From an uncultured Chloroflexia bacterium (lineage in GTDB: Bacteria; Chloroflexota; Limnocylindria; Limnocylindrales; CSP1-4): DNA of 64,000 nt. The notes under the pieces are model-generated. The model made no database searches. It was not told where the DNA came from and saw only the letters and a program-made list of their open reading frames with translations. The DNA is taken from the NCBI GenBank assembly GCA_963712745.1, contig CAVQJC010000017.1:288001-352000 (forward strand), given 5' to 3'. Each line of letters starts with the position of its first letter. Positions within the stretch are counted from its first letter, which is position 1. Positions 1 through 64,000 of this stretch are shown piece by piece. A program made the translations under genes and the position numbers.

Positions 1-31
1 AGCTCGCACCGCCGGCGACGACGGTGGCGGA

Positions 32-802
32 TTGGGCAACTGCAGGCCGGGCATGGGGGCAGTATCCGCCACGCCCGCGTCGCATACTGGCGACGTGCGG
101 ACCAGGATCGAGAGCCACCAGTACGCCGAAACGGTTCTCCAAGGGAAGTTCCGCGACGAGTGGGAGGAACTGCTCGACGTCATCGGCACGCTCGAAGTGC
201 CCCTTCGGCCAGCAGGACCGTTCACGAGAACCGGACGGCCCAAGTCACCAAAGCGGCAGTCTCGTGTCATCGGCGGACGGCGTGCAAGTGCCCTCATGCC
301 GGTCGATCAGGCCGAGATGAACAAGCGGATACGCGGCACGCTTTCAGGGCTCGGGTGGAACGCCGAGCCGTACATCCTCATCGACCGCGAGGGTCAGCCG
401 ATCGACACCCGTCTTCGTGGTGACTTCGAGAAGGCCGGCGTGTTCGTGGAAGTCGAGTTCGGCAACGTCGCCAGCTTCTATCGCGACCTCTTCAAGTTCC
501 ATATCGCTGGCACGACCGGAGCTGCCAAGGTCGGTGTCATCGTCGTCGCGACCGACTCGCTAGCGCGGCTATTCGACCAGGGCCAGGCGCGATTCGAGCA
601 GGCCGTGTCCCTGCTGCCCTACATGCGCGCGGGAGTGCAACTCCCGACTGCGATCATCGGGATCGACGTGAACGATTGGGAGCCCATCCGGGCCCGGTAC
701 CGGCAGATGCAGACGCTCGTCGAGTCGAATGGCGAGGCCTGCCACACGTTCGAAGCCGTGATGGCCTCTACGAGGCCTGCTCACGCGCGCCCGATCGGCT
801 GA
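32..802 (+). CDS. Type II restriction endonuclease, BglII/BstYI family
   Basis: PD-(D/E)xK-like core 'RGDFEKAGVFVEVEFGNVASFYRDLFKF'; convergent with and overlapping a C5 methyltransferase; true start may be ATG 53 or later. Confidence 0.8.
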   Translation: MGNCRPGMGAVSATPASHTGDVRTRIESHQYAETVLQGKFRDEWEELLDVIGTLEVPLRPAGPFTRTGRPKSPKRQSRVIGGRRASALMPVDQAEMNKRIRGTLSGLGWNAEPYILIDREGQPIDTRLRGDFEKAGVFVEVEFGNVASFYRDLFKFHIAGTTGAAKVGVIVVATDSLARLFDQGQARFEQAVSLLPYMRAGVQLPTAIIGIDVNDWEPIRARYRQMQTLVESNGEACHTFEAVMASTRPAHARPIG

Positions 803-2051
803 CCGACGAGGCGTCTCGGTGCTCGTTCATCAACTCCGCACCGACCCGCTCGATGAGCCCCACTACCAGGGCATTACCCATCATGAAGGCGCGCCGGCCC
901 TCGGGCATCCCCGTGTCCGTCCAGTCGTCCGGGAAGCCGTTGAGGCGCTCGAGCTCGCGGGGTGTCAGCCGCCGAAAGCGACCGTCCTCCAACTCGATCA
1001 AGTGCTTGAAGCGCGACGGGGTGCGCCCGCCTTCGCCGGTCAGGATCGTTCGCGCCGGCCAGTCGGTCCGGTCGGGATAGGGGATCGGGCCCTCGACGTA
1101 GAAGTAGGGCGTGCCCGACCCCTTGTGGAACCGCTGCTCTCGCTTGGCGCCCTTCAGGTACTCCCATCGAGGCAGATCCGCATCGGTGACGATGTACTGC
1201 TCCGGAACGGCGTCGACGGGTTCGAGGATGTCGCCGAGCGTCTCGACCCGGCCATCCCACGCAGGTTCGACATCGAGCGTCCACACCCGTCTCTGTGCCA
1301 TGTAGCCGGCACTTCGGAACGGCGAGACGCCCTTGGTGGCCCCGAAACCTTCCGAGACATCGGCAGGCGCTCCCTCTATGACGAAGGTCGGTGAGGATGA
1401 GAGCACCGGGCCCTCGTTCACCGGCAGGGCACGTGCGAGCGCTCCCCTGTACAGGACCTCGTTGGGGTCCTTCGCCGCCATGCCGACGTCACGGCCGATG
1501 AGCAGCACACGCCGTCGTTTCTGCGGAAAGCCGTAGTCAGCCGCGTTCACGACTCGCCACTCGACCTCGTAGCCGAGGTTCGCGAGGGCAGCCAGCATCA
1601 CCCCGAAGTCACGTCCCCGCTGCCTGGTCGGCGACTTCAGGAGTCGGTCAACGTTCTCGAGAAAGAGGTATCGGGGTCGCTTCATCATCAGCAGGCGGTA
1701 GATCTCCCACCACAGGACGCCCTTCCTGCCGACGATGCCGGCCGCCTGGTTCAGGGTCTTGGCCACCGAGTAGTCCTGGCAGGGGAAGCCGCCAACCAGC
1801 AGCTCGTGGTCCGGAATCACGCGCTGGCCGGCTTCCGCCTGGTTCATGATCTCGTGGATGTCCTCGCACACTGCTTCAGCCTCGCCGAACCGCTGGACAT
1901 AGCAGTCGAACGCATGCTGGGTCTTGGTGCTCGGCTCCCACTGGTTCGCCCACACGGTCTCCCACCCGGAGCGCTCCAGCCCGAGACGAAACCCGCCCAC
2001 GCCCGCGAACAGCTCGACGACGCGCGGCTTCTGGGATCGGGTCACGACCAT
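768..2051 (-). CDS. dcm: DNA (cytosine-5)-methyltransferase, Sau3AI-like
   Basis: Motif I ELFAGVGG, motif IV GGFPCQDYS, motif VI LENV, motif VIII QKRRR, motif X MGNA; 'WANQWEP' and 'GRKGVLWW' as in M.Sau3AI-like enzymes. Confidence 0.95.
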   Translation of the reverse strand: MVVTRSQKPRVVELFAGVGGFRLGLERSGWETVWANQWEPSTKTQHAFDCYVQRFGEAEAVCEDIHEIMNQAEAGQRVIPDHELLVGGFPCQDYSVAKTLNQAAGIVGRKGVLWWEIYRLLMMKRPRYLFLENVDRLLKSPTRQRGRDFGVMLAALANLGYEVEWRVVNAADYGFPQKRRRVLLIGRDVGMAAKDPNEVLYRGALARALPVNEGPVLSSSPTFVIEGAPADVSEGFGATKGVSPFRSAGYMAQRRVWTLDVEPAWDGRVETLGDILEPVDAVPEQYIVTDADLPRWEYLKGAKREQRFHKGSGTPYFYVEGPIPYPDRTDWPARTILTGEGGRTPSRFKHLIELEDGRFRRLTPRELERLNGFPDDWTDTGMPEGRRAFMMGNALVVGLIERVGAELMNEHRDASSVSRSGAREQAS

Positions 2052-2082
2052 CGCTGCATCCTATTCGATCTCGCCAATTCGA

Positions 2083-3936
2083 TCAAGCGTCGGTCTCCCG
2101 CGCGCGCAGCCACTGCAGGATCTCCGCCATCACCTGGCAGTCGACCCGGTTGTAGTCGGCCACGTCCGTCATCAGCGGGTCGTCCAGCAGCACTCCGCCG
2201 GACTCCGCCGTGACCTCATCCACGCGCCAGGCAGCGACCATTGCGCCGAGGCCGTCGGTGGGTCCGTCACCCCAGGCCGTCTCGATCAGGCCCTGCGCGT
2301 GCATGGCCTTGGCGATGGCCTTGAGCCCGAAGTTGAACGCGCCCGTCACCGTCACCGGCGCCGCCTTGACGACCTCGTTGAGCAGGTCGAACCAGGGCAG
2401 CTCGGGCCAGCCGTTATCGGGATGGCGTTTGCGAGCCGAGTTGTAGGCACTCGTCAGCGTGGACGTCTCAGCCGGGCTCCAGTGGTAGATACGCGCCCCG
2501 CCGAGCGCGATGCCCCGCTCCGCGCAGAGCTCCTCCATGCGCGTGATCCAGGCGTCGATGATGGCCGCCTCCGAGGGCTCGTCCAGCCGGTCCGTGGTCC
2601 ACTGGTCGAAGCGCCACTCCCCGTCCTCGATGCGCCCGCAGCCGATCTGGAAGATGAGCGGCAGGCCACCCTCCAAGGGCAGGCTCTCGAAGTCGTCGGC
2701 CATGTTGGAGACCGTCTCGAAGTCCACGTACAGTTCCAGCGGTGCGGGCCGCAGCCAGGCCCCGTCATCGAGTAGCAGCTTGGGCGGCAGCACCACCGGC
2801 TCCAGGGCACGGTTCGCCTCCAGCACCGCGTCGCACAACCGGCCGGCCACGCCGTCGATGCCCAGGGATCGTGCCGACACGCGGGAGTCGCTCCAACGCT
2901 TCAGCCCCTGCTGGTGCGCGTCTGCCCGAACCTGCGGATTCACGCCCGGCAGCAGGGTCAACTCCTCCAGCTCGCGGGCGATCTCGACCTTGGCCCCGTG
3001 CCAGGGATCATCCTGGTCGTGGCGCATGTGCGGGTACAGCTCCGGCCGCGTGGGCACCGGCAGCGCCTCCCATTCGGAACCCTCTCGCCTCAGCTCACGG
3101 ATCCAGCGGTGCGCCCGAAGGGTCAGGTCGCGCAGCGTGGCCCCGTCGTGCTTGTCGAACGTGTTCTCCATCCGCACGCGACCGATGCGCTCGAGACAGC
3201 CCTTGCCACGGCCGTCCTTGCCCTGCTTCCAGTTCCGCCCCAGCAGGTAGCCGAACGGCGGCTCGTAGCCCTGGATCCGCCCGAGCGCGGTGTTGTAGAC
3301 CCACACCTGGGACTGATACGCGAGCGACTTGGCGGACCCGCCCATCGAGCCGTCCTTGACCAGCGCCAGTTTGCGGTACTTGATGTCGATGACGCGGTAG
3401 TGGCGGTCGGCCAGCCCCAGGCCGGGTGCAGCCGCCGACGCCTCGTCGAGCGAGACGTCGTCAGGGAACAGCCCGGCCAGCACGTCCGAGCGCACGAGCA
3501 GGTCCGCCATGCCGTACGTCCGGTGCTGCGGATCGCGGAGTACGCCCTGGGTGATGGCGGGCACGCCCTCGCGCATGGCCCCGATCGTCTTCTGGGCAGC
3601 CTCGAGCGAGCGGCTGTCTTCCCAGTGGGTGGCGATCTCCAAGACCTCTGACTCCTGCCGCAGCAGCTCGATGACGCCGTCCTCGAAGGCGTCGCCCTTG
3701 CCGAAGACGAACTCGCGAAAGCTGGTCCGCGGCTCGTAGCCGTCGATCTTGTGGTCAGGCACGAAGCCCTTCTCTTCGCCGTACCGTTCGAGCCAGTCGA
3801 GCAGCGGGTCGTCGTTCAGCCAGTTGCGGGACTTGGTCGCAGAGACCCAGTCCCGCCAGTCCTCGCGGGCTTCAGGCACGACGATCCGTCCGTCGTCAGC
3901 CGTGGTGAGGGCGTGCTCGCCCGCGATCTGGTCCAT
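2083..3936 (-). CDS. TM0106-family RecB-like nuclease with C-terminal RNase H-like domain
   Basis: 'GMADLLVRSD...VIDIKY' PD-(D/E)xK nuclease; C-terminal 'VDFET...YHW...DL...FGLKAIA...YNRVDC'. Confidence 0.8.
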   Translation of the reverse strand: MDQIAGEHALTTADDGRIVVPEAREDWRDWVSATKSRNWLNDDPLLDWLERYGEEKGFVPDHKIDGYEPRTSFREFVFGKGDAFEDGVIELLRQESEVLEIATHWEDSRSLEAAQKTIGAMREGVPAITQGVLRDPQHRTYGMADLLVRSDVLAGLFPDDVSLDEASAAAPGLGLADRHYRVIDIKYRKLALVKDGSMGGSAKSLAYQSQVWVYNTALGRIQGYEPPFGYLLGRNWKQGKDGRGKGCLERIGRVRMENTFDKHDGATLRDLTLRAHRWIRELRREGSEWEALPVPTRPELYPHMRHDQDDPWHGAKVEIARELEELTLLPGVNPQVRADAHQQGLKRWSDSRVSARSLGIDGVAGRLCDAVLEANRALEPVVLPPKLLLDDGAWLRPAPLELYVDFETVSNMADDFESLPLEGGLPLIFQIGCGRIEDGEWRFDQWTTDRLDEPSEAAIIDAWITRMEELCAERGIALGGARIYHWSPAETSTLTSAYNSARKRHPDNGWPELPWFDLLNEVVKAAPVTVTGAFNFGLKAIAKAMHAQGLIETAWGDGPTDGLGAMVAAWRVDEVTAESGGVLLDDPLMTDVADYNRVDCQVMAEILQWLRARETDA

Positions 3937-3994
3937 CGCACCCGATGGTACGTGGGTGGCGTGTCAGCTCGTGTGGCACGGGAGCATCGACCGG

Positions 3995-4759
3995 TCAGGG
4001 CCTGGTGACGATGACCTCTGCAGCGCCCGCGTTATTGGACTTGATGGCTTCGGGCGAGGTGGTCGAGGCCGTCACCTTCAGCGACACCGTACCCTCGTCG
4101 CCGATGGGCAGGCCGCAATCCTGGAGGTACGAGGTGGCCTCGAACTCGCCCGACTCCAGCGTGCCTAGGACCTCGACGCCTGTCGGGTCGTCGGCACCGC
4201 GACACGTGACTCCGGTCTCGTCCCAGGTGATGTCGACCTTCACCCCCGCGGCATCCTTGGGGCCGATGTTCTTGACCCTCCAGGTGATATCGAACATGGG
4301 CTCCGGGCCAGCCTGACCGACCACGCTGGAGGTGGAGGCACGCACGATTACCTTCAGGTCTGCGCCTTCACAGCCGGACTTCAGGGCGCCGTCGGCGCCG
4401 CCGTAGCAGGCGTCCTTGTCCTTGCCACCGAAGAGCTTGTCGAAGCCGCCGTCGCCCTTGAGGATGTCCTTGCCGGCGTTCCCGAAGATGCGGTCGCGGC
4501 CGTCGCCGCCGAGGACCACGTCGTTGCCGTTGCCGGCGCAGATGATGTCGTTGCCGCCCAGGCCGAGGATCTTGTCCCGGCCGCCCTTGGCCACGATGAC
4601 GTCCCGCCCGGGCGTGCCCTTGATGTAGTTGGCCTTGTCGTTGCCCACGATGGTGGCAGGTATGCCAGCGCACTTGGGTGGACCGGCGCTGACTGAAGTG
4701 GCTGCTGCCGGTAGCGCCAGCAGGGCGAACGTGATCGCGGTCACGACGATTCGCTTCAT
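3995..4759 (-). CDS. Secreted protein with RTX/hemolysin-type Ca-binding repeats and a CARDB-like Ig domain
   Basis: Signal peptide MKRIVVTAITFALLALPAAA after a GAGAGGGG RBS; GGxGxD nonapeptide repeats; 'VKNIG...NN' Ig-like tail. Confidence 0.8.
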   Translation of the reverse strand: MKRIVVTAITFALLALPAAATSVSAGPPKCAGIPATIVGNDKANYIKGTPGRDVIVAKGGRDKILGLGGNDIICAGNGNDVVLGGDGRDRIFGNAGKDILKGDGGFDKLFGGKDKDACYGGADGALKSGCEGADLKVIVRASTSSVVGQAGPEPMFDITWRVKNIGPKDAAGVKVDITWDETGVTCRGADDPTGVEVLGTLESGEFEATSYLQDCGLPIGDEGTVSLKVTASTTSPEAIKSNNAGAAEVIVTRP

Positions 4760-4843
4760 GATCCCCTCTCGATCAGTGCAGACGGTCGAGCCTAGGCGTC
4801 CTCCAGCCGCTCGTCCACCCTCTCCCGCGATACGCTGGTGCGG

Positions 4844-6235
4844 ATGTCCACCACTGGAACGGGACCGCGGGCCCGTGTCTCCGCCTGGCTCCGTCGATGG
4901 CGTCCGCTGCTGCCCCTGTTCGGGGCCGAGCTCATCGTGCTCATCGGCTTCGGGGCGCTGCTGCCGGTGCTGCCGCTCTACATCGAGGAGCACGGCATCG
5001 ACCCGACCGGGCTGGGCATCATCGTCGCGGGCTGGGCCCTGGCCAAGCTCATCTTCGAGCCGCTCTGGGGCTGGTGGGCCGACCGGCACTCGCGCAAGCC
5101 GCAGATGGTGGTAGCCCTGATCGGGCTCGGCGTGGTCAGCATCCTGCCGCTGTTCTTCACGACCTTCGTGGCCTTCTTCCTAGCGCGCTTCCTGGCCGGC
5201 TTTGCGGCCGCGGCCTATGACCCCGCGGCCCGCGGCATGGTCGTCGACGCCACGGCCGAGAACAAGCGCGGAGAGGCCTTCGGCTACTACGGCGCGTTCC
5301 AGATCGCCGGCTTCGTCATCGGCCCGGCCATCGGCGGCCTCGGCGCCACCATCTTCGGCACCTACACCTTCCCCTTCGTCTTCACCTCGCTGCTCTCGCT
5401 GGTCGGTGCCTTCGTACTCATGCGCTACCTGGCCCCGACGCCCAGCGCCGTGCGTGACGAGGAGCCCGCGCTCCGGCTGGCGCCCCAGCCCGGCTCCGGG
5501 CCTGAGGTGACGCCCGAGTCACGACCCCTGACCGATTCCATGGCCCGTCCGCTGCCGGCGGGAGATCCATTCACCGCGTCGGAGACGCTCGTCGTTCCGG
5601 CCGACGCGTCCGAGTCAGTGACGCCGGCGCCGCTCTCGGCGCTCTTCAACCGCACCGTCATCGCCGCCCTGGTCCTGACGTTCGGGCTGCACCTCTCCTT
5701 CGGCACGTACGAGGTGGTGTGGTCGTACTACTTGATCGCGCTGGGCGCCACCGTGGCCTGGGTCAGCCTCACGTTCGTGCTGTTCGGCATCCCCGAGATG
5801 CTCATCGGGCCGTACGCAGGACGCATCGTGGACCGGCGCGGGCCCGTGGGCCTGGTCATCGGCAGCGGCCTGGTCATCATCGTCGCGGGCAGCATCTACG
5901 CGAGCGCTTCGTACTTCCTGGTCCCCTCGATCTACCTCGTGCCGACGATCGTGGTGCCCTTCGAGGCAGCGGCCACGGCCGCCATGATGCCTGCGCTGTA
6001 CGCCATGCTGGCACGCGGCACGCCACAGGGCCGCGCTTCTACGACCCAGGGCATCTTCGGTGCCATGAGCACGCTGGCGCTGGTGGTGGCGTCGGTCGTC
6101 GCGGGCGCGCTCTTCGAGCGGGGCATCGGCCTGCCGTTCTGGTTCTTCGTGGGCGGCATCATCGTCTGTCTCGTGCTCGGCCTGGCCATCTACCGCAGCG
6201 CCGGGCGAGACCCTGCCGCTGCCACGAGCGCATAG
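4844..6235 (+). CDS. MFS transporter
   Basis: About 12 hydrophobic segments; motif A-like 'GWWADRHSRK' and 'GRIVDRRGP'. Confidence 0.9.
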   Translation: MSTTGTGPRARVSAWLRRWRPLLPLFGAELIVLIGFGALLPVLPLYIEEHGIDPTGLGIIVAGWALAKLIFEPLWGWWADRHSRKPQMVVALIGLGVVSILPLFFTTFVAFFLARFLAGFAAAAYDPAARGMVVDATAENKRGEAFGYYGAFQIAGFVIGPAIGGLGATIFGTYTFPFVFTSLLSLVGAFVLMRYLAPTPSAVRDEEPALRLAPQPGSGPEVTPESRPLTDSMARPLPAGDPFTASETLVVPADASESVTPAPLSALFNRTVIAALVLTFGLHLSFGTYEVVWSYYLIALGATVAWVSLTFVLFGIPEMLIGPYAGRIVDRRGPVGLVIGSGLVIIVAGSIYASASYFLVPSIYLVPTIVVPFEAAATAAMMPALYAMLARGTPQGRASTTQGIFGAMSTLALVVASVVAGALFERGIGLPFWFFVGGIIVCLVLGLAIYRSAGRDPAAATSA

Positions 6236-6431
6236 GCCGCTCCCGCCCACTCGGGGAGTGGGTCACTCGAGCCCGCGCGGGTCGTGGGTCTCCGGTGCCC
6301 ACCGCGCCTGGGCTGCTGCTGCCCTCGAGGGGGGTAGGACCTCTTCTGCCCGAAACTCGTCCATTCGGCCCTTTGACACCGATGTAAACGTTGTCATGCT
6401 CGTAGCACAAGAGAAAAGGAGGTTCGGGTAT

Positions 6432-6692
6432 ATGTCCTGGGTCTTCATGGTGTCGGTCGCCATCCTCCTTGCGGCGATCGTGCTCATCGAGTTCCGCGCC
6501 GTTCGCGCGGGCGATGAGCGTCTGCACCACGCCCCCGGCTACGCCCTCGTCATGGGCGGGCTGGTCGTCATCGGCGTCGGCGTCGCAGCTGCGGTGACGG
6601 AGCATGTCGTCATCGCGCTGGCTGCGTCATGTGCCGGTCTCCTCTCGGTGGCCCTGGGGGCCACTCGACACAGGGAAGCAGCCGCACACTAA
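6432..6692 (+). CDS. Small membrane protein (3 TM)
   Basis: AAGGAGG RBS before ATG 6432; three hydrophobic stretches. Confidence 0.7.
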   Translation: MSWVFMVSVAILLAAIVLIEFRAVRAGDERLHHAPGYALVMGGLVVIGVGVAAAVTEHVVIALAASCAGLLSVALGATRHREAAAH

Positions 6693-6902
6693 CCACAGAC
6701 GTCTCCTCGGCGGCACCGCTGGCCGCCGCTCAAGCGGAGCCCGTCCGGCCTTCTCCGGACGGGCTCACTCCACCTCTTCGCCCGCGGGGCACTCCCCAGT
6801 TACGCCCGCCCGCCCGCGGCCCGCCCCAGTTGCGCCCACCCCAGGCCCCGCGCTGCGGGCACGGCCAGTCACTGGCCCTGCCCTGTGGGCACGGCCAGTC
6901 CC

Positions 6903-7135
6903 GGGAGTGAGTCCTCGGCAGACTCCAACAGGCAGGCATCGCCCAGGCCCGCCAAGCCGGGCCCGTGGCTGCAGCCGTTCGAGTCCAAGGCAGACTCAGA
7001 ACGACCGCGCACACGCCGAATCGAGTCGGCTCCGAACTGAGGACGGCCAGACTGGCGCCGTTGTCCGAGCTGGCCTCACCGTGGGCGTCCACGGCGGACT
7101 CGGCGGCCCTGCACCGCATGCGACTCATGCCCAAC
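6903..7135. ncRNA. Candidate structured ncRNA unit A (multi-stem, unassigned)
   Basis: Ends pair (GGGAGTGAGTC / GACTCATGCCC); internal hairpins CCGTGG/CCACGG, GGCCAG/CTGGCC, CGTTC-GAGTC/GACTC-AGAACG; no credible ORF. Confidence 0.35.
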
Positions 7136-7146
7136 CGTGCGATCGG

Positions 7147-7335
7147 CCGTTCGCCATGCCGCGGACGCCTGTGCCGTTCGCCATGCCGCGGACGCCTGTG
7201 CCGTTCGCCATGCCGCGGACGCCTGTGCCGTTCGCCATGCCGCGGACGCCTGTGCCGTTCGCCATGCCGCGGACGCCTGTGCCGTTCGCCATGCCGCGGA
7301 CGCCTGTGCCGTTCGCCATGCCGCGGACGCCTGTG
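7147..7335. repeat. Perfect tandem repeat, 7 x 27 bp (CCGTTCGCCATGCCGCGGACGCCTGTG)
   Basis: Seven identical head-to-tail copies, no spacers. Confidence 0.97.
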
Positions 7336-7339
7336 TGGA

Positions 7340-7508
7340 CCAGGAAGACCAACCCGGGCCGCAGGCTGGAGGGCCTCGCGCGCCGGTTCAGTCACCACGG
7401 ACTCAGCGGTCCGTCGAGTCGGCGTTCCGAGTCCCTCATGACTCGGATGGCGCTTGGCAGAGAGACTGGGGTAGAGCGGGCACCTCTTCGCGGTCCTTGT
7501 AGTCCTGG
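7340..7508 (-). ncRNA. Putative 6S(SsrS)-like structured RNA (unit B)
   Basis: About 170 nt; closing stem CCAGGA/UCCUGG, central unpaired pyrimidine-rich bubble, GCGCC/GGCGC stem, two terminal hairpins; 3' CAGCCUGCGGC recalls the E. coli 6S 3' strand. Confidence 0.45.
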
Positions 7509-7606
7509 CCGGCATAGCGTTCCGGGCGCCGCGGCAACCCAGGACCGGACAGCCACGCCCGGCGCCACAGCCACGCCCGGCGCCAAGACGGCAACCCCGC
7601 CAAACG

Positions 7607-8428
7607 CTAGATCGTCTGGTTGGCCAGCTCCAACTGATGGACCGTGCGCCGCTGCAGCGCGTCGAGCCGCGCGGGGCCCAGCACCTCGCAGGCCCAGTCC
7701 CAGTGCAGCGCGACGACGTCACCGGGCGAGACATCGGAGACGAATCCTGTCCCGTCCAGCCAGCGCCGGACCGTCTGCACCTTCGGCTCCGCCAGCGCCA
7801 GTTTCCCGTCCTCCAGCCCCAGTGGCACCGCGTTCACCACCAGCGACTCTCCCGCGACCTCCATCACCCGCCCCCAGCGGATGCGGCAGGAATCCATGAG
7901 CCCGATCGCATCGGTCACCGCACCGCCGCGCATCAGTCCCACCCGCGGGAAGACGTCGAAGACGTGGAAGGCATGTGTCGGCCGTGCCCCCGCCTCCGGC
8001 TTGCCCTCGAGCCACTTCCAGGCTTCGGGCAGCAGTTGCGAGCGGAAACGCGTGTCCATCGAACGGGTCATGAGCCCCGGGTCCACGCTGTCGGAGAAGG
8101 CACTGCCGATCCAGTAGGCGTCAACAACGCGCAGATCCATGGGGTCATCGATGCCGTGGGCTGAAGCGATGAGCTCCAGGTAGGGATAGGCGCCCTCGAA
8201 GCCGGCTGCCAGGTCGCGCAGGCCGTGGTCGATCTCCAACGCCTGGGCCTGGCTGGGCCCGCTCGCCGAAGCACCGCCGGACGCGGCCGCGCCCAGCTCC
8301 AGCAGGGAGCGCCAGTCCTCCGGGCCACACAGGCCCAGGCGGTTGGGGCCGAAGGCGTAACGGGCGAAGAGCACGGGGCCCGTGGGCGTCGGGCGTGCGC
8401 TGGTGTCGGGAGGAGCGGGGAGGTTCAT
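7607..8428 (-). CDS. DUF6390 family protein (hydrogenase-associated)
   Basis: 'FARYAFGPNRLGLCGP', 'FEGAYPYL', 'VVDAYWIG', 'HAFHV', 'MDSCRIRWG', 'LHWDWAC'; ATGA overlap with hypC-like gene. Confidence 0.8.
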   Translation of the reverse strand: MNLPAPPDTSARPTPTGPVLFARYAFGPNRLGLCGPEDWRSLLELGAAASGGASASGPSQAQALEIDHGLRDLAAGFEGAYPYLELIASAHGIDDPMDLRVVDAYWIGSAFSDSVDPGLMTRSMDTRFRSQLLPEAWKWLEGKPEAGARPTHAFHVFDVFPRVGLMRGGAVTDAIGLMDSCRIRWGRVMEVAGESLVVNAVPLGLEDGKLALAEPKVQTVRRWLDGTGFVSDVSPGDVVALHWDWACEVLGPARLDALQRRTVHQLELANQTI

Positions 8429-8802
8429 CGGTAGCGGCACGTGGTGCGACTCAGCCGGTCGGCTCGGCGACTCCGCGCCGGAGCCTCGACCGTCGCCGGA
8501 GCCTCGACCGTCGCCGGAGCCTCGACCGTCGCCGGAGCCTCGACCGTCGCCGGAGCCTCGACCGTCGCCGGAGCCTCGACCTCGGGTCCAGGACCCATGA
8601 GGATGCTGAATGCGCGCGACATCTCTGCGGCCTGGTCCTCGTCGAGCTTGCGTACGACGGTGCCGCTGTTGACCAGCACCCAGTCGCCCACGACCAGGTC
8701 CGGCTCGAGCATCATCGAGGCCTTGTCCACGCGACCTCCGACCTCCACCTCGCACAGGCTGCCGTCGACGGCCACGACTCGCGCGGGGGCCATCAGGCAC
8801 AT
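8425..8802 (-). CDS. hypC: HypC/HybG/HupF family hydrogenase chaperone with C-terminal (VEAPAT)n tail
   Basis: N-terminal MCLMAPARV, 'VGDWVLVNSG'; GGAGGT-like RBS. Confidence 0.8.
   Translation of the reverse strand: MCLMAPARVVAVDGSLCEVEVGGRVDKASMMLEPDLVVGDWVLVNSGTVVRKLDEDQAAEMSRAFSILMGPGPEVEAPATVEAPATVEAPATVEAPATVEAPATVEAPARSRRADRLSRTTCRYR
8477..8581. repeat. Coding tandem repeat, ~5.8 x 18 bp (GCCGGAGCCTCGACCGTC)
   Basis: Five full copies plus one partial inside hypC; encodes TVEAPA repeats. Confidence 0.95.
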
Positions 8803-9125
8803 GGCGCCACCTCGTGACAGACGACCGCGGGTCCGGGCACCTGCGGCAGGGGCGCACCGCAGTGGCCACACTGCGGGTGGGACGGCGAAGCGGTCGTGGC
8901 CAGCTCCCCGCACAGCTCGCAGTGCACGTCGTTCGTCTGCACCGTGAACGTGGTCGAGGGGTAGCCGTGTTGGGCCAGGATGGCAGAAGCGTAGAAGGCC
9001 ACGGCGCCAGCTTCTGCCCGCGTGGCATCGCGGATCTCCAGCTCCAGCTGGCCTCCACATCCCGACTTGGGCCAGCCGGCGATGACCTTCTCGATAGCGC
9101 CGCCGACGGCTCCTGCCTCATGCAT
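8793..9125 (-). CDS. hypA: Hydrogenase nickel metallochaperone HypA (divergent)
   Basis: N-terminal MHE Ni motif; two CxxC pairs (CELC, CGHC). Confidence 0.8.
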   Translation of the reverse strand: MHEAGAVGGAIEKVIAGWPKSGCGGQLELEIRDATRAEAGAVAFYASAILAQHGYPSTTFTVQTNDVHCELCGELATTASPSHPQCGHCGAPLPQVPGPAVVCHEVAPCA

Positions 9126-9160
9126 GCGACCAGCATGCCCCAAGGGGGCAAACTGCGCCG

Positions 9161-9291
9161 ATGCCGAGCGGCCTGCCGCAGCCGGGTCATGCGGCCCCAC
9201 CGCACCGTCCGAGTGGCCGAATGGCCTGCCGCACACCGCCGTTCGGCGGCGACACCGCCGAACGGCCCGTCGCGCGCATGTCCATCGGCCC
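9161..9291. promoter_or_regulatory. Array of ~6 DosR/DevR-like 14-bp palindromic boxes in the hypA / hydrogenase divergent promoter
   Basis: GGGTCATGCGGCCC 9184, TGGCCGAATGGCCT 9214, CCGCCGTTCGGCGG 9236, CCGCCGAACGGCCC 9255, ATGTCCATCGGCCC 9278, ATGCCGAGCGGCCT 9161. Confidence 0.45.
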
Positions 9292-9326
9292 TGTGGACCC
9301 GCTCACGACCGGTGCAACGTGGCTGG

Positions 9327-9809
9327 ATGACCGACTTCGCCACGTTGGCCTCCGGGATCAGCGCCACGTGGTTCGGCTCCGGGCTGTCGGAGGGCTCCGT
9401 GGAGCGCCTCGCCGGCATGGCCCGTGAGTACGAAACACCGGCTCGGGCGCGCCTTCTCCGGGAGGGCGACGAAACCAAGGAGCTCAGCGTCCTCGTCGAG
9501 GGACGCGTGGCATTGACCGAGCACGTCGCCGGGCGTGGCTCGGTCACCCTCATGACCGTCGAACCGGGCGACGTGTTCGGCTGGTCCGCACTCATCAACC
9601 CCTACAAGGCCACCTCTACGGTGGTCAGCCTGGAGCCCGTGAAGGTCCTCGCCTTCGACGCGGCTGCCCTCCGCGACGAGGTCCGCTCCAACTGCGAGCT
9701 GGCCGCGGGCATCTATCCCAGGCTCCTCGAGGCGCTGGCTCGCCGGCTCGGTGCCACGCGCCACCAGCTGCTCGACCTCTACGGGTCCGAACAGCGCGAA
9801 TCCTGGTAG
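9327..9809 (+). CDS. Cyclic nucleotide-binding (cNMP) domain protein of the group 3b hydrogenase operon
   Basis: 'LLREGD...LVEGRV...GDVFGWSAL'; ends 'RHQLLDLYG'; no HTH. Confidence 0.85.
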   Translation: MTDFATLASGISATWFGSGLSEGSVERLAGMAREYETPARARLLREGDETKELSVLVEGRVALTEHVAGRGSVTLMTVEPGDVFGWSALINPYKATSTVVSLEPVKVLAFDAAALRDEVRSNCELAAGIYPRLLEALARRLGATRHQLLDLYGSEQRESW

Positions 9810-9897
9810 TCGTGTCGGTCGTCCAGGCCGGCTGAACCCAGGTTCCCCCACAACCAAAGAAACGGAGAGCTGGAAACAGCAAGGAGGGAGCCTGGCT

Positions 9898-11874
9898 GTG
9901 ATCGATCTGACCACAAGGGCGTGGCTCGCCCGCGAAGACCTTGACCGCCTCATCGCGCTGCTGCGCGAGGACGGCCGCAAGGTCGTCGGGCCCACGGTGC
10001 AGGACTCGGCCATCGTCTACGACGAGATCGGGTCCACGGCCGACCTGCCCACGGGCATCACCGACGAGCAGGCGCCGGGCCGCTACCGGCTGGAGCGCGA
10101 CACGAACGACAGCTCTGAACGGTCGTTCGACTTTGCCTCCTCGCCCATGTCGTGGAAGTCGTTCACCTATCCCGCTTCCGTGCCCCTCGCCCGCGCCCAT
10201 CGCGACGGCGACGCGCTGACCTACGACCACATCAAGCATGACGCCCCGCGCATGGCCTACCTCGGCGTCCGCGCCTGCGACCTGGCTGCCCTCGACATCC
10301 ACGACGACGTGCTTGCCGGCGGGCCCTATATCGACGAGGACTACGCCGACCGCCGGGGCAAGGCTTTCATCGTGGCAGTCCAGTGCGCGCGCCCGGCGAG
10401 CACCTGCTTCTGCGCTTCGATGGGCACCGGTCCGGAGGTGAGCACCGGCTTCGATGTCGCCCTCATCGAACTCGACGAGGGCTATGTGGCCAGGGCCGGC
10501 AGTGAGGCCGGCCAGGATCTGCTTGAGCAGCTCGAGTTGGGCGAGGCCACGTCGATCCAGATGCACGCGGCGGCCGGCGTGGGCGTGGAGTCCCGCGCCC
10601 GCATGAGCGAACAGCTCGGAGTGCACACCGAGGGCCTACGCGACCGGCTCATGAAACAGCTCGAAGCGAAGGGCTGGGACGATATCGCCGAGCGCTGCCT
10701 GGCCTGCACCAACTGCACCATGGCCTGCCCCACCTGCTTCTGCACTGACGTCCGCCAGACGTCCGACCTGGCCGGTACCGAGACGACGAGCGAGCGCCAG
10801 TGGGCCAGCTGCTTCACGCTCGACTTCGCGCGCGTTGCCCACGGCAACTTCCGACCTCGCGTGCGCGACCGCTACCGCCAGTGGCTGACCCACAAGTTCA
10901 GTACCTGGGTCGACCAGTTCGGAACCTTCGGCTGCGTCGGCTGCGGCCGCTGCATCACCTGGTGCCCGGTGGGCATCGATGTGCGCAAGTCGCTGCTGGC
11001 CGTGGCCCCGATGAAGCCGTCGCTGGCCGGGACTGAGAAGCCGGTGCCGGTCTCGGCCAACCCCGGTCGCTACTCGATCGGCACCATCGCCGACGTCTGG
11101 GCAGAGAACAGGAACGTCTACACCATGACCCTCACTGACCTGCCCGAGGCGGTCTGCTCCGGCACGCCGGGCCAGTTCCTGATGCTCGATCTGCCGGGCT
11201 TCAGTGCCGTGCCCATCTCGGTCTCGCGCTACCGGGAAGGCGAGGTCTACCTCACCATCCGCACCGAGGGTGCGACCACGCGCGCGATCACCGCCCTGCG
11301 CCCCGGCTCCCAGCTGGGGTTGCGCGGTCCGGTCGGGCGTGGTTGGCCCATCGAGGAGGCCTTCGGCCGCGATGTCGTCATCGTGGCCGGGGGGATCGGG
11401 CTGCCCCCTCTCCGGCCCCTCATCGACGAGATCCTCAAGTCACGCGGCCACTTCGGGCGGGTGCGCCTGTTCTACGGCGCCCGCACCCCCAACGATCTGC
11501 TCTTCACCGAGGAGTTGAAGGCCTGGGGTGCACGCCAGGACATCAGCGTGGGCGTGACCGTCGACCGCGCCCAGGTGGGCACCTGGGCGGGCGCGGTGGG
11601 CGTGGTCACCCAGCTCTTCGACCGCGAGCCCATGGACGGCAGCCACACCACGGCCTTTATCTGCGGCCCCCAGACGATGATGTCGGCCACGGCCAACTCG
11701 CTAGCCGGCCGGGGCATCCTGCCCGAGCGCATCTTCCTCTCGATGGAGCGGCACATGCAGTGCGGCATCGGACTCTGTGGGCACTGCCAGATGGGCCAGA
11801 ACTTCGTGTGCAAGGACGGGCCGGTGTTCTCCCGCAGAGAACTGGGTGAATCGCTGGACGTGGAGGGTCTGTGA
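9898..11874 (+). CDS. Group 3b [NiFe]-hydrogenase (sulfhydrogenase) fused beta (4Fe-4S) and gamma (FAD/NAD(P), 2Fe-2S) subunit
   Basis: Beta motifs [16 protein letters not shown] and [12 protein letters not shown]; gamma motifs [26 protein letters not shown]...VC; GTG start after GGAGGGAG. Confidence 0.9.
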
Positions 11875-12728
11875 TGGCGGCCGACGGGAACAAGGCCCCG
11901 CGCGTGGGGGTCGTCAAGCTCGCCTCGTGTGACGGCTGCCAGCTGGGCTTCCTGGACCTGGGGCCGGCGCTGCTCGACATCGGCGCCACCTACCACATCG
12001 TGGAGTTCGCAGAGGCCTCGTCGAGCCGCGCGCCTGACGGGCCCTTCGACATCCTCTTCGTGGAGGGCTCGGTCTCGACCGTCGAGCAGGCCCGCCACAT
12101 CCGCCGCCTGCGTGAGCGGGCCGCGGTGCTCGTGACCATCGGTGCCTGCGCCACCAGCGGCGGCATCCAGGCCCTGCGGGCCTGGGCCGGCAACGACGGT
12201 GGCATCGCCGGCTTCGTGGACGCCGTCTACGCCACACCCGAGTACATCTCCACGCTGGAGCGGGCGCAGCCGGTGGCCGACTTCGTCGAGGTCGACGCCG
12301 AGCTGCGGGGTTGCCCCATCGACACCGGCCAGCTGGTGGAGCTGCTCACGGCCACGGCCATCGGCCGCCGGCCGCAGCTGTCCTCCGAAGCGGTGTGTGT
12401 GGAGTGCAAGCGTGCAGGCCGGGTGTGCGTGATGGTCGCGCGCGGCGAACCCTGCCTGGGCCCCATCATCTCAAGTGGCTGCAACGCGCTCTGCCCGGGC
12501 ATGGCACGCGGCTGCTACGGCTGCTTCGGCCCGCGCGAGAGCGCCAACGGGGCCTCGCTCTCAGGTTGGTTCGGCGACTCGCTGGAGCTGCCTGACGAGC
12601 AGGTCGCCGCCAAGTTCGCCGTCTTCACGGCCTGGGCGCCGGAGTTGCGCGAGGTCATCGAGGCGAGGGGAGGGCCGCCCGGCATGCGTGCCGACAAGGC
12701 TCAGAGCGGCGAAGGAGGTGCGGCATGA
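11871..12728 (+). CDS. Group 3b hydrogenase small (delta) subunit
   Basis: 'ASCDGCQ', 'VEGS', 'GACA', 'GCP', 'CVEC...CLGP...C...CP...CYGC'. Confidence 0.93.
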   Translation: MMAADGNKAPRVGVVKLASCDGCQLGFLDLGPALLDIGATYHIVEFAEASSSRAPDGPFDILFVEGSVSTVEQARHIRRLRERAAVLVTIGACATSGGIQALRAWAGNDGGIAGFVDAVYATPEYISTLERAQPVADFVEVDAELRGCPIDTGQLVELLTATAIGRRPQLSSEAVCVECKRAGRVCVMVARGEPCLGPIISSGCNALCPGMARGCYGCFGPRESANGASLSGWFGDSLELPDEQVAAKFAVFTAWAPELREVIEARGGPPGMRADKAQSGEGGAA

Positions 12729-14053
12729 CCCGCGTGAAGGCGACCGAGACGATCTCGGTGCCCGAGGAGCGCACCTTCGCGGTCGATTCGATGTCCCGGG
12801 TCGAAGGCGAGGGTCGGCTCAAGGTGGTGGTCAGGGGCGACGAGGTCGTCTCGGCCGAGCTCTCGATCTTCGAAGCTCCGCGCTTCTTCGAGCGGCTGGT
12901 GGTGGGCCGGGAGCCCGACCAGGTCATCGACATGGTCGCCCGCATCTGCGGCATCTGCCCGGTGGCCTACCAGATGACCGCGGCAGAAAGCTTCGAGCGG
13001 CTCTTCGGGGTGGAGCTCGATCCATCGGTGCGAGCGCTGCGGCGGCTGTTCTACTGGGGCGAGTGGCTGCAGAGCCACGCCCTGCACGTCTACCTGCTAA
13101 ACGCGCCCGACTTCCTCGGTTACGACAGCGCCATCGACATGGCCCGCGACCACCGCAAGATCGTGGAGCGGGGCCTGGCTCTCAAGCAGGCCGGCGTCGA
13201 CATCATGGCCCTCATCGGTGGTCGGTCGGTCCATCCGGTCGGCATGCGCGTGGGCGGCTTCTATCGAGTGCCCTCGAAGTCCAAGCTGCGGGCCATGCTG
13301 CCGGGGCTCGAGACGGCCCTGGCCCAGGCGCAGGAGACGGTGCACTGGACGGCCTCGTTCGAACTGCCCGACTTCGAGCGCGATCCGCTCATGCTCTCGA
13401 TGTACGACCCGGAGTTGTACGCCCTCGACACCGGCCGGCTGGTCACCACCGAGGGCCTCGACGTCGATCCCGGCGAATGGGACTCGGCCTTCACCGAGCA
13501 GCATGTCGAGCACTCCACCGCGCTGCAGGCCACCAGCCTCGATGGCAAGCACCATCTGCTGGGCCCGGCCTCACGTGTCGTGCTATCCGGCCAGGGCCTG
13601 CACCCGCTGGCCAAGGCCGCGCTGGAGGAGGCCGGCGGCGAAGAGACGATCCGCCGCAACATGTTCGCGGCCATCACCGCGCGTGGCGTGGAGATGGTGC
13701 ACGCCGCCGCGGAGGCCATGGCCATCGTCGAGGCCTGGGAGCCGCCGACGGACCCGTACGTGGAGTGGGAGCCACGGTCGGGCGTCGCCTCGTGGGCCAC
13801 CGAGGCGCCGCGTGGCGTGCTCTTCCACCGCTACGATGTGGACGAGGACGGGCGCGTGACCAAGGCGCGCATCGTGCCGCCGACCTCGCAGAACCAGGCC
13901 TTCATGGAGGACGACATGCGCGAGTTCGTGCCCTCGGTCCTCGACCTGCCCGAGCCGGAGGCCGCGGCCAGGCTGGAGGCGCTCATCCGCTGCTATGACC
14001 CCTGCATCAGCTGCGCCACGCACTTCCTGCGCCTGGAGATCGAGCGCGTCTAG
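12725..14053 (+). CDS. Group 3b [NiFe]-hydrogenase large (alpha) subunit
   Basis: 'RVEGEG', L1 RICGIC, 'EAPRG', 'PPTSQN', L2 DPCISCATH with a C-terminal extension. Confidence 0.96.
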   Translation: MTRVKATETISVPEERTFAVDSMSRVEGEGRLKVVVRGDEVVSAELSIFEAPRFFERLVVGREPDQVIDMVARICGICPVAYQMTAAESFERLFGVELDPSVRALRRLFYWGEWLQSHALHVYLLNAPDFLGYDSAIDMARDHRKIVERGLALKQAGVDIMALIGGRSVHPVGMRVGGFYRVPSKSKLRAMLPGLETALAQAQETVHWTASFELPDFERDPLMLSMYDPELYALDTGRLVTTEGLDVDPGEWDSAFTEQHVEHSTALQATSLDGKHHLLGPASRVVLSGQGLHPLAKAALEEAGGEETIRRNMFAAITARGVEMVHAAAEAMAIVEAWEPPTDPYVEWEPRSGVASWATEAPRGVLFHRYDVDEDGRVTKARIVPPTSQNQAFMEDDMREFVPSVLDLPEPEAAARLEALIRCYDPCISCATHFLRLEIERV

Positions 14054-14118
14054 TGGCCGGCCGCTCGTGGTGATTCGCTAGTGGCCAGCGCGCGGCGGCT
14101 CCCCGACGGCCTCGTGGG

Positions 14119-14742
14119 GTGACCAGCCGCGTGGTCGTGTTCGCCTGCGGTGATCCCCTGCGGGGCGACGATTCGGTGGCTCATGTGGCCTGCCGGGCGT
14201 TGCCGCCGGAGGCCCTGGCGCGCGTGGACATCAAGCTCGTCGGCGCGCTGCAGCCCGAGTACCTGCGGGACCTGCCGGCGGGGGTGCGCGCGGTCATCGT
14301 CGATGCCGTCGTCGGTCCGTCCCCGGGCCAGATCGTGGAGATGCTGCTCTCGGAGATGAGTGGCCGCGCGGAGTCGGTCATCACCACCTCCACACACCAG
14401 CTGCCGCTCGACGAGGTCGTGGCCCTGGCGCAGCTGCTCCGCGACGAGCCCGTTCAGGGGCGTTTCGTGGGCATGGGCATCGAATTGGTCGAGGTCGGCG
14501 AGCACGTGACGCCGTCGGTGGAGTCGTCCCTGGCCGCCCTCACCGCGGCCGTGGCACGGGCGGTGGCAGAGCTCGACCCCGGCGACAGAGATCGAGCTCG
14601 GGAAGGTCATCGCGTCGGAGGCGTGGGTGCCGGTCCGAGGCCGCTAGCGTCGCCTCCATGCGCCTCGATCAGATCCCCGAGTGCCTCCCAGTCTTCCGCG
14701 TCCACGTCGGCGTCGTCGTCCAGGTCGAGGCGCGGGTCGTAG
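14119..14742 (+). CDS. Hydrogenase maturation protease
   Basis: 'GDPLRGDD', 'VIVDAV', 'STHQL'; 3' end uncertain (overlaps the convergent gene). Confidence 0.85.
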   Translation: MTSRVVVFACGDPLRGDDSVAHVACRALPPEALARVDIKLVGALQPEYLRDLPAGVRAVIVDAVVGPSPGQIVEMLLSEMSGRAESVITTSTHQLPLDEVVALAQLLRDEPVQGRFVGMGIELVEVGEHVTPSVESSLAALTAAVARAVAELDPGDRDRAREGHRVGGVGAGPRPLASPPCASIRSPSASQSSASTSASSSRSRRGS

Positions 14743-15903
14743 CCGCCTGTCAGGAACGTCCCGAATGCGGCTCCCGCATCCTTGGTCGTGACCATGCCGT
14801 CTCGGTTGAAGTCGCCCAGGATCTCGCCCTCGGGCGGGATCGGCGCCCAGCCGCTCCTCGACCTGCCGGATGCGGGCGCTGCGCTCGACGTCTTCGGGCT
14901 CGGGATCGACGACGTCGACGTCGTTCGCGAGCAGCCGGAAGAGCTCGGCGTCGTCGGCGTCGAGGCTTCGGTCGCCGGTCAGGTCGAGCCGCCCGTCGAA
15001 GCCGGGGTCCGTACTGCCGAGGGGCGGTTCTCCCTCGCCCGGAAGCCCGCCCTCGAGGATCGCCTGGTCCGTCTCGTCGATGAGGCCGTCGCCGTTCATG
15101 TCGTGGAAGAACGGGTCGTCGTACGGCCCGCGGGCTCCCTGCAGCGAGGGCAGCGTGCCGCCGATGGCGGTCGTCAGCTGGGCGCCGAGGAAGATCAGGT
15201 CGCCGGGGACATCTGCGGGGAAGGCCTGGAACTCCAGCACCACGGTGGGTCCCAGCAGCGCGCGCCGGACCAGTGGCGCACCCGGGTCGATGTTCACCGA
15301 CTCGATGGGCACCGTCGTGCAGCCGTCGTCGAGCCCATCGGGCTCCTCGTTCGGGCCCAGCCGCGAGCCGTCGAGCAGCGGGCAGCCCCAGGCCACCAGC
15401 CGGATCACGCCGCCCTCGCCGATGGTGGCGTCCTCGGGTTGCACGTACAGCCGCTGCTCGCTCGCTGACGAGGCGCTGCCGCCTGATCGGTCGGGCGGCT
15501 CGTTGATGGTGACGGTGGTGGTGCCCTCGGCCTTGCCTTGCTTGACGGTCAGCGTGTAGGTCCCCGGCCTCTTGCCCTCGACCACCGACTGGGCGCCCTT
15601 CTTCGCGCCCAGCGTGAGGCCCTTCTTGGGCATGACCTGCCACCTGGCCTTCCTGGCGTCCTTGCAGCCAGTGCCGTCCGCGTTGCAGATGCTCGCCCAG
15701 AGGCTGCGACGTTGGCCCACCAGCATGATGTGATCGGCCGGGTCGACCATGATGATCTTGGCCGCCCTGGGTTCGCTGGCCTTCTCGGAGGCTCCCTCGC
15801 CGGGTAGATGCTGGCTGGCCTGCGCGGCGCTGCCCATCGCCAACACGGCTACGAAGGCCAGGCCAGCGGCCGCTCTCCACGGGTTCTGGGGTCGAGTGCT
15901 CAT
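14607..15903 (-). CDS. Secreted protein with Ig-like and dockerin/EF-hand (DxNxDG) repeats; frameshift near 14843
   Basis: Signal peptide; DMNGDGLIDETD, DLTGDRSLDADD; after a +1 shift GDFNRDGMVTTKD and DLDDDADVDAED continue to the stop at 14607. Confidence 0.65.
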
Positions 15904-16031
15904 GGGTCCTCCCGCCGGTCTCGTCGCCCCCACGCCTGGCGTCAGTATCGCCAACGGCGTCAACGCTGCCTTGAGACGCTGCCTTGACGCCGGCCTTGAC
16001 ACCACGAGCGCCGCCCATCCACGCTGAGCCG

Positions 16032-17354
16032 ATGCCTGACGTTCGCTTCGCCCGGAGCGGTGATATCTCTGTCGCCTACGCAGTCAACGGCGACGGTCCC
16101 ATCGACATCGTCTATGTCCAGGGCGCCTACTCCCACCTCGAGGTCTGGTGGGATCTGCCGCCGTTCCGCGCGTTTTGCGAGCGCATCGGCGAGTTCGCCC
16201 GGCTCATCCGGTTCGACAAGCGTGGCATGGGCATGTCCGACCGGGTCCCCGGCGCGACCACGCTCGAGGAGCGCATGGACGACATCCGCGCGGTGATGGA
16301 CGCGGTCGGCAGCGAGCGAGCAGCGCTCATCGGCGAGTCCGAAGGTGGGCCCCTGGCGATGCTGTTTGCGGCCGCGCACCCGGAACGCACCCGAGCCCTC
16401 ATCCTGCAGGGCGCCGAGGTGCGTGAGCGGACCGATGACGAGTGGCCCTGGGGCGAGAACACTGCGGAGGAGTTCGAGGCCGCCATCGCGGCAATCCCCG
16501 ATCGATGGGCTCAGGGTCGCTCGTTCCAGCACCTGGTGCCGAGCATCGGCGACGCCGAGTGGGGCCGCGAGTTTCTGGCGCGCTTGCAGCGCAATGCCGC
16601 CACGCCCAGTGCCTGGGAGGCCTTCGCGCGGATGGCCTTCGACATCGACGTCCGCCACGTCGCCCCGGCCATCAACGTGCCCACGCTCATCTTCCACGCG
16701 GTCGATGACCGAGTCTGTCACGTCGAGAATGCCCGCTTCCTCGCGCGCACCATCCCCCATGCCCAGTACGTGGAGCGTGACGGGGCCGATCACCTGCCGT
16801 GGGCAGAGGACGCCGACGGTTTCATCGCCGAGCTCCGCGGATTCCTGACCGGCGAGCGCGAGTCGGTCGACGCCGACCGCGTTCTCGCGACCATCCTCTT
16901 CACCGACATCGTGGGTTCGACCGACGGTGCGGCCACGCTCGGTGACCGCCGTTGGCGCGAGGTGCTCGCACAGCATCACCGCATCGTGCGGGGGGCAGTC
17001 GAGCGCCATGCCGGGCACGAGGTGGACATGGCCGGTGACGGCATCCTGGCCACCTTCGACGGTCCGGCCCGCGCCATCCGTTGCGCCCAGGCTATCCAGC
17101 GCGAGACCGCACCGCTGGGGCTGCAGGTTCGCGCTGGAGTGCATACGGGAGAGATCGAGCGGATGGGCGATGGGGTCGCCGGCATCGCCGTCCACGTGGG
17201 GTCGCGGGTGGCCTCAGCCGCGGGACCGGGAGAGGTCTGGGTATCGTCCATCGTGCCGCAGCTCACGGCCGGTAGCGGCATCGCGTACCAGGAACGAGGC
17301 GTCCACCAGCTCAAGGGTGTGGACGAGGAGCAGCGCCTCTACTCGGTAGCATGA
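16032..17354 (+). CDS. Alpha/beta hydrolase-adenylate/guanylate cyclase fusion (LipJ-like)
   Basis: 'FDKRGMGMSDR', 'GESEGG'; cyclase 'LFTDIVGST', 'AGDG', 'RAGVHTGE', 'LKG'. Confidence 0.93.
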   Translation: MPDVRFARSGDISVAYAVNGDGPIDIVYVQGAYSHLEVWWDLPPFRAFCERIGEFARLIRFDKRGMGMSDRVPGATTLEERMDDIRAVMDAVGSERAALIGESEGGPLAMLFAAAHPERTRALILQGAEVRERTDDEWPWGENTAEEFEAAIAAIPDRWAQGRSFQHLVPSIGDAEWGREFLARLQRNAATPSAWEAFARMAFDIDVRHVAPAINVPTLIFHAVDDRVCHVENARFLARTIPHAQYVERDGADHLPWAEDADGFIAELRGFLTGERESVDADRVLATILFTDIVGSTDGAATLGDRRWREVLAQHHRIVRGAVERHAGHEVDMAGDGILATFDGPARAIRCAQAIQRETAPLGLQVRAGVHTGEIERMGDGVAGIAVHVGSRVASAAGPGEVWVSSIVPQLTAGSGIAYQERGVHQLKGVDEEQRLYSVA

Positions 17355-17621
17355 CTGACTGCGACCATGAGAGCGCGACGTCGACGTGCCGGGAGGCCGT
17401 TCCGCCACGGGTGGCGCCGCGAAGGGATGGCGGCTGGATGCGCCCTCGCGCCCGATGGCCCTTGACCCCGTCGTACCATTGTGTCGCCCAGTGATCCCGG
17501 CTCCCGCCGGGCAGGCTTTGGAGGAGGCGTGGGCGATAGGCACGGTCCGTGCGGATTGGGAGACGCGCGGTTGCGGGTCTGCCGTTGACGTGCTCCTCTC
17601 GCAACGAAAGGAGCAACCCAT

Positions 17622-18917
17622 ATGAGCTTGGGCAAGCGCGCATTCGGCATCGGCATGACCGTCGCGCTGACTGCATCGCTCTTCGGCGGTGCCGTCACAG
17701 CACAGGACGACGTCGTGATGCTCTCGACGCAGTTCAACATCGAAGATGAAATGCAGAAGCTGAACGACAACATCCTTTCCGGATCGCCGGTGGGCGTCGA
17801 GTACGTCGGCAGCGAGTCCGGGCCTTTCATCGACACCATCCGCGCAGAGGCTGAGAGTGGCTCCGGCGATGTCAGCATCGCGGCCGCACTTCATGGTGAG
17901 CTTTCGACGCTCGGCTCCGAAGGCCTGCTCCTGGACCTCACCGACCTGGCTGCCGAGGTCGACGTCGCTCCGGCGTTCATGGAGCTCGGCAAGCTGGGCA
18001 CGGACCAGCAGTGGTATATCCCCTGGATCCAGGCCACCTACATCATGGCCGCCCGCACCGAGGCCCTCGAGTACCTGCCCGAGGGTGCGGACATCAACGC
18101 CCTCTCCTGGGACGACGTCATGCAGTGGGGCATGAACCTCCAAGAGGCGACAGGCGAGCGTCTGCTCGGCTTCCCCTTTGGCGCGGATGGCCTCCGGCAC
18201 CGTCTCCTCCAGGGCTACCTGTACCCGTCGTTCACGGGCAAGGTGAACAACGAGTTCGCGACCCAGGCGGGCGTGGACATGTGGAACTGGCTGTCCGAGC
18301 TGTGGCCCTATGTGAACCCGCAGTCGACGACCTACAGCTTCATGCAGGAGCCTCTGCAGAGTGGGGAAGTCTGGGTGGCCTGGGACCACACGGCCCGCCT
18401 GATCGATGCACTCAACGCCGATCCGGAGGGCTTCGTGGCCTTCCCGGTCCCGGCCGGTCCCGCGGGCCGAGCGTTCATGCCGGTCATCGCCGGTCTGTCC
18501 ATCCCGGCCACCGCTCCTGACCCCGAAGGGGCCATGGAAGCCATCAAGTACCTGCTGGAGCCCTCGACGCAGGGCCTGACCCTGGCCAACGTCAGCTTCT
18601 TCCCGGTCGCCGCCGGCGAGGTCAAGGCAGACGTGGGCCCCGGTGTGCAGGCACAGATGGCTGCCATCAGCGGCCAGTCCGGTGCTCCGGATGCGCTGCC
18701 GGCGCTGCTGCCGATCGGCCTTGGTGATCAGGGTGGTGCCTACAGTGGTGTCTTCCAGGACGCCCTCAAGGCCATCATCGTCGACGGGGGCGACCCCGCC
18801 GAGGTGACAGCAGACCTGGCTCCGACGCTGCAGGCGATCTTCGACAGCGAGAACGCGCCGTGCTGGTCGCCCGACGAGGTCGTTCCAGGCGAGCCCTGCG
18901 TGGTCGGCACCCCGTAA
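17622..18917 (+). CDS. Carbohydrate ABC transporter substrate-binding protein
   Basis: Signal peptide; first gene of a CUT1 operon; AAGGAG RBS. Confidence 0.88.
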   Translation: MSLGKRAFGIGMTVALTASLFGGAVTAQDDVVMLSTQFNIEDEMQKLNDNILSGSPVGVEYVGSESGPFIDTIRAEAESGSGDVSIAAALHGELSTLGSEGLLLDLTDLAAEVDVAPAFMELGKLGTDQQWYIPWIQATYIMAARTEALEYLPEGADINALSWDDVMQWGMNLQEATGERLLGFPFGADGLRHRLLQGYLYPSFTGKVNNEFATQAGVDMWNWLSELWPYVNPQSTTYSFMQEPLQSGEVWVAWDHTARLIDALNADPEGFVAFPVPAGPAGRAFMPVIAGLSIPATAPDPEGAMEAIKYLLEPSTQGLTLANVSFFPVAAGEVKADVGPGVQAQMAAISGQSGAPDALPALLPIGLGDQGGAYSGVFQDALKAIIVDGGDPAEVTADLAPTLQAIFDSENAPCWSPDEVVPGEPCVVGTP

Positions 18918-18962
18918 CCGTCTTCGCACCCAGCGGTGTGTGACCTCGGCCACGCACCATCT

Positions 18963-18996
18963 GTATCGGGCGGCCTGCTGAGAGGTCGCCCGATAC
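18963..18996 (+). other. Intercistronic stem-loop after the SBP gene, followed by a 21-bp direct duplication of the RBS region (19012-19053)
   Basis: GTATCGGGCGGCCT...AGGTCGCCCGATAC hairpin; GCGGAGGAGCGACGCCACTGA x2. Confidence 0.6.
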
Positions 18997-19054
18997 GCAA
19001 CCATCGCCAGCGCGGAGGAGCGACGCCACTGAGCGGAGGAGCGACGCCACTGAT

Positions 19055-19936
19055 ATGACTGCACAGACGGTGGAGTACACCGGGAAGCGGAAGCGCAACT
19101 GGGCGCCGTACATCCTGCTGGCACCCTCGCTCGTGTTCCTCGTGTTCTTCTTCGCCACGCCGATGTTCTCGTCGTTCTTGCTGGCGTTCCAGACCCCCGA
19201 CGGAGCCTGGTCGCTCGAGTCGATCCGGACGATGGTGGACGATGTCAACTTCTGGCCGGCGATCAGCGCCACGCTGACGCTGGTCATCATCGTCATCCCC
19301 ATCCAGTTGGCGCTGGCCATGGCCATGGCTCTCATCGTGAACAAGCGCCTCAAGGGGACGAGCCTGTGGCTCTACATCTACGTCCTGCCCCTCGCCATCA
19401 GTGAGCTCGCGGCAGGCATCGTGTGGGTCTCGATCTTCACCCAGAAGGGCTGGCTCAACAGCATCCTCGAGACGCTCGGCATCGTCGAGCGGGGGATCAT
19501 CTGGCAGTCGGCCGAGTCGTACTGGACGCTCATCGCCATCATCGTCGTGGCGGAGATGTGGCGCGCCACATCGATCATGATGATCATCCTGGTGGCCGGC
19601 CTGCAGTCCATCCCCGATGAATACGTCGAGGCGGCTGAGGTCTACGGCGCCACGCTCTGGCAGCGCGTGCGACGGGTCATCATGCCCATGCTTCGACCCA
19701 GCCTCCAGGTGGCGCTCATCCTGCGCATCGTCCTGGCCCTCCAGGTCTTCGCCACGGCCATCGCATTGGCTGGCACAGGCCTGACGGTGATGTCGCAGCA
19801 GACCTTCGAATGGGCCTACACCGTCGACAACGACAATGTCGCCGCGGCCTGGGCCGGGATGATGCTGCTGATGAGCATCATCGCCACCATCGGCGTGCTG
19901 TGGATGCTGCCGGTGAAGGATGAGCAGCAGGTATGA
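19055..19936 (+). CDS. Carbohydrate ABC transporter permease
   Basis: EAA motif 'LQSIPDEYVEAAEVYGA'. Confidence 0.93.
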   Translation: MTAQTVEYTGKRKRNWAPYILLAPSLVFLVFFFATPMFSSFLLAFQTPDGAWSLESIRTMVDDVNFWPAISATLTLVIIVIPIQLALAMAMALIVNKRLKGTSLWLYIYVLPLAISELAAGIVWVSIFTQKGWLNSILETLGIVERGIIWQSAESYWTLIAIIVVAEMWRATSIMMIILVAGLQSIPDEYVEAAEVYGATLWQRVRRVIMPMLRPSLQVALILRIVLALQVFATAIALAGTGLTVMSQQTFEWAYTVDNDNVAAAWAGMMLLMSIIATIGVLWMLPVKDEQQV

Positions 19937-20808
19937 CCGCACCCGCTGTGCCCGCCACGGGCACTCAGGCCCCGCCGCCACCGCGCCGCAAGTGGACGCC
20001 ACGCAAGGTCCTCAACACCTTCCTCTGGTACGCCTCCGCGGTGGTGCTGGCGCTGTTCATCATCTTGCCCATCTACCTCATCTTCGTCAGCGCCACCACG
20101 CCCGCCGAGCACACCTACGACTACCCCAAGTCGATCATCCCCACGGGCATCGACACCGACAACATCCAGAAGTTCATCAGCGCCTCCGGCGTCATCGACG
20201 CCTTCTGGCGCAGCGTGATCGCCGGTGTCATCACGGTCGTGCTGGCCTTGGGCATCGGCGCTCCCGCCGGCTATGCCATCGCGCGCTACGCCTTCCGCGG
20301 TCGCGACGGCTACCGGCTGGTCGTGCTCTCCACGCGCGCGTTCCCCATCGTCATCCTCTCGATCCCGCTGGCGGTCATGTACCGCAGCATCGGCCTCTAC
20401 GACTCGGTCTGGGGCGTGGCTCTGATGCACACCGCACTGGCGCTGCCGTTTGCTGTGCTCATCACCAGCTCCGTCTTCGTGTCCATCCCCAGAGAGCTCG
20501 AGGAGGCGGCCCAGACCCTGGGCTGCTCACCTGCGCGGGCCTTCCTGAAGGTCTCGTTGCCGCTGGCCCTGCCGGGCCTGACCGCGGCGGCCATCTTCAC
20601 CTGGGTGCTGTCCTGGAACGACGTCTTCGCGGCGGCGGTCCTGACCTTGCGTAACCCTACGCTGCCGGCTCGCATCCTGACGTCGCTGACACAAGCCTCG
20701 CTGCCCTGGCAGTTCGCGGCCGCGTTCGTGATGTTGGTGCCCAGCCTCATCGTCATCTTCATCATCCGCAAGTACCTGCTCGGCCTGTGGGGCCGGGTCG
20801 TCAAGTAG
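19933..20808 (+). CDS. Carbohydrate ABC transporter permease
   Basis: EAA motif 'SIPRELEEAAQTLGC'. Confidence 0.93.
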   Translation: MTAPAVPATGTQAPPPPRRKWTPRKVLNTFLWYASAVVLALFIILPIYLIFVSATTPAEHTYDYPKSIIPTGIDTDNIQKFISASGVIDAFWRSVIAGVITVVLALGIGAPAGYAIARYAFRGRDGYRLVVLSTRAFPIVILSIPLAVMYRSIGLYDSVWGVALMHTALALPFAVLITSSVFVSIPRELEEAAQTLGCSPARAFLKVSLPLALPGLTAAAIFTWVLSWNDVFAAAVLTLRNPTLPARILTSLTQASLPWQFAAAFVMLVPSLIVIFIIRKYLLGLWGRVVK

Positions 20809-20817
20809 GGGAGCCAC

Positions 20818-21911
<1,094 letters not shown>

Positions 21912-21915
<4 letters not shown>

Positions 21916-23780
21916 CGACTCCGCATAAACCGCGTGACATCGGAAACGGCCTGGTCGCCGCCTCGTTCGGCAAGGGCGGCGAGTGGCTGAGCCTGTCCAC
22001 CGTGCATCCCGAGGCCGGTTTCGTCGAACTGACGGGGCTGCCCGTGTTCGCGCCCGAGTGGCGCGGCGATGCCCATGAGGTCCGCCGCTATCGCTCGTGG
22101 ATGCGACGCGAGGAGCACGCTTTCCTGCATGTCGAGGCCGGACGGGCCACGGTCACCACGCGCCAGGATGCGCCGCGCGGGACGCGCGGTGTTGTGCAGC
22201 GGCTGGTCATCCGGGCCGCACACCGAGATCGCCCGGCGGGCATTCGCATCCGTCTCAACGGACGGCTGGGCTGGCCGGCGTACGCGGAGCTCACCGAGGT
22301 CGATCCACCGACCGAACCCGGCCTGAAGTCCCGCTTCAAGGCCCGGGAGGGAACGCTGCGCATCGGCGGCGAAGGTGGACCCGTCATCGTGCAGGCCTGG
22401 CTGCGAAAGGGCGGGGCCTCGTCGCGCGGCTCCGCCGAGGCACGGTCGGACCGGCGAATCAGCTGGAAGGTCCTCCGACGACGCATGCCCACGGCGGTCG
22501 CGTGGGTCGATTGGCCCGGTGAGGCAGAGGAGATCCACCTCGACATCGCCTGCACCTTCGACACGCCGCCCGTCGAGGCGCCCGACTGGTGTGACCGCGG
22601 ACGGCTGGGGCCACCCGAGCGCACTGAGGAGGATCTCCGCGCGGAGCTTCGACCGCTACGCGTGCCCGCCCGCATGGTCAAGCCGCTCGGTCGCATGAAC
22701 CAGCGGGCAGCGATCTACACGCGCAACTGCACTGCCCTGACGGTCGGCGGGGCCGAGCGCACCATCCTCACCGACCACCGCATCCTGCCACTGTCGTGGA
22801 CCCGGGACGCGTACTGGCAGGCCCGGCTGCTGCTCACGACCTGGTCGCGCGGGGGACACAACGAGGACGAGCAGATCGTGGCTGACCACCTGCGCTGGCT
22901 CTTCCTCCGCTGTGAGCGACCCGACGGACGCTGGGTTCGCAGCCACCATGCCGACGGGCGACGCAAGGACCACCCGCTGCAGGCCGACCAGCAGCTGTAC
23001 CCGCTCCTCGAGCTGGCCGACTACCTCAGCGTGACCGGGCGCCTGCCCGGTCTGCCGCCAGAGTCGACATGGGAGGACCTGGTGGCAGAGTCGTGGGACG
23101 CCGTGCTGGAGGTCATCGACCCCCGGCTCCTGCTCATCCGCACCGACGAGAACCCAGCCGATGACGTGCCCGCGAACCCGTTCCTGCTGTCGGACCAGAT
23201 CCTGCTCTGGCACACCGCCACGCGGCTGGCGAGCCTGGCCTCGCGGCTGGGCCTGGACAAGTCGGCGCTGCACGAGCTGGCTTCGAGCGTCCGCGCTGCG
23301 GTCAGGGAGCACTTCACGGCGGAGGGACCGCTGGGGCCGATGTGGGCCTACTCCGTCAACGGTCGTGGCGGCGTCGAGCGGTACATGGATGCTAATGACC
23401 TGCCCGCAGCGCTGGCGCCGCTGTGGGGCTTCTGCAAGCCGACCGACGAGGCCTGGCAGACGACGCTGCGCTTCGCCTTCGACCCGGAGAACCCGGGCTT
23501 CGTCGAGGGGCCGATGGGCGGGCTGGGCTCGCGCCACACCCCCGGGACCTGGCCACTCGGCGACATCATGGGCTGGGTCGCCTTCGGGCTCATGGAGGAG
23601 GAGGAGCTGTCCGAGGCTGCGCTCGAGCGGCTCGTGCGCTCGGCGTTCACCGACGGCATGCTGCCCGAGGCCTACGACCCCGAGGGCTCCGGTTCGGCGG
23701 TGCGTCACTGGTTCGCCTGGCCCGGTGCCGCACTGGCCGCGCTCCTGCTGGGACACGCCGCTCGCGACAGCGGCGAGTAG
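21912..23780 (+). CDS. Six-hairpin glycoside hydrolase, GH125 (metal-independent alpha-mannosidase)-like
   Basis: 'SWTRDAYW', 'DENPADD', 'YMDANDLP', 'GSRHTP', 'RHWFAWP'; last gene of the sugar ABC operon. Confidence 0.7.
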
Positions 23781-23891
23781 GCCGGGTCCGAGCGAGCCGG
23801 GTCGTCAGGCGGAGGTCGCCCGGCGAGTGCCCGAGACGTGGCTGCCCACACCAGCTCGCCGGGTGGCCCCTGCGAGGCCTGGCCCGGGGTG

Positions 23892-24116
23892 ACTTGCACG
23901 TGATGACCGAGTTCGACACTGATGCCGGCCTGCCCCCATACCGTCAGTCCTCCCGTGGCAGGCGTTGACACCTTCGCTCACGTGGTGCAAAGACCGGTCA
24001 AGCGGTGGCTCGGATCTGTCACCTGGTGCAACGATCTCAGTCATTTACGGGCAAGGATGGATCGAGGGGTCAGACTGACGGTTGCCTCGCGTCGAACTGG
24101 TGCACCGGGTGCAAGC
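23892..24116. ncRNA. Candidate rod-like structured ncRNA (unit C, unassigned)
   Basis: Nested complementary segments CTTGCAC/GTGCAAG, AGTTCGAC/GTCGAACT, CCGTCAGTC/GACTGACGG, CCCGT/ACGGG; lies between convergent genes. Confidence 0.5.
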
Positions 24117-24139
24117 GAAGCCGACGAACGCTCGCCAGG

Positions 24140-24213
24140 CACCAGCCCGCGCCGGACACCAGCCCGCGCCGGACACCAGCCCGCACCGGACACCAGCCCG
24201 CGCCGGACACCAG
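24140..24213. repeat. Tandem repeat, ~4.3 x 17 bp (CACCAGCCCGCGCCGGA)
   Basis: Four copies (one with a single G>A change) plus a partial copy. Confidence 0.93.
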
Positions 24214-24246
24214 GATGGGCCGGCCCCAGGCAGGAGTGGGCCGGGC

Positions 24247-25147
24247 CTACGGCTCCAGGGCGATGCCGGCGACGCGCAGATCGGCCGCGAAGGACTCGAG
24301 CGCTTCGGGACCGTCGACCATGCCGTCGATGAAGGACTGCACTCGGGTCAGGCCCAGCTCGGCATAGGCACCGTAGAGGTCCACGCGCTGCTGTCCCTGG
24401 ATCTGATACGCCCGGCGACTCACGCCAGGTATGCACCGATATGGCCAGCGTGCCCGGGTCGCGGTCGATCTCTCGGCAGCGCGCGTGGATGACCGGCAGC
24501 GCCTGGGCTACCTCCGGCGGGGTCAGGCCGTCGAGGTTGAGCTCGTCGGCGAAGCGAGCAGCGAGGCGCCAGGTCACGTCGGGGCCGTTGCCGCCGACCA
24601 TCAACGGAACGCTCGGTCGCTGCACCGGCTTGGGCTGGTTCACCGCCCCCGCCACGCGGGCATAGCGGCCCTCGAACGAGGCCCGCCGGTCGCCCGGCTC
24701 GAGCATGCGCGTGATGATTTCGAGATGGTCGCGCAGCATGGCCAGCCGCACCTGCGTGGAGGGGTAGTCGTAACCGAAGGCTTCCCACTCCTCCTGCTTC
24801 CAGCCGGCGCCGATGCCCAGCTCGGCACGACCGCCACTGACGACGTCGAGGGTAGAGATCATCTTGGCCGTCAGGGCCGGGTTGCGGAAGCCCGTGCAGA
24901 TGACGATGTGACCGATGCGCACCCGCTGGGTGAGGGCCGCGAGCGCGGTAAGAGCCACGAATGGCTCGAACAGGACTTCATCGCTGGGCGTGGGCCAGTG
25001 GTGGAAGTGGTCGTACATCCAAACCGACTCGAAGCCGAGCTGCTCCGCCTGTAACGCGACAGCCACGGTCCGCTCCCAGGCTGCCGGCCCGTCCCAGCCG
25101 CTGTACTCCAGCACCCAGCCCTGGGGCACGACGATGCCGACCTTCAT
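24247..25147 (-). CDS. LLM-class (probably F420-dependent, TIGR03560-like) oxidoreductase; frameshift near 24396
   Basis: 'WMYDHFH', 'RNPALTAKMISTLDVVSGGR', 'VGGNG'; removing one G restores 'QQRVDLYGAYAELGLTRV...ALEP*' ending at 24247. Confidence 0.85.
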
Positions 25148-25149
25148 CT

Positions 25150-25857
25150 TCAGCGTGCCTCGCGGTAGCGCTGGGCCGCCTCGGCTCGCTTGCGCACGTC
25201 GAGCTTGTGCAGGATGTTGCTGACGTGCGTTTCCACCGTGCGCGGGCTGATGACCAGGGCGGAGGCGATCTCGCGGTCGGTGAGGCCGTCGGCGAGCATC
25301 CGGAGCACGTCGTTCTCTCGCGGGCTCAGCCCTTCCAGCCCCCCAGTGTTGCCGGTCCGACCCTTGCGTGCCGCTTCGATGAAGTGGCGCATGACACGCG
25401 CGGCGTGCCGGCGCGACATCGCCAGCTGGCCCTTCTGGGTGCCTCGCAGTGCCCGCAGCAGCGCCTCTGGCGCCAGGTCCTTGGTGAGGTAGCCGGCTGC
25501 ACCGCGGGCCAGCGCCTCGATCATGTCGCGCTCGGAGTCAGACACGGTGAGCATGACGATCTTGGTATCGGGCAGACGTGGGGACAGTTCCTCGAGCATC
25601 TGGATGCCGTTCATGCCGGGCAGGTCGATGTCGAGCAGCATCACGTCCGGACGCACGCCGAGGGCCAGTGCGAAGGCGTCTTCGGCGCTGCCGGCCTCAC
25701 CCACGAGCTCCACGTCGGGTGCGTCGATCGCCTGGCGTACGGCCGAGCGAACGAGAGCGTGGTCGTCCACGAGCATCACGCGTAGCGGAGTCGCGGATCC
25801 GGCGGTTTCGGTGCCGAGGCTGGGGGCGCCCGCGGTGCGTGGTTGCTGGACGGTCAT
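25150..25857 (-). CDS. NarL/LuxR-family response regulator
   Basis: REC domain 'LVDDH', 'LLDIDLPGMNG'; HTH 'LSPRE...ETHVSNILHKL'. Confidence 0.95.
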   Translation of the reverse strand: MTVQQPRTAGAPSLGTETAGSATPLRVMLVDDHALVRSAVRQAIDAPDVELVGEAGSAEDAFALALGVRPDVMLLDIDLPGMNGIQMLEELSPRLPDTKIVMLTVSDSERDMIEALARGAAGYLTKDLAPEALLRALRGTQKGQLAMSRRHAARVMRHFIEAARKGRTGNTGGLEGLSPRENDVLRMLADGLTDREIASALVISPRTVETHVSNILHKLDVRKRAEAAQRYREAR

Positions 25858-25864
25858 GGCCCCG

Positions 25865-27580
25865 CTAGGGTTGCATACCTGTGGGCTTGACGTCGGCGGC
25901 GTTCGCCGAACCCTGACCTGAAGCGGTCGTCCCGCCACCTGGGATCGCGTTCGGCAACTCGAGCTGGCCGGGCGGCTCCGCGGCGATCGACTCGGGAGCC
26001 ATGGGCGTGCGCTCGCTCGTCTCCGAAACGCTGCTCACCCCGGCGGTCACCAGCGGCGCGCGGACCTCGATGGTGGTGCCGCCGGAGATCTCCGACCTCA
26101 CCAGCAGGCTGCCGCCGATGAGGCGCGCCCGCTCGCGCATCCCCTGCAGGCCCAGGCCCCTGTCGAAGGCTTCGTGCTCGGCGAAGCCGCGGCCGTTGTC
26201 GGTGACGCTGATGAGCAGCTGGCCGTCGGCTACCTCGGCGGTGATGCGCACGATGGTGGCGTCGGCATGCTTGCGCACATTGTTGAGCGCTTCGCTGATG
26301 ATGCGCAGCAACTCCACCTGCACTCGTGGCGCCAGCGTGGAGGGGATGCCGGTCGAGGCCGTGAACTCCGTACGCAGACCCGAGCGGCTCTCGAAGTCCT
26401 CGACGCTGCGCACCAGCATGTCGGCGAAGGGCACGTCCTCCTCGAGGCTGGAGCGCATCGTGACCAGGGCCTCGCGAGCCTCGATGATGGCAGCGTCGAG
26501 GGCCTGCGTGACCTCGTCCGCCAGGGGCCGGTCTCCATCCGAGAGCGCAGAGCTCAGCCGCTCGAACTTGAGCTTGGCAAACCAGAGATGCTGGGCCAGC
26601 CCGTCGTGGATCTCTCGCGCCAGCCGGGCTCGCTCCTCGAGCGTGGCCCGTTCCGCTTCGTTGACGCGCATGCGATCGAGCGCCGCATACGCCGAGCGCA
26701 ACGACCGCAGGTCACTGCGCTGGTCGGCGAAGGCGCCGGCGAGGAGGATGGTGTAGGCCACCAGACGCATGACGTCGGAGATGGTCACGAGGTTGGTATA
26801 GATGCTGGGCCAGAGTGCGTATTGCACCTCTGCCACCGCCAGGATGACCAGGCCGAGCGCGGTGAAGGCGTCGCTGGTGGGGCCGCCCCGCCCCCACGTC
26901 ATGCGGTAGAGGAAGACGCCCGCGATGAGGCCGGTGACCGTAACGATGACGATGACGAGGGCCAGGCCGGTGAAGCCCGGCAAGAGGGCGAAGTCGCCCG
27001 GCTCGGCCAGCAGCGCAGCCAGGCCCTGAGGCTCGATGAGCGGCGGCAGGTACTCGCGGAAGGGGTAGATCAAGACCGTCGCCGCGGCGATGACGATGAC
27101 CGGCCACAAGACCGTGCGGAAGCGCCGCCGGGCTCCGCCGTAGATGCCCATGATGGCCGCGATGCCGCTGACCATGAAGAGGCCGGACACACTCATGCGT
27201 ACGACTCCCGAGACCCACAGGGGCAACTGCCCGGGGTTAACCAGCGAGAGACCCACCTCGTCGTCCAGGCGGAAGACCATCAGCAGCAGCGTCACGAAGG
27301 TGAAGATGGCCCACAGCGCGAAGGCCGAGGACTGCACGAACGAGGCCAGTCGGCCGGTCTCGCGATAGCGCAGGAAGGAGATGACCGCCAGGCCCGTCAC
27401 GGCCACGAAGGTGAGCGCCGACAGCGCCACGTCGAGCGTGCGGTCCTTCATGACGATGTTCAGGTCCGGGTCGACCTGGGGCAACAGCGTGGCGATGAGC
27501 AGGATGCCGGCCGACGCAAGCAGGACCACGTCGAGCCGGACGGCCCGGCGCCGTTGCTGCCTCGTTCGAGGGGTCCGCAT
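25865..27580 (-). CDS. Membrane sensor histidine kinase (HisKA_3)
   Basis: Multiple TM helices; 'RLAREIHDGLAQ', 'EALNNVRKH', 'DNGRG', 'GLGLQGMRER'. Confidence 0.93.
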   Translation of the reverse strand: MRTPRTRQQRRRAVRLDVVLLASAGILLIATLLPQVDPDLNIVMKDRTLDVALSALTFVAVTGLAVISFLRYRETGRLASFVQSSAFALWAIFTFVTLLLMVFRLDDEVGLSLVNPGQLPLWVSGVVRMSVSGLFMVSGIAAIMGIYGGARRRFRTVLWPVIVIAAATVLIYPFREYLPPLIEPQGLAALLAEPGDFALLPGFTGLALVIVIVTVTGLIAGVFLYRMTWGRGGPTSDAFTALGLVILAVAEVQYALWPSIYTNLVTISDVMRLVAYTILLAGAFADQRSDLRSLRSAYAALDRMRVNEAERATLEERARLAREIHDGLAQHLWFAKLKFERLSSALSDGDRPLADEVTQALDAAIIEAREALVTMRSSLEEDVPFADMLVRSVEDFESRSGLRTEFTASTGIPSTLAPRVQVELLRIISEALNNVRKHADATIVRITAEVADGQLLISVTDNGRGFAEHEAFDRGLGLQGMRERARLIGGSLLVRSEISGGTTIEVRAPLVTAGVSSVSETSERTPMAPESIAAEPPGQLELPNAIPGGGTTASGQGSANAADVKPTGMQP

Positions 27581-27743
27581 GTAGGCGATGATAGTCCCGC
27601 CGAAAGTGTGAGAGCCGGACGCGCCCCAGCGCTGTCCGACTCTCTTCTCGCTCGACTCCGGGCCCCGCCGTGAAGGGCCAAGGGGGCGAGTGCTTTTATT
27701 CGTTTCGGTGCCGCCATGATGAGCCAACGCCTGGGCCGGGTCA

Positions 27744-27816
27744 TCCGTGCACATACGGAACCGGGTACGGAGGCAGGGGTCCGTATCACCACGGAGAGCA
27801 CCCGGAGACCTACGGA
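27744..27816. promoter_or_regulatory. Cluster of YACGGA/TCCGTR boxes (candidate NarL-type regulator sites)
   Basis: TCCGTG 27744, TACGGA 27754, 27766 and 27811, TCCGTA 27780, CACGGA 27790. Confidence 0.4.
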
Positions 27817-27965
27817 GCGTTCGCGCCCCCTCGGTGACGGGACGCACCGCTTGGGCGGGAGGTGTGAGGTCCCGGCCCAGCCACGCGCGGACCCGTCAGT
27901 CCTGGCTGCCGGTCCATGCCGCCTCGGGGGCACGACCCCGCGTGGACCGCTACCGTGTGCGTGTC

Positions 27966-29285
27966 ATGACCTCCCTCGTCCTTCGTCACGGACCGAAGCC
28001 GGCGGCGATGCTGCTCCTGCTGGCGCTCCTCTTCGGGCTCGTGCCGGCGGCCACCGCGTCGGCCGCGACCAGCCTGGACCTCGAGGCGCGCTACACCGCG
28101 GACGTGCACCTCGACTGGGATACGCGCTGGGTGAAGATCCGCACTGCCATCGACGTGCGCAACACGACATCGAAGTCCATCAGCCGGCTCGAGCTCAACA
28201 CCGTGGCCGCCAAGCTGGGCGGTCTGCAAAAGCTCAAGACCAGCTCCGGCGGCTCGCCGGTGACGGCTTCGGTCACGGGACAGACCATCAAGGTGCCGCT
28301 CGGGACCGTCCTCTCACCCGGCAGCAGCACTCGCGTGTGGGTCAGCTTCAGGGCCAGGCTCAGGACCACGACCGGAGCCCGCTCGTACTTCTTCACCCAG
28401 GTCAACGGCGTGGCACAGCTCTACCGTTTCATCCCCTGGATCAGCCGCCGCATCGCCTTCGGCTCGGGCAACCACGGCGAACCGTTCGTGACGCCGGTCA
28501 GTCCGCGCGTCGAGGTCACCCTCAGCGCAGACCGCAAGCTCAACTGGGCCACCAGCGGGCGACGTGCGCAGACCGTCGATGCGCGCACGGCCCGCTACGT
28601 GGCCACCGACGTGCGTGACTTCAACGTGGCCGCCAGCCCGCACTGGCGGACCGTGGCCGGCAAGTCCAGCGACGGCAAGGTCAAGATCACCGCACACACG
28701 CGCAGGCATGAAGGCAAGCGGCTCGTCCAACTTGCACGCGAGGAGCTCGCGAGGTATCAGCAGAAGACGGGCGTGGCCTATCCGCACTCGACATTCCGCA
28801 TCGCCGAGACCGGTGGCGGGCTGGCCATGGAATCACCCGCGCTCATCTGGATCCCGGCTGCCCGGCCCGCACGCGACCACGACTACCTCATCTCCCACGA
28901 GGTCGCCCACCAGTGGTGGTACTCGACCGTGGGCAACGATCAGTCGACCGATGCCTTCGCCGACGAGGCCCTCGCCGACTATCACGCTCGCAAGGCCCAC
29001 CTGTCGATCCGTTCCAGTCGCTGCAAGACGGACCGGCTGGACCGTGAGATCCGGGCCTATTCGGACATCTGCTACTTCGAGGTCATCTACATCCAGGGTG
29101 CGCGCTTCCTCGACGGCCTGAGGCGGGACTACGGCAAGGCCAAGTTCAACGCCGCGCTGCGGGCGTACACGCGCAACAACCGCTACGAGATCTCGAACAA
29201 CGCGCGCCTGCTCGCGGCCTTCCACAAGACCATGGGCGACGGCGTGCTCAAGCGCTTCCACAAGCGCTTCCCGAGCCTGTACTGA
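27966..29285 (+). CDS. Secreted M1-family (gluzincin) metallopeptidase
   Basis: Signal peptide; 'AMESP', HEVAH...DEALA zinc motif. Confidence 0.85.
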   Translation: MTSLVLRHGPKPAAMLLLLALLFGLVPAATASAATSLDLEARYTADVHLDWDTRWVKIRTAIDVRNTTSKSISRLELNTVAAKLGGLQKLKTSSGGSPVTASVTGQTIKVPLGTVLSPGSSTRVWVSFRARLRTTTGARSYFFTQVNGVAQLYRFIPWISRRIAFGSGNHGEPFVTPVSPRVEVTLSADRKLNWATSGRRAQTVDARTARYVATDVRDFNVAASPHWRTVAGKSSDGKVKITAHTRRHEGKRLVQLAREELARYQQKTGVAYPHSTFRIAETGGGLAMESPALIWIPAARPARDHDYLISHEVAHQWWYSTVGNDQSTDAFADEALADYHARKAHLSIRSSRCKTDRLDREIRAYSDICYFEVIYIQGARFLDGLRRDYGKAKFNAALRAYTRNNRYEISNNARLLAAFHKTMGDGVLKRFHKRFPSLY

Positions 29286-29356
29286 CCGTCACCACTGGCT
29301 GGTCGTCGGTGGTCTCGGGTTTAGACTGCGGGTCGTGTACTACCTCTCCCGCGCTC

Positions 29357-29782
29357 ATGCCCAGATCCGGCGAACGTATCGCCAGCCGTGATGCGAGCGG
29401 CGCGCCGAACCATCGCGGCTGGATGCCCGTGGCGGCCCGGCGCCGCTGGATCGAGCCCTTCGTGCTGGCCATGCTCGCGCGCGGCAGCACCTACGGCTAC
29501 GCCATCATCGGGCGACTCGAGGAGATGCATATCAGCGATGGCTCGCTGGACGTCGGCCTGGTCTACCGCACCTTGCGCGACCTGGAGCGTGACGGTCTGG
29601 TCAGCTCCTCCTGGGCGGACGAATCGGCCGGTCCCCGTCGCCGCGCCTACCAGCTCACCGATGCCGGCCTCGAGGCGCTCGATGACTGGGCCGCAGTGAT
29701 GCGGGAGCGGGCGCGACTGATCGGGGAGTTCAATGCCGACTACCTGGAGGTCGTGGCCGCGGCGCGCTCCCGGGGTCGCTAG
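29357..29782 (+). CDS. PadR-family transcriptional regulator
   Basis: 'YGYAII...VYRTLRDLERDG...GPRRRAYQLT'. Confidence 0.92.
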   Translation: MPRSGERIASRDASGAPNHRGWMPVAARRRWIEPFVLAMLARGSTYGYAIIGRLEEMHISDGSLDVGLVYRTLRDLERDGLVSSSWADESAGPRRRAYQLTDAGLEALDDWAAVMRERARLIGEFNADYLEVVAAARSRGR

Positions 29783-30273
29783 ACCGGCTCGGCCATGGCG
29801 TGCTTGAGCCCCCTGGCCAGCTCAGCCTGCTCCTCCTCGGAGAGGTTGAGCGCGAGCACGCGCATGTACTCCTCCTCCTCGGCCAGGTGCACCTTCATCA
29901 ACGCATAGATGCGATACAGCACACGCCGCAGCCCGATGGTGCCGGCCGGTCCAAGCGCGTCAGCCTCGACGGCCTGGAGGAAGACGCCGAGCCGCGAGAT
30001 GAGGCCCCTGAGGTCCTCGTGCTCGCGACGCATCTGCAGCATCGAATGCCGCTTTCGCATGAGCCGATCGAGCTCCGGGTAGAGGCTGGCCTCCACGGCT
30101 TCGATGTGCGGCTCGAGCGTCTCGGTCACGAAGCGGACCAGACTCGCGAGGCCTTCGTCGAAGGCGGCTGGGCGTGGTCGTTGGCCGAGCATGTCGGCCA
30201 GCTCCGGCAGCTGGTCGAGCACCTCCGAGATGCGCTCGTGGTGCTCGTGCCCGACATCGGTGACCGCTGGCAA
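29779..30273 (-). CDS. Hemerythrin-like (HHE) domain protein
   Basis: 'HEHH', 'PHIEAVE', 'REHE', 'VHLAEEE'; TTG start after GGAGG. Confidence 0.85.
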   Translation of the reverse strand: MPAVTDVGHEHHERISEVLDQLPELADMLGQRPRPAAFDEGLASLVRFVTETLEPHIEAVEASLYPELDRLMRKRHSMLQMRREHEDLRGLISRLGVFLQAVEADALGPAGTIGLRRVLYRIYALMKVHLAEEEEYMRVLALNLSEEEQAELARGLKHAMAEPV

Positions 30274-30356
30274 GAGCCCATTCCTCCCGTTGCTGATGTG
30301 AACAACGATACGCGGCCCGACGCCGTGGGTCCACAAGGCTGGCGCCCGCCCCTGAA

Positions 30357-30377
30357 CTATATGCTTCCTACATGTAG
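30357..30377. promoter_or_regulatory. Operator CTATATG-N7-CATGTAG in the divergent hemerythrin promoter
   Basis: Near-perfect AT-rich palindrome overlapping TAGAAT; same geometry as the 39739 site. Confidence 0.6.
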
Positions 30378-30424
30378 AATACTGACAGCGGTCCTGACCG
30401 CGAGCGCGCACCGGGAGGCACAAG

Positions 30425-30928
30425 ATGCAGACGCTGGGCGGTGTCTCGCATGAGCACCACGACCTCCTTTGGCGAGCCGTCGACCGGCTGAGCGACCTGG
30501 CCGAGTGTCTCGATTGCGATTGTCTCGACCGGGCTGAACTCCTGGCCCGGTTGCCACAGTTGCAGGAGATCCACGACAGCTTGACCATGCAGCTGATCCC
30601 GCACATGGAAGCTGTCGAGACTGCGGTGTACCCGACGCTCGAGAGGATCGTGGCCGACCACGGCGTGACCGTCACGATGGCGGACGAGCACGAGCAGATC
30701 CGTCGGCTGGTGGCGGCGTTGGGCTCGTTCATCGACGAACCCGCGGCTCACGCCGATCGATCGGCCATCCTGGTCCTGCGGCGCATCCTGTTGCGCCTGC
30801 ACGCGCTGCTCAAGACACATCTGGCGGAGGAGGAGCTGTACATCCCCATCCTCGAGGACCGCTTGACGCCGGGGCAGGAGGCGGCCCTGGCCAGGGCGCT
30901 CGACCACCTCGCGGCCGAGCGACTGTAG
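30425..30928 (+). CDS. Hemerythrin-like (HHE) domain protein
   Basis: 'HEHH', 'PHMEAVE', 'DEHE', 'THLAEEE'; extra 'ECLDCDC'. Confidence 0.88.
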   Translation: MQTLGGVSHEHHDLLWRAVDRLSDLAECLDCDCLDRAELLARLPQLQEIHDSLTMQLIPHMEAVETAVYPTLERIVADHGVTVTMADEHEQIRRLVAALGSFIDEPAAHADRSAILVLRRILLRLHALLKTHLAEEELYIPILEDRLTPGQEAALARALDHLAAERL

Positions 30929-31018
30929 GAGCAGGCCGAGTCCGTCCTGCTGCCGCCCGCCCCCGACCCTTGGCCCGCCTGTCGCAGCCCTGCCTCGAGC
31001 GACTATGCTCACCAACCC

Positions 31019-31507
31019 ATGGATGCGTCCAGCGAACGAGCGGCCGACGGCGCGGCCTCCATCACCAGCGACCTTGCCTCCGACCACGACGAGACGGGGG
31101 TTCCTGTCCATCGTGGCTGGGCTCCGCGCGGCGGGCGGCACCGCTGGATGGAGCCGTTCGTGCTGGTCCTGCTGGCCGACGGGGGAGCGCACGGCTACGC
31201 CATCACCGCCCAACTCGAGGAGATGGGCATCACCGGAGGGCCCGTGGACATCGGGCAGGTGTACCGCACGCTGCGCGAGCTGGAGGGGGCCGGACAGGTC
31301 ACCTCCTCCTGGTCGGCCACCCCTGTGGGACCGCAGCGACGCGAGTACGAGCTCACCGATGCCGGCTACGCGACCATCGACGCCTGGGCAGCGGTGATGA
31401 AGGAGCGGGCCAGGCTCATCGGCGAGTTCAACGCTCGATACCTCGAATCAGTGGCTGCCCCGCGAAGGCAGGCCCAGCCTCCGACGGGCCGCGAGCCGAC
31501 CGCCTGA
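31019..31507 (+). CDS. PadR-family transcriptional regulator (paralogue of 29357)
   Basis: 'HGYAIT...VYRTLRELE...GPQRREYELT', 'WAAVMKERARLIGEFNA'. Confidence 0.92.
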   Translation: MDASSERAADGAASITSDLASDHDETGVPVHRGWAPRGGRHRWMEPFVLVLLADGGAHGYAITAQLEEMGITGGPVDIGQVYRTLRELEGAGQVTSSWSATPVGPQRREYELTDAGYATIDAWAAVMKERARLIGEFNARYLESVAAPRRQAQPPTGREPTA

Positions 31508-31529
31508 TCGACCTACCCCTGGTCAGCGC

Positions 31530-32024
31530 TCAGAAAGCGGCGATGCCGGCGTGGTCCATGGCCTTGGCCAGTCTGGCGGCCTCAGCTTCGGACTCGCCGT
31601 GCTCGATGATGCCGAGGTACAGCTCCTCTTCGGCGAGGTGTGTCTTCAGGATCGCGTACAGGCGGAAGACGATGCGGCGCAGGGATACGCAGTCACCGGT
31701 GTGGTGGCAGCCATCAGCCATCTTGGGGCGCATGTCCGAGAGGGCGGCCACGAGCTTGCGGATCTCGTCATGCTCGCGCCGCATGGTGGCCATCGAATGG
31801 CGGTTCTGCAGCATCCGCTCCAGCTCTGGGTAGAGGGCTCGCTCGGATGCCTCCATGTGCGGGATCAGCAGTCCCTCGAGGAAGTCGGCGAGCTCCTCGA
31901 CGCGGGGCCGGAGCTCGGCCACCGGAGCTTTGCCGATCATGTCCCCGATCTCGGGCATGGCGTCGATGTGCGCGATGAGCCGATCATGGTGCTCATGTGA
32001 GACTTGGTTGAGCGTCGTGGTCAT
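31530..32024 (-). CDS. Hemerythrin-like (HHE) domain protein
   Basis: 'HEHH', 'PHMEASE', 'REHD', 'THLAEEE'; 'GCHHTGDC'; AGGAGG RBS; co-oriented directly downstream of qmoC-like. Confidence 0.88.
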   Translation of the reverse strand: MTTTLNQVSHEHHDRLIAHIDAMPEIGDMIGKAPVAELRPRVEELADFLEGLLIPHMEASERALYPELERMLQNRHSMATMRREHDEIRKLVAALSDMRPKMADGCHHTGDCVSLRRIVFRLYAILKTHLAEEELYLGIIEHGESEAEAARLAKAMDHAGIAAF

Positions 32025-32075
32025 GTCAGACCTCCTTGCGTAGCTTGGGACCGAAAGGTTGGATGTCTCGACCAC

Positions 32076-33269
32076 TCACACCTCCGCTTCGCTGGCGTTC
32101 GATCGCTCGCGACCAAGAGCTTGGAAGAACAGGGCCAGTGGTCGATAGAACGCATGGGCCAGCTTCATGAATGGGGCCAGCAAGACCAGCTCCATGGCTA
32201 CCGCGACGTGGAACAGGAACACCCAGTAGCCCCAGGCCGGTGCGCTGGGCAGGTACAGAGCCAGTTCCAGGGCGAAACCGGTCACGCCGGTGATCCAGAC
32301 CAGGGCCAGCAGCGTCCAGTCGGCTGCCGTGGAATGCTGGACCGACGGCTCAGCGGCACGGAAGCGTCGCACGATCAGCATCGTCGAGCCGTACACGAGC
32401 ATCAGGCCTGCGACCGTTCCAAGCAGTCGGACGGGATACCAGATGGGCACCGGCGTGCCTGTTTCCTTGATGCCGGCCAGCGCCAGCCCGTAGTCGAGGA
32501 CGGTCGCGGCCAGCAAGCCCAGGAAACCCCACATCGTGGCGCCGTGGAGGAACCAGCGCTGCAGGTACCAGGGTTTGCCGCCCTCGGCCTCGTCCTCATC
32601 ATCACAGTCGCGGCGGTAGCGGCGCTGGCCCAGCGATTCGATGGCCAGCGCCGCCCACATCGCTCGGGCCGCAGCGACCACCGCCGACCGGCCAGCCACG
32701 ATCGAGCGCAGGGTCACGCCTTCGATCCGGCCCAGGGCCCGGGCCATCATGGCGAAGCCGGCGATGCCCGCCGCGAAGACCACGACCATGACCGCGATCC
32801 CCAGATCGTGGATGAGCGCCTCGGGAATGAAGCCGAAGATGTCGAGCGACTCGCTGGACTGCTCGCCTTGTGCGGTGAGCATGAAGAGTGCGAAGAGGGC
32901 AGCCAGGGCGACGGCGATGACGGTCCCGACGATCGGTCGCGTGTACAGCGTGCGAGCCAGGCCGGTGCGGTCGTAGTGGCCGATGGCATAGCGCCGGGCG
33001 GCGGCCATGAACTCACTCGGTTCAGCCTGCGTGGGGCAGGTTTCGGAGCACTCGCCGCAGGCGTAGCAGGTCCACAGCTCCTTGCTGCCGAGGAGCTGGT
33101 CTCGCATACCGACCTGAGCGTAGCGGATGATGCGGCGCGGGAAGTTGGCATCGTCGCTGACGAGAGGGCAGGAAGCGGTACAGGTGCCGCAGCTGAAACA
33201 GGCCGAGACATCGGCGGCGCCGTAACGCTGGACGTCGGTGAGCAGCTCGGTATCGACGAGGGTCGCCAT
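32076..33269 (-). CDS. QmoC-like protein: HdrC-type 2x[4Fe-4S] domain plus a cytochrome b-type (NarI/HdrE-like) membrane domain
   Basis: CFSCGTCTASCP, CYACGECSETCP; TM helices with His ('FLHG', 'LFHV', 'PFMKLAH'). Confidence 0.85.
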   Translation of the reverse strand: MATLVDTELLTDVQRYGAADVSACFSCGTCTASCPLVSDDANFPRRIIRYAQVGMRDQLLGSKELWTCYACGECSETCPTQAEPSEFMAAARRYAIGHYDRTGLARTLYTRPIVGTVIAVALAALFALFMLTAQGEQSSESLDIFGFIPEALIHDLGIAVMVVVFAAGIAGFAMMARALGRIEGVTLRSIVAGRSAVVAAARAMWAALAIESLGQRRYRRDCDDEDEAEGGKPWYLQRWFLHGATMWGFLGLLAATVLDYGLALAGIKETGTPVPIWYPVRLLGTVAGLMLVYGSTMLIVRRFRAAEPSVQHSTAADWTLLALVWITGVTGFALELALYLPSAPAWGYWVFLFHVAVAMELVLLAPFMKLAHAFYRPLALFFQALGRERSNASEAEV

Positions 33270-33514
33270 CAGCTCCCTCCCTCGATCGCTGCATAGCGGA
33301 AGTACCCGTCGCCATCGACAGCACCGACCTCGTGGACCCGCCCGTAGCGGCGCATGCCCATGATCCAGAAGAGGACCTCGTGGCTGGGGCATCCCATGGC
33401 CGCGGCAAGCTCGGGCACCGTGAGCGGTCCACTTCCCAGCAGCTCGAGGATCTGGGCTCGCATGATGGGCTCCTCCCGGATGACCTCGCGGACCTCGCGC
33501 TTCGTGACGTTCAT
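33269..33514 (-). CDS. Small winged-helix protein embedded in the hdr/qmo operon
   Basis: 'ILELLGSGPLTVPELAAAMG...MRRYG'; translationally coupled on both sides. Confidence 0.75.
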   Translation of the reverse strand: MNVTKREVREVIREEPIMRAQILELLGSGPLTVPELAAAMGCPSHEVLFWIMGMRRYGRVHEVGAVDGDGYFRYAAIEGGS

Positions 33515-35253
33515 GCGACCGGGACCTCCAGGAGCTTGTCGATCATGGCGGTGACCTGGGCGTCGGTGTAGCCGAGCAGGTCGATGGCGTTCTCAGGACA
33601 GACCGGCACGCAGCCGCCGCAGCCCTTGCAGCCGCTCTCACTGATGACGGCCACGTTGCGTCCGTCCGTCACCTGCATGGTGATGGCGGCATAGGGGCAG
33701 GCATCGAGGCACACGCCGCAGTCGGTACAGGCCTCGGCAGCCACGACCGCGACCAGCGGGTCGAGCTCGGCGAAGCCCTTCTTGAGGATGGCCGCGCTCT
33801 GTGTCACCGCGGCCAGCCCTGAGGCCACGCTTTCGCTCGAGTTCCGTGGCGCCTGGCAGGCACCGGCGATGAAGACGCCATCGACCACGGTCTCGACCGG
33901 GCGCAACTTGGGGTGGATCTCGTTGAAGAAGCCATCCTTGTCGGTGGGCAGCTTGAGCACGCTGATGAGCTCGTCGTTCTGGCGCGGGACCATGGCCGTG
34001 ACCAGGACCACGAGGTCGACCGGAATGTCCAGCTCGGCCCCAGCGGTGAGCTGGTCATGGACGTTGACGAGCAGGCCGCCGTCATCGCGGCGCGCCACGG
34101 TGGGCGGAGCGTCATCGGCGAACTTGAGGTAGACCGAGCCGCGCTTGCGGGACTCGGTGTACATCGTTTCGTACTTGCCGTACGTGCGCATGTCCCGGTA
34201 GAGGTGGTACTGGCGGATCCGGCTGTCGCGCGAGGACAGCTCGATCGAGGCCGCCACCGTGGCCGCGCAGCAGAAGCGGGAACAGTATTCCCGCGCCCCG
34301 GGCTGGCCGGCTGGCTGACGGCTGCCGACACAGTAGACATAGGCCACGCTGCGCACCGGACGACCGGCGTGCATCACGGCACCGTCGGCTCCGTCGATGA
34401 GCTTCTTGAACTCCGGCAGGGTCATGACACCGTCGATGCCGTAGCCGTACTCCCCGATCTCGGGCGTATAGGTGTCGACACCGGTGGTGACCACGATCGA
34501 GCCGACCTCCACGGTGAGCTGATCGGGGTCGGCACCGCCGATGCGGATACCGACCTGGTAGTTGCCGAAGGTGCCGGCCTTGCTGACCATCTCGGCCTCG
34601 GTGAAGACACGGATGGCGGGGCGTTGCCGGACGGCCTCGATGAGCTCAGCCACCAGGTGGTGTCCATCCTTGCCGTTGGGGTACATGGCCCCGAAGCTCC
34701 CGACCCAGCCGCCCAGCTCGGGCTGACGTTCGACGAGGAACACCCCGAGGCCGATGTCGGCCAGGCCGATGGCCGCGCGCAGTCCGGCCACGCCACCGCC
34801 GATGACCAGCGTGCGCGGCGTGGTCTCGACGACCACGGGCTCCAGGGGCTCGGTCAGGAGCGTTCGGGCGATCCCGGCCCGAACGAGGTGGATGGCCTTG
34901 TCGGTCGTGCCCTGGGCATCGTCGGAGTGGATCCACGAGGCCTGCTCGCGGACGTTCACCTGGGTGTACTCGTAGGGGTTCAGGCCGGCTCGCTTGGCGA
35001 CACCGCGGAAGGTGGTGACATGGAGCTTGGGCGAGCACGAGGCCACGACCAGCCCGTCGAGTCTCTGCTCATCGATATCGCGTTCCATGTCCTGTTGGCC
35101 CGCGTCGGAACAGGCGAACGTCATCTGGCGCGCCACGACCACGCCCGGTTCGGCTTGAGCGGCCGCCACCACCTGGTCGACGTCGACGTAGTCGGAGATG
35201 TTGCCGCCGCAGTGGCAGACGTAGACGCCGATGCGTCGTTGCTCGTCGGTCAT
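33511..35253 (-). CDS. hdrA: Heterodisulfide reductase subunit A-like (QmoB-like) flavo-FeS protein
   Basis: 'VYVCHCGGNI', 'ASCSP', 'NVREQ', GGGVAG, 'CVGSR...YCSRFCC', 'HPKLRPV', C-terminal 2x[4Fe-4S]. Confidence 0.92.
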   Translation of the reverse strand: MTDEQRRIGVYVCHCGGNISDYVDVDQVVAAAQAEPGVVVARQMTFACSDAGQQDMERDIDEQRLDGLVVASCSPKLHVTTFRGVAKRAGLNPYEYTQVNVREQASWIHSDDAQGTTDKAIHLVRAGIARTLLTEPLEPVVVETTPRTLVIGGGVAGLRAAIGLADIGLGVFLVERQPELGGWVGSFGAMYPNGKDGHHLVAELIEAVRQRPAIRVFTEAEMVSKAGTFGNYQVGIRIGGADPDQLTVEVGSIVVTTGVDTYTPEIGEYGYGIDGVMTLPEFKKLIDGADGAVMHAGRPVRSVAYVYCVGSRQPAGQPGAREYCSRFCCAATVAASIELSSRDSRIRQYHLYRDMRTYGKYETMYTESRKRGSVYLKFADDAPPTVARRDDGGLLVNVHDQLTAGAELDIPVDLVVLVTAMVPRQNDELISVLKLPTDKDGFFNEIHPKLRPVETVVDGVFIAGACQAPRNSSESVASGLAAVTQSAAILKKGFAELDPLVAVVAAEACTDCGVCLDACPYAAITMQVTDGRNVAVISESGCKGCGGCVPVCPENAIDLLGYTDAQVTAMIDKLLEVPVA

Positions 35254-37960
35254 GACGCCACCTCCTCTCGCTCCAGGAAGGCCGCGACTTGGGCCACCGT
35301 CGACCCGGCGTGGAGGATCGAGTCGGCGATGTCCTTGACACCGGATGCGGCGCCGGCCACATAGACGCCGGGGATGTTGGTCTGGCCGGGGTCGGTGTCC
35401 TCGTTGGGCTCCGCTACATAGCGGTACTCGTCGAGCGAGAGGCTGCCCTCGGGGAACAGCGCCGAGGCATCACTGTTGGGCTGGACGCCGACCGCGAGCA
35501 CGACCAGGTCGTACTCGGCCTCGACCAGCGCGCCGCCGTTCTCGATGTCCTCGTAGCGGAGCACGAGGTCACCGTTGTCCGTCTCGGTGATCTTGGCCAC
35601 GCGACCCTTGACGTAGTTCGCACCCATGGCCTTGGCCTGCTCGTAGAACTCGTCGTAGCGCTTGCCGGCCGCGCGCATGTCCATGTAGTGGACCGTCACG
35701 TCGGCGATGGGCAGGGCGCCCATGATCAGCTGGTTCTGCTTGATGGAGTACATGCAGCAGAAGCGCGAGCACAGCGGGTTGCCCACGGTCTCGTCACGTG
35801 AGCCCGTGCACATCACGTAGGCGATGCGCTCGGGCACCTTGCCGTCTCCGGGTCGGAGGATGGTGTTGAACGGCCGCGTCGGTGCGAGCAGCCGGTCCAT
35901 CTGCATGCCGGTGATGACGTTCTTGAAGGTGCCGTAGCCGTACTCCGGCTTGAGGTCCGCGGCGAAGAGCTTGAAGCCGGTGGCCACCACGACGGCTCCG
36001 ACCTCGACCGTGCTGGTCTGGTCCTGGGCGCGCAGGTCGATGCAGTCCTCGACCGGGCAGGCCGCGACACACTCGCCGCACTCCGAGCAGACGCCGCAGT
36101 CGAGACAGAGACCGGCGCCGTAGCGTGCCTCGGCCTCGGACATGGGCAGCTCCACCTCGCTGAAGTCGGCGGGGGCGGGGCTGATGACCTCGCTGGCGGC
36201 CGCTGGCCGTGCCTCTCGGTAGGCCTGCTGACGCGCCAGCACCTCGCCCTTGTCGACCGCGGGCAGACGCAGGTCGAAGCCTTCCAGCGTCCGATCCTGG
36301 ACCCAGCGGTCGATCATGAAGGCGGCTCGCTGGCCCTGGCCGGTGGCGCGGGTGATGTCCGAGGCCCCCGAGACGACGTCGCCGGCGGCGAAGAGCCACG
36401 GCACTGCGGTCTGCAGCGTGCGCTCGTCCGCCTCGATCGCCCCACTTGCGCTGGTCTCGACCCGTTCGGCGAAAGCGGCCGTGTCGGGCGACATGCCGAT
36501 GGCGGTGATGACGACGTCGCAGTCGAGGTCGAAGTCGCTGCCCGGCAGCGGCTGCGGGCGCCGCCGGCCCGAGGCGTCCGGCTGCCCGGGTGCCATCTTC
36601 GTACAGCGCAGCGCACGCACCGCGCCCGGCGCCATCGGAGAGCACCTCCAGTGGTGCCGCGTGGAAGACGAAGCCGACCCCTTCTTTCTCGGTATCGTCG
36701 GCCTCGACGTGGTGTGCGGGCATCTCGTCGCGGCTGCGTCGGTAGACCACCCTGACCTCGCTGGCGCCCAGTCGCCGGGCGGTGCGGGCAGTGTCCATGG
36801 CCACGTTGCCACCGCCGATGACGAGGACCCGGCGACCGCCGAGGTCGACGTCCCCACCGAGCTTCACCGAGCGCAGGAACCCCGTCCCGCTGAGGACGCC
36901 CTCGAGCTCATCGCCGGGCACGCCGAGACGCGTCGAGAGCGGTGTGCCGGTCGCGACCAGGACGACCTCGTAGCCGTCGTCGTGGAGCGCCGAGAGGTCC
37001 TCGACCGCGGCGTCCACCTCGATCTCGACGCCCAGGGCGGTGACGTTGGCGATGTCGCGCTCGACGACGGCGGTGGGCAGCCGGTACTCGGGGATGGCCA
37101 GGCGCAGGAAGCCGCCCGCCTCGGGCGCGGCTTCGAAGATCTTCACGGCGTAGCCCTTGCGCGCCAGCTGCCAGGCGGCCGTCAGGCCGGCCGGTCCCGA
37201 GCCGACGATCGCGACGCGATGTCCATTCGGTTCGGCCACGCTGATGCCGGGTCCGTCGTCGTGGGCGTAGTGCTCGTCGGCGACGAAGCGCTTGAGACGC
37301 CGGATGGGGATGGGGCCCTCGAGTTCGGCCCGCGAGCAGTCGACTTCGCAGGGCGCGTAGCAGGCACGTCCGAGCGTGCCGACCAGCGGTGTGGCCTCGA
37401 GCACGAGTTGGAAGGCCTTCTCGTACTCGCCGCTCCGGACGAGCGAGACGTAGCCGTGAGCCTGGATGCCGGCAGGGCAGGTGAAGGAACAGGGGGACGA
37501 GCCGGCCCGCTCGATGACCGCCTTCTTGGGCACGGCCTGCGGGAAGGCGATGTAGGCGGCGTGGCGCGCCACCAGTGTCGGCGTTGAACTGATCGGGCAC
37601 CGAGACCGTGCAGGCCGTCTCGCACTTCTGGCAGCCGGTGCAGGCGGCTTCGTCGACGAACCGTGCCTTCTGCTTGATGGTGGCACCGAAGTGACCGTCG
37701 GCCAGACGTTCGATGCCGTCGACCTCGGTGTAGGTCATGGTCGTGACGTTGGGGTGGTGGATCGAGGCCGCCATCTTCGGCGTGGAGATGCAGCTGGCGC
37801 AGTCAAGGGTCGGGAAGACCTTGCTCAGCAGGATCATCTTGCCGCCCACGCTGGCTTCCTTCTCCACCAGCAGCACGCGGTAGCCCATGTCTCCCAGCTT
37901 GAGCGCGGATTCCATCCCGCCGATGCCGGCGCCGACGACGAGGACGTCGTAGTCGGTCAC
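35250..37960 (-). CDS. hdrA: Large HdrA (QmoA/HdrL-like) with inserted ferredoxin and GltD-like NAD(P)H-binding module; +1 frameshifts near 37576 and 36623
   Basis: 'VVGAGIGG...KVFPTLDCASCI', CTGCQKC, 'PCSFTCPAG...LGRACYAPCE', GSGPAG, 'GGGNVAMD...YRRS', 'CTGSRD...CSRFCC', spread across three ORFs. Confidence 0.85.
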
Positions 37961-38406
37961 GACACCACCTCCCGCGGAGTCCATCGCGGCCAGCGCCTGG
38001 CTGAACTGCTGGACATGCCTGGTGAAGGGTTCGGCGCAGACCGAGCAGATGGCGGCCATCCGCAGCCGGGAGGGACTCGTGGCCGCCCGCTGTCAGCATC
38101 TCCTGGGCGCGCGCCACGATCCGCGAGGCGCGCTTGGAACAATCGGGCAGGTAGGCGCACTCGTCGCCATCCGAGGCGATGAAGACGCCATCGAAGCCTT
38201 CTTCGATGGCGTGGCTGATCCAGCTTGGGCGGATGCCGCTGGTGCAGGGCAGGCTGATGACCATGACGCCCGGGGAGTAGGACATGTGTGAGCTCCCGGC
38301 CAGGTCGATGCCCGGGTCGGAGATGTTGTTGGTCGAGAACACGAGGATGCGCGGGACGCCCGTGTCGGTCAGCCTCTCTGGGCTTCTCCGGTGCGAGGGT
38401 GCTCAT
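37957..38406 (-). CDS. mvhD: MvhD/FlpD-like iron-sulfur subunit (atypical); +1 frameshifts near 38380, 38073 and possibly 37975
   Basis: 'RILVFSTNNISDPGIDLAG', 'LPCTSG', 'GFDGVFI..DGDECAY', 'RLRMAAICSVCAEPF'. Confidence 0.75.
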   Translation of the reverse strand: MSTLAPEKPREADRHGRPAHPRVLDQQHLRPGHRPGRELTHVLLPGRHGHQPALHQRHPPKLDQPRHRRRLRWRLHRLGWRRVRLPARLFQARLADRGARPGDADSGRPRVPPGCGWPPSARSAPNPSPGMSSSSARRWPRWTPREVVS

Positions 38407-38449
38407 CGTGGCCTGCCTTTCCTGCCGGTGAGCGACGTGTGGCGGGGCG

Positions 38450-38725
38450 CTACTTCTGGCGCACCACGAAGGTCCGCTCGTAGCCCTCAGCCGGAAGCGT
38501 GCCCAGGTAGGTGTGGCCCATCTTGGCCGACCAGGCACTGACATCGGTCTTGGTGGCCGGGTCGGTCGACCAGAGCTCGATGGTCTCGCCGACCGCGATG
38601 GAGGGCATGGTCTTCTTGGCCTCGAGAAGAGGGCCCGGGCAGGCGCTGCCGCGGGCATCGACGACCTTGGCGGCCGTGATCTCGCCGAGCTCGCTATCGC
38701 TGAGTGGGGTCGTGCTGGTGGTCAT
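38450..38725 (-). CDS. tusA: TusA/SirA-family sulfur carrier
   Basis: 'VDARGSACPGPLL' CPxP motif. Confidence 0.92.
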   Translation of the reverse strand: MTTSTTPLSDSELGEITAAKVVDARGSACPGPLLEAKKTMPSIAVGETIELWSTDPATKTDVSAWSAKMGHTYLGTLPAEGYERTFVVRQK

Positions 38726-38882
38726 GGGAGCCGTCTCCTGTTGCTTGATCCGGAACGCTTGGCCCGGGCGGATGCCCGGCACGCTGTGGCCGGTGGTGGG
38801 CCTGGTCGGTGTACTCGTGATCGATGGGCCGTACGCGAACTCCTCAGTTGATGTGCAACACGTCGATGGATGTCGATCGGAC

Positions 38883-39290
38883 CTAGATGAACAGGATCTG
38901 GCCGTCGTCGGCAGCGGCCAGGAAGGCCGCGATGCCACCTGCCTCATCGACGAGCGGGTCGAGCGCTGCGGCGTCAAGTCCCAGGGTTGCCAGGGACCCG
39001 GCGCAGGCGCGGATGGAGACCTCACCCAGTTCCTTGGCCTGGCGGAACGTCTCGAGCCAGGGGATCTCGCCGACGTGCTCGACCGGCTCGTTCCAGCGTG
39101 GCCGGGATGCGTCATAGGCCAGGCCGTGTTCGTTGCCGATGCGGTCGGCCCGGAACGCGTCGAGGGCCCAGTACATCAGCAGGATGTTCACTGACATGCC
39201 CATGGCGGCAGCGCCGGCGGCGATGGTGGCTGCGGCGTGGAGCTTGTCGTCCGTGCCGGAGAAGAGGACGACCGAAAGCTTGTCGCTCAT
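38883..39290 (-). CDS. DsrE/DsrF/DrsE-like sulfurtransferase
   Basis: 'VLFSGTDDK', 'AAAMG', 'WAL', 'IRACAGS', 'GIAAF', ends 'LFI'. Confidence 0.85.
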   Translation of the reverse strand: MSDKLSVVLFSGTDDKLHAAATIAAGAAAMGMSVNILLMYWALDAFRADRIGNEHGLAYDASRPRWNEPVEHVGEIPWLETFRQAKELGEVSIRACAGSLATLGLDAAALDPLVDEAGGIAAFLAAADDGQILFI

Positions 39291-39661
39291 GAGTGTTCTC
39301 GCTTGCTGCTGGTGACGACTTCTGGCCGCGACGCGCTGGCGGCAGCAGCGAGGTCTCCCATGCGCGACAGCCGTCGCACCAGCACCTCCCGCATCAGCCC
39401 ACAAGCCGCGAGGATCTGGGGGTCGGCCACCATGTAGCGGTGGTTACGGCCGTCGCGGACCGATTCGACGAGGCCGGCGCGCCGCATGGCCCCGAGGTGT
39501 TGCGAAGTAGCCGCCTGGCCTAGACCGAGCTCGTCGGCGAGCTCGTTGACCTCGTGAGGGCGCTCGCCCAGCAGGTGAAGGATGCGAAGTCGATGCCTGC
39601 TCGCGAGCGACCGCAGCAACGACGCCTGCAGGTCCTCGATGTCGGCCATCGGGCTTGTCAC
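39287..39661 (-). CDS. ArsR/SmtB-family transcriptional regulator
   Basis: 'LASRHRLRILHLL', 'SQHLGAMRRAGLV', 'AACGLMR'; GTG after AAGGAGG. Confidence 0.92.
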   Translation of the reverse strand: MTSPMADIEDLQASLLRSLASRHRLRILHLLGERPHEVNELADELGLGQAATSQHLGAMRRAGLVESVRDGRNHRYMVADPQILAACGLMREVLVRRLSRMGDLAAAASASRPEVVTSSKREHS

Positions 39662-39738
39662 CGTCGTGCCTCCTTCTCGTTGATCGCGCCCTGCGTCATG
39701 GAGGTGGCCTGTCGTCCTGACGCTATTCGTCTGAGGCG

Positions 39739-39761
39739 AATATATGTTTAGACCATATATT
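39739..39761. promoter_or_regulatory. Perfect palindromic operator AATATATG-N7-CATATATT between arsR and pntAA
   Basis: 8-bp perfect inverted repeat, AT-rich in ~70% GC DNA. Confidence 0.75.
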
Positions 39762-39920
39762 AGCCATGAGCCGTTGGTCACCATCGGTGGAGCCATGCGG
39801 CTCCGTTGTCGGGCTGCCCGGGCCGAAGCTCGGCAATTCGCATTACACTTGCGCCCACCGGCGCCCGGCATTCCCGCCGTCGCGCGCCAGCTCATCATTT
39901 CTGACGATCGGGGTTCCTGG

Positions 39921-41069
39921 ATGAGGATTGCCACCGTTAAGGAGACCGCGCCTAATGAACGGCGGGTCGCCCTCGTGCCTGAGGCCATCGGCAAACTGAC
40001 TGCCGCTGGGCACGAGGTTCTGGTACAGGCCGGCGCCGGAGAGGGCGCGTCGATCCCGGACACGGACTTCTCCGCGGCCGGGGCCAAGGTCGTGGCAGAG
40101 GACGCGCTCTACGCGCAGGCCGACGTGGTCCTGCGCGTGCAGAAGCCCACGCCCGAGGAGATCGGCAAGCTGCGTAAGGGGCAGGTCGTCCTGGGCCTGC
40201 TGCAGCCGCTCATCGACCCGCAGAACTCGCAGGCGCTGGCCAACGCCGGCGTCACCGCCATCAGCCTCGATACCTTGCCGCGGACGCTCTCACGCGCGCA
40301 GACGATGGATGCGCTGTCGTCCCAGGCCAACGTCGGCGGCTACAAGGCCGTGATCATGGCCGCGGATGCCTACGGTCGCTACTTCCCGCTGCTGACCACG
40401 GCTGCCGGCACGGCCAAGCCGGCCAACGTGCTCATCCTGGGCATCGGTGTGGCCGGTCTGCAGGCCATCGCCACGGCCAAGCGCCTGGGCGCGGTGGTGA
40501 AGGCATACGACGTGCGCTCGGAGACGAGGGAGCAGGCCCGATCGCTCGGCGCCCAGTTCCTCACCCTCGAGTCGGTGGCCGACGCCACGGGCGAGGGCGG
40601 CTACGCCCGTGAGCTGACCGAAGACGAGAAGGCCGCGCAGCAGGCCGAGCTCAACCAGCACATCAGTTCGATGGACGTGGTCATCACCACGGCCCAGGTC
40701 CCCGGCCGCCGACCGCCGTTGCTGGTCACCGCCGAGGCGGTTCGTAATATGAAGGCGGGTTCGGTCATCGTGGACATGGCCGCCAGCGCGCTCGGCGGCA
40801 ACGTCGAGCTCTCCGTTCCGGACGACACCATCGTGACCGACAACGGCGTGACCATCATCGCGCCGACCAACCTGCCAGCCACCATGCCCGGCGGCGCGAG
40901 CGGCTTCTACGCCCGCAACATCAGCGCCCTGCTGACGCACTTCATCAAGGATGGGGAGATGACGTTCGACTTCGAGGACGAGATCACCGAAGGCACGGTC
41001 ATCACGCACGACGGCAAGGTCGTGCATGAGACCACGGCCAAGTTGCTTTCCGAAGGCGGTGCCGCATGA
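39921..41069 (+). CDS. pntAA: NAD(P) transhydrogenase subunit alpha part 1
   Basis: 'KETAPNERRVALVP', 'RAQTMDALSSQAN', 'TAAGT', 'GEGGYA'. Confidence 0.96.
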   Translation: MRIATVKETAPNERRVALVPEAIGKLTAAGHEVLVQAGAGEGASIPDTDFSAAGAKVVAEDALYAQADVVLRVQKPTPEEIGKLRKGQVVLGLLQPLIDPQNSQALANAGVTAISLDTLPRTLSRAQTMDALSSQANVGGYKAVIMAADAYGRYFPLLTTAAGTAKPANVLILGIGVAGLQAIATAKRLGAVVKAYDVRSETREQARSLGAQFLTLESVADATGEGGYARELTEDEKAAQQAELNQHISSMDVVITTAQVPGRRPPLLVTAEAVRNMKAGSVIVDMAASALGGNVELSVPDDTIVTDNGVTIIAPTNLPATMPGGASGFYARNISALLTHFIKDGEMTFDFEDEITEGTVITHDGKVVHETTAKLLSEGGAA

Positions 41070-41386
41070 GTGGTGAGATCAGCCTTCTTGGCTCGCTGGT
41101 CATCTTCATCCTGGCCGTCCTGGTCGGCTTCGAGGTCATCAGCAAGGTCCCCGCGACCCTGCACACCCCGCTCATGTCCGGTGCCAACTCCATCCACGGC
41201 ATCGTGCTCATCGGCGGCATGATCATCGCCGCCGAGGCAGACGAAATCCTGGGCTACACGCTAGCCCTCGTGGCCGTCCTCTTCGGCGCCATGAACGTGG
41301 TCGGTGGCTATGTCGTGACCGACCGCATGCTGCAGATGTTCAGGAAGAAGCCCACCGCCCCCAAGGCCGACGGTAAGGAGGCCTAG
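41066..41386 (+). CDS. pntAB: NAD(P) transhydrogenase subunit alpha part 2
   Basis: 'VPATLHTPLMSGANSIHG', 'NVVGGYVVTDRML'. Confidence 0.96.
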   Translation: MSGEISLLGSLVIFILAVLVGFEVISKVPATLHTPLMSGANSIHGIVLIGGMIIAAEADEILGYTLALVAVLFGAMNVVGGYVVTDRMLQMFRKKPTAPKADGKEA

Positions 41387-41388
41387 GG

Positions 41389-42864
41389 GTGGATCAGGCA
41401 ACACTCAGCACGCTCTTCATCCTCATCGGGGCCCTGGCCGCAGGCAGCTTCGTCATCGGCTTGCACTTCATGAACAGCCCCGCCACAGCGCGCAACGGCA
41501 ACCTCATCTCGGCGGGCGGCATGACCGTGGCCGTGGCGGCCACCTTCGCCTACCTGTTGCTGCGCGACTGCCATCACCAGAGCTGCGCCGTCGGCGGCCT
41601 CTCCACCGAGGGGCTGGTCATCATCATCGGCGGCTTCATGATCGGTGGCGCCGCCGGCCTGTACCTGGCCCTGCGCGTGGCCATGACGGCCATGCCCCAG
41701 CTTGTCTCGCTGTTCAACGCGGTCGGCGGCGGCGCAGCTGCCCTGGTCGCGATCTTCGACTATCTCAAGATCGTCGGCACGCCCGACGAGTCGATCTCGA
41801 CCACGATCTTCGTCATCCTGGGCGTGCTCATCGGCTCCATCACCTTCACCGGCTCGCTCATCGCCTCGGGCAAGCTGCAGGGCCTGATCAGGGGTCAGCC
41901 CATCGCGGTGCCCGGCGGCGTGTACACCACCATGGCGCTCGGACTGGTGGCGCTGGTGACCACCATCTTGCTCATCCTCGGCGCCGGCGAGTCGCCCATC
42001 CTGGAGCTCGGCAGCGAGGTCAAGACGGTCCTGCTGCTGGTCCTGCTGGGTGCGTCGCTGACCTTCGGCGTGACCATGGTGCTGCCCATCGGCGGCGCCG
42101 ACATGCCGGTCGTCATCAGCCTCCTCAACTCCTTCACCGGTACAGCCGCGGCCATGTCAGGCTTCGTGCTCGAGTCCCCGCTGCTCATCATCGCCGGCGC
42201 CCTCGTGGGTGCGGCCGGCGGCATCCTCACCAAGCTCATGGCCGACGCCATGAACCGTTCGCTGCTGAACATCATGGTCGGCGGCTTCGGTGGCGCTGAG
42301 GGTACCCAGGCCGATCCTGCCGCGTCCGGTGGCACGGTCCGCGAGGTCGGCGTGGACGACGCCGCCATCCAGCTGGCCTATGCCGAGAACGTCATCATCG
42401 TGCCCGGCTATGGCCTGGCGGTGGCGCAGGCGCAGCACGCCTGCCGCGAGCTGGGCGACGTGCTCGAGGAGCGCGGCGTCAACGTGGTCTATGCCATCCA
42501 CCCGGTGGCCGGCCGCATGCCGGGTCACATGAATGTGCTGCTGGCGGAGGCCAACGTGCCCTACCCGCAGCTCAAGGAGATGGAGGACGTCAACCCCGAG
42601 TTCAACCGCTGCGACGTGGCCCTGGTCATCGGTGCCAACGACGTGACCAACCCGATCGCCCGAACCGATCCGTCCTCGCCCATCTACGGCATGCCCATCC
42701 TCGACGTCGACCATGCCAAGTCCATCATCGTCATCAAGCGTTCGATGGGCCGCGGCTACGCCGGCATCGACAACAGCCTCTACACCGATCCCAAGACGGG
42801 CATGCTCTTCAGCGATGCCAAGGCCGGCCTGGAGAACCTCATCGCGGCGGTCAAGGAGCTGTAA
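41389..42864 (+). CDS. pntB: NAD(P) transhydrogenase subunit beta
   Basis: 'MPQLV', 'GGADMPVVISLLNS', 'PGYG', 'HPVAGRMPGHMNVLLAEA'. Confidence 0.97.
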   Translation: MDQATLSTLFILIGALAAGSFVIGLHFMNSPATARNGNLISAGGMTVAVAATFAYLLLRDCHHQSCAVGGLSTEGLVIIIGGFMIGGAAGLYLALRVAMTAMPQLVSLFNAVGGGAAALVAIFDYLKIVGTPDESISTTIFVILGVLIGSITFTGSLIASGKLQGLIRGQPIAVPGGVYTTMALGLVALVTTILLILGAGESPILELGSEVKTVLLLVLLGASLTFGVTMVLPIGGADMPVVISLLNSFTGTAAAMSGFVLESPLLIIAGALVGAAGGILTKLMADAMNRSLLNIMVGGFGGAEGTQADPAASGGTVREVGVDDAAIQLAYAENVIIVPGYGLAVAQAQHACRELGDVLEERGVNVVYAIHPVAGRMPGHMNVLLAEANVPYPQLKEMEDVNPEFNRCDVALVIGANDVTNPIARTDPSSPIYGMPILDVDHAKSIIVIKRSMGRGYAGIDNSLYTDPKTGMLFSDAKAGLENLIAAVKEL

Positions 42865-42892
42865 GCCCGGCGGCGGGGTCAGCCGCCTTCCG

Positions 42893-43573
42893 TCATCCCT
42901 CGTCCGCCCAGAGGCCCTTGATCAGCAGATCGAGGGCCTCGTCGGTCGCCGCCTCGGCGCGCGCCCGATCGAACATGGCCACTCCCGTGGCCAGGGCCGC
43001 GATGCCATGGACGGTCGCCCACAGCGCATCGGCCGCCACACTGCCGCGAGCCGACAGGCTTCGACCCGCCGGCGATCCGGCCGCGAGCTCGGCCAGTGTG
43101 CCGAGCGACTCGATACGTGCGCCGGTCTCCTCGGGGCCATGCGCCAACAGGAAGTCCGGGCGCTGCACGAACATGAGGCGGTACTGGGACGGGTGCTGCA
43201 GGGCGAACTGGACGTAGGTCCGACCCATCCGGCCGATCCGCTGCTGAGCGGACCCCGGCGCGGCGATGGCCGCCGCCATGGCCGCGCGGAACTCGCCGAA
43301 GGCCTCGTCGAGCAAGGCGAACAGCAGCGCGTCGCGATCCTCGAAGTACAGGTAGATCGTGGTCGCCGTATACCCGATGCGCTCGGCGATGGCCCGCATG
43401 GTGACGGCTTCCGAACCACCTTCCTCGAGGAGTGAGCGCGCCGCGTCCATGATGCGCGAGCGCATCTCTACGCGGCTTCGTGCGCGCCGCGCCCTGGAGG
43501 CAGCCCTGACACGGCCATCGCGTGTCGGGGCCGGGGCATCGCCCTGGGCCGACGCCCGACCGGCTGGTGCCAT
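42893..43573 (-). CDS. TetR/AcrR-family regulator (WHG type)
   Basis: 'VTMRAIAERIGYTATTIYLYF', 'WATVHG'. Confidence 0.9.
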   Translation of the reverse strand: MAPAGRASAQGDAPAPTRDGRVRAASRARRARSRVEMRSRIMDAARSLLEEGGSEAVTMRAIAERIGYTATTIYLYFEDRDALLFALLDEAFGEFRAAMAAAIAAPGSAQQRIGRMGRTYVQFALQHPSQYRLMFVQRPDFLLAHGPEETGARIESLGTLAELAAGSPAGRSLSARGSVAADALWATVHGIAALATGVAMFDRARAEAATDEALDLLIKGLWADEG

Positions 43574-44532
43574 CAGCTCACCGGAGCACCGCCCTCGCGC
43601 CGGGCGGCGAACCAGTCGACCGTGGCCTTGACGGCCTCGTCGAGCTGCGTGGCCGGCTGAGGACCGAACGTGGCCTGGAAGCGGGCGTCGCTGCTGACGA
43701 ATGGTGTTTCCCACTGGTACGCCACCCCGGCGACCTCGCGCGCCATGGGTGAGAACAGGCCCACGGCCCGGAGCATCCAACGTGGGTTGGCGCTGACTCC
43801 CAGGGACTGTCCCAGCGCGCGCGAGACGGCGGCCACGAACTCGCGCCCGCTCGGTGCGCCGCTGGAGGGAAGATGCCAGACCTTGCCCATCGAATCGTCG
43901 GACAGTCCGAGCGTGACGAGACCGCGGGCGATGTCCGGGAGGAACGCCACGCTGTGCGGCTGGTCGACACGCCCGAGCCAGGGCACGCGCCTGCCCTGCA
44001 CCGCCGCATCGAAGAGCCGCTCGCCGAGGGAAGAGCCGACCCCACCGGGGCCGAAGTAGTCCGACGATCGACCGATGGCGACGCGGACATCGCCGGCACG
44101 GTCCGCAGCCAGCAACTCCTCCGCCAGCTCACGTCTCAGGCGGCCCTTCTTGTCGGTCGCGCGCTGCGGGCTGTCCTCGGTCATGACTCCGGCGTCAGGG
44201 CCGTACATGTAGAGATTGTCGGCAAAGACGATGCTTGCCCCCGCCGGCCCCGCAGCCGCGATCACGTTGCGACACAGGACCGGAAAGACGTCGCCCCAGC
44301 GAGGGTAGGGCGGGTTGGCGGCGTGGTACACGACGCGGGCCCCAGCCACGGCGGCCCGCGCCTGCGCGACGTCGGTCAGGTCGGCGGCCATCGACTCGAC
44401 ATCCGGACCGAGACGGACATCGGCCCGCCGCGTGACCGCGCGTACCGGCAGTTGCCGTGCTCGCAGCTCGCGTACGAGGGCACCGCCGGTGCCGCCTGCG
44501 GCACCGAGAACGACATGCAGTCCTGAGTCCAT
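43573..44532 (-). CDS. NAD-dependent epimerase/dehydratase (atypical SDR)
   Basis: 'VLGAAGGTG', 'DNLYMYG', 'DYFGP'. Confidence 0.9.
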   Translation of the reverse strand: MDSGLHVVLGAAGGTGGALVRELRARQLPVRAVTRRADVRLGPDVESMAADLTDVAQARAAVAGARVVYHAANPPYPRWGDVFPVLCRNVIAAAGPAGASIVFADNLYMYGPDAGVMTEDSPQRATDKKGRLRRELAEELLAADRAGDVRVAIGRSSDYFGPGGVGSSLGERLFDAAVQGRRVPWLGRVDQPHSVAFLPDIARGLVTLGLSDDSMGKVWHLPSSGAPSGREFVAAVSRALGQSLGVSANPRWMLRAVGLFSPMAREVAGVAYQWETPFVSSDARFQATFGPQPATQLDEAVKATVDWFAARREGGAPVS

Positions 44533-44564
44533 CTGTCTGCCTAGCACTCCGCGGGGGGGTGTAG

Positions 44565-44605
44565 TTAACATCGTTAAGTAAACCATCGCCGTTCATAGCT
44601 GTCAA
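44565..44605 (-). promoter_or_regulatory. sigma70 promoter (TTGACA) with a TetR-type operator TTAAC-N3-GTTAA
   Basis: TTGACA at 44605-44600; palindrome at 44565-44577 upstream of the SDR-tetR operon. Confidence 0.65.
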
Positions 44606-44729
44606 CGCGGGCTGGACCGTACGTCGGCACCGTGGGTGGATCCGGCGGTCGTGCGATCGCCGACCAGCCGTGCCCGGCCGGCCCGATCGTGCGCGGACCC
44701 CGACCGGCGAGCGGAGCCGTTGGGCTCGC

Positions 44730-45725
44730 TTATCGACGGTAGCGTTCCGCCGCGGTCGCGTGCTGCTGGGCCACCCAGGCGCGCAGCTCGTCGGGCTCCA
44801 ACACCTCCGCGTCAGGGCCCCAGCCCAGGATCCACGAGCGGATCTCGAGCAGGCCGGAGACGCGCGCGCGCCACAGCAACGAGCCGTCGTCCTCGAGCTC
44901 CTCGGCCTGGCTCGGATGCCAGCGGGTCTCGTGAACACGCTGCGTGACATCCGGGGAGAAGCGGATGACGATCTCCGCCGGCTCGGCGTCGCTGATAACG
45001 TCCCACGCGGCCAACATCTCCTTGGCTACCGAGGCCCCGGGTGCCTCGAACGACTCCGGCGTGACCGACACCGAGCGGATGCGTTCGAGCTTGAAGGTGC
45101 GACGGTCAGCTCGCTCCTCGTCCCAGCCGATCACGTAAAGCGCACGGGTCGCTGCGGAGGGTTCGATGGCATAGGGATGGAGCCACACCCGACGATTGGG
45201 CCGGCTCGGGTCGTACACGCCCGACTCGTACTCCAGCTCTACCACCCGCCGCTCGGCGAGCGCCACCGTCAGCCCGCGCAGCACGCGTGTGAAGTCTTCG
45301 TCCGGTGGAGTGTCGGCGAAGGCATCGGCCGTCTCGTGAAGCTGCTCGGCGATGACCGGCGGCAGCACCTGGGCCAGCTTCACGAAGACGCCGATGATCT
45401 CGGTGTCCAGCTCGTCGGTGGCCTTGGTCAACAGGCGCGCCGCGAGGTAGAACGCCATGGCCTCGTGCAGCGTCAGCGCCAGCGGGGGCAGGAAGGCGTC
45501 GTCGGCCAGGCCGTAGCGGCCCTTGTCATTCCAGATGGGCAGACCGCCATCGAGGTCCATGCCGTCGAGGTCGCGATAGATCGTGCGCTTGGAAACGCCG
45601 ATCTGGTCGGCCAGTGCCTGGGCGGAGATGCCAGCTTCGCCGTGGGCGCGCAGCACCGTGGCGATCTTCAGGTAGCGGGCGGCGCGGTCCCACTTGGTCC
45701 CGCCGCGCTCGACGAACGTGTTCAT
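44730..45725 (-). CDS. HTH-WYL-WCX transcriptional regulator (YafY/PafBC-like)
   Basis: 'LADQIGVSKRTIYRDL', 'HPYAI...LYVIG...RTFKLERI', 'WILGWG...LEP'. Confidence 0.93.
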   Translation of the reverse strand: MNTFVERGGTKWDRAARYLKIATVLRAHGEAGISAQALADQIGVSKRTIYRDLDGMDLDGGLPIWNDKGRYGLADDAFLPPLALTLHEAMAFYLAARLLTKATDELDTEIIGVFVKLAQVLPPVIAEQLHETADAFADTPPDEDFTRVLRGLTVALAERRVVELEYESGVYDPSRPNRRVWLHPYAIEPSAATRALYVIGWDEERADRRTFKLERIRSVSVTPESFEAPGASVAKEMLAAWDVISDAEPAEIVIRFSPDVTQRVHETRWHPSQAEELEDDGSLLWRARVSGLLEIRSWILGWGPDAEVLEPDELRAWVAQQHATAAERYRR

Positions 45726-47026
45726 GGTGCCCCCGACTCTAGCGCGGGGCTCGCGGCTACATCCGGGCTCGTGTCCGCCGTCGGAGCCATGACATCGACC
45801 GGCTGATCTCGGTCGACGGCCTCCAGGCGGCCCTGGAGCACGACTCGTGCCCCGTCGGCGTCCCAGGGCGTCTCCGCGCGCGAGCCGGAGACTTCGACCG
45901 AGGCCAGGCCCAGCTCGCCATCGGCGAAGACCCACCAGTCCATCTCGCCGCGCCAGCGAGAGATGGCGTCAGCCGGGGCCGACGAACTGCCGAAGAGCAG
46001 CCAGCGCAGCGGCAGGAACGTGTCCAGCGCGGCCGGCCCGTCGATGAACGTGCGGCAATGGCGCGCTCGAGCGCCCTCGATATGCTCGAGGCCGAGGTCT
46101 TCGGCCACGATCGCGCCGCGCGGCGCGTCGGCGATCGACTGAGGCGGCCCATCCATGGTCAGGGCCTCTTCGCCGATCATGCCGAAGGGGTCCGGTGCCA
46201 CCGCACGCCAGTTGGTGCCGGGCGCGTGCGGGTCGTCGCTCTGGTCGGTCAGCCAGGCCAGGGGACCCGTGCGCAGGTAGGCCCCGACGCCAGCTCCGTC
46301 GGGACCGCTCCATGAGCCGCCCCACGACTCGTCCTGACCGCCGCGCTGGCCCTCGAGCCGGGCCCGTCCGCGCTCCACGTTGTCGAGGCTCGACTTGGCC
46401 TCGATGGTGACGACGGCGTTGGCGCCGAGGTCGATGGGCTCATCGCAGAAGGGCGGCTCGAGGTCCGGGTCGGTGGGGCCGAAGCGTGAGCTCGACGGCT
46501 CCACCTCTCGGAGCCCACGGTCGTTGATGGCGGCGACCAGCACGAACGCCATGCCGACCACGATGGTGAGCAGCACGGCCAATGCGGTCGTGGCCAGGGA
46601 CGATCGCCGTACCAGCGGCTCCGCGCCGGACCTCCGGTGGACCCACCCGGCCACGCTGAACCAGGACATCGAGAAGAGCGCGAGCAGGCCGGCATAGGCG
46701 GCTTCGAACGAGGGTACGAGGCTCTGCGGCCCATCGGCGGTAAGTGTCGCGACCGTGCCGTAGAGGACCGGGATGCCGAACAGCAGCGCGGCCAGCCAGA
46801 CCCACACCAGGAACAGCCGATGCCGATGCGTCCGGCCCACGGCCGGCCACACGAACCCGGCGTCGGCGATGAGCACAGGCGCGAAGCAGGCCAGCATGAC
46901 CACGATGTCGATGGGTCCGCCGGGTCGGTACGTCGTGGCCACCGCCACCGCCGTGGCCGCCCACAGGACGGTGAGGATCGCCGCCAGCAGGCGCATGAGG
47001 CGGCGGTCGGCCGCGTGTCCGTCCAT
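45722..47026 (-). CDS. Hypothetical membrane protein (5 TM plus extracytoplasmic domain)
   Basis: N-terminal TM helices, soluble C-terminus with two Cys; ATGA overlap with the WYL gene. Confidence 0.75.
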   Translation of the reverse strand: MDGHAADRRLMRLLAAILTVLWAATAVAVATTYRPGGPIDIVVMLACFAPVLIADAGFVWPAVGRTHRHRLFLVWVWLAALLFGIPVLYGTVATLTADGPQSLVPSFEAAYAGLLALFSMSWFSVAGWVHRRSGAEPLVRRSSLATTALAVLLTIVVGMAFVLVAAINDRGLREVEPSSSRFGPTDPDLEPPFCDEPIDLGANAVVTIEAKSSLDNVERGRARLEGQRGGQDESWGGSWSGPDGAGVGAYLRTGPLAWLTDQSDDPHAPGTNWRAVAPDPFGMIGEEALTMDGPPQSIADAPRGAIVAEDLGLEHIEGARARHCRTFIDGPAALDTFLPLRWLLFGSSSAPADAISRWRGEMDWWVFADGELGLASVEVSGSRAETPWDADGARVVLQGRLEAVDRDQPVDVMAPTADTSPDVAASPALESGAP

Positions 47027-47166
47027 CGGGACGGCAGCATACCGCTCGGGAGCGCCCGGTATCGCGGTTCACCTCGCACGGAGCGCCACCTGCCCGTACC
47101 ATCGCGCCTATGCCGCGCATCTATCGCGAGACCGTCACCACCCCGGCCGCGGCCGGCGCCAACACC

Positions 47167-48099
47167 GTGTCGCGCCCGCCCTTCGTAAGCCTGCTCAGCG
47201 ACTTCGGCGCGCGCGACCCTTCGGCCGGCATCATGCGTGCGGTGGTCGCGGCCATCTGCCCCCAGGCCATCGTCGTCGACATCGCCCACGGGATCGACAA
47301 GTTCGCCATCCGCGACGGTGCGCTGCTGCTGTGGAGTGCCGTGCCCTATCTGCCCATCGGTGCTCACGTGGCCGTGGTCGATCCGGGGGTCGGCACGGCC
47401 CGCAAGGGCATCGCGCTCCAGACATCCCGGGGCGACCATCTGGTGGGGCCGGACAACGGTCTGCTCATGCCGGCCGCGGCTCGGCTCGGTGGCATCACCC
47501 ATGCCCACCTGCTGGAGGATCCCCGCTACGCCTTGCCGGAGGTCTCAAGCTCCTTTCACGGTCGCGACCTCTTCGCGCCAGCCGGCGCCCATCTCGCCGC
47601 CGGCGTACCCATCGACGAGCTGGGTCGGGCGGTCGACCCGCGGCGCCTGCTCGAGCTCGAATGGCCCAGCCCGGACATCCGGCACGGCCGACTCCGTGCA
47701 CAGGCCATCTACATCGACACTTTCGGCAACGTCAAGCTTTCCGCCCTGGCCGACGACATCGAGGCAGCTCTACCCGGCCTGCGCTTCGGTGAGCGTCTGC
47801 TGCTGCGCCTGGGCGCCGGGTCCAACGTGCGCGAGGTCCTTTCATCGTGGGTCCGCACGTTCGGTGACGTGGCCGAAGGCTCGACCCTGCTCACGGCCAA
47901 TTCGTACGGCCGGGTGAGCCTGGCCGTGCACCAGGGCTCAGCCGCTGCCGAGCTGGGCGTGACCCGCGATTCTGTCCTGGAGGTGGTCCGCCCTGCGCCG
48001 CCACCGCCCTCGACGCCAGCGCAGAGGATGCCGCCGCCTCCGCGGGGTAACCCTCGGCCACGCCCGCCGGCGCCCCCGCCTCCAGGTCCCCGGCGCTAG
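47167..48099 (+). CDS. SAM hydroxide adenosyltransferase / chlorinase-fluorinase family (DUF62)
   Basis: 'LLSDFG', 'VVDPGVGT', 'GPDNG', 'SFHGRDLFAP', 'IDTFGN'. Confidence 0.92.
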   Translation: MSRPPFVSLLSDFGARDPSAGIMRAVVAAICPQAIVVDIAHGIDKFAIRDGALLLWSAVPYLPIGAHVAVVDPGVGTARKGIALQTSRGDHLVGPDNGLLMPAAARLGGITHAHLLEDPRYALPEVSSSFHGRDLFAPAGAHLAAGVPIDELGRAVDPRRLLELEWPSPDIRHGRLRAQAIYIDTFGNVKLSALADDIEAALPGLRFGERLLLRLGAGSNVREVLSSWVRTFGDVAEGSTLLTANSYGRVSLAVHQGSAAAELGVTRDSVLEVVRPAPPPPSTPAQRMPPPPRGNPRPRPPAPPPPGPRR

Positions 48100-48115
48100 G
48101 ACAGCCTGGGCCTCG

Positions 48116-49921
48116 CTACTCGTCCACGGGCGTGCGCGGCGGGACGACGTCGGCCGCCAGCGCCCGGCCCTCGACGGCCGTGCTGATGCGGTCGCGCCCC
48201 GCTCGCTTGGCCGCGTAGAGTGCCCGGTCGGCCGACTGCAGCAGGTGATCGACGTCATCCGCGTCGTCGGGATAGGTGGCCACGCCTACGGAGCAGCGCA
48301 TGCCGGCCGCCCGCGAGCCACTCCCGTGCACACCGCGGATGGCGCTGCGCACGCGGTCGGCCACATCGATCGCTTCACCCAGGTCGGTCCGCGGCAGGAT
48401 GAGACAGAACTCGTCGCCGCCGTAGCGGTAGATACGATCGCTCTTGCGACAGGCGTCGCGCACGGCCTCGGCGATGCCCCGGAGCAGGGCGTTGCCGGCC
48501 TCGTGCCCGCGCCGGTCGTTGTAGGCCTTGAAGTCGTCGAGGTCGACCATCAGCAACGCGAACGCGTCGGCACGGCGGATGGCAGCCGCGAGGTCGCCGC
48601 GGAAGGTGCCGTGGTTGCGCAGCCCGGTCAGCGCGTCGGTCTGAGCCTGCAACTGCACCGCCCGGTGCGCGAGCGCGTTCTGGAGCGCGATGGAGACGTG
48701 GGCGGCGAACAGGCGCACCACGTCGAACTCGCGCGCCTCGAAGCGTGTCCCCTCGCCCAGCCGCTTGAGGTAGAGGATGCCCAGCACGCGTTCCTGGCCC
48801 CGCAGCGGGGCCAGGATGAGGGCGGCCTCCCTGTCGTCGTTGCCCACATGGCTGACGTTGCGGGCCTCGCCGCTGCTCAACACCTCTGAGGCGACCCAGC
48901 CGCTGTCGGGTAGCGGTTGGGCCATGAACGCATCGGCACCGACACCCCGCGCCAGCAACGGGTCGAGCACGTGCTCGACCGGCTCATGCAGGTAGATCCC
49001 GAGCGTGTCCACGGGGATGAGGCGGGCGAGGCTTTCGGCGATCTCGGAGACGATGGCTGTGGGGTCCAGGTTGGTGAGGATGCGCTCGGTGACACGCAAC
49101 AGCTCGCGCTGGCTGCGCAGCTGCCGGTCGAGCATCTCCTCCTGCGCGCGTAGCCGTTGTGCGATGTCGGCGTTGGCCATGGCCTGGGCCGCGATCGAGG
49201 CGTAGATGCTGAGGTAGCGCAGGTCTTCGGGCGCGAAGCGGTCGAGCCCGAGCTTGGCCAGCAGGATCACCCCGATGGTCTCGTCCTCGTAGACCATGGG
49301 GGCCACCAGCAGCGACTCGGGCAGGTCTTCCTCTGTGCCCGGCACGTGCGAGCCGCGCGGGTCCGCGGCCGCGTCGGGCAGGTACTGCGCGACACCATGT
49401 TGGGCGACCCAGCCGGTGATGCCTTCGCCCACCCTGAGGCGCAGCTGATCGTCGGCTTCGTCGGTGTACGTACTCACCTCGCCACGCCAGGCCACGGGTA
49501 CGAGATCACGGCCGTGGACGCGGTAGACGCGCACGTTGTGGTATTCGATGAGCTGGCGCAGCTCGAGGCAGATGGCGCTGCCGATCTCGGCCACCGTGTT
49601 GAGGTGGTTCAGGCGTACGCCGAGCTTGGCGATGGACTCGATCTGGGCCTCCCAGTCGGCTGCGCGCCGGGCCCGGCCATCGCTGGCCAGGGAACCCTCG
49701 ACTGCCGACTCGAACGACGTGAAGCCGGCGGGCCCTGCTTCGGCGGCCAGCATGAAGGCTCGCAGGTCATCCACGAGGAAGCGACGATCCCCGCGCTCGT
49801 TGACGCGCAGGCAGCGCACCCGTCCCTGATCGGCCCAGGCCCGGAGGGTGTTGGGGTGGACGCCGAGCAGGCGGGCGGCCTTGGTGATGGGCAGCGAAGC
49901 GGCGGTAGGGGTCATCGTCAT
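48116..49921 (-). CDS. Diguanylate cyclase with N-terminal MerR/excisionase-type HTH and two GAF domains
   Basis: 'AARLLGVHPNTLRAWADQG...GDRRF'; GAF 'GEGITGWVA'; 'TDALTGL', 'DLDDFK', RKSD I-site, RYGGDEF. Confidence 0.92.
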   Translation of the reverse strand: MTMTPTAASLPITKAARLLGVHPNTLRAWADQGRVRCLRVNERGDRRFLVDDLRAFMLAAEAGPAGFTSFESAVEGSLASDGRARRAADWEAQIESIAKLGVRLNHLNTVAEIGSAICLELRQLIEYHNVRVYRVHGRDLVPVAWRGEVSTYTDEADDQLRLRVGEGITGWVAQHGVAQYLPDAAADPRGSHVPGTEEDLPESLLVAPMVYEDETIGVILLAKLGLDRFAPEDLRYLSIYASIAAQAMANADIAQRLRAQEEMLDRQLRSQRELLRVTERILTNLDPTAIVSEIAESLARLIPVDTLGIYLHEPVEHVLDPLLARGVGADAFMAQPLPDSGWVASEVLSSGEARNVSHVGNDDREAALILAPLRGQERVLGILYLKRLGEGTRFEAREFDVVRLFAAHVSIALQNALAHRAVQLQAQTDALTGLRNHGTFRGDLAAAIRRADAFALLMVDLDDFKAYNDRRGHEAGNALLRGIAEAVRDACRKSDRIYRYGGDEFCLILPRTDLGEAIDVADRVRSAIRGVHGSGSRAAGMRCSVGVATYPDDADDVDHLLQSADRALYAAKRAGRDRISTAVEGRALAADVVPPRTPVDE

Positions 49922-50030
49922 GGCGGCAGTCCCGTCCGGAGCGGTCCCGTCCGGGTGCCCGAATGCTGCTAGAACCTCACAACTCCTCATATGGGAGTTC
50001 CGTACCCCAGCGGGGGGCCCGCTGGTGCGG

Positions 50031-50294
50031 TCAGTCGCGCCGGAGCAGGCGCGCGAGCAGCAGGGTCACCAGGGCCGTCGCGAGCCCCAGCCCGATCACC
50101 GCCGCGAGGATGAGCAGCGGGTTGCCTACCAGGCCCGGCCCGACGCCGTCCGAGCGCGGATCGACCGCCTCCAACAGCTCCGTCGGTACGAACGACGGAT
50201 CGGCCCCCAGCATGGCGGTCGGGAGCGCCAGCAGGACCAGTGTCAGGAGCACGGCCGTCGTGGTCCGACGACCCCACCCAGGTGGGATCTTCAC
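50031..50294 (-). CDS. Small membrane protein
   Basis: Two hydrophobic segments; GTGA overlap with the upstream gene. Confidence 0.65.
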   Translation of the reverse strand: MKIPPGWGRRTTTAVLLTLVLLALPTAMLGADPSFVPTELLEAVDPRSDGVGPGLVGNPLLILAAVIGLGLATALVTLLLARLLRRD

Positions 50295-51016
50295 GGTCCG
50301 AGGAGGAGCAGGATAGCCCCGCCCACCAGCAGCACCGGCGCCGCTACCAGCAGGCCCGTCGCGGCCAGCAGTCCCTTGCGACGGTCGCCGGCCAGCACGC
50401 GCATGGCTTCGTCGAGCTCGAGCGTGGTGAGGACCAGCGGACGGCCCAGGCCCGGCCCCAGCACGACGGCGCCGCCGGGGACGATGCGGGGTACGCCGCC
50501 GACGGTGGCATGGTCGACCGACGAGACCTGCTCGATGCGCAGACGCACCGGCGTCTCGGGGGCGAGTTCCGGCAGCGGCCCCGTCAGCGAGTCCTCGGTC
50601 AGGTCCGACGCGATCCCTTCCGATTCGCGGGGCACGACGACGAGCCCGTCACCGAGAGCCTCGATGTCGATGGCCACCTGGGCGCCGGCTTCGACCACCC
50701 GGAACGGTACTGCCTGGCGCTCGTCGTCGAACGTCTGCCAGCCGCCTCGGCCGCGACGCTGCTGGAGCCGCCGACGGCGGAAGACGATGGGCTTGCCGTC
50801 CTCGTCGCCGAACTCCTCATCGCTGTCGATACGACCATGGAGCCGGACGTAGGACTGCTCCCCGGCCGCGGCCAGCTCGGCTGCCTCCGCGAGCGTCTTT
50901 CGAGGGGCAGCGGCGAGGAGTCTGCCCACGCGCCAGCTGCTGCCGCTGCGTCGAAGCAGGAGCCAGCCGCTGAGGCCTGCGGCTAGCCCGAGCACGATCA
51001 GCGTCGCGCCGGTCAC
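50291..51016 (-). CDS. Hypothetical membrane protein (TM - soluble domain - TM)
   Basis: Terminal TM helices; GC3-biased codon pattern. Confidence 0.7.
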   Translation of the reverse strand: MTGATLIVLGLAAGLSGWLLLRRSGSSWRVGRLLAAAPRKTLAEAAELAAAGEQSYVRLHGRIDSDEEFGDEDGKPIVFRRRRLQQRRGRGGWQTFDDERQAVPFRVVEAGAQVAIDIEALGDGLVVVPRESEGIASDLTEDSLTGPLPELAPETPVRLRIEQVSSVDHATVGGVPRIVPGGAVVLGPGLGRPLVLTTLELDEAMRVLAGDRRKGLLAATGLLVAAPVLLVGGAILLLLGP

Positions 51017-51039
51017 CGGTGCGCCCCGGACAGACAGAG

Positions 51040-51250
51040 ACCCGAAGGAACCTTCCACGCGACGTGGGCCGTGATGTCATCTTGGCCGTTAGTCGGTTCC
51101 TGGGCCCCTTCGGGTCGAGCCCGACGGTAGGCCTCGCCCGGCGCGGTGGTCAACGGTACCGATGGCATATGTGGTGTCGGGACGCACCGACCTGTCCACC
51201 ATTCGTCCACACCGCGCTCCCGGGTGCCAGTGTGGAAAGGACACGGGGTC
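51040..51250. ncRNA. Candidate multi-branched structured RNA (unit D; possible cis leader)
   Basis: GACCC/GGGTC and CCTTCCAC/GTGGAAAGG closing stems; internal GGCC/GGCC, GTCGG/CCGAC and CCCGG-CGCGGTG/CACCGCG-CCGGG arms. Confidence 0.4.
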
Positions 51251-51818
51251 ATCGAAGCGCGGCCCCCGTGGCCGGATCAAGCGCCGTGACCACTCCGCCG
51301 TAGCTGGTCAGGGTCAGCGTGCCGCCCATGAGCTCTGCCGCGGCGATGACGTCGCTCTGGGCCACGCGCCAGCGCACCGCCCCAGCGGGGTCGAGCGCGA
51401 CGGTCTCGACCTCGCTCTGGACGATGACGTGCTCGATGCGCGACGAACCCAGCACGGCCACGACGGGCGTACCCGAGAGGTGTGACCAGAGCAGTCCGCC
51501 GGTGCGGCTGGCCAGCCCGTAGACGCGGAACCCGTACTTGACCACGAGCTGGGCCTGGGTGTCCCAGAGCAGGCCGGTCGGCTCGTCGAACACGGGCGAG
51601 GCGAAGCGAGCGGTCCAGCTCCCGAGCGGGCCTTCGATGCGCAGCTCAGCCCGGCACATCCGGGTCGGGTCGCCGCCCGCGAGCGCGACGTGATCGGTGA
51701 CCGTCCCGCCCGCCTCCGAGAGGGCGAAGACGTCACCGGCCGCAGCGCTGCCGGCCCAGCGGTAGCGGGCCGCGAGACCGCCGGGGTAGCCGATGCTGGC
51801 GCGCCGGACGTCGCTCAC
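51249..51818 (-). CDS. Hypothetical protein with PQQ-like beta-propeller-type repeats
   Basis: 'VYGLASRTGGLLW', 'VALDPAGAVRW', 'TALDPATG'. Confidence 0.65.
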   Translation of the reverse strand: MSDVRRASIGYPGGLAARYRWAGSAAAGDVFALSEAGGTVTDHVALAGGDPTRMCRAELRIEGPLGSWTARFASPVFDEPTGLLWDTQAQLVVKYGFRVYGLASRTGGLLWSHLSGTPVVAVLGSSRIEHVIVQSEVETVALDPAGAVRWRVAQSDVIAAAELMGGTLTLTSYGGVVTALDPATGAALR

Positions 51819-52348
51819 CGATGGTCCGCGACCGGCTCCACGATCTCGGCACAGGGCGCGACCAACGCGTCGGCGAGCATCGCCAGCGTGGCCGGAGAGA
51901 TGGGAAACACCGCGGTCGGCGTTCCGGCTGCGGCCCAGATCTGCTCGTAGCCGTCGAGCGCCGGATCCATGACCACGCTGATGCGTTGCTGGTGGCCGAA
52001 GGGCGGCACGCCACCGATGACGTAGCCTGTGGCCGCCTTGGCCTCCTTGGCGCTGGCGCGGCGTATCCGTGGCCGGGCTGAGACGGTGGCCAGCTTGCCG
52101 ATGTCGACCCGGTCGGTGCCGCGCACCAGCGCGATGACCGGCTCGAGCACGCCGTCGTCGCGCGCCGGATCGGTCGGGGCCATGAAGACCAGGCTCTTGA
52201 CGATCTGGCCCAGCTCGACGCCGATGGCGTCGGCCGCTTCCTGGGCGGTGTGGGTCGACTCGTCGAAGGTCACGATCTCGATGGTGACGCCGCGCTTGGC
52301 AGCGGCCTCGCGGACACGTTGATGGGCAGGATGGGCGTCGATGAGCAT
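51815..52348 (-). CDS. YbaK/EbsC aminoacyl-tRNA deacylase
   Basis: 'THTAQEAA', 'QIVKSLVF', 'TGYVIGGVPPFGH', 'WAAAG'. Confidence 0.93.
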   Translation of the reverse strand: MLIDAHPAHQRVREAAAKRGVTIEIVTFDESTHTAQEAADAIGVELGQIVKSLVFMAPTDPARDDGVLEPVIALVRGTDRVDIGKLATVSARPRIRRASAKEAKAATGYVIGGVPPFGHQQRISVVMDPALDGYEQIWAAAGTPTAVFPISPATLAMLADALVAPCAEIVEPVADHR

Positions 52349-52415
52349 GGCCTCTCGAGTCTAGGACATCGGCCGCTGGCGGCCCGGGTGTACGATCGGG
52401 GGACAACCACACATG

Positions 52416-52505
52416 GGACAGGGGAGCGCCCTCGCGGCGCTGAGAGTGCGGCTCGGCCGCAGACCCTCGGAACCTGATCCGGTTCGTACCGGCGAAGGGA
52501 GTCGA
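52416..52505 (+). promoter_or_regulatory. TPP riboswitch
   Basis: GGGGAGC...GCUGAGA...ACCC...GAACCUGAUCCGGUUCGUACCGGCGAAGGGA consensus upstream of thiamine genes; TACGAT -10 at 52391. Confidence 0.96.
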
Positions 52506-52547
52506 TGACGCCACCTCCGTCCCGACCAGACGGAGGTCCTGATTCCC

Positions 52548-53249
52548 ATGGCCGCTCACGCACGTGCGCTCGTCGTCGCCGACGGCGACGTCGACCAGGC
52601 GCTGCTCGCCGAGCTGGCCGCAGCCGACCCGCTCCCGCTGCTCATCGCCGCCGACGGCGGGGCTGCCCGGGTCGCCGAAGCCGGTCTCAGACCCGACCTC
52701 GTGGTCGGCGACCTCGATTCAATCGCCGCCGACGAGCGAGCCGACCTCGAAGCGGCGGGAGTCGAGCTGAGCGTGGCCGATCCGGATAAGGACGAGAGCG
52801 ACATGGAGCTGTGCCTGCTGGCGGCCCTGGAGGCCGGCGCGACAGCGATCACGGTGCTCGGTGCGCTGGGCCTGGTCCGGCCCGAGCACTCGGTGGCGAA
52901 CCTGCTGCTGCTGGCAGACCCCCGCTTCGATGGCATCGACCTCGTCCTGGCCGGCCGGGGTTCGCGCATCACGCGCATGGGCACGCGCGCCGGCCCTGGA
53001 GCCATCGAGATCGAGGGCGACGCGGGTGACTTCCTCTCGCTCTTCCCGCTCGACGCGACCGCCGAGGGCGTCTCCACGGTCGGCCTGCGCTTCGCCCTCG
53101 CCGAAGAGACCCTGGCCCAGGGACCGTCACGAGGCCTGTCCAACGAACTGCTCGCGCGCCGTGCGCGGGTGACCTCGCGTCGTGGCTGCCTGCTCGTGAT
53201 CCACACCCGTCGGTCGATGGCCGACGCCCCACCCACAGGAGGAGCCTGA
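52548..53249 (+). CDS. thiN: Thiamine pyrophosphokinase
   Basis: 'IAADGGA', 'VGDLDS', 'DKDESD', 'GLSN'. Confidence 0.92.
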   Translation: MAAHARALVVADGDVDQALLAELAAADPLPLLIAADGGAARVAEAGLRPDLVVGDLDSIAADERADLEAAGVELSVADPDKDESDMELCLLAALEAGATAITVLGALGLVRPEHSVANLLLLADPRFDGIDLVLAGRGSRITRMGTRAGPGAIEIEGDAGDFLSLFPLDATAEGVSTVGLRFALAEETLAQGPSRGLSNELLARRARVTSRRGCLLVIHTRRSMADAPPTGGA

Positions 53250-54317
53250 ATGGACCGGACCATCATCCTGCCGTCCGTCCTCGCCGTGGCCCTGGCGGGG
53301 GCCGCTCTCATCGCGACCGCCGTGCCGGTGGCGGCAGAGGAACGGACGCTGACGCTGATGACCCACGACTCGTTCTTCCTGCCGGAGGAGGCGCTCGCCT
53401 CCTTCGAGGCCGAGCACGACGTCGAGCTCCAGCTCCTGCCGGCGGGGGACGCCGGTTCCATGGTCAACCAGGCCATCCTCACCGCCGACCGACCGCTGGC
53501 CGACGTCCTTTTCGGGGTCGACAACACGTTCCTTTCGCGCGCGCTCGAGGCCGATCTCTTCACGCCTTACACGTCCGCAGCTCTGGCCGCCGTGCCGTCC
53601 GAGCTCCGGCTCGATCCCGAGGGCCGGGTGACGCCCATCGACTACGCCGACGTCTGTCTTAACCTCGACCGGGCGGCCTTCGGCGAGGGCGGGCTGCCGG
53701 AGCCGACGACGCTCGAGGCCTTGGCCGAGCCGGCCCTGGCTGGGCAGCTGGTCGTCGAGAACCCGGCCACCTCGTCGCCCGGCCTGGCCTTCCTGCTCGC
53801 GACCGTGGCCTACTTCGGTGAGGACCCCGAGAGCGGCTGGCCGGCCTACTGGGCCGGCTTGCGTGCCAACGACGTGGTCGTGACCTCCGGCTGGGAGGAG
53901 GCCTACTACGGCCGCTTCTCCGGTGGCGCAGGCGAGGGCGACCGTGCCATCGTCGTGTCCTACGCCTCGAGCCCGGTGGCCGAGGTCATCTACGGTCCCG
54001 ACCCCGAGGCTGAGGTCTCTCCCACCCTGGCGGTCGAGGCCGGCTGCTTCCGCCAGATCGAGTTCGCCGGCATCCTGCGCGGGACCGACGAACCTGAGCT
54101 AGCCGGGGCCTTCCTCGACCATCTCCTGAGCCCCCAGGTGCAAGCCGAGCTGCCGCTGGCGATGCTGGTCTACCCGGCCCGGGCCGATGTGCCCCTGCCC
54201 GAGGCGTTCGAGCAGCACGCGCTGGTGCCGCTGGCACCGCTCAGCCTTGACCCCGCGGTCATCGATGCCGGCCGTGAGGCCTGGATCAACCAGTGGACCG
54301 ATATCGTCCTGCGCTGA
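53250..54317 (+). CDS. thiB: Thiamine ABC transporter substrate-binding protein
   Basis: 'THDSF', 'GVDN', 'NPATSSPG', 'VVSYASSP', 'FRQIE'. Confidence 0.93.
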   Translation: MDRTIILPSVLAVALAGAALIATAVPVAAEERTLTLMTHDSFFLPEEALASFEAEHDVELQLLPAGDAGSMVNQAILTADRPLADVLFGVDNTFLSRALEADLFTPYTSAALAAVPSELRLDPEGRVTPIDYADVCLNLDRAAFGEGGLPEPTTLEALAEPALAGQLVVENPATSSPGLAFLLATVAYFGEDPESGWPAYWAGLRANDVVVTSGWEEAYYGRFSGGAGEGDRAIVVSYASSPVAEVIYGPDPEAEVSPTLAVEAGCFRQIEFAGILRGTDEPELAGAFLDHLLSPQVQAELPLAMLVYPARADVPLPEAFEQHALVPLAPLSLDPAVIDAGREAWINQWTDIVLR

Positions 54318-55978
54318 CGCGCCGCCGGGCCCTGTTGCTGGCGGCTGGGCCGCTGGCCTTCCTGGGCCTGTTCTTCCTGTGGCCGGTGGCCAACATCCTG
54401 GCCCTGGGACTGGCCCCTGCCGGGCAGCTGGCGCTGGGCCACGTGCTCGAGACCTGGGCGCGGCCCTTCGTCTTCGAGGTCGTGCTCTTCACGCTGGCGC
54501 TGGCCGGGGCGTCGACGCTGCTGACGCTGGTGCTGGGGATGCCCGCCGCCTGGGTCTTCGCCCGCTTCACCTTCCCTGGCAAACGGGTCGCACGGGCGCT
54601 GACGGTAGTGCCCTTCGTGCTCCCCACCGTGGTGGTCGGATCGGCTTTCCTGGCTCTCCTCGGTCCGCGCAGTCCGCTCAATGCGCTAGCCACCGTGCTC
54701 TTCGGCGCTGACGTGCCACAGGTGCGCCTGGACGGCTCGGTCGGCGCCATCCTCATCGCCCACGTCTTCTACAACGTGGCCGTGGTCATCCGCCTGGTCG
54801 GAGGCATGTGGGCGCACATCGATCCGCGTACCGAGGAGGCCGCGCGCATGCTGGGCGCCACGCCGTGGCGGGCCTTCCGCGAGATCACCTGGCCCCTGCT
54901 GCGCCCGGCCGCCATCTCGGCCGCCTCGATCGTCTTCCTCTTCACCGTCACCTCGTTCGGTGTGGTGCTGCTCCTGGGCGGGCCGCGCGACACCACGCTG
55001 GAGGTCGAGATCTACCGCCAGACGGCCATCCTGCTGGACCTGCCCACGGCCGCAGCACTGACCATCCTCCAGATGAGCGGCGTCTTCGTGTTGCTGCTGG
55101 TGAGCGCCCGGGCGCAGGAAGGGCTGGCCGTGCGGCAGCGGCTGCGGGCCGCGGCGGAGACCGTACGCCGGCCTCGACCCGGACGTGAACGCGTGGTGGT
55201 GACCGCTATCCTGGTGGCCACGGTGGTGTTCATGTTCGCGCCGCTGGCGGTGCTGGTGGAGCGCTCGCTGGCGGGAGCCGACGGCTATGGCCTGGCCGCC
55301 TACGGCTCGCTGCTCGAAACCGATCCGCGCATGCGCCTGACCTCCGCCCCCTGGCAGTCGGTGCTCCACTCGCTGGCCTTCGCCGCGGCCACCACGCTCA
55401 TCGCCGGCACGCTCGGGCTGCTGGCCGCGACGGTGGTGGGCTACCGGCGCGGCTGGCTCGTGCGCGGGCTCGACGCGCTGGTGATGCTGCCGCTGGGCAC
55501 CTCGGCGGTCATCGTCGGTTTCGGCTTCCTGGTCTCGCTGGACACGCCCCCGCTGGATCTGCGTACCTCCATCCTGCTCATCCCCATCGCCCATGCCCTC
55601 ATCGCCCTGCCCTTCGTCATGCGCGCGGTCGTGCCCCTCATCCGTTCCATCGATGACCGTCTGCGCGAGGCGGCGGCGGTGCTGGGTGCCTCGCCGCGCC
55701 GCGCCTGGCTGGAGGTGGACGGGCCGATCCTGGCGCGCGGCGCCCTGGTCGGCGCGGGCTTCGCCTTCGCGGTATCGCTGGGCGAGTTCGGGGCCACACT
55801 GTTCATCGCTCGTCCCGACAGCGTCACCATCCCCGTGGCCATCTACCGGCTGCTGGGCCAGCCGGGTGCGGCCAACTTCGCCACGGCCATGGCCCTGGCG
55901 GTCGTGCTCATGGTGGTCACGGCGGCCGCAGTCCTGCTCATCGAGCGGCTCCGCGGTAGCGGTCCACAACCGTTCTAG
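54293..55978 (+). CDS. thiP: Thiamine ABC transporter permease
   Basis: Duplicated BPD_transp_1 halves with EAA motifs; start uncertain. Confidence 0.9.
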   Translation: MDRYRPALTRRRALLLAAGPLAFLGLFFLWPVANILALGLAPAGQLALGHVLETWARPFVFEVVLFTLALAGASTLLTLVLGMPAAWVFARFTFPGKRVARALTVVPFVLPTVVVGSAFLALLGPRSPLNALATVLFGADVPQVRLDGSVGAILIAHVFYNVAVVIRLVGGMWAHIDPRTEEAARMLGATPWRAFREITWPLLRPAAISAASIVFLFTVTSFGVVLLLGGPRDTTLEVEIYRQTAILLDLPTAAALTILQMSGVFVLLLVSARAQEGLAVRQRLRAAAETVRRPRPGRERVVVTAILVATVVFMFAPLAVLVERSLAGADGYGLAAYGSLLETDPRMRLTSAPWQSVLHSLAFAAATTLIAGTLGLLAATVVGYRRGWLVRGLDALVMLPLGTSAVIVGFGFLVSLDTPPLDLRTSILLIPIAHALIALPFVMRAVVPLIRSIDDRLREAAAVLGASPRRAWLEVDGPILARGALVGAGFAFAVSLGEFGATLFIARPDSVTIPVAIYRLLGQPGAANFATAMALAVVLMVVTAAAVLLIERLRGSGPQPF

Positions 55979-55988
55979 ACGAGATCGC

Positions 55989-57089
55989 ATGCTCCACATC
56001 GAAGCTCTGGAGGCCGCCTACGAGGACGATCCGGTGCTGCGCGGCGTCGACCTCGACGTGGCCACCGGGGAGCTGCTCTGCGTGCTCGGGCCCAGCGGCG
56101 GCGGCAAGTCCACGTTGCTGCGCGTCATCTCCGGCCTGGAGGAGCCGACTCGGGGCCGTCTCACTCTAGACGGGCGTGACCTCGCCGGCGTGCCGGCCCA
56201 CCAGCGCGGCGTCGGGCTGATGTTCCAGGACTATGCCCTCTTCCCGCATCGCAACGTAGCCGAGAACGTGGCGTTCGGCCTGCGCATGGCAGGCCAGGCC
56301 GATGCCGAGGCGCGAGCACGGGTGCGTGACCTGCTGGAACTGGTGGGCTTGCCCGGAGCGGGCGAGCGCCCCGTGGCGCAGCTGTCGGGCGGTGAGCAGC
56401 AGCGGGTCGCTCTGGCCCGGGCCCTGGCTCCCCGTCCACGCCTGCTCATGCTCGACGAGCCCATGGGCTCGCTCGACCGCTCGCTGCGCGAGCGGCTGCC
56501 CGAGGAACTGCGTGACATCTTCGGCGAACTGGGCCTGACCGTCATCTATGTCACCCACGACCAGGACGAGGCTCTCTCGGTCGCCGACCGGGTTGTCCTG
56601 CTGCGTGACGGGCAGGTCGTGGCCGACGACACGCCCGAGACCCTCTGGACGCACCCCCCAAGCGCCTGGGCCGCGCACTTCCTGGGCTTCCGCAATCTCG
56701 CTCCTGGCCGCCTCATCGGCGAAGCCATCGAGACGCCCTGGGGCCGCCTTCCGGCCGCGGCCGCCGGGCCGGGAGCTTCCGGCCCGACATCCCTGGGCGG
56801 GGACGCGCAGCCGACGCCGGTCACGGTCGTGCTGCGGCCGGCGGCGCTCGTGGCCGAGCCGACGGGGCCCATCAGCGGGGTGGTCGTGGCCCGTCGCTTC
56901 CGCGGCGACCACGTCCTGCTGGTGGTCGAGGTCGGGGAGGCGCCTCCGTTGCAGGTGGAGGCGCGGGAGGCGGAGCTGCCCACGGTCGGCGACGCCATCA
57001 CGCTGTCCGTGCTGCCCGGTGGCGCGCATCTCATCGCGGCCGCTCCCGGCACCACGGACGCGACGTCGGCGCTACCCTCTGGCCCATGA
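55989..57089 (+). CDS. thiQ: Thiamine ABC transporter ATP-binding protein
   Basis: GPSGGGKS, LSGGEQQR, LDEP. Confidence 0.9.
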   Translation: MLHIEALEAAYEDDPVLRGVDLDVATGELLCVLGPSGGGKSTLLRVISGLEEPTRGRLTLDGRDLAGVPAHQRGVGLMFQDYALFPHRNVAENVAFGLRMAGQADAEARARVRDLLELVGLPGAGERPVAQLSGGEQQRVALARALAPRPRLLMLDEPMGSLDRSLRERLPEELRDIFGELGLTVIYVTHDQDEALSVADRVVLLRDGQVVADDTPETLWTHPPSAWAAHFLGFRNLAPGRLIGEAIETPWGRLPAAAAGPGASGPTSLGGDAQPTPVTVVLRPAALVAEPTGPISGVVVARRFRGDHVLLVVEVGEAPPLQVEAREAELPTVGDAITLSVLPGGAHLIAAAPGTTDATSALPSGP

Positions 57090-57568
57090 ACAACGTGACG
57101 ATGCCTGCGGTCGGCGAAGCCGCCCCTGGGCTGACCCTGCCCGACGACTCCGGCACCATCCAGGACCTGGCGGCCCAGCGCGGCCGCTGGGTGGTGCTCT
57201 TCTTTTACCCCAAGGACTTCACCTCCGGCTGCACCACCGAGGTCTGCGAGTTCCGTGACCTGACCGCCGAATTCGCGGCCGCCGGTGCGACCGTCTGGTC
57301 GGTCAGCGTCCTGGACATCGAGTCGAAGGCAAGGTTCAAGGCGGAGCACAGGCTCACCTTCCCGTTGCTGGCCGATCCTGACCACGAGGTCGCCGAGCGG
57401 TACGGTGTGTGGGTCGAGAAGAAGAACTACGGCAAGGCCTACTGGGGCATCGGGCGAGCCACGTTCCTGATCGATCCCGAGGGCCGCGTCGCTCATGTCT
57501 GGCCCAAGGTCAAGGTCGATGGCCACGCGGCGGAGGTGCTCGAGACGTTGCGCACAGCCACGGCATGA
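57086..57568 (+). CDS. bcp: Peroxiredoxin Q / BCP
   Basis: 'FYPKDFTSGCTTEVCEFRD'. Confidence 0.95.
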   Translation: MNNVTMPAVGEAAPGLTLPDDSGTIQDLAAQRGRWVVLFFYPKDFTSGCTTEVCEFRDLTAEFAAAGATVWSVSVLDIESKARFKAEHRLTFPLLADPDHEVAERYGVWVEKKNYGKAYWGIGRATFLIDPEGRVAHVWPKVKVDGHAAEVLETLRTATA

Positions 57569-57613
57569 GTGGCTCGCCGGGGAGTCAGGGGAGGGCCCGC
57601 GTGGGTCCGCGGA

Positions 57614-57656
57614 CAGAAGAAGACGTCGCTCGTGGGGGGAGACGAGCGACGTCGCT
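57614..57656 (-). ncRNA. Candidate tiny hairpin sRNA with a C-rich (anti-Shine-Dalgarno) loop
   Basis: Perfect 12-bp stem 57622-57633/57642-57653, loop CUCCCCCC, U-rich tail; TTGATT-N16-TATCCT immediately upstream on the minus strand. Confidence 0.5.
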
Positions 57657-57734
57657 TAAGAAGGATAGCGGGTCCGCTGGAAGAATCAAGTACCTCGTGG
57701 GTGTTTTTTTGGCGGGTGCTGATGGGGGCCCTGG

Positions 57735-58487
57735 GTGAGCTCCACGGCGGGGGTCGGCGAAGGCCCGCGGATCCGGCTGAGCGGCGACCGCCCGACGCGC
57801 CTGCTGGTCGTCACTGCTCATCCCCAGGATGCCGAGATGACGCTCGCGGGAAGCGTCGCACGCTGGGTCTCCGAGGGCACCGCGGCCCAGCTCGTTTGCT
57901 GTACCAGCGGTGACACCGGCGCCGATGAGGCCACGACCGACCCGCTGGAGCTGGCGGCCCTGCGCGAGGCTGAACAGCGCTCCGCGGCGGCTATCGTGGG
58001 TTACGAGGACGTGACCTTCCTGCACCGGCCGGACGGCGCGCTCGCCAATGACCTGGCCCTGCGTGAGCAGCTCGTGCGCATCATCCGGTCCTTCCGCCCC
58101 GATGCGGTGGCCGGGTTCGACCCGCGCGTCGTCATCCATCCACGGGGCTTCGTCAACCATGTCGACCACCGCGCTGCCGGCGCAGCCGCCATCGACGCGG
58201 TCTACCCCGCTGCCGGGGCGGCCATGGCCTTCCCGCACCTGCTACGTGCTGAAGGGCTGAAGCCCCATCACGTCGATCGGCTCTACCTCTTCTGGGCCGA
58301 GCGGCCGGACACGGCCGTCGACATCAGCGCCACCCTCGAGGTCAAGCTACAGGCATTGGGGAGTCACGCCAGCCAGCGCGGGCGCTCCGGCCGACCCACC
58401 GAGGGCATCCGTGACTGGGCCCGAAGCGAGGGCGGGGCTGCCGGGGTCGAAGCTGCCGAGACCTTCGCCGTCATCGACCTGCGCTGA
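57735..58487 (+). CDS. PIG-L/LmbE family deacetylase
   Basis: 'TAHPQDAE', 'TSGD', 'REAEQRSAA', 'NHVDH', 'HASQ'. Confidence 0.9.
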   Translation: MSSTAGVGEGPRIRLSGDRPTRLLVVTAHPQDAEMTLAGSVARWVSEGTAAQLVCCTSGDTGADEATTDPLELAALREAEQRSAAAIVGYEDVTFLHRPDGALANDLALREQLVRIIRSFRPDAVAGFDPRVVIHPRGFVNHVDHRAAGAAAIDAVYPAAGAAMAFPHLLRAEGLKPHHVDRLYLFWAERPDTAVDISATLEVKLQALGSHASQRGRSGRPTEGIRDWARSEGGAAGVEAAETFAVIDLR

Positions 58488-58499
58488 CGGCGGCGCCTC

Positions 58500-59669
58500 C
58501 TATCCGGGCAGACTGCCCAGGGAGTGACGGTCGCTGAGCAGGATCGGGCGCACCTGGCCCCACTCGTCCCACAGCGGCTCGAGCTGGTCGGATCGTCGGT
58601 CCAGGATGCGTGCCAGATGGTCGACGGTGAGATCGGGTGCACGCGCGGCCAGGAAGGCTCGAGCGTCGACACCGATGGAGCGTGGCAGCTGGGCCAAGTC
58701 CTCGGTACTCGGAAGGTCGCGCATGTTGCGCGGGTCGAGCCCGGCGTAGGCCAGCGCCATCGACAGGTCCGAGGGGGCGGGGGCACGTCCGGCGTGCCAG
58801 CCCTCGGACGGCTCGAAGATGAAGCCGAGGCGGGCCAGCGCTGCCACCACGTCGCGCGCCTCCTCGAAGGACAGGCCCGACCAGAACCGGTGGCTGGTGT
58901 CGAAGATGAGGTAGCCGTCCGCGGCCGCGGAGGTGACGATGGCGTCCACCAGTTCCTGCAGCTGCAACTGTGCCTCGGCCGGACTGAGGCCGGTGTGCTC
59001 GGAGATGCGCCTGGCGGCCAGCTCAAGGGCGACCCGGTCGCCGCTGACCATGGCCTCGATGACCAGCGGTGCTCCGGCGCTGGTCTGGCTGATGGCTACG
59101 GCGTGTCCCCCGGTGCCTGCGTGGGGCTCGAAGACCGTGGCCGGTCCGGCCTCTTCCGCTGCCTGCGCGCCTTCCTCGCACGAGGCCAGACGGACCCGGG
59201 CATCCATGCAGGCCGCCTCTGCCTGGTCGGCCCGCAGGCGCAGGGCTCCTTCGTCGCGCTGCACCTTGTGCAGGGCTTCCTCGATGGTCGAGACCGCGGC
59301 CTTGGCCTTGGAGACCTCGCGCTGCGCCAGTCGTCCAGCGCGATTGATGTCGTCGAGGGCACGAGCCCAGGCGGCCATGGCCGCTCGTTCCTCGTCTTCC
59401 GCGTGCGCAGCCAGACGCGCCAACTGATAGGCGTCACGGGCGGCGGCCTTCTCTGCGGCCCGCAGCGCTGGATCGGCGGCCGCATGGGCGTCGTCCAGTC
59501 GATGTTGCGCGGCCACCTGGTCGCGCTTGAGCTCGCGCATCCGCTCGACCGCTGCCTCGTGCGTCGTCCTGGCCGCATGCGCTTCTCCGCAGCGAGCCTC
59601 GACCTCGGCCCGCTGCCCGGCGCAGCCGTCGGCAGGCGGACCGCCCGAGGCCGGTCCTTCGGTGGTCAT
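58500..59669 (-). CDS. Hypothetical coiled-coil protein
   Basis: Long Ala/Glu/Arg helical N-half followed by a globular C-domain; GC3 bias. Confidence 0.7.
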   Translation of the reverse strand: MTTEGPASGGPPADGCAGQRAEVEARCGEAHAARTTHEAAVERMRELKRDQVAAQHRLDDAHAAADPALRAAEKAAARDAYQLARLAAHAEDEERAAMAAWARALDDINRAGRLAQREVSKAKAAVSTIEEALHKVQRDEGALRLRADQAEAACMDARVRLASCEEGAQAAEEAGPATVFEPHAGTGGHAVAISQTSAGAPLVIEAMVSGDRVALELAARRISEHTGLSPAEAQLQLQELVDAIVTSAAADGYLIFDTSHRFWSGLSFEEARDVVAALARLGFIFEPSEGWHAGRAPAPSDLSMALAYAGLDPRNMRDLPSTEDLAQLPRSIGVDARAFLAARAPDLTVDHLARILDRRSDQLEPLWDEWGQVRPILLSDRHSLGSLPG

Positions 59670-59872
59670 GGACGCAACATAGGAGCCACGGCAGCTGAGG
59701 TCAACGCCCAGATGGTCACGGGCGCGTCGTGGGAGCGCCAGTGTGGCCGAAACGGTCACTCGCTCGCTAATCGATCCGGCAAGGTCACCGCGTCCGATGG
59801 TAGATTCCAGCCCACTCGTGCCAGCAGGCAAACCAACCAAGTTCGACGCGCGTTGAGGGGAGTCGATCCAGC

Positions 59873-61744
59873 GTGGTCATCGACACCGGCCAGGAGTTCC
59901 TCGTCCAGCCCGTGGACGCGTCCTGGCTGCAGTGCAACATCGAGTGCCAGGAGGCGTGTCCCGTGGGCACGAACTGCCGCGGCTACTTGAACCTCGCGGC
60001 AGAGGGGCGCTTCGAAGAGGGCTACATCCTCTCGCGCGAACCCAACCCCGTGGCTGCCATGTGCGCCTACGTCTGCTCGGCACCCTGCGAGCGTGCCTGC
60101 CGCCGTGGCGACATCGACCGCCCGCTGGCCATCCGCGCCATGAAGCGCTTTCTCGTCGAGTGGCACGCGCAGTCGGGCATCCCCGATGAGATGCCGCTGA
60201 TCACCCCTCGTGACACCACGGTCGCGGTCATCGGCGCCGGTCCCTCCGGCCTGGCTGTGGCCCGCGAACTGGCCGTGGCCGGTCACCAGGTCACCGTCTT
60301 CGACGAGCTGCCCATGGCCGGCGGCACGATGCTCGTGGGCGTGCCCGCGTTCCGCCTGCCTCGCGAGGCCATCGAGATGGACTACAGGCTCGTGGAGCGG
60401 CTGGGGGTGAGCTTCCGCTTCGACACGCGAGTCGGTCGTGACGTCAGCTTCGACGAACTGCAGCAGCAGTTCGACGCCATCGCCATCTGCGCCGGCGCCA
60501 TGAGCGCTGTGCCCCTGGACGTCCCCGGCAACGATTTGGCGGGCATCCAGTACGGCGTGGACTTCATGAAGAAGGCCAACCTCGGCGAGGAGGTCGAGGT
60601 GGGCAGGGACGTGGTCATCATCGGCGGCGGCTACACAGCCATGGACTGCTCGCGCACGAGCCTGCGCCATGGCGCGCAGAACGTGACCATCGCCTACCGT
60701 CGCACGCGCTCCGAGCTGGTGGTGGACGAGGAGGAGCTGGGCGAGACCGAGCGCGAGGGCGTGCGCATGGACTTCCTGGTCAGCCCGGTGGAGATCATCG
60801 GCGACGAGGACGGCAACATCAGCGGTGTCAAGTTCGTGCGCAACAAGCTGGGCGAGCCCGACGCCTCCGGCCGCCGCCGCCCCGTGCCTATCGAGGGCAC
60901 CGAGTACGTGGTCCCGGCTCAGACCGTCATCCCCGCCGTCAGCCAGGCCGCCGACAACACCTTCCTGCCGGTCGAATCCAGCTTCCACCTCAGCCGCGGT
61001 CGCATGCGTGTCGATCCCGGAACGTACGCCACCAATGTGCGCGGCGTCTTCGCCTGCGGCGACTTCGTGACCGGCCCGACCACGCTCATCGAAGCCGCCG
61101 GCCACGGCAAGAAGTGTGCCTACGCGGTGGACCGCTATCTCTCCGGCCGTTCGGCGGTGGAGGTCGAGGCCAACGTCCGCATCATCAGCTCGTCGCGCCA
61201 CGAGATGCCGGAGTCCTACGACACATTGCCGCGCCAGCACATCCCGGTGGTGTCGGTCGAGGCGCGCATCCCGTCGGACGACCCACGCGTCAACTTCAGC
61301 ACGCCCATGGAAGTCGGCTACTCGGTCGACGGGGCGGTGGCCGAGTCGACGCGCTGCCTGATGTGCAACTACAACATCTGGTTCGACGGCTTCCGCTGCG
61401 TGCTCTGCGGGGCCTGCGCGGACGTCTGCCCCGAGGGCGTCATCCACATGATCGACGTGAACCAGATGAAGTCCGAGGGTGCGCTGCCCGAGCTGGTCGA
61501 CGGTTACGGCTGGACCCAGGGCGCGGCCATGGTCCTCGACGAGGAACGCTGCATCCGCTGCGCGCTGTGCGTGAAGCGTTGTCCCTACGACGCCATCACC
61601 ATGGAACGGTTCGAGATGCAGGAGGTCAGCGACGACGGTAGGCTCTACAAGGAGTCGTACCGAGACACCCAGCTCGGCCTGGCCGGGCTGGGTAACCAGG
61701 AGCATGCAGGGGGACACACCTCGATGAAGGTGAGACGGCGTTGA
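59873..61744 (+). CDS. GltD/NfnB/DsrL-like FAD- and NAD(P)H-dependent oxidoreductase with C-terminal 2x[4Fe-4S] ferredoxin
   Basis: 'CQEACP...[13 protein letters not shown]', GAGPSG, 'GGGYTAMD', YRRT, 'RCLMC', [24 protein letters not shown]. Confidence 0.9.
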
Positions 61745-62469
61745 GTTTCCTCGAACGCATCGACCACGGTATCCGCCGCAGCGCGGTCTTCCGGTCGATC
61801 TTCCGCCAGCCCTATCCCAACGACGAGCGTTCGCGCGCGATGGCGGTGATGAACAACGTGTTCCTGCACCTCCACCCGGTGCGGGTGCGCCAGCACGCCG
61901 TCAAGTTCGCCTACACCTTCTGCCTGGGCGGACTGTCCTTCTTCTTCTTCCTGGTGCTGACCGTGACGGGCGTGTACCTCATGTTCTTCTACGTGCCCTC
62001 TGCTACCCAGGCCTATTCGGACATCCTGCGCATCCAGGCGGAGGTGCCCTTCGGGTTGCTGGCCCGCAACATCCATCGCTGGGCTGCGCATCTGATGGTG
62101 TTCTTCGTCTTCCTGCACATGATGCGGGTCTTCTACCACGGCGCCTACAAGCCACCGCGGGAGTTCAACTGGGTGGTCGGCGTGGTGCTCCTGTTCCTGA
62201 CCGTCTTCCTCTCGTTCACCGGCTACCTGCTGCCCTGGGACCAGATCGCCTTCTGGGCCATCACCATCGGCACCAACATGGCTACCTTCGCGCCGCTCTT
62301 CAACACCCCCAGCCAGCTGCTGCTGCTGGGCGGCATCGAGGTCGGCCAGAACACCCTCCTACGCTTCTACGTCCTGCACGTGATCCTGATGCCGCTGGTG
62401 GCAGCGGTCTTCCTGGCCGTGCACTTCTGGCGCATCCGCAAGGACGGAGGTATCAGCGGTCCGCTGTAG
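61741..62469 (+). CDS. petB: Cytochrome b6-type (split cytochrome b, N-terminal part)
   Basis: 'FCLGG' (heme ci Cys), 'IHRWAAH', 'LHMMRV', 'PREFNW', 'TGYLLPWDQ', 'RFYVLH...VHF'. Confidence 0.92.
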
Positions 62470-62484
62470 ACCGTACGAGAGCCC

Positions 62485-63126
62485 ATGAGCGACGAGACCA
62501 AGAAGCCCCAGGTCCCAGCCGAAGCCCCGTCGGGGGAACCGGAGCGTCGGAGCACGCTGCCCGCGGCCCCGCCCGAGCGACGCACGACCGAGATCGACAA
62601 GCAACGCGTGCCCATGGCCGCCAAGCCCTACCGACTGCTGGCGCTGGTCAAGCAGGACGCGGTGGTGCGTGTCCAGAAGGAACCCGACGACACGGTCATG
62701 ACCTGGCCGCATCTGCTGTCGATCGAGTTCTTCGCGGCGGCCATGATGAGCATCTTCATGCTCTTCATGGGCGTCTTCGTCAACGCTCCACTCGAGGAGC
62801 TGGCCAACGGCAACGTCACGCCGGCCGTGGCCAAGGCACCGTGGTACTTCGTGGGCCTGCAGGAGCTGCTGGCCTACTTCCACCCCACGGTCGCCGGCGT
62901 GCTGGCGCCCACCGTCATCCTGGTGGGTGCGGCGCTGGTCCCGTTCATCGACCGCGGGCCCAAGGGCGACGGCGGCTCACCGCGTCCGTCCGATCGCAAG
63001 GTGGGCGTGATGCTGTTCACGCTGTTCATGGGCGCCGGCCTCACCATCACCTTCCTCGGAGCGTTCTTCCGCGGCCCCGGTTACGCCTGGACGTTGCCGT
63101 GGGAAGGCTTCTTCTTCGCACTGTAG
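62485..63126 (+). CDS. petD: Cytochrome b6 subunit IV-like
   Basis: 'TWPH', 'AKAPWYF' (PEWY equivalent), 'PFIDR'. Confidence 0.85.
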   Translation: MSDETKKPQVPAEAPSGEPERRSTLPAAPPERRTTEIDKQRVPMAAKPYRLLALVKQDAVVRVQKEPDDTVMTWPHLLSIEFFAAAMMSIFMLFMGVFVNAPLEELANGNVTPAVAKAPWYFVGLQELLAYFHPTVAGVLAPTVILVGAALVPFIDRGPKGDGGSPRPSDRKVGVMLFTLFMGAGLTITFLGAFFRGPGYAWTLPWEGFFFAL

Positions 63127-63133
63127 GGACACG

Positions 63134-63802
63134 ATGGGCAACTGGAAGCTGACTCGATCGCAAGAGCCCCAGGCGCTGACCGAGCCTGTGCTGCGGGAGA
63201 TGCGCACGGGCAGGACCGGCGGCCTCACGCGGCGACAGCTCATCCGCCGCTCGATCGGTGCTGCCGTGGCGCTGTGGCTGCTGGAGGTCGGGGCCGGCAC
63301 GCTGGGCTTCCTGTGGCCCAACCTCACCCGTGGCTTCGGTGGCCAGATCAACCTCGGTGATATCGACACGGTGTCGGCCAGCCCGGAGGTGTCGGGCCTG
63401 TCCCTGCAGGATGGCGCGCCGGCCTACTTTCCGGCCGCGCGGACCTTCGTCCAGCTCCAGGACCCCAACCTCGGCTTCCTGGACGGTGATTCGGCCACCG
63501 GGGTGGGCGATATCACGAACGTGATGACGCTCTACCAGAAGTGCCCCCACCTCGGCTGCAAGCCCAACTTCTGCGCCACCAACTTCTGGTTCGAGTGCCC
63601 CTGCCACGGCTCTCGCTACGACCGGCTGGGCACCAAGGTCAAGGAACTGGGGCCCGCACCACGCAGCATGGACCGCTTCCCGCACAGCGTCCAGGATGGC
63701 CAGCTCATCGTCGATACCAGCAAGGTGGTGCTCGGCCCGCTGCCGGTGGCGCTGGGGCAGCCCGGGCTGATTCCCGCCAAGTCGCCCACGGGCTGCATCT
63801 GA
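63134..63802 (+). CDS. petC: Rieske [2Fe-2S] protein
   Basis: Tat motif 'TRRQLI'; CPHLGC, CPCHGSRY, GPAPR. Confidence 0.93.
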   Translation: MGNWKLTRSQEPQALTEPVLREMRTGRTGGLTRRQLIRRSIGAAVALWLLEVGAGTLGFLWPNLTRGFGGQINLGDIDTVSASPEVSGLSLQDGAPAYFPAARTFVQLQDPNLGFLDGDSATGVGDITNVMTLYQKCPHLGCKPNFCATNFWFECPCHGSRYDRLGTKVKELGPAPRSMDRFPHSVQDGQLIVDTSKVVLGPLPVALGQPGLIPAKSPTGCI

Positions 63803-64000
63803 TGGCCCAAGACAAGAGCGGTCGCGAGCTGACCCCTCACGATCGGGGGGCGGCCGAGCCGGCTGGCTCGGCGCTCACCCCGGTCGATGGCGAGGGCCGC
63901 GAGGTCGAGCGCTTCTCGGCAGGGCCGCGGGCTCACAGCGTCGGCCTGACCGAGGAACGCTCCGCGCAGATCGTGCGCCAGAGTGCCAATGCCCGCAACG
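63802..64000 (+). CDS. 5' part of the next operon gene (possibly the cytochrome c subunit); truncated by the window edge
   Basis: ATG overlaps the Rieske stop (TGATG); open to the end of the window; product inferred from context only. Confidence 0.45.
   Translation, partial: MAQDKSGRELTPHDRGAAEPAGSALTPVDGEGREVERFSAGPRAHSVGLTEERSAQIVRQSANARN

Follow-up and report, generated by a model that had tools for sequence, protein, structure and literature searches.

The analysed stretch, referred to here as the window, consisted of 64,000 nucleotides of contig CAVQJC010000017.1 (assembly GCA_963712745.1) from an uncultured Chloroflexia bacterium. Nine genes were located on the minus strand between positions 31530 and 39649, in the order arsR-dsrE-tusA-mvhD-hdrA(large)-hdrA-wHTH-qmoC-hemerythrin. 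Stop and start codons overlapped at four junctions (hdrA(large)/hdrA2, hdrA2/wHTH, wHTH/qmoC, and arsR/dsrE), which fits a single operon. The presence, order, and shared orientation of this run, as given in a preliminary description of the DNA, could be confirmed. That description missed that five extra bases in the assembly interrupt mvhD and the large hdrA, so that neither gene is an open frame.

The first gene of the operon (39287..39649) was annotated as an ArsR-family regulator (NCBIfam NF033788, 73.7 bits against a cut-off of 55; Pfam HTH_5, 51.4 bits). It was followed by a 135-amino-acid DsrE2B-type sulfur-carrier-like protein with one cysteine in the motif RACAGS (38883..39290; Pfam PF13686, DsrE_2, 45.1 bits) and by the 91-amino-acid sulfur carrier TusA, with the motif DARGSACPGP (38450..38725; Pfam PF01206, 62.0 bits). 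The next genes encoded an atypical MvhD, designated MvhD* (37957..38406), a large HdrA of the HdrL/type III kind (35250..37960), an intact 580-amino-acid QmoB-like HdrA2 (33511..35253), a conserved winged-helix protein of 81 amino acids (33269..33514), a QmoC-like membrane subunit (32076..33269), and, directly after qmoC, a hemerythrin-like (HHE) protein (31530..32075; PF01814, 52.8 bits). The genes pntAA-pntAB-pntB for a proton-translocating NAD(P) transhydrogenase were located divergently from arsR on the plus strand (39744..42864; Pfam AlaDh_PNT 205.4, PNTB_4TM 114.2, and PNTB 577.3 bits). They also adjoin the cluster in the related genomes G005, G022, G021, and G013, as neighbours whose position does not imply membership of the system.

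A persulfide- or redox-sensing role had been suggested for the ArsR protein. It contained a single cysteine, in the motif ILAAC, and scored 38.9 bits against the BigR model (cut-off 155), leaving it below the equivalog level and short of the two cysteines of the BigR/SqrR type; persulfide sensing by this regulator is therefore unsupported. A second cysteine before the HTH was found in the ArsR proteins of G022, G002, and locus L108, and was absent from those of the window and G005.

Frame interruptions in mvhD and the large hdrA

In the window, mvhD and the large hdrA were present as five pieces in alternating frames, and every shift was in the same direction. The interruptions corresponded to five single extra bases at about 38369/70, 38076, 37979, 37577, and 36627. 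The bases at about 38369/70 and 38076 interrupted the frame of mvhD, the one at 37979 created an artificial fusion between the MvhD C-terminus and the HdrA start, and those at 37577 and about 36627 interrupted the large hdrA. Near-identical Logan contigs from four metagenome runs of four studies, among them X1, X2, and X3, were aligned to the stretch. One base was absent at 37577 (X1), 37979 (X1, X2), 38076 (X1, X2), and 38369/70 (X3/X1), and the frame was restored exactly there. The pieces used had 0–3 mismatches over about 200 bases at a low depth of 2.4–3.7, and in X3 the gap at 38369 was present in only 3.67 of 7.14 depth. The genomes G005, G002, and G022 were likewise one base shorter at 38364, 38074, 37977, and 37575. 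With the four bases removed, the MvhD frame shared 118 of 141 aligned residues with G005, and in silico removal of all five gave a large HdrA with 764 of 896 aligned residues identical and no further break.

The frame breaks are thus assembly errors at no fewer than four of the five sites, as neither near-identical contigs of independent metagenomes nor three related genomes contain the four bases. The source genome (G000; 84.55% complete, 20 contigs) contained other split genes, such as an hdrA on contig C6, and this pattern fits an indel-rich assembly. It is very unlikely that the source strain carries mvhD and the large hdrA as true pseudogenes of a decaying relic. That reading would explain the five breaks as they appear in the assembly, and it gains from the fifth site, since the metagenome contigs cover the other four and the extra G near 36627 is common to G022, the closest relative (93% identity), so that the large hdrA could be truly broken in this lineage; G022 also carries nine additional single-base insertions of its own. 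Against it, G022 itself lacks the other four bases, the three frame pieces of the large HdrA match G005 residues 1–128, 129–446, and 445–896 at 84–88% identity with only the extra bases breaking the frame, and split genes elsewhere in the source genome fit assembly error. The flanking genes were unsplit across about 17 kb. Caution is needed, as two genes of the operon resemble pseudogenes mostly through assembly insertion errors.

Architecture of the redox subunits

Domain searches agreed with the preliminary description that the first HdrA begins at its FAD domain (QmoA-like) and carries a GltD-like insert of the NADPH type. The two HdrA halves lie on either side of a GltD module consisting of Fer4_20 and two Rossmann folds with the motifs GGGNVA and VVYRRSRDEMPA. 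In the unbroken G005 protein, the HdrA model matched residues 616–895 together with an N-terminal FAD motif, while GltD models matched residues 149–646; the window protein had the same domain pieces spread over three frames. NfnAB/SudAB likewise possess a GltD-like subunit that binds FAD/NADPH and two [4Fe-4S] clusters, and their Pyrococcus representative was originally reported to be an NADPH:polysulfide 'sulfide dehydrogenase'. Unlike in NfnAB/SudAB, the module here is an insert inside HdrA, without an NfnA-type partner. The insert (Fer4_20 with FAD and NAD(P)H Rossmann folds) sits between two cysteine motifs of the HdrA inserted-ferredoxin domain, and an mvhD gene, though atypical, lies directly upstream, as is typical of HdrL/type III proteins. 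The insert does not in itself distinguish the complex, since HdrA proteins with a GltD/NfnB-type insert are on record in the published accounts of HdrL (PMC2702500), type III HdrA (PMC12054007), and ANME-1 HdrA9-11 (PMC9012536).

HdrA2 was found to have the N-terminal four-cysteine CHC domain and C-terminal ferredoxin ascribed to it, with a FAD domain and a CSRFCC motif; the ferredoxin is of the 2x[4Fe-4S] type (2x Fer4). Its best solved relative was the methanogen HdrA 5odc_A (386 bits), and the sHdrA structure 6tjr_A scored 104.9 bits. In a quick maximum likelihood tree (34 rows, 383 columns; groups named once the tree had been seen), canonical QmoA and QmoB formed a separate clade (SH-aLRT 99) with both window-type HdrA proteins outside it, and HdrA2 formed a clade of its own apart from canonical QmoB. 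AU tests rejected forced joint clades with canonical QmoA or QmoB (p about 0.0004 each).

The membrane arm could be verified as an HdrC-cytochrome b fusion, with an HdrC-like 2x[4Fe-4S] domain and a NarI-like cytochrome b part. It aligned over 2–360 of the 360 positions of the NCBIfam qmoC model NF038018 at 198.7 bits, under the cut-off of 300, whereas aprBA-linked QmoC controls scored 478.8 and 457.7 bits. Eight invariant cysteines, six hydrophobic segments, and histidine residues aligned with canonical QmoC were present. With two predicted [4Fe-4S] sites and a membrane domain of the di-heme-b type, this subunit can probably link to the quinone pool. The winged-helix protein between hdrA2 and qmoC gave weak HTH matches in Pfam, all below the cut-offs, and a search for a solved relative returned none. 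Homologues occupied the same position in the genus mates G005, G002, and G022, in the insert-less paralog clusters L104–L106, and in Thermoleophilia and Bacteroidales loci.

Sulfur carriers, MvhD*, and conservation of the cluster

In TusA, residues D23, A24, R25, G26, C29, P30, G31, and P32 were invariant among 16 sequences, giving the motif DARGxxCPGP. The closest solved relative of the DsrE2B-type protein was 2qs7_A (E 1.1e-18; residues 3–135 against 8–144), with the cysteine aligned. This structure is named DsrE2B in PMC4175335, a biochemical study in which DsrE2B was unreactive toward every sulfur compound tried. A DsrE-type homologue was present in 12 of the 16 loci compared. FlpD (PF02662; cut-off 22.3) matched the middle MvhD piece of the window at 69.4 bits and the intact G005 orthologue at 98.7 bits. 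Five cysteines of MvhD* were invariant across 22 sequences. They depart from the canonical MvhD set (CxxC after strand 1, MCSG, GGC, and GDC), in that only the MCSG- and GDC-equivalent cysteines are kept and CxxC and GGC are gone; new cysteines occur at +6 and in an invariant ICSVC, which stands where canonical MvhD has ISAAE.

The cluster was syntenic in all three genus mates bearing the orthologue. Among 17 other Chloroflexota loci with a large HdrA of at least 58% identity, MvhD* and HdrA2 were encoded in all 17, and tusA was found directly upstream of mvhD*, ahead of the large hdrA, in 16; the one exception stops 189 bases upstream. The same gene order occurred in one Thermoleophilia MAG and in Bacteroidales MAGs, and in three genus mates a paralogous cluster lacking the insert also contained tusA and a gene of the dsrE type. 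Of the type III HdrA loci at greater distance, all 12 were without TusA and had canonical MvhD instead. The synteny among related MAGs partly reflects shared ancestry.

Searches of the source genome (84.55% complete) gave no match over the cut-offs for aprA, aprB, dsrA, or sat; aprA had no match at all and aprB only ferredoxin-like matches of at most 24.5 bits. Both aprA and dsrA were also absent from five of five cluster-bearing relatives that were 94–97% complete. As described earlier, the window lacked hdrB, aprAB, and dsrAB, but hdrBC exists elsewhere in the genome, in an mvhADG-hdrA-hdrBC cluster with its own canonical MvhD (contig C6, about 166–177 kb), and CCG-domain (HdrB) matches were confined to this contig. 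None of the TusA-linked loci compared, the window cluster included, encoded hdrB or CCG domains. The Apr-less character of the complex, the placement of its HdrA proteins outside the canonical clades, and the co-occurrence of tusA/dsrE with the hdrA pair, now seen in three phyla, all held. Neither outcome named beforehand as contrary, that is, aprAB elsewhere together with canonical QmoA/QmoB placement, or absence of tusA/dsrE co-occurrence in other genomes, was found.

Relation to known systems and possible function

The cluster resembles canonical (type I) QmoABC, the electron donor to APS reductase, in combining two HdrA-like flavoproteins, a quinone-contacting HdrC/cytochrome-b fusion, and an MvhD-like element in one operon. 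This three-module layout is what would favour a canonical QmoABC serving an APS reductase encoded elsewhere, a reading of negligible probability that is refuted, within the reach of the tools, by the missing apr genes, the QmoC score, and the AU tests. The cluster further differs from canonical QmoABC in that MvhD is separate, rebuilt, and ahead of the A-like subunit, the latter carries a GltD/NADPH module, and tusA and dsrE2B lie within the operon.

An Apr-less Qmo-like complex is in itself not new. 'Type II' Qmo (Neukirchen et al. 2023, PMC10504309) comprises qmoAB-like genes nearer to hdrA than to bacterial qmoAB that also occur in organisms without Dsr or Apr, with a function stated there as unknown. 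The window complex is likewise a set of Qmo-type genes without Apr or Dsr. The passages of that paper covered here contain no TusA/DsrE link, GltD insert, or atypical MvhD, although its supplementary figures may hold an overlapping type II set. HdrL, type III HdrA, and ANME-1 HdrA9-11 share the GltD/NfnB-like NAD(P)H module in the inserted-ferredoxin domain and the co-located mvhD; as described in the sources cited above, those systems are soluble, keep a canonical MvhD, and have HdrBC, Mvh, Fdh, or Dsr as partners, whereas members of the window clade are linked to membrane anchoring by QmoC, to TusA/DsrE2B, and to MvhD*. The window clade also has the NADPH-type motif GxGxxA with YRR, whereas the archaeal type III proteins are read there as NAD-type. 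With sHdr, as presented in PMC11094781 and PMC4175335, the cluster shares a TusA and a DsrE2B-type protein encoded beside an HdrA-containing complex; unlike sHdr, it has no HdrB/HdrC pairs and its HdrA2 is not sHdrA-like, but it does have a membrane QmoC and an NADPH module. Type II Qmo and GltD-inserted HdrA are thus on record, while the fixed TusA/DsrE2B link and the cysteine-shifted (ICSVC-type) MvhD were not found described in the portions of the literature covered.

The operon would be intact in nature and encode a membrane-anchored redox complex of the type II Qmo/HdrL kind with its own sulfur carriers, for which gene content suggests an NADPH/quinone-linked action on carrier-bound sulfane sulfur; this overall reading is given about an even chance. 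NADPH would enter or leave at the GltD module and quinone would react at QmoC. As third redox partner, sulfane sulfur in persulfide or thiosulfonate form would arrive on TusA/DsrE2B and be passed on at MvhD*, seated on HdrA like MvhD in Mvh-Hdr. The flavin-based bifurcation and the action on TusA/DsrE-bound sulfur that the preliminary description proposed are putative. In the favoured direction, carrier-bound sulfane sulfur would be reduced to sulfide with NADPH in a quinone-coupled manner; the opposite course, sulfane oxidation with electrons split between menaquinone and NADP+, is also energetically possible. Speaking against the sulfur-linked reading, the cluster proteins showed no recognisable active site for S-S or persulfide chemistry, HdrB/CCG domains are missing from the cluster, and DsrE2B was inert in the published assays (PMC4175335).

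It is fairly unlikely that the complex instead works independently of sulfur, as an NADPH:menaquinone oxidoreductase that may bifurcate to ferredoxin like Fix/EtfABCX or Nfn, with TusA/DsrE2B serving only maturation, regulation, or an unrelated task. Every redox module needed for this is present, a sulfur-reactive catalytic subunit is lacking, DsrE2B was unreactive in vitro (PMC4175335), and pntAB beside the cluster in five loci points to NADPH economy. Such a reading is at odds with the position of tusA directly before mvhD* in 16 of 17 loci of the phylum and in two other phyla, with its absence from all 12 distant loci that have canonical MvhD, and with the insert-less paralog cluster, which keeps tusA and the dsrE-type gene without the NADPH module. 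An action in trans with the C6 HdrBC or another CCG protein, as an sHdr-like sulfur oxidation fed by TusA/DsrE, is highly improbable: CCG-domain proteins are encoded on C6 and TusA/DsrE sets accompany sHdr systems (PMC11094781), but the C6 hdrBC belongs to a canonical mvhADG-hdrA cluster with canonical MvhD, HdrA2 is far nearer to methanogen HdrA than to sHdrA, and the TusA-linked loci examined lack hdrB.

Within the sulfur-linked reading, a bolder proposal, which we consider unlikely, places the S-S chemistry on MvhD* itself. An Fe-S site of its five cysteines and an adjacent reactive cysteine or dithiol in the ICSVC loop would take sulfane sulfur from TusA/DsrE2B and perform the reaction carried out by HdrB in Hdr and sHdr, making the complex a new class of HdrB-less, sulfur-dependent bifurcating enzyme in Chloroflexota, Actinomycetota, and Bacteroidota. 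The complex would then use NADPH and quinol to respire carrier-bound sulfur or, alternatively, yield NADPH and menaquinol straight from sulfane sulfur without reverse electron flow.

The clade offers type II Qmo and GltD-inserted HdrA a concrete, testable partner, as TusA/DsrE2B is fixed across three phyla beside an MvhD whose cysteines are rearranged. If the sulfur link is true, it would add a cytoplasmic quinone/NADPH-coupled turnover of sulfane sulfur in abundant sediment and soil lineages without Dsr, Apr, or sHdr, which gene-based surveys now score as being without dissimilatory sulfur metabolism. A hemerythrin homologue was located beside the cluster in 11 of the 16 loci compared, and it probably serves to protect or repair the numerous Fe-S centres.

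Layout of the gene cluster and its reading frames

The assembly carrying the window (GCA_963712745.1, here G000) consisted of 4.22 Mb on 20 contigs with 68% G+C content, 84.55% completeness and 5.03% contamination. The cluster was located on the minus strand and comprised arsR (39287–39649), a dsrE-like gene (38883–39290), tusA (38450–38725), an mvhD-like gene (37957–38406), a large hdrA (35250–37960), a second hdrA termed hdrA2 (33511–35253), a gene for an 81-aa winged-helix protein (33269–33514), a qmoC-like gene (32076–33269), and a hemerythrin gene (31530–32075). Stop and start codons overlapped at arsR/dsrE, large hdrA/hdrA2, hdrA2/winged-helix gene, and winged-helix gene/qmoC, and the hemerythrin frame began directly after the end of qmoC. 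Pfam and NCBIfam bore out all domain names of the preliminary description. The gene run that it reported was real, although the open frames it took for mvhD and the large hdrA needed correction for frameshift artefacts; its interpretation of the operon was partly supported.

Three-frame translation revealed an NADPH-type stretch, 'GGGNVA ... VVYRRSRDEMPA', in the GltD module of the large HdrA. The QmoC protein contained eight invariant cysteines for two [4Fe-4S] clusters and six hydrophobic segments, with histidines aligning to those of canonical QmoC. The DsrE-like protein matched PDB 2qs7 (DsrE2B) with an E value of 1.1e-18 and an aligned cysteine. The 81-aa winged-helix protein, which has no conserved cysteine, was found at an unchanged position in the three phyla as well as in the paralog clusters. 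The ArsR protein had one cysteine in the window and in the genus mate G005, while three orthologues carried a second cysteine before the HTH. Persulfide sensing, as proposed earlier, is plausible for the ArsR family but found no support here, with the single cysteine and a BigR model score of 38.9 bits against a cut-off of 155.

Neither mvhD nor the large hdrA was open in the window: three-frame translation gave a reading path of five pieces, with all shifts in the same direction. The intact 933-aa orthologue of G005 matched G000 in three frames by tblastn (residues 1–128, 129–446, and 445–896) at 84–88% identity. DNA alignment located single extra G000 bases at about 38364, 38074, 37977, and 37575, which were absent in the genus mates G005, G002, and G022, and a fifth near 36627 in a G run, which was absent in G005 and G002 and common to G022. 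Contigs of four metagenome runs from four studies were compared with 35200–38500, position 36627 lying outside their coverage; contig joints and loose ends, which came from other organisms at 90% likeness, were excluded from the evidence. Near-identical contig pieces (X1–X3; 0–3 mismatches per ~200 bases) had one base fewer at 37577 (X1), 37979 (X1 and X2), 38076 (X1 and X2), and 38369/38370 (X3/X1), at a low depth of 2.4–3.7, the gap in X3 being shown by just 3.67 of 7.14 depth. These four sites were exactly the places where the frame was restored. Once the four bases were removed in silico, MvhD became a frame of its own, distinct from hdrA, which it overlapped by GTGA (ATGA in G005), and it agreed with G005 at 118 of 141 aligned residues; with the fifth base also removed, the large HdrA was identical to G005 at 764 of 896 residues.

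Since both the near-identical contigs and the relatives were without these bases at the frame-restoring sites, assembly errors account for at least four of the five breaks. Locally clustered indel errors agreed with the unsplit neighbour genes across ~17 kb, with the second G000 hdrA on contig C6, whose split into three frames indicates that such errors reach beyond the window, and with nine single-base insertions peculiar to the large hdrA of G022 (locus L015, G022:C1:136000–153000, 6560–9740), where hdrA2 and qmoC were intact; G022 is the closest relative with 93% identity on HdrA2. A real pseudogene in the strain is possible solely via site 36627. Programmed +1 frameshifting, to which the common direction of all five shifts would point, was rejected, as no motif was common to the five sites and the near-identical contigs simply had no such bases. 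Selenocysteine in the large HdrA was also rejected, the single internal TGA recorded for seven loci being a natural stop read through into the longer C-terminus of G005. The large hdrA was error-prone in two assemblies (G000 and G022), possibly through mis-polishing of a conserved multi-copy family.

Conserved association with sulfur carriers

The order (dsrE)-tusA-mvhD-hdrA(GltD)-hdrA2-winged helix-qmoC recurred in G005, G002, and G022, the three genus mates with an orthologue. In an even draw of the phylum, a match at E ≤ 1e-100 was found in 61 of 401 genomes. Thirty loci were fetched, and 17 of them, from 17 other genomes, carried a large HdrA at 58–81% identity. The atypical MvhD (MvhD*) was upstream and HdrA2 downstream in all 17, and TusA was present in 16, the sequence of the remaining locus ending 189 bases upstream of mvhD. 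Twelve distant type III HdrA loci (≤45% identity, frames of 1120–1500 aa) had no TusA (0/12) and contained canonical MvhD or HdrC instead. Outside the phylum, a Thermoleophilia MAG (L020) had the same gene order at 63% identity, a Bacteroidales MAG (L035) contained every gene from dsrE to qmoC, another Bacteroidales MAG locus (L021) had tusA-mvhD-hdrA before its contig ended, and L022 began at hdrA. The co-occurrence of tusA with this hdrA set, on which the proposed sulfur link depended, was thus upheld across the phylum and in Thermoleophilia and Bacteroidales. Deltaproteobacterial hdrA pairs (L038 and L043) were without tusA and were placed elsewhere in the HdrA tree. A two-pattern contig scan of the genomes produced 80 loci; as a generic Rossmann motif served as one pattern, these were mostly plain GltD genes, and only about a dozen had full-length type III HdrA.

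Across 16 compared loci, a DsrE2B-type gene was present in 12, a second DsrE-type gene in 8, and, mostly in Limnocylindria-type genomes, hemerythrin in 11 and a PadR regulator in 9; no common rhodanese, YeeE, HdrB or other enzyme was found among them. A second tusA copy was located upstream of the first in L020 (8498–9567), where a second DsrE-type gene accompanied it, and in the Chloroflexota loci L119 and L121, showing that lineages differ in their sulfur-carrier set.

Three genus mates (L104, G001:C9; L105, G021:C1; L106, G013:C19) carried a paralogous cluster that lacks the GltD insert, in the order dsrE-type, tusA, mvhD*, hdrA2, winged helix, qmoC, with HdrA2 in a frame of 731–747 aa and, in G001, with mvhD* fused to a QmoA-like protein. 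Because these clusters keep the remaining genes, the core consists of TusA, MvhD*, QmoC and two HdrA, to which the NADPH module is an optional addition.

Relation to Qmo, HdrL and sHdr systems

Searches of G000 revealed no match for aprA, dsrA or sat, and for aprB just ferredoxin-like matches of at most 24.5 bits. As this assembly is incomplete, the aprA and dsrA searches were repeated in relatives, and the cut-off was reached in none of five cluster-bearing genomes of 94–97% completeness. The Apr/Dsr-less character first read from the window therefore held in G000 and these five relatives. CCG (HdrB) domains occurred in G000 on contig C6 only, within a canonical [NiFe] mvhA/mvhG-mvhD-hdrA-hdrBC cluster with the normal MvhD cysteine set (~166,500–177,000, outside the window).

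The alignment of the window QmoC to the qmoC equivalog model was full-length, at 198.7 bits (cut-off 300), while QmoC of two aprBA-linked Desulfobacterota MAG clusters reached 478.8 and 457.7 bits. The best solved relative of HdrA2 was methanogen HdrA (386 bits; sHdrA 104.9 bits), and the sequence search for solved relatives found no Qmo structure. In a quick maximum likelihood tree built from 34 HdrA-like rows across 383 columns, QmoA and QmoB of the canonical type formed their own clade (SH-aLRT 99), whereas the TusA-linked proteins formed two clades among HdrA proper, outside the canonical one: the large HdrA with 8 rows (support 99) and HdrA2 with 7 rows (support 98). AU tests rejected joining either TusA-linked clade with its canonical counterpart (p ~0.0004 each, for groups named after the tree was seen). 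Canonical Qmo membership was rejected on the QmoC score, the tree, and the AU tests.

HdrA proteins whose inserted-ferredoxin domain carries a GltD/NfnB insert have been described as HdrL of Desulfobacterium autotrophicum (PMC2702500), where they were termed 'heterodisulfide reductase/glutamate synthase fusion' and were all accompanied by mvhD, as ANME-1 HdrA9-11 (PMC9012536), and as 'type III HdrA' (PMC12054007). Neukirchen et al. (PMC10504309) set a 'type II' Qmo, nearer HdrA, apart from canonical Qmo, and sHdr systems come with TusA/DsrE sets (PMC11094781). By its likeness to type II Qmo and HdrL, the TusA-linked system is a variant of these known kinds; of the distinct complex suggested earlier, the GltD insert and type II Qmo were already known, while the TusA link and MvhD* appear undescribed. 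The open-access full texts searched contained no description of a tusA-mvhD-hdrA-qmoC cluster, on the novelty of which the supplementary figures of PMC10504309 could bear, nor, in their main text, of an ICSVC-type MvhD; TusA and MvhD were seldom named together, and in unrelated loci where the context was examined. The interest of the system lies in its conserved, testable sulfur-carrier link and rebuilt MvhD.

A further quinone-linked HdrL arrangement was present in a Desulfobacterales MAG (L147, G437:C2, 5006–11143), where a 775-aa QmoC-like protein (NF038018, 189.7 bits, under the cut-off) was directly followed by a 1136-aa type III HdrA and canonical mvhD, without tusA.

Atypical MvhD, proposed mechanism and neighbouring genes

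MvhD* was aligned with canonical MvhD of the C6 cluster, of other loci, and of 5ODC. Compared to the canonical protein, MvhD* had lost the GGC cysteine and the CxxC that follows the first strand, and had kept the MCSG- and GDC-equivalent cysteines; it had gained a cysteine six residues further on and, in 'ICSVC' (canonical 'ISAAE'), a CxxC. C54, C83, C89, C120, and C123 (G005 numbering) were invariant in 22 MvhD* sequences from three phyla, and the insert-less paralogs kept a different pair of canonical cysteines with the same ICSVC. The simplest reading is a putative cluster with migrated ligands, because the loop after strand 4 presumably lies at the same sheet edge as the canonical ligand loops in the flavodoxin-like topology of the MvhD fold. 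A bolder alternative from the cysteine pattern is a candidate reactive cysteine or dithiol.

The subunits encoded, their cofactor motifs and the constant linkage to TusA/DsrE2B are established. In the proposed mechanism, NADPH would couple at the GltD module and quinone at QmoC, the third substrate would be sulfane sulfur on TusA/DsrE2B, and MvhD*, by analogy to MvhD on HdrA, may serve as the docking and transfer point. Approximate standard potentials are −320 mV for NADPH, −270 mV for S0/HS−, and −75 mV for menaquinone, values at which both directions are feasible. In the reductive direction, NADPH would drive the reduction of sulfane sulfur bound to the carriers, with the quinone pool as exchange partner; in the reverse direction, sulfane-derived electrons would be split between menaquinone and NADP+. 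The reductive direction is preferred at modest odds. The weakest point of the mechanism is that the set contains no subunit with known S-S chemistry.

A proton-translocating transhydrogenase, pntAA-AB-B, adjoined the cluster in the window (39744–42864, plus strand) and likewise in G005 and G022; a further locus with it was L013 (1737–4800). In two of the insert-less clusters, those of G021 (L105, 4380–7472) and G013 (L106, 13449–16560), it was oriented like qmoC and came directly after it. That the genes stay together despite local rearrangement is a hint of a connection with the NADPH pool. At the qmoC end, three hemerythrin-domain genes (29779–30732, minus; 30425–30928, plus; 31530–32075, minus) and a PadR regulator (31019–31507, plus) were located. 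The minus strand at 25150–27895, a few kb away from the cluster, encoded a histidine kinase (HisKA_3/HATPase_c) and a response regulator of the LuxR type, homologues of which recurred near the cluster in G001, G021, G013, a further genome (G049), and the Thermoleophilia locus.
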